From: Perkinsus chesapeaki ATCC PRA-425
Lineage: Eukaryota > Protista > Perkinsozoa
NCBI GenBank assembly: GCA_013115145.1
Contig: JAAPAO010000249.1
Coordinates: forward strand, 1 to 47,078
Length of the DNA: 47,078 nt
Reading direction: 5' to 3'
A program made the translations under genes and the position numbers. Of the stretch, positions 1 through 47,078 are shown piece after piece; the stretch's first letter is position 1, and each line of letters opens with the position of its first letter. A model generated the notes under the pieces. It searched no databases and was not told the DNA's origin. It saw nothing but the letters and a program-made list of their open reading frames with translations.

Positions 1-159
1 CGTGTCTATATCTTGGTTGTTCTTGGGTTTAGCAGTACATCTTTGGGTCGGGTCTTATTCGTAGTCCTGACATGGTGTAGAATATCTTGCTCGTCTTGCT
101 CTTCTAGTATTTCCTCAACGCATGATTCGTCCGTACTTGTCTCATTAGCATAGTTGACC

Positions 160-1063
160 ATGGCATCATCTACAGAAGCTATTACTGCTGGCTCAAAGGC
201 TGTCCTATATGCTAAAGGAGCTGTACAGGATCCTACTACTATAGGTGATTGCCCGTTCACACACAAGGTAAGATTTGGAGGAAGTGTGGTATTATTACCT
301 ATACAGGCACGTCTTGGTTTAGCTGCTGAAGGTATTAACCAATATACTCTTAAACTAGAAGATATGAGCAATAAGTCAAGTGACCTACTCAAGCTCAATC
401 CAAAGGGGTAAGCTTCTTAATAACACACATTTATTATATTATTTACAATAGTACCGTCCCCGTTTGGACATGCCCGTCTGTGGATGGTACTATGGTTACT
501 ATACCTGATTCAGAGGATATATTACAGCAATTATGTACAAGTGTTGTTGAAAGAACGACTCCTCAAGAGAAAGATATTATTGATAATCAGGTAAATTCCA
601 ATCTTTGCAACTTTAATTATATCATCTTTAGTTGAAAGCATTTCAAACCTCGTGGTTTCCAGCTATGAGAGGTACCTGCCCAGATGGTATAGGCATAGAC
701 CATAAAGTAGCCATACATAGCCATACTCCTCCAGATGGCAGACAGGTAAGCTGGCATATCAGCCTTGTTAAGTGCCCTTAAATCTCTAGATGAGGCTTTG
801 GCTAAACTTCCTAATAAAGAGAGAGGTCCCATAACTGAACTAGAGGCTAAATTAGCACCTTTCCTGTAAGTGAGCCTCGATAATGTTGTATTATATTACA
901 CCTTAGTTATCATTACAGTGTGGCTGGAGTCCACTATCGTAACCTTGACCAATTACCCAAGGCAACTGTAGAGTTTTTAAAGTCAGTGGAGAGTACACCA
1001 GAATGGAAGGCTACTGTTTACACCCCAGAAGCTGTGTTAGCGGGATGGAAGAAGTTCTTTTAA
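160..1063 (+). CDS. DHAR: Dehydroascorbate reductase (DHAR)/CLIC-like GST-fold protein, multi-exon
   Basis: Exon 1 MASSTEAITAGSKAVLYAKGAVQDPTTIGDCPFTHK carries the GDCPF active-site motif. A 39-nt intron lies at 268-306. Later exons give LLKLNPKG|TVPVW and the C-terminus YTPEAVLAGWKKFF*, matching DHAR N- and C-terminal motifs. Confidence 0.85.
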
Positions 1064-1308
1064 TTTTAAAAGTGTCATCACACCACCGTTGAAGGTGTTG
1101 TTTGTTAATAGAAATGTTGGAGTTAAGTTTTATGTTAATAGTAGTTTTTTAAAAAATGGGGAGTCCCTGGGGAGAATTAGTCGAACTTTGTTGCTTTTTA
1201 GGCGGGGCGGGGGATGATATCGTTATCGTATAGTGATTTATTAATAATTATCCAGATCTTAGTTACTATATCAGGGATCATAGAAGTGCAAGCGTAGTTA
1301 GTGTAACA

Positions 1309-2307
1309 ATGTCAAATGATTCCCCTACACCATTATCCACTACAACAGGTGGCTCATCATCAAGTACACCAAAATATAATAATAAAGAGGATTCTAATGC
1401 CGCCAATTTACTGTAAGTAGTGCATTGGGTAAGAGGTTGTAATATTATTAGTGACTAAGATATATACATAATACGTTATCAATACATTATTTATAATTCC
1501 TATTCCATGTAGATGGTCCCTCCATTCTGGAATGTGCGACAATAATATCTCTGACAAGCTATTATCACGTTAACATATTCTACTGCTATTGTTTTTATTA
1601 TTGCAGTGTATTTCACAGAAGCCTTTAGGGACGATTATTTATCAACGGCCAGCGATGAGGAATTGACCAGACTGCGAGATGAGAATAGATATCTTCATCA
1701 GGAGAATCGTAACCTCAAACTTACATTAACCAAGGTAACCTATTAATTATATCATTAACGATATGCTGGCATTGAGCGGCTTATCTTAGGTTGAACATCA
1801 AGTTGAAGAGTTATTTAGGGATTATACAGCATTATTGGAGAAACAGGATGATAATGTAGCTAGAGGTGTCTATATAATGTGACTATTATTTAATATAATA
1901 ATATTATAGGTAGACTATGATTCACTTTGAGTAGATAGTACTATATTATCAATTACATTTAAGATTTAAGCAGTGATGAAATCATCACACATATTCAGGG
2001 TGGTAGTTGTTATTGGCAGTTGTATTAGGCCCAATCAAAGGGTGTTAGCCCTCCTCCTCTCATCCCTTCTCATCAGCATCATCCAGAGATTACTGATGTT
2101 TATCTTTTACTCAACAGAATGTGGAATAAAGGACCAAGAGACATGGTTAGGCAGGTGAGGCGGTAAGAGAGATGTTATTAGATGGTTTATTATATTAATT
2201 AGATGATTCATGCTGCATGGAGTGTGAAGGATGAAGTCATGGCAAGATTACGGATAGAGTTTGCTGAAAAATTGAAGGAGATAGATGCTGCTAGAATGAG
2301 AAGATAG
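1309..2307 (+). CDS. Hypothetical coiled-coil protein, multi-exon
   Basis: ATG at 1309. GT-AG-bounded exons encode DEELTRLRDENRYLHQENRNLKLTLTK|VEHQVEELFRDY and a last exon ARLRIEFAEKLKEIDAARMRR*. No family recognised. Confidence 0.5.
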
Positions 2308-2559
2308 ATGGTAAGATGAGTTATTGAATTATCTAATAGAATATCGTCTATCTATATGTCTATCGTAATGTAATAAGAAGTTAAATTATCCAATAATAAC
2401 ACTAAAAGTGACATATTTAATATTACAACGTTCAATGCATATCAGGTGTGTTAAAGTGTGTATGTTGTTGATTAATAATGATACATGTTTCCATATTATA
2501 TGCTTTACACTGTATTGTTATTATATTAATATCGTTTAATATGATCATTTAGTTTAAGT

Positions 2560-4604
2560 ATGAATGCATTTAGAGTTCGGCATTTAGAGAATGCTCTATT
2601 ACATTTTGATAAAGTAAAACAGCATAATACACCTGTTGATCTGTTCCTACATAGGTAATATACAACAACAACTTATCCTATTATAGAGAGTATCTTATTA
2701 GATACTTTCAAGCTCATAGAGCAATCAATGCTGATGATAGAGCCTGGATATCAGATCATATGTAACACTGTGGGGGATGGTGCCTTCATAGAGTCAATAT
2801 TGGTTGGCCCATAAAACGCTAATTGTTAAAGTGTTACTTCAACATACAGTATATCTACTAGGCCCTATATCTATATAATTAAATAGTGTTTACTAATAGT
2901 CTAAGCTGCTACGCTATTCCTGTCATTATATAATATAATAAAGATATCCTTACTCACGGTTTTCTAACTATCACACTCTTTTTCATACAGGCTTCAAGGT
3001 CTCTTGAGATTATACAATTCCATCTTGGCCATCATCATCATCATCATCTGATCATCCCCACTTGATCAGATATGAGATGTTCCGTTGGCAGGGTCTGATA
3101 GATTACTGCACACCAAAGCCAGTATCAACACGGAAAAGGCTACGTAATAGCAAGATGATGATTTAATAGCGTGTATGTTATATTTAAGATACATATTTAA
3201 CAAGTGATAGATGGAGGAGTAATGCACAGAATAGGAGTCTAGAAGCACATGTAGTAAAATGGTTAATGGTAGTTAAGATAGTTATATAAGATACGAACAT
3301 CGATGCCAAAGGAGTTATTTGCTAAATTAGCAGACTCACTTGGAACTGATAAAGCGGTGGAAGTATCGAGTGTATTGAATGAGAAACCTGTTACCTTTTT
3401 AAGAGTTAATACAAAACAAGTAAGAGAGTAAAGGGAGAGTGAACAATGCTCAGAACCAACTGAGAGATATCCTCTTGTATAACCCTTGAAATAGTACTCG
3501 ATAGCATTATACAGGGTATCATATCGTAAAACTGATGGGTGCCCATCACCATTGGACTCCTTTCAGACATCTCGTTCGGATATGGCGAAGTTTCTGTTAA
3601 GTAAGGAAATACCGGTCGAAAAGACGGCGACAAGTCCAGTGGGTTTGGTTATTAACGATAAAAAACTACTACTAGATCTACCAGAGTATTATGTAACATC
3701 GTCACGCGCCATCAAATTCATCCGACTAGGTACCGTACTGGAGCTGTGGAGATTCAGGATGAGAGCAGTCAGATAATGGCACTGCAAGTGTAATTGTGAT
3801 CGCCTGTGACCGCGCGCCATGAAATTGTTAGGAAGGCGGAGCCTGGAAGCGTCGTACTTGACTATTGTGCGGGAAGTGGCGGTAAATCGTTGGTTTTCGG
3901 GCCGAACATGGAGAATATGGGTCATCTATATTTACATGATGTAACATGAGCAGGTAGTGTTAAAGATCGTTATGGGTAGATTGATGTAGGTACGTGATTC
4001 AATGTTGAGGGATGCAAGAAAGCGGCTTAGACGAGCGGGAATAAGAAATTATACTTTACTTTATCCTAGGCATCCAACCTTGCATAAAATGTTACTTGCT
4101 AAATGTGATTGGGTTCTTTGTGATGTAATATCTTGACCTATTGTGTACCATGCAAGGTTCAAGCTAAGATACGTTTAGGTGCCATGTACGCGGACTGGAG
4201 TTCTTCGGCGGAATCCAGATGCAAAGTGGATGTATTCGGACGAGAAGCTTTTTCATTTTGTGGCACAGCAAAGGGAAATAGTCAAAAATTCATTGCGGTA
4301 GGGAAACGTTGAGGAAACATAAGGGAGAGCAAGATTACCAAGATCCATCAGGTATCTCAAGCCTAATGGCGGTAAACTAGTTTATTGTACTAATAGCATT
4401 CTAGATGAGGAAAATATCTTCCAAGTGATTTTACGGCGGAGCGAAGTTGACCTACATCAGTTTTGGTTGTTGTTGCTGTTTCAGATTCAATATCTATGTC
4501 GACATCATGATTTGGCATTAACTGAAGAACCAATGCATGCCATGCCACAAAGTAAAGGGATGGATGGCTTCTTTAGTGCTACACTAGAACGAAGATCAAC
4601 ATAA
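2560..4604 (+). CDS. RsmB/NOL1/NOP2/Sun-family RNA m5C methyltransferase, multi-exon
   Basis: Spliced translation gives MNAFRVRHLE..LFLHRYFQAH..IYEMFRWQGLIDY, SMPKELF..LNEKPVTFLRVNT, VEIQDESSQ, motif I VLDYCAGSGGKSL, motif IV CDVPCTRTGVLRRNPD, motif VI region GKLVYCTNSILDEEN and end MDGFFSATLERRST*. Confidence 0.9.
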
Positions 4605-4641
4605 TAGATACATGTTTCTGATTAAATGGTTTCCGATAAAT

Positions 4642-4673
4642 GATGTGGGTTCGATTCTTGGTTAGGGTATTTT
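4642..4673 (+). other. tRNA 3'-half / Pol III B-box-like fragment (intergenic)
   Basis: GATGTGGGTTCGATTCTTGGTTAGGGTATTTT between the Sun-family stop and the MCM4 start. Confidence 0.6.
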
Positions 4674-4710
4674 ATTGCACCAATAAATTATAGTGTAATC
4701 GTTGTTAATA

Positions 4711-7700
4711 ATGTCATCCATAGCATCACCTGGTCCGGCAGCACAGACTCCAGCTAGTAATATATTGGAGATGTCTGATAGGATAGATGCTAGAATGGGA
4801 AGAAGTCCAGGTCAGATATTTTAGCTTCAACCTTGCAAGATGCGGATGAGGTTAACTTCAGGCAGCAGTATGGGTGTCGGTAGCGTCTTTAGAAGTTTTC
4901 GTAGCGATATTGGGGACCTTCGATTCACCATTGACTTTGAGGAAGAGAGCAATGGAGGGGGAGCCACTGGGGTGAGTTTAGGGGGGTGGATAGAATTTAT
5001 TATCGTCTATAGTCTGGTAATGCTACTGGTGGTGATACTGCAATGGGCGGTGACGACGTCCATGGTGGAGAGGAAAGGCTATTTGGTAGTAGTATACCGA
5101 TACATGAAGCAAGGACTTTATTTATGAGATTCTTGGATGAGTAATATATATGGAATGACGGGTTAATATAGTAATAAGTGGTAATAGGTTTGATAAAGGT
5201 GATGATGGTAGAGGGAAATATGGCAGGGAATTGCTAAGGTAATAATAAGATATAGGTAGGAGGGATAATATAATACAGTACTACACATATATAGGGGTAT
5301 GGTGATGATAAGGGATAATGTTTATTATTATAATATTAATAGTTATAACTGTTATTAGGTTTAGTGAGAATAAGCAACAGATATTTCCAGTGGATGCTCA
5401 GGACCTTCATCAATTCTCACCGGAACTGTAATAATCAACATTAATTATTATAATATATAATATTAATAGATATTCTGATCTTATAGCATCCCCGACAGAG
5501 ATCATTCCCGTCATGGATGCATGCGTAATATATATTGAACCATACCGCCGCTCTTCAATTTAATCATCATCATCATTCAGCTCTACAATCACATTGTTCG
5601 TAACACTCCTGGCATCAACCCGGCGGCCGCAGTCGTACAGGTGAAGTGAATAAGGCGGAGCGAAGTGTTTCATATTTGTATTTTTGGTAGGTTCAAATTT
5701 ATAACCTTCTTGAGAAGGACAAGAGGACAATGAGGGACTTTGATCCTTCTGATATAGAGCATGTAAGTATCCCAAGTTCGAACCCCAGTGGAGGCATTTT
5801 ATTTTAGTTGGTAGCGTTAAGAGGCATTGCCATTCGTACATCGGTTTTGATACCTGATATGCAAGTTGGAGCCTTCCGATGCACTACAGAGGGTTGTGGT
5901 CATCATGTTAGTGTTAATCTAGAGAAAGGTAATAATATTAAATTATACCAGCTACCAGTCTACACTTAAGGTCGTATTGATGAGCCAACAACATGCCCAA
6001 AATGCCACCAGAAACAATCTTTTGAACTTGAACATAATCAGTGTGTGTAAGTGATGGGTGTGGAAGGGAGAGATATAGTTAATGTTGATTGAGGTTCACC
6101 GATAAACAGCTTATTAAGTTACAGGAGTCACCAGAGAACATTCCTGAAGGAGAGACCCCACACACTGTTATGATATATGCGTAGGTGATGGATGCCCTTA
6201 CCGAGGATCGAACCGGCGTGGTTATGATCAGGTATGATTCTATGTTTGATACAGTAAAGCCTGGTGATCGTGTTGAAGTTACTGGTATCTATAAGGCCTC
6301 CCCTCAAAGGGTTATATTACAACAAAGGCTAACAAAGAGCATCTTAATGTATCCACAACTGCTGCTGCTGTTGCCCATTGGTATTGCCTAGGTCCTATAT
6401 CGATGCCATCCATATTAATACATTGGGTGCATCTGGTAAGAGTGTAGCTGCTAATATTGGAGTGTTGGATAATGATATTGAGGAAGTAAGGGGATAAGGA
6501 GGAGGTGGTGAAGCTGTTTTGATAGGAATTACGTAAACTGGCTGCCGATCCTAATATTGTTGATAATCTAATTAAGAGCTTTGCGCCCTCTATTTGGGAG
6601 AATGAGGATGTAATAATATAGATACAACCCCATCCAGGGATAGAACCAGGGACCTTTGGATGGTTAGGTTAAAAAAGGATTACTCTGCCAACTATTTGGT
6701 GGAACTGACAAATCAACTGCTGGAGATACTGAAGCTGAGGATCGTGGATCGTTCAGGTAGTTGTGTGAGGCATTCGAATGGTAAGGTGTTTCAGGAGCCA
6801 ACTCAATGTCTTGCTTATTGGTGATCCATCAACGGCAAAGTCACAACTACTGCAGTATGTACATAAGATAGCTCCTCGAGGGTAGATGATGATGATGAAT
6901 ATGACAATAATGTTTGTGCTATACTCGTTACTTTTTAGTGTGTATACTAGTGGTAAGGGCTCATCTGCTGTGGGTTTGACAGCTTATATAAGTAAAGACC
7001 CAGATACTAAGGAATTGGTAAGTGAAGGTGGAGGCTGGGTGGATGGGTGTAATGGTAGGAGGATAGGTACTGGAATCGGGTGCATTAGTGTTGAGTGATA
7101 AAGGTATCTGTTGCATTGATGAATTTGATAAGATGGATGATCATGCAAGGTAGAGGGCGAAGGTTCGATCCCTGGTATCGGTATTTATAGGGCAATACTT
7201 CACGAGGTTATGGAACAACAGACAGTATCGGTGGCGAAGGCAGGTATCATATGTAGTCTTAATGCAAGTGAGTATCTTAAGCTTAACCATGCAAGATACG
7301 AAGTAGGTCAAGTGATGATCTTTGGTCAGGAACCGCCATATGTGCTGCTGCTAATCCCATTGAATCCCGTTATGACCCGAGGCGTTCTGTGGTTGACAAT
7401 ATCAATCTAAATCCTACTTTATTGAGCCGCTTTGATCTTATCTATTTGGTAATACTTATACTTTAGTCAGTCGTCACCTTATCCTCACTTCTATTCAGAT
7501 ATTAGATCTTGGTACAGAGCGTAGTGATCGTACTCTTGCCAGTCATATTGTTAAATTATTCTCCAAGTTGGATGACGATGCCAACGATGCCACACAGTCG
7601 GCAAATACACCACCATTGGACTTGGAGACCTTAGCAAGGTTGTTGCTTCATTATCATTTAATGATATAACATTCTTGAGTAGTATCATTAGATATATTGC

Positions 7701-8473
7701 ATTTGGTCGCTCATTAAAGCCTCGTCTCACCGATGCTGCTTTGGAGGCGCTCACTGATGGATATTTGAAACTGAGGCATTATAATACAAGTGGAGCTGTT
7801 GGTGAGGCAGTTGATAATGATGACGTGGGTTCGAATCCCAGCGGGGGTATTTTTAGGAAAGACTATTACAGCAACACCTCGACAGTTAGAGTCCCTCATT
7901 AGATTATCAGAAGCATTGGCCAAGATGGAGTTCAGGGAAGAGGTGGCGAGTGCAGTAAAGGTGTAGTGGAGGGGGGCAATGGTGTATTATAGGTAACTGG
8001 AGATGATGTATTAGAAGCTATAAGATTGATGAAGGAAGCTTTGTTATCAGCATGTAATAGGTTTGCTATTATCTATGATGATGATGACGATGTGATAGGT
8101 ACTGATCCTGTTACTGGTGTTATCGATATGTCTATGTTGGCTACTGGTATGAGTGAAAGTAGAAGACAGGAGAGGGAGACTGCATTACAGACAATTAAAG
8201 AACTACTACAAGCATCACCAACAGGGGTACATTATTATCAAACAAGGAAGAGTTATGCCGAGGCGCTCTTGTTAGTCACTGAAATATGATATCCTACGAC
8301 AGAAAGTGTTTGAACAATTAGTGGCTCCTCCAACAGCAGCAGCAGCTGCAGATGAGGGCGGCGGATATAGTGGTGATTATCATCATCACCATAATGCCGA
8401 TGCTTTGGATATACATGATGTTGGTAAATTAATTGATAATCTGGTAAGAATCGGGCCTTCGATGGGCCTCTAG
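4711..8473 (+). CDS. MCM4: DNA replication licensing factor MCM4, many exons (3' end approximate)
   Basis: [104 protein letters not shown] and [21 protein letters not shown]. The ESPE..PHTV and ENEDVKKG segments are MCM4-type. Confidence 0.92.
5771..5800 (+). other. tRNA T-arm/B-box-like fragment in MCM4 intron (5763-5807)
   Basis: CCCAAGTTCGAACCCCAGTGGAGGCATTTT. Confidence 0.55.
6193..6222 (-). other. tRNA T-arm/B-box-like fragment in MCM4 intron (6181-6231)
   Basis: Minus strand ACCACGCCGGTTCGATCCTCGGTAAGGGCA. Confidence 0.6.
6627..6659 (-). other. tRNA 3'-half-like fragment in MCM4 intron (6610-6667)
   Basis: Minus strand CCAAAGGTCCCTGGTTCTATCCCTGGATGGGGT, resembling the variable loop/T-arm of eukaryotic tRNA-Phe (AAAGGTCCCTGGTTCGATCCC). 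Flanked by a CCATCCA/TGGATGG inverted repeat. Confidence 0.55.
7159..7186 (+). other. tRNA T-arm/B-box-like fragment in MCM4 intron (7150-7190)
   Basis: GAAGGTTCGATCCCTGGTATCGGTATTT. Confidence 0.6.
7822..7854 (+). other. tRNA T-arm/B-box-like fragment in MCM4 intron (7802-7856)
   Basis: GACGTGGGTTCGAATCCCAGCGGGGGTATTTTT; the first 21 nt are identical to the copy at 20971. Confidence 0.65.
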
Positions 8474-9231
8474 CGATGATGATGAAGTATAATTCTTGTA
8501 CAGCTATTTATTGTCTCACTACTTGTATTTGTAAGAAGACTGTAGGCGGTTTTTGCATTCGCCAATAGTACATCGACAAAAACTATATACTAGCCAATAT
8601 TACTATTGGCTGCGTTATATTATTTCATCACTCGAACATGCATCGATGTTTAGGTTCAGAATGGCACCCTGGCAAGGATAGGCCGAGGGCCAACAGCAAC
8701 ATGCCGCCTGCTGGAGTTTGATGCTTAATTATTATTATCCTTCCCATTCCACTGCACGTAACAGCCAAAAGAACATATCATCGTCATCATGATTATCATC
8801 ATCATCAATATTAATTATTTTCCCCATACTCCCTTGTTGAGTATATAGTTGTCATCATGTTCACACTACTTATCATTGATGATGGTATGATGGACTGTTA
8901 TTGGATTATTAAATGTCAAACTCACCGAATATTATCAGTACGTCGTCACCGTTTAAATACGCCTATGTCATCATCATCACCTCATCATCATCAGAGTTCA
9001 TCACAACTTGGTGGTAGCGGTGGGCCGACCACTAAGTGATATAGGAATTATACCAAACTTAACATCATATCTTTAGTGCATCTGATCAAGCAGCTGCAGC
9101 CGCCATACGAGAACGATCTGAAAGATCTGGACAAGAGAGATGTAACAGTATGATGGAAAAGTAAACAACCAGTGCAACTAAGGTGCAATATATCGAGTGT
9201 CATTAATCAGAGTCGCTATTGAGGCATATAA

Positions 9232-9768
9232 GACAATTCCTGGGGTAGAGTTTGATGGCGGAGCATTCAACTGGGATAACAGCAGCACTTTCAAGTGATT
9301 AAACAAGTCCAACTAGTTTAGGTCAAATATTCTTATTTCAATAGATACGTTTTGATGGAAATCGATGATCCTGTGGGGAGCGAAGGGGAAAGTCGTTATC
9401 TTGTACGTGGATTGACTTGGGCAGAGTATCATCAGGACTCTGCAAATCCAAGCATTGAAGAGCTGGAAGCTGCTGGTCTACGGTGGAGGATTTTAGTACT
9501 TAATTGGCATATTCAACGCTCTGTTATGAAGTGTCTCAGGGTGGTGGTCGAATAAAATATAATGCAATGGATAAGTCAATGAAGATTTATGGACATAGGT
9601 GAGCTGATCTCACAGGAGGATCCTCTTATAATCGATGGTTATTATGTTTCTTTCAGTTTTGGATTCCCTTGGCCAAGTGGCATTTACCGGCACGATATTA
9701 GCGAGAGAGTTTGCAAAGAAGAGCTTAAAGATGATGTGACAATAACTCATTCAGATGAAGGTTATTGA
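9232..9768 (+). CDS. PHPT1: 14-kDa phosphohistidine phosphatase (Janus/Ocnus family); 5' exon(s) from ~8970 unresolved
   Basis: Spliced TIPGVEFD..TFK|YVLMEI..YLVRGLTWAEYHQD..RWRIL|GGGRIKYNAMDKSMKIYGHS|FGFPW..VTITHSDEGY* matches the PHPT1 motifs FKYVL, VRG..WAEYH, GGGRI, VYGYS and the terminal DGY. Confidence 0.85.
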
Positions 9769-10026
9769 TTTAATTATAATAATAATAATGCATTGTGTTG
9801 TTATGTCAACAATGGGGGGGGAGTCAACACTCATGAATAATGTTATACCCATTACAACAACTTTCAAATTGACAATAACTCAAATAACAATATCAGTCAA
9901 AAGCTGCTTAGGATCTTGCTCGTGAATGACCTCGCAGGGCTTTTGGTTACCTTAACGATTAGCGTTAAAGGGTATACGGTGACGGCTATAGGATGATTTG
10001 ATATCTAATGAAGACAGTAGATCATC

Positions 10027-10111
10027 TAGTAAGGCTATCATAACAAAGATAGACCATAATGACATAGTAGTAAGGCTATCATAACAAAGATAGACCATAA
10101 TGACATAGTAG
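10027..10111. repeat. Perfect 41-bp tandem duplication
   Basis: TAGTAAGGCTATCATAACAAAGATAGACCATAATGACATAG occurs twice (10027 and 10068), downstream of the stop of the minus-strand secreted gene. Confidence 0.95.
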
Positions 10112-10126
10112 GGTTTGAAAGGAGAC

Positions 10127-10582
10127 CTATCTGACATCTCTTTTAAGGGTCACTCTCTCACCTTGGAACTTTACAAAAGCCAAGTCAGAGGTCTCGAAAG
10201 TGAGATTGATCAAGTCACCTTCCTGAAGCTTCGCACCAGGGCATACCTTAGATACCTCTTTAAACCAATAAAGATGACCATCGGCAGGGCCGGGAAGGTT
10301 TGGCCAGGTGGAATGTGTCTTGAAGTTTATGGTATAGGTCCTATGGTATGGACCATAATTGACATAATAACGTCCATCAGTGAATAGCTCCCCATATCCA
10401 CAGGATATACTGAAAGATACATCACCAGGTGTATTATGAAAGTCTGCTATAGGGGCGAAGTCGTAGGTGATTGTGAGATAATCCGACTTGTGAGAAATAG
10501 TACCAATAATATCCAGCTGGGCAACAGATAGGGTAGCAAGGATAGTTGATATGAAGATGGACGAAGAACGAATCATGATCAT
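10127..10582 (-). CDS. Putative secreted lineage-specific protein, paralog A (intronless)
   Basis: MIMIRSSSIFISTILATLSVAQ is signal-peptide-like. Mature region with SHKSD, ISCG, VCPG, LQEGDLINLTFETSDLAFV, ending TLKRDVR*. Confidence 0.7.
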   Translation of the reverse strand: MIMIRSSSIFISTILATLSVAQLDIIGTISHKSDYLTITYDFAPIADFHNTPGDVSFSISCGYGELFTDGRYYVNYGPYHRTYTINFKTHSTWPNLPGPADGHLYWFKEVSKVCPGAKLQEGDLINLTFETSDLAFVKFQGERVTLKRDVR

Positions 10583-11713
10583 GTTTGGCGTTTTATAACA
10601 AACTGCAAAAAAGATCATTGAATCCGAATAGAATGTATATTTAGTTGCCCCGCAGCTTAACGAAGCTTAATTAATTTAAGGGCAAGCGATAATACAGCTA
10701 GGCTATGTAATGCGACGTACTTAATACGTACGAGAGAACCTCGCAGGTGCATTTCCATCGATTAATGACTTGATTATATCCAACTTCACCCGGTTCTATC
10801 CAGTAATAGCCCCCAGCTGTGTGGTAAGGTCAAATTATACATCTGACTGTGCCTCGACCTGTACCGACCTTCGCTTGAGTACTTCGCCAATTACCTTATC
10901 GATTTAGCTCCTCACGCGGGGGGAATCGTGCTTTTCCAGTTCAACGTTCGTTTGTTATCTAAGAGATGCTCGGATATTCATGGTTGAGGCAGCTTGCATC
11001 TCAACTTGCAATTCGCAAGTACGTGCTTGTTACGGATGTATGCTTACAATGTGTTCATATTTGATTGTTATGACGTTTCATCTGGGAGGCACTTGATTGC
11101 TCAGTTTTTTAATTTTAGTTCCGCGTCACATTAGCTCTCTGCGAACGTTTCAAAGCCTCATATAAAATTTATCAAACCTCTTAATTATTCGATGAAATGA
11201 ACTATCAAGACCATCGTAACCTGTCGTTAACGATCATTGGTTGCTTCCTAGGATACGAGTGTGTCAGTGTTTGGAGACACAGTTCGTGCACGAATCGGTT
11301 CCTTACTTGTATGTTCTCCTACGTATACATGTATTTCGTACGCTTTACATTTGTAATTTCAACGGGCAAGGTAGTTCTTATCATTGTGCTCATCCTGGCT
11401 TCAAGGTTGAGTCAAAAATACACCGATCTTGTCATGCTTACCTCGAACCTCTCCTACCAAGTAAATACTCCGGCTCCGGCTGCTGATGCACAACTTGTGC
11501 AGCACAAGTCGATGATAAGAGTATAGTACGCAAGGTCCCTCAGTGCCGATTAGGCTTATGCGTTGAAATACTTGCCGGCGTTTGGCCTCCTAAACTAAAA
11601 TCACTGAAACGAGATGATTAAGCCAGGTTTTTGGTGCAGCTGTTGTGTTGGTGGAGGATAAGCTAAGACACTACTTCTGATTGGTCTTATGCTGGGCCGT
11701 TGGGTTTAAAAGG

Positions 11714-12780
11714 ATTCAGATGAAGGTTAGCAATAATAATAATGCATTGTGTTGTTGGGTGTACTTTTGTCCAAACCAACACTCCGAACCCGAATCATAC
11801 ATGGATACACTCTGCCATGACTACTGTACAATCCATTTGTATGAAAGAACAAAGAATTCATTATTCACGAATTGACAATAACCCAATAACTGCATATGAT
11901 CTTGCTCGTGAATAAGCGAAGGGAGCTAACATACCTGGTTACCTTACCGATTAGCGTCGAAAGGTATAAGATCACGGCTATAGGGCGATTTAATATCTAA
12001 TGACGATTCGAGAGAGTACTGTAGATTGTTGGCCATAATAACGATGGTATAGTAACATGCCTCGATAAATGCAGTGTGTGGACTTGAATAAGTTAACTGA
12101 CTTGTCTATCGAGAGTCAATGGTTTATCTTGTAAATACACAACAGCCAGATCTTCATTTTCAAAGGTGGTGCTGACCAAATCACCTTCTTGTGGATATAC
12201 ATCGGGACATACACTATGCAGGCCATTATACCGATAGTGATGCGCACCTTCAGGAGGGCAGGGTTGCTTGCCAAATGTGAGTGTGGTGGCAAATAACTAA
12301 GCGAGGCCGTTGTGAGTTTAGTTGACGGTTACGGTATTCGAGTCTGGCCCACGGTTCATATCATCAATACCATCCTTGAATATCTCCACATTTCCACAGG
12401 ATACTTGAAAGAACACAAGGGCAACCACATTATTCCTACCAAATCTACCGCTGAGTCGAGGAAATGAGTATGAGATCTTGATGCCATCAGACTTGTGTGA
12501 AAAGTTACCGACAATTCCCTGCTCGATGATGAAAGAGGAGGCAACAAAGATCGTCGGTATGGCCATGCCTGATATGAGGATGATAGAACGAATTAACATC
12601 ATGTTTGGCGATTTTATAACAAACCGCACAGATCATTGAAGGGTAAGCGATAATACAGTTAGGCTATCTAATGCGACGCATTATATACGTACAAGTAAAC
12701 CTCGCAGATGCATTTCTATCGACTAATGACTTGATTATATTCTTTCCACGGTTCCAGCCAGTACTGGTCCCCGGAAGTTT
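11714..12780. repeat. Tandem segmental duplication, copy 2 (partner ~9749-10810)
   Basis: Same ordered homology blocks as copy 1. Confidence 0.85.
12093..12602 (-). CDS. Putative secreted lineage-specific protein, paralog B (one predicted 36-nt intron at 12297-12332, or a pseudogene)
   Basis: MMLIRSIILISGMAIPTIFVAS, SHKSD, VSCG, then in the same frame after two stops VCPDVYPQEGDLVSTTFENEDLAVVYLQDKPLTLDRQVS*, colinear with paralog A. Both stops lie inside a GT..AG 36-mer. Confidence 0.65.
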
Positions 12781-13238
12781 GATAATGTACAGATGAAAGT
12801 CTCTGATTGGGGTGTGGTTTGACCAACCAGTATCCGAGGCCGTCACAAACCTTAGACTTTATCATGAGCAATTCGAGTAGAAGCCCTCGCTTATAGGAAG
12901 TATCGTATGAATTCGTCCTTCCCCTACAGATATAAGATGGTTTCTGAGCATTGGCTGACGATTGTTGACTGCCTACTCTTGCTCATGACACCTCGAATTC
13001 ATATTATCCAAAGATGGAGTAGTGCAAGAGATGTAAGCGAAATGGATAAAATCTAAAGAAGGGCGCGGAGCGTCCGAGTGAATAAAAATCAAAGAAATGA
13101 GTCCCTCTAAAAAGGAGTCACATCCTGCTATGGTGAGTATCTATCATCATAGACGGCCTATAACAACCGTAAAAAGTTTCTAAACGAAGCCCGATATTTT
13201 ATCGGGCTGATGGTGAGGCAGAAAATACCGACAGGTAC

Positions 13239-13395
13239 ACCCAAAACCCGAGCTGTTATACAAGTCAACCCAAAACCCGAGCTGTTATATAAGTCAACCC
13301 AAAACCCGAGCTGTTATACAAGTCAACCCAAAAACCGAAATGTTATACAAGTCAACCCAAAAACCGAAATGTTATATAGGTTAACCCAAAACCCT
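13239..13395. repeat. 29-bp minisatellite, ~5.4 copies
   Basis: Unit ACCCAAAACCCGAGCTGTTATACAAGTCA; copies 4-5 carry the variant ACCCAAAAACCGAAATG. No spacers between units. Confidence 0.95.
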
Positions 13396-14728
13396 AGGTC
13401 CATTCGAGGTAAGCAACCGTAGCAGACTTTTCTTTAGGGAGAAAAGGACTTTAGCCGGAAGTCCCTTCGGAAAAGTGGGGATTTCTTTAGAAAAGATGAT
13501 TTGGCCTCGAAGATCTCGATTGATGAAGAGATCTTAGTTAGTTCTGGTTTAGGCGCGCAGTACAATATCAACTCCACATGGAACGCATTCGCATAGTGTA
13601 TTTATTCTTCATCATTTTGTTACATTACATCACATGTACGTCGTATTTTCTCTTGAAGGTTGTTGTTAGGTATATTTAGTCGCGTTGATCTGCCTTGAGG
13701 AGGTCCACAAAGAGTTCGTTGCTGAATTACCTTTACGTCAACGGCAAACTTTGATATTCATTAAGATTTAGATTAAAGTAGTCAATGTATCATTATCTAT
13801 TTAACGTTTTGTGCTCGAGTTGCTGCTTAGGTTATTATTTTGTGTTCTGCATCACATGTGCTCGTCATTGGTGGACAAGGTTTACCTCGAATGTACCAAA
13901 CTTATAACGATTTGACGATGATGAATTACGTTGAGCCCCTGTTATCCACGATAATCATTTTGGCTGTTGGCATGATACATGCCCATATCTGAGGTGTTCA
14001 GTGAGAACAAACATCACCAATCACCAAGAACCTCACATATCTATCCTTACAAACAACAACATGTCAACCAATCTTCCACGGTGTGAAGATATCGCTGCAC
14101 GACAGTATCTTCCGGTTTTCCAATTAGCCATCTTTAAAGTATGCCAAGTTACAATCTTCACTGTGTTCAACACTTTACTTGGAAGATGTGTAATTGAAAC
14201 TCCCTTCAGAACCCGAAATTCATGTCCTTGTTAGTGATAGTTTTCTGGTATCGAAAATTGCGGGTTTCATCTCGCACTTCACCTCGTACTTTTCTCATAC
14301 CTTTCCGTTTCTCACATCAAACCGTAAAATGCTATTAACAAGATTACCGTTGTTAGTCGTGAAGTATCGATATTATTAAAGGGTGGGTGAATGAGACTGT
14401 AACGAAATTACCGTTGTTAAGTATAGAGATGTGAATACTTGTTGTTAATATACCCTTAATTAACATAAACGCGTATTCAACATAAATGGTGGTGGAACTA
14501 CTACGAGAACGATTATGATCGATGTTGTTGTTGTTGTTGATTATGGTACAAATTGGTGAATAATAGTTATAAGAAGCAGCAGCAGCATTTAGTCACTCAT
14601 TTGAGTAACCTCGACCGTAACAGGCAATTAAGCCATATTGCGATCATAAGAGTAAAATGCTAATACTTCTTAATGATAACGTACAACAGTTGTTAAGCGT
14701 GACTTACTCACTACACGCTATCATGGCT

Positions 14729-15871
14729 TCAGTTAATAATAGGAGATGATGTTACACTACAAGGGCGGCAAGAAGAACTATCTTCAATTGATACTTCTTT
14801 AATCTGACTAAGTTTAATAGACTCTTCTTTAATCTTTCTATCATTCAAATGTCTTATTTCTAACATAGACCATATAGCCATAAGTTCAGCTCTAGTTGGA
14901 CCTCTGTGATGTTTAACAGCATTACCACTTGCCGCTTTACCAGGTAAAGTTAACGCCTTAGCAATACGGCTACCAGGAGCATCTTCAAGATATTGTAATC
15001 TTTCAAGCATTGGTAATGCAATACCAGCAGCAGCTTCAACTGCACTATATATTTGTGCACTTGTATAACCTTTAGACCTTAAACTTTTAATACGATCCAA
15101 ACCAGCAAGTGTCCATACACCATAATTAGCTTTAAATTCACATTCAGTAACAACTTGTGTACCTCTACCTTTACAAGCTCTACCCAATAGCCTATGTAAT
15201 GAACATCTACTATCCCTTCGACGTGAGCCCATATGAAGTCTTCTAAATGAACCATCATCCTTAAACAACTTAGCAGCCAAATTTGCCGGGTCATTGAACA
15301 TTGGCAAGTCGAGGGCAGTTGTAGCTGTTGTAGTCACCGATGATGATGCCTGTTGTTGAGGACCTGTTTGTTGATATTGTTCTGGTCTAATAGGTTGACG
15401 GAACTCAGTCTTAGGGGGCCTCTGTAACTTATGTTGTAATGTTGCCAGATAACGTGTACGCTCATTCATAAAGGCTGCCATTTGAGCAGCAGTAGACATA
15501 AGAGAGGCCGCAGTTTGAGCAGAAGTTGCTGAGGACGATGATAGTATACCAGTTTGGGGAGGACGTGTAGTAGATAGGCTTTGTTGAGGAGTAGGTACAC
15601 GATCAGATAATACATTGGGTATTATAGGTGTTTGATGATGTGAAGGCAATGAGGGGGCAGCTGGTATAGTTGGTCCTACTGCTGGTTGACCAGCAGCAGC
15701 TGCTTCATGTACCTCAGAATGATGATGGAATAATATAGTATCTGAGGGGGATGGTGATGGACTTAGGCTCATAGGTAGCAATAGACGAAGAACTGATTTA
15801 GGGCTATTTAGGGCCGACGCAAACTGCGCTGTCGGCCCAAACTGCGCAGTCTCAATATCTCGCTCGCCCAT
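14729..15871 (-). CDS. Intronless hypothetical protein (up to 380 aa; true start may be MSLSPSP near 15770)
   Basis: Longest ORF in the window. P/S/A/Q-rich N-terminal half and a basic, ordered-looking C-terminal half (RCSLHRLLGRACKGRGTQVVTECEF). Confidence 0.7.
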   Translation of the reverse strand: MGERDIETAQFGPTAQFASALNSPKSVLRLLLPMSLSPSPSPSDTILFHHHSEVHEAAAAGQPAVGPTIPAAPSLPSHHQTPIIPNVLSDRVPTPQQSLSTTRPPQTGILSSSSATSAQTAASLMSTAAQMAAFMNERTRYLATLQHKLQRPPKTEFRQPIRPEQYQQTGPQQQASSSVTTTATTALDLPMFNDPANLAAKLFKDDGSFRRLHMGSRRRDSRCSLHRLLGRACKGRGTQVVTECEFKANYGVWTLAGLDRIKSLRSKGYTSAQIYSAVEAAAGIALPMLERLQYLEDAPGSRIAKALTLPGKAASGNAVKHHRGPTRAELMAIWSMLEIRHLNDRKIKEESIKLSQIKEVSIEDSSSCRPCSVTSSPIIN

Positions 15872-15931
15872 CTAATCGATTATTAACAGCGCAAGTCGTT
15901 AAGGAGGATGATATGGTGACAGCGGCACACA

Positions 15932-17596
15932 ATGACACATCCATCATCAGTTATAAGACATCCAAGATCATTACAACAATTACGTCATTTAACATTACCA
16001 ATAGTAAATTAAATTATACAGTATATTAGTAATTGAGTACTATTAGGTACCTACATATGATCCTGAATCAGGACAATGGAAGATTATACCATATATAGTA
16101 ACAAGTCCAGATGCAAAGCGTCCAAGGATAGAGAAACCTGATATAGGCATAGATGAGGATAATAATGAAACATCAAGATCACCAACTAATGCTGGTGATC
16201 CAGTTGTAATAAATCTATTATAAATAAACTAAGTTAATATTAGCCCGAGCATGGTACACAACCAGCTCATATGCCACATGATGATAATATAGTACATGAG
16301 GAAAGACATACATTAAAGAAGAATGTAAAGGCAGCAGTGCAAGAACAAACAGCAGCAGGAGCGGCAATCACTGATAAAGTGATAATGTTACCTAATGATA
16401 AAGTTAAATCTTATATTAATATATCAGGTGGTGAATGGTTTTTCAACACCCTCCCATCATGAAGAGGAAAGACAAAAGGCTATGATGGTCGGAAGAAGAA
16501 GGATGATCGCACTGTGAAGGTTTTATAGGGTATCTTTGATAGGTACATTTGGTACCATTAAGCGGGTCAGTTGGGACTTGTCCTGAAATTGAAAGGATTC
16601 TAACTCGGGATAAACCTGATATTTTAATAGGTATGAATATAGGTTTAATAAAAATTATTATATAATAGGACGACAACGAATATCAAATAGTGGCAGTAGT
16701 GGTAATAATGTAACATGTGCACATGAGTCCTGTAGTAAACGGCATTTAATGATTAGTTTAAAAGCTAAGGTAATAATATAATAATATATATTAACTATGT
16801 ATATTATATATAGTTGATGGATAATCAAAAGCCTAAATTAATATTAACAGCACGAGACTTAAGTAATAAGGAAGGGGAGATGGTGGTGGATGGGTATGTG
16901 GTGATGGTGGATTTATTATTAATAATGTAGGTAAAAATGGTAGTTATATAAATGGAAGGAGAATGAAGCGTCATTCATTAATTGAATTAAGTCTCGGTGA
17001 TGTATTACATTTAACTAATAATACAGGTGGTGATGATTTAAATGCTGAGGTTGGATGGAAGATTGCTGATGCAAGTAATAGTAATAGTTATAGTATATGG
17101 GGTTATGGTGGTTTATAATAGGAATAGGTTGTTTTTGTTGTTATAAGGTACTACTATTGCATATTGGTCAAGTAATCGTTAATAGTGTACTACTACTACT
17201 ACAACAACGTTTAATATTGTACTATATAATATATTATTTATTATTATTATTGTGTTATAATATATTATTATATATCAGCTGCTTTCTCCTTCTTTGTTAT
17301 GCTTGATAATAAAGTGCCATCAGCAGCAGCAGCAGTAGGAGGAGGATCGGAACAACTATTTGATAAGGCTCGAGATGACTTAGGTGTATTAAGTAATTTA
17401 TTAGTTGAAGTTGAAACAATGCGGAGTGTTGGTGAAGGGGTGCCAGAAGAGAAGGTAATAATAGTAAAGGATGGGTATTATACATCTACACGGGCACTAA
17501 GACAACGGGGGGCATACATGTAAGGGAAATAAGGCCGCCGTTATGCTCATTGGTCGGGGGAATGGCCTCGTTAGATGGATCGGGAATGTCGTGTAG
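15932..17596 (+). CDS. FHA-domain protein, multi-exon (ends approximate)
   Basis: Spliced exons give DILIG|RQR, SCSKRHL, RDLS|KNGSYING and LSLGDVLHL, the GR, SxxH, DL.S.NG and L..GD signature of FHA domains. Confidence 0.75.
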
Positions 17597-18112
17597 TAAC
17601 TCAACCATGGGAATAGGGCAAAAGATTACTTAATTAGTCATCATGCTTTGATACTACTCCGATGTGAAACGGCCTAGTAGGGCGCGCGATAACGAAAGAT
17701 ACTTATAATCTTCGCGATGAGAATACTGGCGGGCCACGGGAGGTGTAGCTACTGGTTGCTACCACTCCAATATATACGCGTGAGGCCGCGGAGTAAAATC
17801 AAACAATGATCGACAATACAATAGATATACAGTGAATCGTTACACATCCTGAAACACACGTGGAACGCACATTGAAAGAAGCCAGTAGAAGTTATATATG
17901 GAGAAGATGAGGAGGAGGAGGAGGAGCGCTGGGTGAATCTTATTATGTTATTCTCCATGTCATCATCTGCTACTGCTACTGCTGCTACTGTTAGTCTGAC
18001 GTTAGTTGTTAAACGACACAGGATTGACCGTCGCAAGCATTATATTATTATGTATTATCTATCATCTTCACGCGCCCCACAATCAGTGCTGGCATCATCA
18101 ACCTTGCTTTAG

Positions 18113-18607
18113 ATATCTGATATTTTAATACAATTGCAGAAGATAAGACGGAATCATAGGCAACTGAGAGAAGTTGCCATGGCAGATGAGGAAGCAATAA
18201 ATAAAGCAGTTAATACAGGCCTACATAAAGGAATAATGGTAATCGATTAACTAATCGATTTGGATATATACAACAACAACTCAGGAATGTGAACAAGCAG
18301 CATTCAAGCGATCATTGTATGGGCAAGTAGTATGTGCTACCGAGCATCCCATGATACATGAGATGGTTAAATTAGCAGAAGGAATGGGAAAGGTGGTGGT
18401 TATAATGGGGTTTGGGGGGGCGTGGGTTCGATCCCGGCATCTGACATCAAGTGTATTACTTATATGAACCTGATAACTTTGAAGTCGATGTAGTGTTGCC
18501 TATCTTAGACATTCCCATCAAATGATAGTTTTGATAAGATAGATGCAACATTATCAGCTGAACTAAAGGCAAGGCAAGAGTTAGAGGATACATTAGACGG
18601 ATTGTAA
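18113..18607 (+). CDS. Hypothetical protein, 3' exons only (5' end ~17700-18100 unresolved)
   Basis: GT-AG-bounded open exons ISDILIQLQKIRRNHRQLREVAM, ECEQAAFKRSLYGQ, YYLYEPDNFEVD and TFPSNDSFDKIDATLSAELKARQELEDTLDGL*. Confidence 0.5.
18419..18446 (+). other. tRNA T-arm/B-box-like fragment in an intron
   Basis: GGCGTGGGTTCGATCCCGGCATCTGACA. Confidence 0.6.
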
Positions 18608-18935
18608 TAATAAAGGATAATGATAGGGAGATCTAATGCATGGTGGGTATAGGTGTAGTAAAAGAGAAGAATCTGCAAAGGACCTCGAAGCAAGAGAAAA
18701 ACTACATAAGTTAGTTGATCAGTAATAATAACATAACGTTTATTATATGGTCGTCTTGAAGATGGCCCTTTTTAGACGGATGGATGACCTACAGAAGGTT
18801 GTTAATCCGTTGATGAAAGCATTTGGTAATGAACAACAACAGCAACAATAACGTGATAATTATAATGGTTTCTTAATAATTACTATCTACAGAGTTATAT
18901 AATATTATTAAATGATGAGTTATTGTAGTTTAGCT

Positions 18936-20856
18936 ATGGCTAAATCTATACTTATACTTGGAGATGGTGACTTCTCATTTTCAGCATCATTAGCATCAGC
19001 TTTATTAGATCCACAAGAGGATAATGATGAGTAATAAGGGTAGATGGATACTTCATTATCAAATATCGAATATAATACGAGTGTCAGTAGTGGACTCTCT
19101 ATTATAAATGATCACCAGTATAATAATAATATTACATATACTACTATATAAGGGTAATATAACACAGCATTTACTCGCTCTTTTCGGTGGCGGTGGTCTA
19201 GTCTGAGTTAAGTCTTTACTGTTTATTATTGTAAATTATACACCTCTCAATTGTAACCATAGTGTTGTTATGTTCCAAGTTTCATGTTCGTGTGTGTGAA
19301 ATAAAAGTTATGCAACAATAAGCCAAAGTTGTATATCATCATCATCACCATCGGCGGTTTGGTTCAGCGGTGCGGTGTGGTGGTTATACTTTATGTTATA
19401 TGTCAGGCGGCGGCATTTGGGGGTATTATCTCTTTATCTTGGTTTACATCCTGATACATATACTATAAGGTTATTATGTACATCCTTTGATACTAGAGAG
19501 GATTTAAATAAAAAGTATGGTAGAGCGGTTGAAAATAATTTAAACAAGTTAAATGATTATAATATACAAGTTAAACATGGAGTAGATGCAGTGAGATTAC
19601 CACAACATATGATAAAAGGAGAAGTAATTATCATCATATTCCAGCGCGCCGCGAAATTAATCTCCTATTGTTGTTTGGTAGTTATTTGATGTTATCATTT
19701 GGAATCACCCACATTTGGGTGTTGAGGATGCTAAACTTCATCAACTTTTAATAGCACATTTCGCGGACTCGGCAAGGTAGTAATAATAAGGGACTAGCGG
19801 GAGAGCGTATATACTCCTGGGATACAAACTCATCAATAATAGAGGAATCTATTAAACGATATCATTATTATAGTTGTATCTTTTAGACGAGTTCTTAAAA
19901 GTGATGGAAGGATATTACTTTGTCTAGTAGATGGTCAATCAGAACGTTGGAATGTTACTAAGTTGGTATCAAATAATGGTTTACATATAATAGGAAAACC
20001 AAGACCATTTCCAACAGAGTTATTTCCAACATTTAGAATGGTTAGAAATAAAAGTAATCAAACATTTAAAAACCATCAAACACAAAAACAATGGGTTCCT
20101 GGCGGGAATGATGCGGAGACTGAAAATATGTATTCAACATTATATGTGTTGGCAAAAAATAGATGTGGTGAGAAGGCGGAGCGAAGCGATTCAGGAATTG
20201 ATAAAAGTGTGATCGAGTCCCCAATGAAGAGAGCTCGAAAGAAGAAAGGAGACTTCCTCTGTGAGAAATGTGATAAACGATTTACAACAAGTCAAGGTCT
20301 ATTCACCCACAACCGGCAAGTGCATGAATTAGGCCTTTACAATGGAAGAGGGGATGGAGTGAAATGTGATGAATGTGGTATAGAGTGTCGAGATAAGGAG
20401 GGATTAATGCAACATAGAATGGTAAAGCATTTATCGGGGGCTGATTTAAGTAGAAAAAGTGAGAGTATAGCATTAATAGGGACAGGAGAATTATGTAAGA
20501 TATGTGGTTATAGGCTAATGGAAGGTGAAAAGAATGGTGGAAATATAGATGGGCATCTAGCATTATTACAACCACTTGATAATGATGAAAATAAATTCAT
20601 ATGTGATAAGTGCGGTAGGGATTTTATAGACAATCGAGCATTGGTGCAACATAGTCTATTCTGTGGATTAGATGGCAGAGCGACGGATAAGTCGGATAAG
20701 AAGGACGTTCAGTCAAGTAATATTGCGAAGTTGATACTTCTTCTGGGAATTGGAGGCTTGGGCGGCGGTGCAATGGTATTAGTTTGTGCTGTTTTATCAA
20801 GGCTTCAATATTATAGCTTTAATAATAGATTGGTTAATAGGTTACTACATAAGTAG
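18936..20856 (+). CDS. DUF2431/BMT5-like rRNA (uridine-N3) methyltransferase domain fused to C2H2 zinc fingers and a hydrophobic tail
   Basis: MAKSILILGDGDFSFSASL, LLCTSFD, VKHGVDA, FDVIIWNHPHLG and LLIAHFADSA are DUF2431 motifs. The long last exon has CEKCDKRFTTSQGLFTHNRQVH, CDECG..LMQHRMVKH, CDKCGRDF..LVQH and LILLLGIGGLGGGAMVLVCAVL. Confidence 0.85.
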
Positions 20857-20970
20857 TAATAATAGTACTATTGTTGGTGGTGTTGTTGCATGAAGTAGTA
20901 GTAGTATGAATTATGCATTATAACCACCTTTAACTTTGAGTTTAGTATTATGTAATATTGGATAATGGAG

Positions 20971-21006
20971 GACGTGGGTTCGAATCCCAGCAAGGGTGTT
21001 TCTTTT
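20971..21006 (+). other. tRNA T-arm/B-box-like fragment (intergenic)
   Basis: GACGTGGGTTCGAATCCCAGCAAGGGTGTTTCTTTT. Confidence 0.65.
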
Positions 21007-21183
21007 CAGATAATAATAGAGTGTATGCTGAATCTTGACTATTGTTGTATACTACGGCCGCCGCCGACGCCTGTATTGTATATGAACTTACGTTGTTTCT
21101 CACCGACTAAGCTCTGAGTTATTGATCAAGTAGTTGATGATGACGATCTAGTTGGTGGTTGATTAAGTTATATTTTGGTAATA

Positions 21184-24054
21184 ATGTTTGGTAATGGTGG
21201 TGGCCATCACCTTCACTCTAATGGACCCATACCTCTCAATTTGCCACCTAAATCTAGAGTAGTAGGAGGAGGGTTACCAGGAGAGATTGATACTATGGGG
21301 GTTGATACTAGGTAAGTAGGATAAGTATTGGTATTGGTACTGTATTACTAGATACTCCCCACCAGTAGCACCACCATTACCACCACCATTACATAACACT
21401 AATATGGATGTAGGTCCACCTACTAGAGGACCTGATGGATATTCATGGGAGGTACACAGAGGGGTGATGATGATACACATGATGATGATTGATAATTGTT
21501 ATTATAACTTTATATAATTTAATATATTATTATGTATTTAGAATCTAGTCTTTGAGACCATAGACCCTAACACACCAAGTTTAGCAGTTAATCTACCAGT
21601 ACCATTAGATAGAGCAGGTTTAGTAGTAGGGGTAAGAGGCAATACAGTTAGGGTAATAATAATAATAATATGTTCGAAAACTACTTATTATTATTATTAT
21701 TATTAGGGTTTAGAAGCTCAATGTGGTGTTGAGATAAGTGTTGCTGTACGAGATGATGATCCATTACGAGATCCGTCAACTAATACAACACATGTTCATG
21801 TGAGAGGGCCTAAATATGGGGTATATGAGGCAATGCAAAGGATAAGGTAATAAGAACAAGAATAAGTTTATTATTTGATAATAACAACAAGAACTTATTA
21901 TTATTAGTGATTTATTCCGTTACCGTAATCCATTACCTGATCCACTACATACCCTACCAACCCCTACACTACTAGCATCATCAAGTGATAGAATATCACA
22001 ACAACATCAACAATCATATCATTTAACACATCACATACCAGCACCACCACTACCAACAGCAGCAGCACCGCATCATAGCGCATATGAAGCAGATCCTGAA
22101 TCAATATCGGCAATAGATAAACCCAATCTGGTAGTAAGGATAGTATGGCGGCGGTGGTATAATATTATCCTATATAATAATGTTAGTGCTGTTGTATCAG
22201 ATATCATTTGATATATTGGATGACCATTGTGGTTTGGTGATAGGAAAGAGAGGTAGAATGCTTGCAGACCTCAGAGATGAATCAGGAGCATCGATTGAGT
22301 TAATATCGGGAGATGATCCAACACAACCAAAGTAATCCTTATCCTAAGTATTTATATATCATTTAATAATACCTTGTTGTTGATGTTCCATTAGGAAATG
22401 TTTGGTATGGTCTACAAGTCCAGATAAAGTAGATGATGCATTAGTTAGACTGGCAAGAGTCCTATCAAGGTTACCAGATGCATTACCGGTACCACCACCT
22501 AAGAATCCTCAGGCTGAAGAGAGGGTAAGAATAGGAAGGATAGTATCTTAGCTTTAACCCTGCAAGATACACTAGAGCTTTAATCTGAATAGGCACTGAA
22601 TCCCCGTTGGGTAGATGAGGACTTTGGCCACAATGGCCCAGCACTGCCTGGTGGGACACCTGGTGGAGGGTAGGTGGCTAGTTGATGTTCTCCTATTATT
22701 TCATTATATGTTGTCAGATTATATCTCCCCCGCGGTGTTGCCGCCGATATACGAATGGATAGTGTACCTGCTGCTGCTGCTGCTGCAGTAGCAATATCAT
22801 ACTTTGATTCACGTGAAGCGGTTGATGCATGTGCACCACGTATTATCATTGTTATCATCGATCACCTCATGGTCGATTCTACCATCACCACCACTAGAGT
22901 CCTCCTTTTCTTGGTCAGATCGTGACACTCCTTTGGATACCCCTGTAGAGTATTATGTAGATGTTCCAGCTGATAAAGTTGAACTTTTAACTGACCGTAC
23001 CATGCAGGTAGTAGGATTTAGTTGGGCGTCACGCTTCCCTACGGCCACGGGAGTGGGAGTAGCGCAGCAAGGGCTGGCAGGACCACCAAAAACGCGTGTC
23101 TAGCGAAACACCCAACCCGGGAACTTAGCACGCCGTTTTGCGCCGCATAGGTCGCAGGACAACGCACGAGTTCCGGATGGGGGTGGTGGTCCAATAGTAC
23201 GAGAAATCGTACGCCAGCACTGCGAGATGATGGCGAGTACTCTACACGAGCTCGCGCATCACCTCCACCGTGACAGTAGGGTGAAATGAAAGAGAAAAAA
23301 AATGGATGCCACAACTTAAGCCAAAATACCTAACCATTACTAATGACAAACCAAGGAATGTACAGTCTGTTCACGCTGCACAAGCTAGGGCCAACCCTCG
23401 CCCGCCCGGATTCCTATTTGTGTTATAATATGACTAGCGCGTGTGGCCCAACTAACCTTGTCTACTCTGTAAACATCATATAATTAATAATAATATTATT
23501 ACCCTTACCGGGGTTTGAACTCAGGACCTTCGACGACGATCACAGTGCTATGTAGAGGTATTGGATATTAATGTTAATGATAAAAAGGAAGGAGATGCTT
23601 TAATGTGGCGTCGGTTAATGTTATATGGTATGCCAGTATCAATACATTATGCCATAGTTAAATTAAAGGATATAATGAAAGGAGAAGGTAAATAATAATA
23701 GATAGATTATTAACTTGACAGTGCACGATTTAATGGTTAGTTGTTGATGTTGGTGAGGAGGCTATTATAACAGTTAAAGATTATCCTAAGATAGGAGAAG
23801 GTAACGAGGCTATTGACTAGGTTTATTGGTAATGATATGGTATTATTAATAGGGGATTATTCAACTACAACAACAACACAATATAGTCGAATGCAGGATG
23901 AAGCTGATGCTGAGAAAGGAGAAGTAAGAATGGTGATATTAATAATAAATAGTGCTTATTGTTATTATTCTTTCAGTATGATGATCAATGGCGAGCCTAT
24001 TATGGCGAATTACACGCTTCAAATCCACCATCAAGATACTCAAAACTACCTTAA
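21184..24054 (+). CDS. Multi-KH-domain RNA-binding protein (FUBP/KHSRP-like), multi-exon; start approximate
   Basis: KH1 VPLDRAGLVVGVRGNTVR|GLEAQCGVEI, KH2 ILDDHCGLVIGKRG..ESGASIEL, a degenerate third KH (VDVPADKV..RLMLYG), and a C-terminal YDDQWRAYY motif. Confidence 0.75.
23018..23455. mobile_element. GC-rich insertion with imperfect 17-bp terminal inverted repeats in a KH-gene intron
   Basis: TTAGTTGGGCGTCACGC (23018-23034) matches the reverse complement of GCGTGTGGCCCAACTAA (23439-23455) at 15/17. Sharp GC rise inside a 538-nt intron (23008-23545). No target-site duplication found. Confidence 0.5.
23501..23534 (-). other. tRNA 3'-half/B-box-like fragment in KH-gene intron
   Basis: Minus strand GTCGAAGGTCCTGAGTTCAAACCCCGGTAAGGGT; shares CGGTAAGGG with the copy at 6193. 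Confidence 0.6.
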
Positions 24055-24107
24055 TAATATATTTAACATTAACAGTTACGTTATTGTTGTTGGTATTGAA
24101 GTATACA

Positions 24108-24730
24108 ATGTCAATAAAAGGGAGGCAGGGTTTAGTGGTTTTATTATTATTGTTGTTTATGAGGTTAAGTCGTATTCTGCGATCTACTAGTGAAGTACTA
24201 CAGAAATCAGATTATATTAAAACAGAAGGAGTTCATCAAAGAGTCTTTAGATGGGGTATTGGTAACAGGTTTAGAGCAGTTAATGCTAATAGATATCAAC
24301 CTGTACATCTTGAAAGGGTTAAAGAAGTAAGAATGATAGCAACAACAACAACACCAACAGCAGCGTGGGGGCAGTGACACTGGCAGGTAACACTTAATAA
24401 TGATTACTATGACAGTCCTGATACAAATATAAGATGGGATGATTTCTCGGAATGTTGGGAAGTGTATTGGTATGAGAATGAAAAGTTAAATGCAAAACCA
24501 TTTCCAGTAAGAAAAATGGAGCAAGTGGGAATCGAACCGGCATCGATCCTTGAATAATAGGTTAAGAAGTTTGGTATTAAATGGTCAAAAGAAGAGGCTA
24601 AGAAGTTTTATAATGAATTAAAGGAAGATGGTCGAGTTCATGCTAGACCATCTCATAAGAGTAATGATGATTCTATAATGTGGGATGAAAGAATGCAAGG
24701 TTGGACAGTTAGCTATTGGCAAAATGGAAG
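24108..24730 (+). CDS. Small ApiAP2-domain protein with a mitochondrial-presequence-like N-terminus; exons after the MITE-containing intron unresolved
   Basis: AP2 domain IRWDDFSECWEVYWYENEKLNAKPFP|VKKFGIKWSKEEAKKFY and the start of a second one, IMWDERMQGWTVSYWQNG. N-terminus MSIKGRQG..RLSRILRST is basic with no acidic residues. Confidence 0.8.
24512..24544 (-). other. tRNA 3'-end-like fragment (B-box, ..CTCCA, T5) in AP2-gene intron (24507-24560)
   Basis: Minus strand GATGCCGGTTCGATTCCCACTTGCTCCATTTTT. Confidence 0.65.
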
Positions 24731-24755
24731 GTGAGATAATGAATATACTAACATA

Positions 24756-25205
24756 CACCGCGCCTGGTCAAATTCTTATCAACTCGTGTTCTTTAGGGGT
24801 TTAAGAACAACTAAGGTGTACTCATCAACGATTACCTCAAGGATACGTTCCCTAGTCAAAATAAGTATATCCTCCAAGTTTCAACTCATGTCATTTAGTG
24901 AAGAAAGGATGAGCTTTACAATGGTGTATGTGATTAGGTCTGAATCATCTGCTTTAATATACTTACCTAACAAAAACATGAATTTTGCGTGCATTTTCAA
25001 GCTGTGGTTTCTAAGAATGTGTTGCACCCATTTTGCACAATTCTTTTAATTACTCACTACTGACTAGGAGTTTGGCTCTGAAACTTGGAGGGTATACTTA
25101 TTTTGACTAGGGAACATATCCTTGAGGTAATCGTTGATGAGTACACCTTAGTTGTTCTTAAACCCTTAAAAACACGATTTGATAAGAATTTGACCAGGCG
25201 CGGTG
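24756..25205. mobile_element. 450-bp non-autonomous DNA transposon (MITE), Tc1/mariner-like
   Basis: ~127-bp near-perfect TIRs (24756-24883 vs 25079-25205, starting CACCGCGCCTGGTCAAATTCTTATCAA) with TA on both flanks (24754-24755, 25206-25207). No transposase ORF inside. Confidence 0.92.
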
Positions 25206-25589
25206 TATATTGTGCTACTTATTACAGCAAGACCACCCATTCATGACGTGACAATTATTACTATTATTAGATTATAGTCCAGCTGCTGTTGCTGTGTGGT
25301 ATCGTGCTGCACGATTGGTGTTATGTACCTTATATCTATCGATTATTAGTATGTGTTGGACTATTCAAGGACTCGTCAGGCGACATCTGACCAGGATCGA
25401 TTCTATTCCCGACCATGTTGTATATAACGTTGGATAAATGACTTATGGCAGAGGGAGAAGAAGTTTTGAATCACAATTATCATCCTAACTGCTCTAAGAT
25501 AGGATAATTGCACGTTCATTAGGGAGACTATAACGGGGAGCTCTATAGTACCCGTACGCGTATACATGCACGCGTAAACATGTCATGTC

Positions 25590-26648
25590 ATGGGCGTGGC
25601 TGCAGAAGGCCACACCAGAAGGTTGTCCTCACAAGAACTAAGGGACTACTTCCTAGAACAAAGCTACTTTAGGCTGCTTATCCCCCGCACTTTGCTACTA
25701 GCGTATGGGATAACGACTAATAATAATTGTTGTTGTTGTTGTTGTTATTTAGGCCAAGAACTGCTACCTATAGTGCAAGTAAGCATGGATTCTATAAGGC
25801 AGAGGATAAGGCTAAAGAAGTATCAAGAGATAGTCAAAGTACATATTGGAAAAATGAATTATATAATAACTATACACAACCACAACAACCATTACCATGA
25901 TGATAATGATAATCGTTATTTAATGTTATATGCGTTTCTGTTATATGACATTGTTTGATATTAGTTAATATCATACATTATACGACAGACTACTACTCAT
26001 TTAGGGTATATGTTTTACATGTCATATTTAATAATGAAACTCATTACTACTACATCTACTACTACTCACCCTATATTAATGTATCTGTCATATAGTGATA
26101 CTAGAGATGCTTTTATACGTACAGCTATAATGTATTTATGGTGGCTTCAATGCCATAATAAAGGAATCAATAGCTCAAGAGAAAAGATGATATCTGATAC
26201 ACTTAAGAACGGTTTGAGTATAACCAAACTCGGTAGGGAGTTTGGTATATTTATTAATGGTGGTCCCCGCCGCCACCACAGGGCCAAGAAGGAGACTATT
26301 ATTGATGTTATTGACCTAATGCTCCTTCAACTAGATCATATCATATTATTAAATGCAATGGGCGTAATTGATATATCATCTGATAAGAGGAGACGTGTTG
26401 AATTATTATCGTTTTGGTTGTCTTTTATCCGTGATATTATAATATTACCTGATATGAAGGATAATCATATACAGTTGATAAGATGGATTCTTAGACAACC
26501 AATGTGGATGTTTTTAATATCACATTCTTCTAAATGGGATTGGTATAAGATGATATCATCTTTACCACATTTACCACAAATAGCCTCTATGTGCGGTCTG
26601 ATGAATGAGTTAATAGGGATAGTATATAATATATCATTATTATTATAA
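25590..26648 (+). CDS. Hypothetical protein, multi-exon
   Basis: Open exons at 25590-~25900 and a long open frame at 26010-26648 (RDAFIRTAIMYLWWLQCHNKG..WDWYKMISSLPHLPQ). No family recognised. Confidence 0.5.
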
Positions 26649-26972
26649 ACCTAATATTATCAATATTTCAATATGTACTATTATTATTGTGTTGTTACTT
26701 GAAGAAGGGCAGCGGCGGCGTCCAGCTGTAGGGGTGTAATCATTATACTTCTTACTACTACCAATCCTTTTCCAACATACCAATAATACCAGTGTTATGT
26801 GGTCCATCGAAAACGTAATACATCGACCGTTTATTCGCAACAACTGTTGTAAATGTTAACATAACTCCATTCTTACACTATCTCCTATTATATAGTATAT
26901 GTCCAAGCATGTGTTAGTATACAGTATATCATAGTAGGATGATGACATAAGGTTTAGGCTTGCTTATCTTTA

Positions 26973-29900
26973 ATGTTGATACGTTCTAGAGTGTATCTGA
27001 ACAATAAGAGGGCGGCAATAACCCTACCTAAGGAAGTTGATACTGTTATTATTGGAGGTAGGAGGATACATGATGATGATCATTAATAATAATAAATATG
27101 TTGTTTAGGTGGTATTATAGGTGTAGCTACAGCTTATCAATTAACTCGTATTACTTCATCATCATCATTACATAGTCACAGGGTGTTATTAATAGAACAA
27201 AACACATTAACATCGGGAACAACATGGCATGCGGCAGGCCTACAGACTGCATTAAAGGCTACTAAGTCATTATATATAATAATATCATACATTGTTATTA
27301 TTACATAACTCAGATGTGTTGCTAACATGGCTCGAGAGGGTCATAAACTTTATAAGACATTCGAAGAGGGAGTCGGTTGGGCTAAGACTGGTAGTCTTGG
27401 TATTGCTCGAAGTGAAGGTATTATTACACTGAGCAGCAGCAACAGCTGTTAGTGACAGTAACACTTTATTGTTAGAGATTTGGACACAATTATTGCAAAT
27501 GGCTAATGTATCTGAATCACTTGCTATACCTTATGAAATATGTGATGGTAATAGAATAAAACAGGTAAGGAACAAGCAGTTTTATATATAATGCTAACTG
27601 ACTACTTATGGACTTCATATAATCAAACGATATTCTGCGGTGCTGTTATAAAATAGAGAATATGATGATATTGAATGGTAAGATCAAATAATAATATTAT
27701 TATTATTCAGCTTCATCCATTCTTGGATACAACTGGAGTCTATGGTGGTATATATACACCAGAAGATGGTATTGTTAATCCAGCTGATGTTACTATGGCA
27801 ATGGCTGGTAATAATAATTATAATAGTAATGTTATACCTCTGCTGCTGCTGCTGTTGTTGTATAGTTCGAGCAAGAGCCCAAGGAGCCATACTATTGGAG
27901 AAGACACCACTTAAGAGAATATTAAGAGAAGGTCGTAGAGCTACTGGTATCGAAGTTGAAGATGGAAGTATTATAGAAACAAATAATATTATAATATGTG
28001 CCGGTAACATGGACAGTGGTTTGCTGTATTATTGTTATATTAATTATCAGGGCAATGGAGTAAAGGGATAGTTAATGATCTTAATATTGGTTATACATTA
28101 CCAACTGCAGTAGTACCACATCAGTATTAAGATATTAATAGATACCCAATATATAATAATAATTATTATTAGATATGTTGTATTTGATAAGATTAAAGGA
28201 GTTAATAATACATTACCAGTTGTCAGGGATTATGTTAATAAATTCTATTTAAAGCCAGAAGTCGGTATTATCATGATTATTTAGCTTATTATGGAGTGTA
28301 TTGATAGGTTGGTGGATTCATGGTTGGAGTATTCGAAGCTGATCCTGAACCACACTTACCAGAAGATGTTAAAGATAGGAATGCCACTTGCATTGTATGA
28401 TGACTTGTTGTTTTTGATATTATTATTATCATAGTAGTAGGTTCCAAGAGACATATCACATGAAGTATTCCCTGAGAGCATCGATAAGGCTGGTGTATGG
28501 CTTGAAGGTCATTATCGTTGTTGTTATTATTATTATTTATTTGTATAATACTACTCGTTAATCAGGTGCAATGAATACTATTCCAGCTTTACAAGAAGTT
28601 GGTATTAAAAGATGGTTACATGGTCCAGATACACATAGTTGTGATAGTGGACCTATTATGGGAAGGTTATTATCAACAGATAATATATTTATTAGTAACA
28701 ACAACAACAATAACAATACAACTTACCATTGTCATCATCATCATTCTTTGTATACTTTAGGTACTGGTTTCAACTCCCAAGGCATCCAGTGTGGTGCTGG
28801 TGCAGGGCTTGCTAATGCTGAATGGATACTTTATGGATATCCTAAATCATTTAAAGATGATTTTGTCGCGGCTGATATCAATCGTTGGTATCCTCCTTTA
28901 GCTGATGATCCTAAATGGTGTCAAAGTCGAGCAGCCGAGGAATATGGTTTAATGTAAGTGTGCAGTTGATGATGATGTTGTTGATGATGTTGATTAGTAA
29001 AGGTACGGTGTGCATTACCCCTACATGCAACATAGTGCTGGTAGAGACCGTCGACATTTACCTTTACATGAAGATCATAAGAATAATGGTGCATGTTTTA
29101 TTGAAGGATATGGATGGGAAAGAGCAGCTTATTATTTACCATATAACACCGATAAGAGTGATAATCCTTATTCATGGGGTATTGGTGGAACGGAATGGTT
29201 TGAGTTTATGAAAGAGGAGGCTCGAGCAGTACGTGAGCATGTTGGTATAATTGATATGTCATCATTTGGTAAACTAATGGTCAAAGGGAATGGATCATTA
29301 CAACTTTTACAATGGTTATGTACAGCTGATATTGATCGTCCTATAGGGTCGGTGATTTATACAGCAATGGCAAATGAAGATGGAGGAATGTTGGCTGATT
29401 TTACAGTATGTCGTTTGGGAGAGGAATCCTTTTATATAACAACAACTTCAAACCAACCTGAAATGATAAAAGATCATATCTTATGGGCAATTAATGAAAG
29501 AAAAGTAAAAGATATTGTTGATATAGAAGATATCACCGATGATGTGGCTGTAGGTGGTGGCGGCTTATCACTGTATTATCCAATACTACTACTTGATAGG
29601 TTCTATCAGTGATGGGACCAAAGAGCTTCCAACTTCTATCCAGTTTATCGAATGGAATTATTGATATGAATACCGAGATACCATTCTCCACAGCTATGGA
29701 TAACCTCATTATTGCTGGTGTATCTTGTCGAGCTCTTCGTGTCTCGTATGGATCCTTCATCGCTCCTATCCGATATAACCCTTTTAGGTATGTTGGAGAG
29801 CTTGGCTTGGAGTTACATGTTCCTAAAGATCAAGTTGAGAAGTTGTTCATCAGTCTAACTTCTTATGAATCAATTAAACCGGTAAGGATCACCACTCACA

Positions 29901-30649
29901 CTCCATATTATAATTTTACCCTAAGCGACTGGTTGGATCATTTGCTATGTTGGATTCTTTGAGGATTGAAAAGCGTTACCTTCATTATGGCCACGATTTC
30001 TCCCCAAAGGAAAGTGTCTTGGAAGTTGGTCTTGGATTCGCCTGCAAGTTCAAAACAGGTTAGTTATTGATGATCACTCTCGGATGGAGCTGACATGTTT
30101 AGATATCGATTTTATTGGTAAAGCAGCCCTCCTTGAAGAGAGGGCCGCAGGTGGATTAAAAAAGAGATTACTCAGTTTACAGGTAGGCAATAAGACAATA
30201 AGAAATTGTTAATGTTATTATATCAGCTCCAATGTGATCATGACTTGGACCTTAATAATCTGCCATGGTGGGGCCATGGGGCTGAATTGGTGTATCGAAA
30301 CGACAAGCTGGTTGGGTAAGCATTTTATGATGATATTAAATAATAAGGTCACAGTTGCCTTATTTTCAGTTACCTCAACTCAGCTGGTTATTCATCTGTA
30401 TTTGATTGTCCTATTGGTTTATGTCTTATTTCAGATGATAATGGTGCTGTTATTGATAACAATTACATAGACCAAGGTCACCAGCATCATCATCATCGTC
30501 TTTCATATTGATTTATTATTTCAGGTGAATGGACAGTACGTGTTAATCCAGTAAAAGGCAATGGGCCACTTATCTTAACCGCTAAAGTAACGGTTGGATG
30601 TATTTTTGATAAAACTGGCAAACGTCTGCGAGGTGATTATCATCATTAA
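26973..30649 (+). CDS. Dimethylglycine/sarcosine dehydrogenase family (FAD oxidoreductase plus GcvT folate-binding domains)
   Basis: DTVIIG|GGIIGVATAYQL, LLIEQNTLTSGTTWHAAGL, YTPEDGIVNPADVTMA, GWERAAYY, EARAVREHVGIIDMSSFGK, RVSY.GELGLELHV, LRIEKRYLHYGHD and end IFDKTGKRLRGDYHH*. Confidence 0.9.
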
Positions 30650-31144
30650 TCTGTCGTGTGATACTCTCTTTCCGTTTTATCATGTTTTCAACATCTTTCA
30701 TCCGTCACCATCCATGTTGAGTTTGTTCGAGTTTTACGCCCCGAGACACCAAAGAGTGAATCAGCGAGTCCAGATGGTTCCTGATGGGAGTCCACTTCCA
30801 TCCCGAGGGTTTTCACATTACAGCTCATATCAGCTGTTGGTCAACACCTTCGCCTTTTTCCCACTTTCCCGAAAATAAAGCGATTTACAAGGAACAAAGC
30901 TCTACTTCAGCATGATCTGCCTGGAGGAGGAGGAAAACTACTTTACACGTAAAATATATAAACGATCTTCATTAACCTTTTCCACATCTTCCACTACTAA
31001 ATAACTCAACAAATATTATCTATACCGCATTGGCGGCGGCGGCTGTTGTTGTTGCTGCTGATCATTGTTGTTGTAAATTATATATCGTTTCTATTATAGT
31101 GCATTAAGTATATCTAAATTATTATTCTACAGTCTAAAGCATCG

Positions 31145-33768
31145 TTAACCAATAACCCCATCATCGGGAGAAGGCTCATCAAGCATGTCAAATAATGATC
31201 TTTTATCAAGAGGACATCGTACATTTGTTGGATCCTTCTGAGATGCTGTCTTGAACCATCTTTCAATACATCCTCTATGATACCTAATAAACAACAGTGT
31301 TGCAATAATATATTAACAAAAGGATTATCCTACCGATGCTCACATGGTAACTCTAGAACAGCTTGTCTAGTCTTCATTGGTTCAAGGCATATCGTACCTA
31401 TTAATAATATATACTTAAACCATAACAACCACCCCCTTCAGTACATTCTCGAAAGTCTTTCGTATCAGGATCCAAATCAGTCTTCTTTATTATAACCCTT
31501 TTACACTTTTTTAATATCTAATAATATTGCATCCAGTGATTTACTATATATTAATTTTACCGCTGGTATTGATGGTGGTGGTGAACCCCTACCACCACGT
31601 GGAGGAGGGGCTATTCTACCACGCAAGAGTGCTTCAGCAATTGATGAATGATAAAGGTGATTAGGTTGGTGTTGGTTATTATTATGTGGTGGTAGACCAA
31701 ATCCTAATGGCATATACCAATTAAATGCCTAAATAACGATGTAATGTATCCGAATATTCCGAATTATCTATTATATACTATTACTAATAATCCTTCATGT
31801 ATCCCATTATCGAATGCAATATGTCCTCCTCCTCCACCAGCTCGATTCTGTGCACCATACCCTTGTTGAAGATAACCAGCCCGTCCTCCTCCTACTCCAG
31901 CACCACCAAGATGTTGATGACGTCTATCATTACGACGACGAAGCAGGTTACTAGAATACAATAATAAAATATATAACGACTACTACTGCTACCCTTCACG
32001 GTTTATTAATCTTTGACTTCTTAAATGACTCAATGTGTTAATAACCTGATAATAATGACAAGTGTTTGGTTCGAACCTACGCCCTTCCCTCCCTCCCTCC
32101 TCTGTACCCTATCAACTTCTCCATCATCATTTGCTACTTCTTCTTGGAATATAACATCTATACCAATATCACCTGGTCTATACCTATATTTAATAATATA
32201 TTATTCCATATTATCGTTATTATTATAATTACATTGCTCTACTCTGTGATGTACATTCAACATGAACTGATTTAATAACACTTCTACTATGAAAACAGAC
32301 TACTGTAGAATTTAATGCTATCCTTTGGTGGCATACCTGATGATGATGATGGTTAAGTATGATAACAACGTAAATCATCATCACATAATATTATTATTAT
32401 TATTACATCACATCTTTGACCATTTCCTCTTGGGTATCGAATAGCATATAATGGATGATGATCATGATCATGATGATAATCGTTATTATTATTATCCAAA
32501 TCTCTCAATGGTGGTATATTACCCCCAGCATATCTTCGTACACCCTAAATGATGATGATAGCTGCTGCTGCTGCTTGGTGTTATTATAAATAGTCATTAT
32601 ATGTATTACCCCAGCTCTTAGCCTTTCTCTATTAGCCCGATTAACAAATGCATTAGGTAGTATATGATGCTGAACCTCTTGAGGAACATCATCATCATCC
32701 TCATTTACTTGATGATGATTAATAAAGTTGCCATAAACAGGAGGTGGAGGAGGAGGTGGAGCAGGGGCGATGTCAAGATGACGATCAAGTGCCTTAAGAT
32801 ATGGTGTATGGTAATGATACGGCGGGTAAGTTGGTATTATTACATTTAATGCGTTATTATCTAATAATCCTCTATAATGCCTCCTTACCTCCCAATTAGG
32901 ACCTTCAACTATTCCTTCACCAATAAACTCTACTCCACTATCATCATCATCACTGCCGTCCTCAGCTTCATCTTCAGTTATTGCTATCGCCCCACCAGTA
33001 TCACCATTGATAACAACTTCAACATCATCTATCATTAACTATCTATACCACCACCGTCCTCCTTTATTACCATCTTCATCTTCATCATCCTCTGACCCCG
33101 AGTCTGATGATACTTCTAATACTTCATTATTATTAACAACATCATCATCATCAGATATATCAATAATATCCACTTCTTCTTCATGATCATCCTCTTCTTC
33201 TTCACCACCACCACTATCTTCAGCGGGGGTGGAGGCGGCGGCTACTGCTCCCCCTCCTTCTTGTCCTTCTATAGGAGGAAGAGGAGGAGCCTAATATAAT
33301 ATCCATTATATATCAAAACAACAGAAGGAGCAGCAGCAGCAGCCTTACAACAGCAGGAGCCGTCTGTGTTGAACTACTGGATGATGCTTGATGTTGTTCT
33401 TGCCCTTGTCCTATATATAGATATCCCCTAATTGATATCCTTCTTATTAATACCTTCTGTCATTCCTCCTCCCCTTCTTATTATTATCCCTTCTTCTTCC
33501 TCCTCCCCTCTACTTCTTGTATTATCCCCTTTAATTGGTGCTGTTGTTCCATTATGCATTACTATATTATATCCTATATATATCCTTTAATATCATCATA
33601 CGCACCACCTACTTATTTACCTTCTATACGTTGCCTCTTCCTCTTCGGTGACATATCTAATCATTAATATATATATGATAACTATATATCCTTATTACCT
33701 AAATCATGGTAGCCCTCTCCTACTCCTCCTACTCCTCTTCTTGTTGTTGTTGTTGACTCAATAACCAT
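31145..33768 (-). CDS. RING-H2 E3 ligase-like protein with a long low-complexity (D/E-, P-, RG-rich) N-terminus; 5' end approximate
   Basis: Spliced C-terminus FREC|TICLEPMKTRQAVLELPCEHR|YHRGCIERWFKTASQKDPTNVRCPLDK. Upstream exons correspond to ORFs 31501-31713, 31764-31961 and 32505-33035. Confidence 0.75.
32068..32084 (-). other. Short tRNA T-arm/B-box-like fragment
   Basis: Minus strand GGGCGTAGGTTCGAACC. Confidence 0.45.
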
Positions 33769-33853
33769 CTTAAGTCTAATAAATACCATAATTATATAAC
33801 CATCCAACACAACCATTGATCAACATAGATTGAAATTAACTATATAACCGTTA

Positions 33854-34720
33854 TCATGATGTCACATGCTGTTGTCCTTCCTCTTTCAGACTGGCCCCCA
33901 CCATCATCCATTCTGGTTTATCAACTTCAACCTTAAGGTCCTTCCTAATCACCTTTAAACCATTTAATAACATAACTCGACCTAAACATGATCAATACCA
34001 CCACCACGATCATCATCATCATCAACATCTCCCTTCCTCCATCCTCACCAAGTTGTGTAAAGTGATTATCAAATATCCATATTTTATCAAGTCTAGGTAA
34101 TACACTAGTGGACTTACAACACAGTCTACTTACTAATGATTGTACCTATTTATTATAACTAGTACTTTCAATAATCATCATTATTACTACCCCAATATCT
34201 TTTATATTATTTGAACTTAGATCAATAAATGTAACTGTATTATTATGCCTTTCTATTAATATATCAATAAGTGTATTTATAAAACTATCATTAATACTGG
34301 TATATGATAGCCTTACATCGCTTATTGTACCATCCTCAGCCTACCCAATAATAACAACAACAACTATCTACTGCTAATGCTACTGCTACTGCTACTGCTG
34401 CTACTGCTGCTATATTACATTTATTATATCTTTCCATCTTTTAGATTCAATAATAATCTTATTATTTACCTCAGTATTATTACTACTTGTATCCATTTCA
34501 TCCATATAACATTGTGGATTATTATATTCACTATTTTTAGGATATTCGGTTGTATACCTTATAATACACTCCAACATACACCTCCTTATAAATTATACTA
34601 CCATGGTGCTTTATCAGGATATTTACCATTATATCCATTTATAATATTATCTCTTTTATGTATAACATTATTCATAGCATCATTAACCTTACAGTTCATA
34701 ATGTATCTTATATTAATAAT
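33854..34720 (-). CDS. Leucine-rich-repeat (RNase-inhibitor-like) protein, partial model; 5' end probably nearer 35000-35200
   Basis: Exons VRLSYTSINDSFINTLIDIL, TFIDLSSNNIKDIG, LDKIWIFDNHFTQLG and RVMLLNGLKVIRKDLKVEV..HVTS*. Confidence 0.5.
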
Positions 34721-35219
34721 AAGTAATATATTAATTATTATTACTATTTACTCATCTCTCTTTTTATTATCTATTAACTTATTATCACCCTCTTTACTTC
34801 CCTCATCGCCATATAATGGTTTATTATTATTATTAAGAAAGCCTTTATTTAATATCCTCCTATTGCCAGCAGCCCTTCCTCCTCCTCCCTTAGTAGGTGA
34901 TAACTCCTCAATAATAACCATATTACTATTAATAATTATAAATAACACAATATTATATATCATACTAGGATAATGTGATGATGATGTTGATGCTTTTATC
35001 TTCTACTACTTGAAACTTGATTTATCAGGTATTGTTGTAAGATAGGTTAATAACAATAATAGTAATTATTATAAGTAATAATGACGATTATCACCTTAAT
35101 TCTGTTAATGCTGGTAAATTACTGTTATTGTTGATATAATCTATCATATTTACTCAACCTTAACCGGAAACCTGTATAATATTATCAACTTATTATTATT
35201 AATATTGTATTTACCTGTA

Positions 35220-36306
35220 TTATCTTCCTCCTTGTCCTGCTCCTGCTGCTGACCCTAACCCTAATAATGTATTCTGCTTTTCAGGTATATACATAACATT
35301 AGGTGACTTAGCCAATGTCTCAGCAATCTCACGTGCAGCATCAATCCTTCTAACCTATCATCAACATCATCATATATAATAATAACAGTTTTTACCTCAA
35401 TAAGACCAGTACCATGTTCCTTTAATGCCTTAGATATCATCTTAGCTGCTTCAGCTTCACCTTCAGCCTTAATAACAGTAGCAATCCTCTCCTGTTCGGT
35501 CTCTAACAATAAATATGAGTATCCTACAACTAAATATTATCTACTTACTAGCAACTACGAACTTCTGTCTTTCAGCTTCTTGTTCAGCAACTTGCTTCTC
35601 TTCAATAGCCTTAGCAAACTCCTTACCATAATTTAAATGGGTTATAGCAACATCATCCAATGCAATCTAATGATGATATTAATCAATATAATGACTGCCA
35701 TATTGTTATTACATCAAATGCTTGACATCTATCAACTACAGCATTTCTTATTTCGCGTGATACTTTCTCTCTTTGTGTTAATAGTTGTTCTGCATTATAA
35801 CGAGCCACTACTGCTTTTAAAACCTCATTTCCAACTGATGGTAATACTCTTTCAGCATAATCAGGTCCAAGCGATTTATGTATAGCAGGTAAACGATCAG
35901 CAACAGGACGATATAATAGCCTTACATGTATAGTAGCCATCTGTAAATCCTTTGTACCTATTATAATCATTAATAATATTAATAATATCAATAATACTAC
36001 CTGTTGTTGTTTGGATAAGCTTTGGTTTAATCTGTATTGAATATATTTGTGGCCGTTGAAACCAAGGTACTCTCACATGAGTACCTTCACCAAATATTTT
36101 ATCGGATACACCTCCAAACACCTGAATATCTAAGGTTAAACCGTGCAAGATACATAATAGGTTACATTCCACATAACAGCTCGTTGTCCACCATCAACAT
36201 TAAAAAGACATGTATTGCAGAATAAACCGACCCCTCCTGCACCGAATGCTGCTAAAGCCAATCCAGATAGGAACTTATCAGCTCCAGCTGATGATGCACT
36301 CGCCAT
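35220..36306 (-). CDS. PHB1: Prohibitin 1
   Basis: [102 protein letters not shown] and [23 protein letters not shown]. Confidence 0.93.
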
Positions 36307-36458
36307 TCAAGAGGAAGGAACAGCAACAACTATTAAACAATACATCCAACTAACAACAACAACGTGATTCACGAGCATTATGGTAAAAGCGCGCGCCATT
36401 CTAATCGATTTGCTGCGCACCTACTACCTACTGGGCTTGGTTATACAGGTTTGAAGTG
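36307..36458. promoter_or_regulatory. Putative bidirectional promoter between PHB1 and CASP
   Basis: Only 152 bp between divergent ATGs, with a GC-rich island (GCGCGCGCC, GCTGCGCAC) in AT-rich surroundings. Confidence 0.5.
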
Positions 36459-38981
36459 ATGGAGGGGAATGTTGAAGTAGATGGGGATAAATGGAAGTAA
36501 TAATAACTTAAATATAATATTAATGATATTATAATTAGATCCCTTAACTTTACATTATTATTGGAGGAGATGGCAAATTCTATTAATTTAATGGTACAAT
36601 CAAGAAAACGTAGTTTAGAATCTAAAAAACAACTTGCTGAACATACTAGTAAGTTAATATATAATAATATATTAACAACAACTTAGAGATATTTCAAAGA
36701 CAAATATCAACATCTGATCATGTACCATTTGGTGCATCAAATGATGAAGAATGGAATGAATTATTAAAGGAATATCAATTAGAGATCGATACACTTAGTC
36801 GTAGGGCAAAACAAGCCGAAACATCATTTAATAAATTATATGAGTAATAATATTATTATAATAATATAATATCCCTTTAAAGGTTACTTAAACCTTTACC
36901 TGATCCAGTAACATTTATACAAAGCACTGATTTAAATAATGTTATGAAGATAAAGGACGATGAGATAGGTCGGCTACATAATAAAGTATTAATAATAATA
37001 TTATCATTAATAATGTGTTATTAGTTAAATGATCTAGAGAGTGAATTCTCAACACTTACCAATCAAGCTGTTACTGTACGTAAATTGCGTGAAGCATTAA
37101 ATGATAAGGATAATGATATTAATAATAAGATTGACGAGGCATTAATAAAACAAGAGAAGGATTTTATAAAACGAATGGAGAATAATAAATTAGAATATGA
37201 AAAAGAATGTGAAAGGTTATATAATGAATTGGTTAATGAACGGCAAAATATTAAAGTATTAAATGAACGTATTAAAAGTAAAGATGAAGAACATATAAGA
37301 AATAATAAAATAACTGATGATACTATACAAGCATTAATGGCAGAAAATGATACATTATCATCAGTAATAATCATTATATATAGAGTTAAGATATAATTAA
37401 TTATTAGGATATAGATAGGTTGACAGCGGAGATTCAGACGTTAAATATAGAAATTAAATTGAAGGGAAATAATAATGAAGTTAATAATGATGTTAATTAT
37501 AAAAGGTAATAATAATTATTACTATTATAGTTTGGGTTAGTAAGGGTAGTATCAGGTTAGTGGATGAGCTTGAGTATGAAAGAGAACGATGCGAAACATT
37601 GAACAAAGAAATGGATGAATTAAATAGGGTTAATAAAGAATATGATAATATTATTAATAATATGACAGAGAGGGAGAATAAACTAAAGGAAGAATTAATT
37701 ATAAAGGAAAGGGATATTAGTATGGCTAATGAACAAGTTAAACGATTAAAACATGTAAAGGATGAATTGGAAAAGTATGTAAAATATTTAAGAGTAAAGT
37801 TTGTAGGGCCCAATTCTTGTTGTTAGGTGTAAATCCAAGCTAAATGTGATGGAAATAGTGGAATATAATGCCAACCCTGCTGAAGGTACAACTGATCTAG
37901 AAATAATGTTATTGGGAAAGGTAATGAATATTGATAATATAATGGTTATTGTTGATAATAATAATAATAAGGTAAGAAGTTTAGAAGGTCAATTGGCACC
38001 TCTTAGAGCTAAGTTATGTGATTATGATGATATAAAAGTAAAGTTAGAAGAGAAAGTTAAGGAAATACATTTATTAAAGGATTTATTGGAGAAGGTAGAA
38101 AAGTATAATGTTATAATAGCAAATAATAATATCTTAAATAATATTCATCAGGGCAGTGGCAGTGCTGATGGGGGTGAAGGTGGTGATGGTGGTGGTGGAT
38201 TAGGCAGTATGTATCAGCACAGTATACCTTATAGTAAAGAAGAAGGGACACCATCATTATTGGATATAACTAAACAACAACGTGATCATTTAAAAAGTAG
38301 AGTATTATCATTAGAAGCAGAAAGGGATACATTAAGAATTGATATAAGTGAGAAATGTAGAAAATGTGATAAATTATATAATGATAATATTAAGTTACTT
38401 GAACAAAAAAAGTAATAAAGTTTTATTATTAATAATAATAATATTAATAATAGATACTGGCAATCTATGAGTAGTAGTGGTAATAATATGATAAATGTTA
38501 AACATAGAAAAGGTATTAAATATATTATATGGGAACATGATAGTAATAAATAGGTCATATAGTAAATAGTGATGATGATGATGATGATGATGATGACCAA
38601 GGAGTCGAATGTGGTGGTGGTGGTCGAGATGTGGAAATGATATATATGCCTGCTTATAATGAAGAAGTTATATTATCACCATATGATACATTTAAGAATA
38701 ATGAAAGACAAAAAAGGTTAATGGCTTTACCGAAAGGTGAAAGGATAATTGTAATAATATTATTTATTATTCTGATATTATTATTAATGCAAGGTACAAG
38801 TTTTAACAATAATGGTTGGTAATAGATTTATTAGGATAATAACTGGTATATATCTTGTAGCTTTACATATGTTAGTATTTATTGTATTGTAATAATAATA
38901 ATAAATACTAATTATCATAATAGTAGATACAAATTGATGCGAATATCTTTAACCTATGACAAGACGATAAATGATATATAA
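36459..38981 (+). CDS. CASP: Protein CASP (CUX1 alternative product/Coy1-like golgin), multi-exon
   Basis: KEYQLEIDTLSRRAKQAETSF, LPDPV, EFSTLTNQAVTVRKLRE, SLLDITKQQRDHLKSRVLSLEAE, LYNDNIKLLEQ, LSPYDTFKNNERQKR and a His-containing C-terminal TM IYLVALHMLVFIVL|YK. Confidence 0.85.
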
Positions 38982-39193
38982 TAACCACATAATGTACCAC
39001 ACATTTCACTATTATTATTATCATGGGTTGTGTTGCTATTTAATATACTAAATAACTAAATAATATATATTATTAAATTAGTATATAACATTACAGTTCA
39101 GTCGTAAGTAATGGTGTTAGTAAATGTTAACTTATAATCATCCACTTTAATTAGCCACGCTTATTCCTTATTCGTATTCTTGATGATATATTA

Positions 39194-39804
39194 TTATACC
39201 TGGAACACCACATCTATTATTCGATATATAGTGTAGGTATAGTAATGATAATACCGTGATGGTGTTGATAATGACCGATATCGATGATGATGTTGATGAT
39301 GTTTATTATCATCATACCTTTTATTAATTGATCTTCTTCGTTTATATTGTTCTTCATACCATAATGAGTAGTGTGTACCATTATATAATTCATTAATAAC
39401 AACATTAGGTTGATTAGCTCTATTAATATCTAATTGATATATACTACCATATGTCCCTGATGGACTAGTATATGGTCTTATATCAATATTATTAATAATA
39501 TTATTATATTTACGTGGCGGCCAATATGATGTTGATAACATCCATGGTAGATCTTCACGCCATAACCTAATATAACATATTAATATTAATCAATTAACCT
39601 AACAATTAATAATACCAACCTTCCCTCTGCCCTTTCTATATAATTATCTTTATCAATACTATGACCATATATACAACTTGGTATTAATAATGTACTTGTA
39701 TTACTGCAATACATATTATCTAAAGGTCTATTCATCCCACCACTATTAGACCATAGAGGTACACCACTGTGACGTCCGATTGGACGCTGACCGTATGATG
39801 ACAT
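39194..39804 (-). CDS. Hypothetical protein, multi-exon
   Basis: MSSYGQRPIGRHSGVPLWSNSGG..ERAEGR|LWREDLPWMLSTSYWPP|RPYTSPSGTYGSIYQLD joins in frame across GT-AG introns. Confidence 0.55.
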
Positions 39805-39889
39805 TATAAGGAGGAATGCTTAACGATGAATATATTGATAAACAGAAACATAACATAAATAATATTAATGACAACAATGGAAATGTATT

Positions 39890-42800
39890 TTAATTTTTTT
39901 TCATTATCATAACTACATTTTGTCGACATAAAGGGCATACTTTACCAGCATTTGATGATAAAGCACAGGAATAACAACATACATTATGACCGCATCTTTC
40001 AAGACGACAATCGACCGCATTATTGTAACAAATCTTACCTACAACAATAACAGCAATATATATTATTATATAATGTTATTACATATATTATTAGGATCAA
40101 TAGTGGTATTGTTATTATCTCGTATTAAATTATCAATAGTATTAATCTTTTTATGTGGTGTTCTGAATGTTGATAATCTAGCTCCAATGACAGAAGAAGA
40201 TGTGCGCCGTCGTCCTCTATTATTTACTGTATTAACAACTTGATATATAATGTTATTAATAATACCTTTCTTTTTAACTTTATCATCAATTTCGGATTTA
40301 TTATTATTCCCTAAAAGAGTATTGATATACCATACTGTTGGCATCATCATCATCGTTATGCTGATATGTGGTGTACCATCAATATTATCAAAGTCCTTTA
40401 AACGCTCCTCTGCTGTATATACCTCCACACTTAAAGGTAATCTTGTAGTAGTATTATGATCTAATGTTATTAATTTATTTAATATTATAACTTATATATT
40501 TACCTTCATTATTAGTATACTCTTTATTATTATTGTTTATTAATAGTAACGATCTATTTATACGTTGTAATTCAGCTTGAAAAGGTCCACCAATAGTTGA
40601 TACACCATAACAAAGAACATCAATAATATACATTGCTTGAGGTGATGGCAAACCATCAGATAACACCCGACGTATCTTAATATAATAACGAATGTGAAGG
40701 AGTTATTATTATAATAGGAATTAATATTAATACATCATCTTCTCTATATCCTTGCCATGTTAAATCTTTTGTTAAATTATCTTTAATACTTCTCATGAAA
40801 GTCTAAACATAACATTGTAATATAACAACATATTCATCATCATCATCAACTACAGGGAGCTGAAAGGAGGATGATGTTGATTCCCCTTCTTTTTCTTCAG
40901 TTGATGATGATGATGTTAGAGCTTTATACCTTGCCAACTAAATAATATATTATAAAATAAATATTATTATTAATGTTGTTAACTACTTTAAAGTTCTCCA
41001 TCATCTTATGTCTATTTATGGCATTTTGTATACTTGTATTACTATTATTGTTTCGTTTAGATAATGTTGTTGTTGATTTGCTATTTCTGAACCCGGTAGT
41101 AGTATTATTATTGTCATCAGCTTGGTTCGGAATATCTTTATTTCGTGGTTGTATACCTATTACAATCATATCATTATAATTACTACTACTTAGTTAACGG
41201 TAGTAGGTTAGTAGTCCCAGTAGAGGTAGTAGGTATTACCACGTTTTTGAAAATAATTAACAACTTCTCTCGGTATCTCCTCTAAAGTAGCTACAGCTAA
41301 TTCTTTATACCCTTTATCTTTATATTCATTAAATGGTACAAACTGCACCTTAAATGATAATAATAATAATAACAGGGTGGTTTCCAATAAATAATAATAA
41401 TAACGATTATTAATATTAATATATTACTATATCTCTTTCCATTGAGCAACCTGTCTTACTTGACACTAATAATGTGTCATCTGAATCTAATAGTTCCATT
41501 TGACTAAAATCACCATCACCAACACCAACCTAATAATAATATTAAATATAATAATATGTTTTAATAATATTAATAATACAATAATAATTGACATAGGTGT
41601 TTTACTGCTTTCAACTATCTCATCAATAGTATCATTTATATCATCAATTGAGCCATCGGTAATAAGTAATAATATGAAATATTTTTGTTCAGCGTTGGGG
41701 TCGATCGGTATTGGTAACTATTTATAATAATAGTACCACTACAATAACAAATATAATAATAATAGTATGATGTTGATAATTACGCCTTTATCATCAACCA
41801 ATTCACTCATTTGAATACTATATTCATTTGACCATTCTCTGCATACTTTAATAACTTCATGTAATCTAGTTGGTCCATGTAATGATGTTACCTACTATAA
41901 CTATATTATTATTAATAATAAATTATTATAATAATATAATCTTAGCTTGTAATGCTTTTCTATAAGCATCTATAATACCATCAACACCGAATACTTCTGG
42001 ATCAAAGAAGTTACCTTTAAGACTAAAACAATCACCTAAATAACAATAATCAATTATTATCATCATCATTGATGTTGTTGTTGTTGTTACTATAAAATGT
42101 GTATGTTGGTGGTAGTTTAGCACCAAACCCGAATACTGGATATTTTCTATCAGAATCATAATTCTCAAGTATCTCACCGACACTTCTTATAGCCATAACC
42201 TGATGATGATGATGATAAGCATAATTCATATAGAGAATATGACATAGTCATTTGGAATACTAGTATCACAATTATGTAATGAATTGTTGTATCTCGGATC
42301 ACCATTAGATCTTGTAAAATCAATACCAACCAATAAACTAACTTCAAGTCCTCTGAACAATAATAGTTACTAATTAGTTATTATTGTCAATAATAATACT
42401 ACTACCCTAATACATAGTCTAAGAATGAACATCGCTTTTGAATGGTAACTTGTTCAATATTAAGGTATCCAACTCTTCTTGGTGGTGGTTCAATAATTGC
42501 TGCATCGTCGTCTTGTCGATATCTCATATCATTACTATCATCACGATTATTATTGAATAATAATGCTACTCCTCTCTAATAAAGATAAGCACCACTTATT
42601 AACACTTCTTCTTCTTGTTCTTGTTATTACTTTAGTCATATTTATTATATGTTTAATAATATTGAATGATGATGATGGTTTAGGGTCATAAAGTGATAAA
42701 GTTAAATGACGTTTAGTTATAAATACCCGATAAAGATCATTATATGTTATACGACATACACCCATAAAATCACTTTCACCACTTCTATTCCAATCATTAA

Positions 42801-44346
42801 CCTATAACCAATAAGTATAAATGATAGTATTAGTAGAGTATGACCTCGATGTAAATATATCTATTCTCATCACCATGACAAAGTTGATGCATAGATAATT
42901 GAAATGTATCCCATTTAGGTGTTAATGTACTCATTATTGCTTCTGATTTATATATTGGTACTATCTAATAATAATATACCAACAACAGCAACAGCAGCAA
43001 CAACAACAACAACAACAACTTCAGCAACCCATAACGGCAATCCTTACAGTATCATCTTTAGTATAATTAAATGCATTGATCTCTCCTCCTCGTCCTCCTT
43101 GTATTAATGCTGTTCCCCTATTCATTACACCACCAGTACCAATAGTATTATTAACATGTGCTCTTTTGGATATACTATTTGATCGATATATAATAAAATA
43201 ACTACTATGAAGCTTATATGTAAATAATATATTATTAAATATTATATCATTATTACGGATCACTTGATCTCGATATTCTGTCTTTTATTGGTAAATCTTC
43301 AGCCGTTATCTTAATTATCTAATAATATTAATACTATTATTATTCAACTATTATTGTGATTATGATGGTTTGGTCTATAATATTACAACTGTATCTTGTA
43401 CTTTATTAAGTTCACTTGTATGAATAATAATATCCCCAATATAATTCTTATGCGTTTCGCTACTATACGATGTTGTTGCTGCTACAGCAGCTTTTTTCAA
43501 TGCTCTTCTATATTCGCGTTTACTTCTTGCTGTTGATGAGGTTATACCCCCACCAACTACCTAATACATATGTATAATGTTATTAATAATATTGTTTAAT
43601 ATTACTTCACCTATTGTTGTATTAATTAATCCTATTAAATCTTTATCATATACTTTATAATTATTATTATTCGACACTACGGAGGGATTAGGGCAATTGT
43701 AGAGATTGAATTGTAACTAGTATTATCAGCATCATTAAAAGCAATAATACCAATAATAATAATAATAATACATAAGTTTGTCTTTCAAATACATAATCCA
43801 CTATAATACTTTTAACAAATCTTGGAGATTGTGTGCTTGTAACTACTTCTGTCCCTAAATAACAATAATACTAGTACTATGTTATCATCATTAGTATTAT
43901 TATTATAATGATTACTACTTCCTATTTCTTTCCAAGGCCCATCTTTATCAATACTAATCTTAACTATTATTAAACAATTATCTATAATATTATTAAGTTG
44001 TATTAGTATAAATAATACTAGCTACATTTCTTTAATAAATTAACACATATAACATTCATTTCAACCTTGCTTGATAATTCTCCACCATCTTCAATTCCTG
44101 ATCCTATCCTTGGTATGTTTCTTTCTAATTCATCTTTAGAATGTTGCCCTATACCCGCTGCCCCTGTTATATAGTCTTCATCATATTGTCCTATTATTAT
44201 ACAATTAATACTATATGTACTCTATTTATTATTATTATATTAATACTTCCTTCTAGTGTTCTTGTAGCAAATACTGCTGCATCATTAATTTCAATTTCTT
44301 CTAATTTTGCATCTCGCGATCTTATAGCGCTTTGGTTGCTACCCAT
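39890..44346 (-). CDS. Copine (C2A-C2B-vWA) with an N-terminal myristoylation motif and a C-terminal RING-HC finger
   Basis: MGSNQS start; C2[35 protein letters not shown]; C2[35 protein letters not shown]; v[54 protein letters not shown]; RING C|[30 protein letters not shown]. Confidence 0.85.
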
Positions 44347-45474
44347 TACTATTCAAATAACGAATTATTATCATCATAAACATTGATGATATCCCAATCA
44401 CCATTAACAACAATAAGAAGCTTGATGAAGATATAATGATAATAACATTATATATATCAACAACAAGATGAATAATGATTAGAGGGGGATCATCGTAGTA
44501 ATAATAATAATATCATCATAATCATACTTGATCAATACTCGATAGTATTATTATTATTCATTATATTAACATTAAATATCTCATCATCCAACATTAAATG
44601 TCCAATAAGATGTGTCATATCGGTTGTATAAAGTTCAAATGGTGGTGATATTATTATTCCCTCATTGATTACAATAGTACGAGTATTTATACCAAAGTAT
44701 ACAATATAGATATCTTTAATATCATTCTATCCTCCTGCTTTATTATCATCATTTACTATTATTATTACATTGCATTGTAATAATACACGTGGTCTAAGTA
44801 TTATATTAACTACTGTATATCAATCATAAATATATGAGTTGCCTCTGTTGTCGGAGGTATGACAGGTATAGACCTTATCGATGTTATATAATCCTTATTC
44901 ATACAAGTATTATAAATTATAAATTTAATATCTATCATAGGCATAGGTGTTTCATCAATATCAACATTCAATATATTAATATCATGTATACCACATTTAT
45001 TTATTATTCATTGTAGTAGTAGTAGTCTGATGATGATGCTGCTGCTGTTGATGTTGATGTTGTTTCATTCAAACACCGCCAGTTTAGTTGGTCTATGTTG
45101 TAATATCTCTTTTACAACAACTCATTTGTCCAGTTCTTCCTCGACTTAACATCAACAGTACCAATAGTATCTTGTATTCTGATAATATATTAATATACCA
45201 ATAGTAGGCCATACATCATTATAATTAATAATACAAAAACACTAACTAATGGCCTGCTGCTGCTGCTGGTGTTATTGTGAACCAAACATCATTATTATAT
45301 ATTATTCTTTAGAAGCTACTACTATACTGTTCCCCTTTATAATACTGCTCGTAGGCTGCAACATCATCAACATCATTATCATCATCATTATCACTTATAG
45401 TTATAATTGGTAATAATAGCTACTTCTATTATTAATAATAATACAATAAGTTATACAATAAGTTGCCATGAATA

Positions 45475-46591
45475 TTAATGATAGAATTCACTATTATCAC
45501 TACTACTACTTGCATAATCATCCATAGCTATATCCTCTCTACTTGTTTGGGACCATACACTACTTTGTTGATCATAATCACTACTACTGTGATGATTTAA
45601 TATACGTCTGTTTCTTATAGTGCCACTCCTTTTTATACCACTTCCATTATTAATAATACTTCTATCAGACTCATCAGCATCACTAGATCCATAATACCCC
45701 CCACCACCAGCAGCATTATTAACCCCTATATGGCCACTCTGCTGCTGATGCTGCCCTCCCCTCGGTGATGATGATGATAATAAATCTTGCCTACTACTAC
45801 CTCTACTACTTAATAACATCATATCATCATCTTCACCTTCTGAACCCGTTGTATGTCCATGAACATACCGTGATGTTGCCTTAACGGCAAATAATAATAA
45901 TCCTATATAATAATAACCCTATATAATAATAGAAATATTTATTATTACTTTTATGTTTATTATCATTAAAAAAATAATGAAATTGCCATAAATGTGAACC
46001 AGAATCATCATCAGCTGCAGTAAGCAGACTTAAATCATCAACCTATAATAATATATATATTAATATATTTAATATATTATTACTAGTTCATATACTTCAG
46101 TATCAATAAAACTAATACAGCTTTGAACTGCACCCCATAATTCGGCAACTAAGCCTGGTTGTGCTAAATCTAATGATGTACCAAAATATTGATTAACTTC
46201 ACCTATTAATAATATTATATATTAAATCCCCTATAGTATTATTAATATTACTAACAACCTCCCCTGGATCCTCTTTTTTAACAAAATGTTCTGGGCTTAA
46301 TGTATTAAATTGATAATCAGGAAATGTTTCATTTAATGCTCCTATTAATATAACCAATAATTGTCTTGAATGTAACGCAGATAATGGTCCTAATGGTGAT
46401 GATTTTAATAAATGTGGAGATGTAATTATCTCATTATTTAAATTCTTTTCAATAGATAATGGTATATCTTTATTATTTATTAATAATGTATTAAATAATT
46501 CTAATCTACAATCTAATCGTAGATCAGCTAAATCAAGTGAGTTTATTCTTCCAGATATTTGCCGTAACTTCTGATTATCGATCCACTGCAT
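45475..46591 (-). CDS. MAF1: Repressor of RNA polymerase III transcription MAF1, with a Ser/Gly/Asp-rich tail
   Basis: GPLSALHSRQLLVILIGALNETFPDYQF (Maf1 B-box region), VVSNINNTI, LWGAVQSCI..EVY and LWQFHYFF (C-box). Confidence 0.88.
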
Positions 46592-47078
46592 ATTGATATT
46601 GATAACAACAACTACTGAATAATAACACCATCATCATACCAGACAAGATAGCAACAACAAAGATCTTATCATTCCATCAACGACGACGCTGTTAGATGAC
46701 ATGTGTAGGATAACTCAAGTCTCCGTGGGTAACCGTCACTAGGACCGGTAATTATTCTTATTATATACATCGTCATGCTTACTCTACTAAATCGAGCATA
46801 TCTTACGGTTTCTATGATACGCGAAGCGACGCATAAATAGGCGAAGCGACGCGTATGCTAACACTCCGCGGGGGCCAGCATACAATATACACTGACAGTG
46901 TAGTGTAAAGCAGGAGTGAATTAGGTCATCAAATATAGATGCAGCGGGAATCACATAAGCGGCAAAGTAAACGCAAGAAATGCCGACGGTACTTTCTTGA
47001 GGTTTCCGAGGAACTCGCGCCGCTTAGTCTTTCCTTCAATTACCGCTACGTGGCCGGATTCGATGGACACGATTCGGT

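Follow-up and report, generated by a model that had tools for sequence, protein, structure and literature searches.

The window, the whole 47,078-nucleotide stretch of Perkinsus chesapeaki DNA analysed here, very probably carries on its minus strand one intact, spliced gene of the Perkinsus lineage, the orthologue of a gene at the P. olseni locus L007. Its predicted protein of ~1050 residues has the order myristoylation motif, C2A, C2B, vWA, three-helix module, spacer and RING finger, and we assign it to a family of alveolate copines with a RING tail.

Rebuilt from the window DNA, the coding span begins with the ATG of MGSNQS (44346-44344), which an in-frame TGA precedes by three codons, ends with the TAA at 39892-39890, and consists of 24 exons and 23 introns (Table 1). 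The introns are 43-83 nt long; 22 are of the GT-AG type and one is GC-AG. The reading frame of ~1052 codons (3156 nt) has consistent phases, closes at 0 and contains no internal stop. The GC content is 20% in the introns and 31% in the CDS, and an open frame of this length in DNA of ~28% GC is far beyond chance. The GC-AG intron is intron 14 (41946-41892). No GT donor was found for it in the window sequence, P. olseni has GT at this donor, and we accepted the GC donor because the exons on both sides are conserved. A start of exon 3 at 43963 was replaced by 43981, as the P. olseni orthologue and the alignment length of the family both favour the latter. The borders between exons 8 and 9 and between exons 10 and 11 are provisional, and the sequence there is poorly conserved. 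Statements on the whole protein are built from single exons and natural relatives; across exons, the calculations covered lengths, phases, split codons and base composition.

Table 1. Coding sequence and exons of the RING-tailed copine gene, with positions in the window
Feature	Position	Strand	Supporting evidence
Whole CDS, ATG to TAA	39890..44346	-	Collinear orthologue at P. olseni locus L007
Exon 1: Gly2/Ser6 N-myristoylation motif (44329-44346) and N-terminal helix	44247..44346	-	P. olseni has MGSNQSAV
Exon 2: poorly conserved N-terminal part, then C2A strand 1	44026..44190	-	74% identity to P. olseni (C2A part)
Exon 3 (corrected start): C2A strands	43919..43981	-	Equal-length P. olseni NYMIVANTRRTGDDPWEELAR; family alignment length
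Exon 4: C2A core	43772..43854	-	E 1.7e-5 to P0171 residues 73-97; 78% identity to P. olseni
Exon 5: C2A loop 3, LYNCPNP versus copine YD(I/V)D, without acidic ligands	43606..43716	-	P. olseni match; ligand comparison
Exon 6: C2A end and linker to C2B	43387..43560	-	P. olseni match
Exon 7: C2B strand 1 and loop 1, both loop-1 Asp present	43257..43318	-	75% identity to P. olseni
Exon 8: C2B strand (YFIIYR) and Gly/Asn-rich insertion; 3' border provisional	43048..43201	-	P. olseni match
Exon 9: C2B core	42845..42964	-	6e-11 to P0171 residues 236-273; 65% identity to P. olseni; weak Pfam C2
Exon 10: C2B loop 3 (Asp, Asn, Asp) and last strands; 3' border provisional	42631..42801	-	P0171 and P. olseni matches
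Exon 11: low-complexity, then C2B-vWA connector	42406..42575	-	P. olseni match
Exon 12: vWA start, MIDAS D-F-T-R-S (42307-42321)	42244..42352	-	83% identity to P. olseni; columns invariant in A1
Exon 13: vWA, Y-D-S-D (42149-42157)	42091..42199	-	Pfam Copine 6.4e-10; 86% identity to P. olseni
Exon 14: vWA, then sole non-GT intron (41892-41946)	41947..42035	-	Pfam Copine; P. olseni match
Exon 15: vWA, LHGPT with MIDAS threonine	41784..41891	-	P0171 and P. olseni matches; A1
Exon 16: vWA, MIDAS aspartate	41580..41717	-	Pfam Copine 5.3e-11; 80% identity to P. olseni
Exon 17: vWA	41428..41529	-	Pfam Copine 1.1e-6; P. olseni match
Exon 18: vWA end	41240..41348	-	Pfam Copine; 81% identity to P. olseni
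Exon 19: Asn/Thr-rich linker, IQPRN ... HKMMENFK	40987..41156	-	P. olseni P0001
Exon 20: Ser-rich linker to FQLP	40854..40937	-	P. olseni model P0269 ..AFQLPTFMKD
Exon 21: helix 1 of three-helix module	40734..40802	-	61% identity to P. olseni
Exon 22: helices 2 and 3 (40568-40675), then Asn-rich tail	40504..40675	-	86% identity to P. olseni
Exon 23: long low-complexity spacer; final base is the T of the first RING Cys codon	40083..40460	-	37% identity to P. olseni
Exon 24: C3HC4 RING finger	39893..40038	-	zf-C3HC4_3 3.7e-9; 68% identity to P. olseni L007 12897-13037

The N-terminal MGSNQSA fits the N-myristoylation motif (M-G-{EDRKHPFYW}-x-x-[STAGCN]-{P}) at what is predicted to be the true N-terminus, and the motif is kept in P. 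olseni and in the family. The upstream TGA and this conservation bear out the start that the initial annotation had proposed, with Gly2 and Ser6. Among the Copine + RING proteins listed, 24 of 42 begin with MG, and an N-terminal truncation is evident in most of the remainder.

The vWA domain is matched by the Copine family (Pfam: PF07002) on five separate exons, covering profile positions 12-214, and three of the five matches exceed the 27-bit cut-off individually. The MIDAS is complete, with IDFTRS in exon 12, GPT in exon 15 and ITDG in exon 16, and its columns are invariant across the 51-sequence alignment A1. By way of P0171, a family member from the MMETSP transcripts, the YDSD of the window protein aligns with FYDSDKRFP of the Arabidopsis copine BONZAI1 (BON1), that is with D388 and D390 (chain index of 6kxk_A plus 19), which form a high-affinity calcium site in the vWA domain away from the MIDAS (PMC12167975). 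This predicted Asp-x-Asp is the best preserved calcium site of the window protein.

Sequence matches and a structure model of P0171 place two predicted C2 domains before the vWA domain. The assignment leans on these relatives because single-exon searches were weak or empty: among the C2 exons, Pfam gave one weak C2 match (exon 9, E 0.067), and a PDB sequence search with exon 9 or exon 4 alone returned nothing significant. Exons 4, 9 and 10 match P0171 at 1.7e-5, 6e-11 and 1e-5, in segments that fall within or next to its Pfam C2 matches, and P0171 aligns with both C2 domains of BON1 and has two beta sandwiches in its model. The loop equivalent to the exon 8 insertion is disordered in this model.

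The two C2 domains differ in their putative calcium ligands. In place of the copine pattern (D..SDP in loop 1 and D-x-D in loop 3), C2A has a loop 1 that is five residues shorter and free of Asp (LLKKYNC), and a loop 3 reading LYNCPNP; judged by these residues, C2A has lost all of its calcium-binding aspartates. C2B keeps four of the five putative ligands: its loop 1 has KD..SSDP and its loop 3 has D-W-N..D. The calcium/phospholipid responsiveness that had been suggested for this protein, with the C2 aspartates as the point to check, is weakened by these residues; a response, if any, would more probably involve C2B and the vWA Asp-x-Asp than C2A.

These residues also bear on whether the protein would be a classical calcium-triggered copine, in which both C2 domains bind calcium and the ligase moves reversibly to phospholipid membranes. 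Such behaviour is general among copines (PMC10968396), and it would fit a C2B with both loop-1 aspartates and two of the three loop-3 aspartates, the more so as the loop-3 D-x-N is also found in BON1 and in the Balamuthia copine P0197 (D-W-N). We nevertheless consider it somewhat unlikely, since the loss in C2A, including YNCP where copines have YD(I/V)D, is common to nearly the whole Copine + RING family and not local to the window gene, since the P. olseni orthologue additionally lacks the last C2B ligand, and since the conserved Gly2 motif predicts a constitutive and not a transient membrane attachment.

At the C-terminus, exon 24 alone matches zf-C3HC4_3 (Pfam: PF13920) with an E-value of 3.7e-9. 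Tested against the consensus C-x2-C-x(9-39)-C-x-H-x(2-3)-C-x2-C-x(4-48)-C-x2-C, the RING finger has all eight zinc ligands, (C)KIC-x11-CGH-x3-CYSC-x9-CPLC. The Ile of C-x-I-C, the Pro of C-P-x-C and the Arg after the last Cys are present, and from these motif residues we predict RING ligase (E3) activity. The first zinc ligand is split across the last intron, so that this Cys exists only after splicing.

Between vWA and RING lies a conserved three-helix module, which is present across the Copine + RING family. Exon 22, with two of its helices, shares the highest identity to P. olseni in the whole gene. The module has a pLDDT of 94-97 within the full P0171 model and of 71 when folded alone. No Pfam name was obtained for it at E-values up to 10, and Foldseek gave no significant match (E > 1). 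About half of the best 50 rows of a VIA-align search are UBA, CUE or SOUBA domains, with a weak top Z of 5.0, and the module is possibly UBA-like in its modelled fold. In the spacer that follows, RLS(T/S)FRTPHKKI and TIDPNNI within exon 23 are conserved in P. olseni. The model of P0171 as a whole (pLDDT 82) consists of the two beta sandwiches, the vWA domain, the three-helix module, a disordered spacer and the RING finger.

That these parts belong to a single gene is seen at the exon joins and in P. olseni. The initial annotation had claimed in-frame joins from vWA to RING with no stop, and its five named junctions are all canonical and in the right phase: FQKR-G/IQPRN (41240/41156, split codon G+GT), FQLP/TFMRS (40854/40802), YREDD/IRRVL (40734/40675), NE-D/HNTT (40504/40460) and DPNNI-C/KICYNN (40083/40038, split codon T+GT for Cys). 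At the P. olseni locus L007, 22 of the 24 exons match collinearly, among them the one with the MGSNQS start and the one that encodes the RING; exon 3 was located by eye and exon 20 solely through its FQLP motif. Exon lengths are equal wherever the P. olseni match spans the full exon, and the collinear block (~12.7 kb in the window, 15.6 kb in L007) has the same neighbour genes. Two P. olseni proteins, P0001 (..FQKRGIQPMKPK..HKQMQAFK) and P0269, read across the vWA-linker junction, and P0171 is a complete transcript ORF with C2, Copine and RING that is collinear with the window exons. The collinear exons, the split Cys codon and this ORF uphold the earlier view of one gene from myristoylation motif to RING. 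Of practical use is that the RING-tailed copine lacks both ends in its public P. olseni model: L007 holds the partial model FOZ61_003357, and the database entry closest to the window gene, P. olseni KAF4661351.1, has no C2 or RING part in its annotation.

Two adjacent genes, a copine reading into intron 18 up to a stop at 41211 and a RING protein starting from an ATG at 41169, are highly improbable. Read-through of intron 18 does stop after 10 codons, which would equal a normal copine C-terminus, an ATG is present and gene spacing is tight in this region, with the next gene beginning ~86 nt past the TAA; but intron 18 has the same signals (GTAATA..TAG) as other introns, the ATG lies within it and the first five codons from there lack conservation, the P. 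olseni proteins continue FQKRG/IQP.. through the junction, and the whole family, complete transcripts included, has Copine and RING in one ORF with the same three-helix module.

There is likewise very little to recommend a decaying or fast-drifting copy that is losing function in an AT-rich compartment. The locus has ~28% GC compared to 46.6% in the P. olseni orthologue and ~47% in contig C2 of the same assembly, there are Asn-rich insertions, a GC donor stands where P. olseni has GT, and C2A is degenerate. Against decay, 1052 codons without stop or frameshift are maintained in stop-rich DNA, splice sites are usable in 23 of 23 introns, the key residues of MIDAS, YDSD and RING are intact, the gene is the sole orthologue within the assembly, and C2A is degenerate across the family as well. 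Identity to P. olseni is 65-86% in the domain exons, and drift is confined to the linkers. The Asn-rich insertions lie in exons 8, 19 and 23; together with the AT-richness they could reflect relaxed constraint on linkers. An origin of the AT-rich contig from a second organism was rejected, as the orthologue and a paralogue each occur just once in the assembly (G000).

The intact single gene is one member of a larger group. C2 (Pfam: PF00168), Copine and zf-C3HC4_3 occur together in 12 of the 120 clusters listed, and Copine with RING in 23 more. The Copine + RING matches listed include Perkinsus chesapeaki FOL47_000101, Blepharisma stoltei, Amoebophrya and MMETSP and EukProt transcripts, and a JGI product name among them reads 'Copine/Zinc finger, C3HC4 type (RING finger)/C2 domain'. 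RING-tailed copines are widespread in alveolates, present in databases and uncharacterised. The architecture had been ranked as the strongest protein-level novelty in the window; with at least 12 database clusters that already combine C2, Copine and RING, this ranking fails on its own terms. Literature searches found no paper describing a C2-C2-vWA-RING protein, and the architecture is absent from the 2024 copine review.

Copines are conserved from protists to humans, and their role once on the membrane is debated. To our knowledge, no described copine has an enzymatic domain. In the alveolate proteins, the combination of copine body and RING suggests one output, the ubiquitination of a vWA-bound partner. 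The protein would be held at the membrane by its myristate together with both C2 domains, and the vWA/MIDAS face may bind a partner or substrate, by analogy with BON1 and RGLG. The RING would then recruit a ubiquitin-charged E2, leading to ubiquitination of the bound partner. Calcium control, if any, would more probably act through C2B and the vWA Asp-x-Asp than through C2A. A broader and rather unlikely proposal is that the RING-tailed copine is an old eukaryotic design in which the copine itself is a ubiquitin ligase, that plant RGLG arose from it when the two C2 domains were lost, and that the three-helix module is a new UBA-like ubiquitin-binding element coupling the calcium-sensitive vWA to the RING. 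If true, this would provide a direct enzymatic output for copines, whose biochemical role remains unclear. Members of the family occur in parasites that infect shellfish (Perkinsus) or dinoflagellates (Amoebophrya), and few E3s have been characterised in such organisms. Interest in the predicted membrane-proximal ligase is limited by an architecture that is already in databases and by a function deduced from sequence.

Among known systems, IAP-type ligases share a layout, in which a UBA is followed by a C-terminal zf-C3HC4_3 RING. Exon 24 and the P0171 RING have their best matches among solved structures in the cIAP and XIAP RINGs, and UBA/CUE folds, with the XIAP UBA and cIAP1 among them, resemble the module. 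The family has no BIR, and the likeness, which is one of layout only, is weak for the UBA (Z 3.6-5.0) and without sequence similarity.

Database proteins with C2, Copine and RING, for example P0174 (FOL47_000101), P0182 (Blepharisma stoltei), P0178 (Amoebophrya) and P0171, have the same domain order, the MG start, a degenerate C2A and the three-helix module. The window gene is a distinct paralogue that shares 30-45% identity with them outside the vWA domain, and its protein of ~1050 residues is longer than theirs (710-870) because of the Asn-rich insertions. A paralogue near P0174 lies in one copy on contig C2 of the same assembly.

The initial annotation had contrasted canonical copines (C2-C2-vWA without RING) with plant RGLG ligases (myristoyl-vWA-RING without C2 domains), in agreement with the C2-C2-vWA architecture described for copines (PMC10968396) and with RGLG1, a myristoylated protein with a Gly2 signal, a vWA domain with calcium sites and a C-terminal RING (PMC7155146). 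Its view of the window protein as a blend of both designs is weakened with regard to the anchor: myristoylation is not specific to RGLG because the BON1 copine also requires it (Li et al. 2010, cited in PMC12167975).

BON1 (PDB: 6KXK/6KXU) resembles the window protein in its N-terminus (myristoylated in BON1, predicted to be so in the window protein), C2A-C2B-vWA order, MIDAS, vWA Asp-x-Asp and the D-x-N of C2B loop 3. It matches P0171 over both the C2 and vWA domains, with a sequence E-value of 5e-83 and a Foldseek E-value of 9e-50 at 34% identity. BON1 and all described copines end just past the vWA, whereas the window protein adds ~400 residues in six exons, which comprise the three-helix module, the disordered spacer and the RING; a further difference from BON1 is the C2A without loop-1 and loop-3 aspartates. 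RGLG1/2 (PDB: 6K8x, 8HMG) share the Gly2 signal and a copine-type vWA, with calcium sites, followed by a C-terminal zf-C3HC4_3 RING, but have no C2 domains where the window protein has two. The family could serve as a link between copines and the plant RGLG ligases. By sequence and by fold its vWA is much closer to BON1 than to RGLG1, RGLG2 or RGLG5, with 229 bits over 346 residues of the BON1 C2B and vWA domains compared to 77 bits over 230 residues for RGLG, and a Foldseek structural identity of 34% to BON1 compared to 27-28% to RGLG.

The region of the RING-tailed copine gene is eukaryotic and AT-rich (27-30% GC, compared to 33-43% in the first 33 kb of the window), and its minus strand is divided into many short open segments. 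To build the gene model we listed the GT/AG pairs which preserve the reading frame from one coding segment to the next, and then summed the exon lengths. The model has 24 exons (E1-E24) running from the ATG at 44346 to the TAA at 39892-39890, with 3,156 coding bases (1,052 codons) and phases which close. Its 23 introns are 43-83 nt long with a GC content of 20%, and the coding sequence has 31% GC. All introns except one start with GTA or GTC and end with AG (22 of 23); the remaining one has a GC donor. An in-frame TGA is located three codons 5' of the ATG. The start of exon 3 was set to 43981, and the E8/E9 and E10/E11 borders, where the sequence is unconserved, are provisional. All five exon junctions quoted in the initial annotation are real splice sites with the correct phase. 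Searches and folds for this gene used single exons or natural relatives; calculations over several exons were confined to lengths, phases, split codons and base composition.

That the copine part and the RING finger belong to one fused gene, as had been proposed, is borne out by the collinear exons of P. olseni, a split RING codon and a complete transcript. Each exon was searched for with tblastn in locus L007 of P. olseni (GCA_013115115.1, JABAHT010000201.1). Of the 24 exons, 22 matched, all of them collinear and on a single strand, and the exon lengths agree wherever the match spans the whole exon. Exon 3 was placed in L007 by eye and exon 20 by its FQLP motif only. The ends of the collinearity are the MGSNQSAV exon (66% identity) and the RING exon (68%); in the tblastn matches the domain exons are 65-86% identical and the low-complexity linkers 30-45%. 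The L007 gene is the orthologue of the window gene. The collinearity is complete over six genes, from 33900 to 46624 in the window (~12.7 kb) and from 4083 to 19709 in L007 (~15.6 kb). Two P. olseni proteins, P0001 and P0269, are continuous across the relevant vWA-side junctions. Furthermore, the last intron interrupts the codon of the first RING zinc ligand (T|GT), so that a complete finger is encoded by the spliced message only. The MMETSP relative P0171 is a complete transcript ORF on an intron-free contig. Pfam recognises C2 in two of its stretches as well as Copine and zf-C3HC4_3, and exons 4, 9, 10, 12, 13, 18 and 24 of the window gene match it collinearly. The public P. olseni model KAF4661351.1 ('Copine C-terminal domain-containing protein', 543 aa) lies within L007 positions 8001-13037. 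It lacks the eleven N-terminal exons, the start with its predicted myristoylation site and the two C2 domains, and it runs into the last intron and therefore misses the RING exon (L007 12897-13037).

Features of the RING-tailed copine locus, its paralogue and the structure model of the relative P0171
Feature	Position	Strand	Remarks
RING-tailed copine gene	44346-39890	-	24 exons
GC-donor intron	41892-41946	-	GCTAAG...TAG; sole such intron of the gene; P. olseni counterpart starts GT
Small gene	39377-39804	-	~86 nt past the RING-copine stop; conserved at L007:13230-13639, unannotated there
Band_7/flotillin-like gene	35268-36308		In collinear block; 90-97% protein identity to P. olseni
Another RING protein	33902-34816		In collinear block with P. 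olseni
Second RING-tailed copine	contig C2 (same assembly), 5058-9560	-	Exon by exon 72-97% identical to P. chesapeaki FOL47_000101
P0171 model, short N-terminal helix			
P0171 model, beta sandwiches	35-166, 173-334		
P0171 model, vWA	348-582		
P0171 model, long helix			
P0171 model, compact three-helix module	622-667		pLDDT 94-97
P0171 model, disordered spacer	687-773		
P0171 model, RING			C-terminal

The P. chesapeaki assembly has a single orthologue of this gene; the second RING-tailed copine is a paralogue. The stretch 34000-47078 of the window is an AT-rich compartment with 27-33% GC. The locus itself has ~28% GC, whereas the syntenic P. olseni region has 46.6% and contig C2, with the second RING-tailed copine, a normal ~47%. 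Asn-rich insertions are present in E8, E19 and E23.

The Pfam Copine family (PF07002) is matched by five exons at profile positions 12-214, in agreement with the six-frame scan, and three of the five exceed the family cut-off by themselves. The last exon matches zf-C3HC4_3 (3.7e-9), and the Pfam C2 signal is weak (one exon, E-value 0.067). The N-terminus MGSNQSA matches the myristoylation pattern, and an MG start is found in 24 of the 42 Copine plus RING proteins listed, most of the remaining ones being visibly truncated. The first C2 domain (C2A) has a loop 1 without Asp that falls five residues short of the copine length, and its loop 3 reads LYNCPNP in place of the copine YD(I/V)D; these changes are common to nearly the whole RING-copine family. 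The second C2 domain (C2B) retains both Asp in loop 1 (KD..SSDP), and its loop 3 is D-W-N..D, a D-x-N pattern also seen in the Arabidopsis copine BONZAI1 (BON1) and in a Balamuthia copine. The vWA MIDAS is complete (IDFTRS, GPT, ITDG), with columns invariant in the 51-sequence family alignment. The second vWA site, YDSD, is present and aligns by sequence to BON1 D388/D390, a nanomolar calcium site required for BON1 function (PMC12167975). The RING has 8 of 8 ligands; Ile follows its first Cys and Arg its last, and the Pro is that of CPLC. For the calcium responsiveness put forward in the initial annotation, the emphasis should shift from C2A to C2B and the vWA, through which any calcium control would more probably act.

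Between vWA and RING, exons 21 and 22 (61% and 86% identity to P. olseni) hold a block that aligns in every family member examined and for which there is no Pfam model. Folded alone, it is predicted as three helices with a pLDDT of 71. A Foldseek search with this module gave nothing significant. Among the best 50 rows of VIA-align about half were UBA, CUE or SOUBA domains, including those of UBAP1, N4BP1, Dsk2, Rad23, NBR1 and XIAP, with a top Z of only 5.0. By this predicted fold, the module is possibly UBA-like.

An all-library HMMER search with exon 16 found two P. olseni fragments (78-80% identity) and several Copine plus RING proteins, one of which, P0104, served as the query of a word search. 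Over the 120 clusters listed there, C2, Copine and RING occur together in 12, and 23 further clusters, mostly of 700-840 residues, have Copine and RING. The named sources include P. chesapeaki FOL47_000101, listed in UniRef as 'Copine-8', and P. olseni, Blepharisma stoltei and Amoebophrya (EukProt), and also MMETSP and TSA transcripts marked 'type:complete'. One JGI product title reads 'Copine/Zinc finger, C3HC4 type (RING finger)/C2 domain'. The architecture is therefore already in databases, and by the initial annotation's own criterion the novelty claimed for it does not stand, although the observation itself was right and the fusion is real and conserved. A description of a C2-C2-vWA-RING protein was not found in the literature searched, nor in the 2024 copine review. 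We regard the fusion as an alveolate family that databases already show but that is uncharacterised, and not as a novel architecture. The 90% cluster of P0001 includes a 55-aa 'single-stranded DNA-binding protein, partial [Thaumarchaeota archaeon]', which is probably eukaryotic contamination of that MAG or a clustering artefact.

Judged from its domains, the protein is likely a RING E3 ligase that would be anchored by the myristoyl group and the C2 domains and whose vWA would select the target. The structure was predicted for the natural relative P0171 using the 51-sequence alignment (pLDDT 82, pTM 0.73). Compared with the model by Foldseek, the BON1 crystal structure gives an E-value of 9e-50 with 34% identity over ~598 columns, whereas the vWA domains of the plant RGLG ligases, which have a myristoyl-vWA-RING layout without C2 domains, reach only ~1e-14 with 27-28% identity. 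The sequence of P0171 gives the same order, with 5e-83 for BON1 and 7e-21 for RGLG1.
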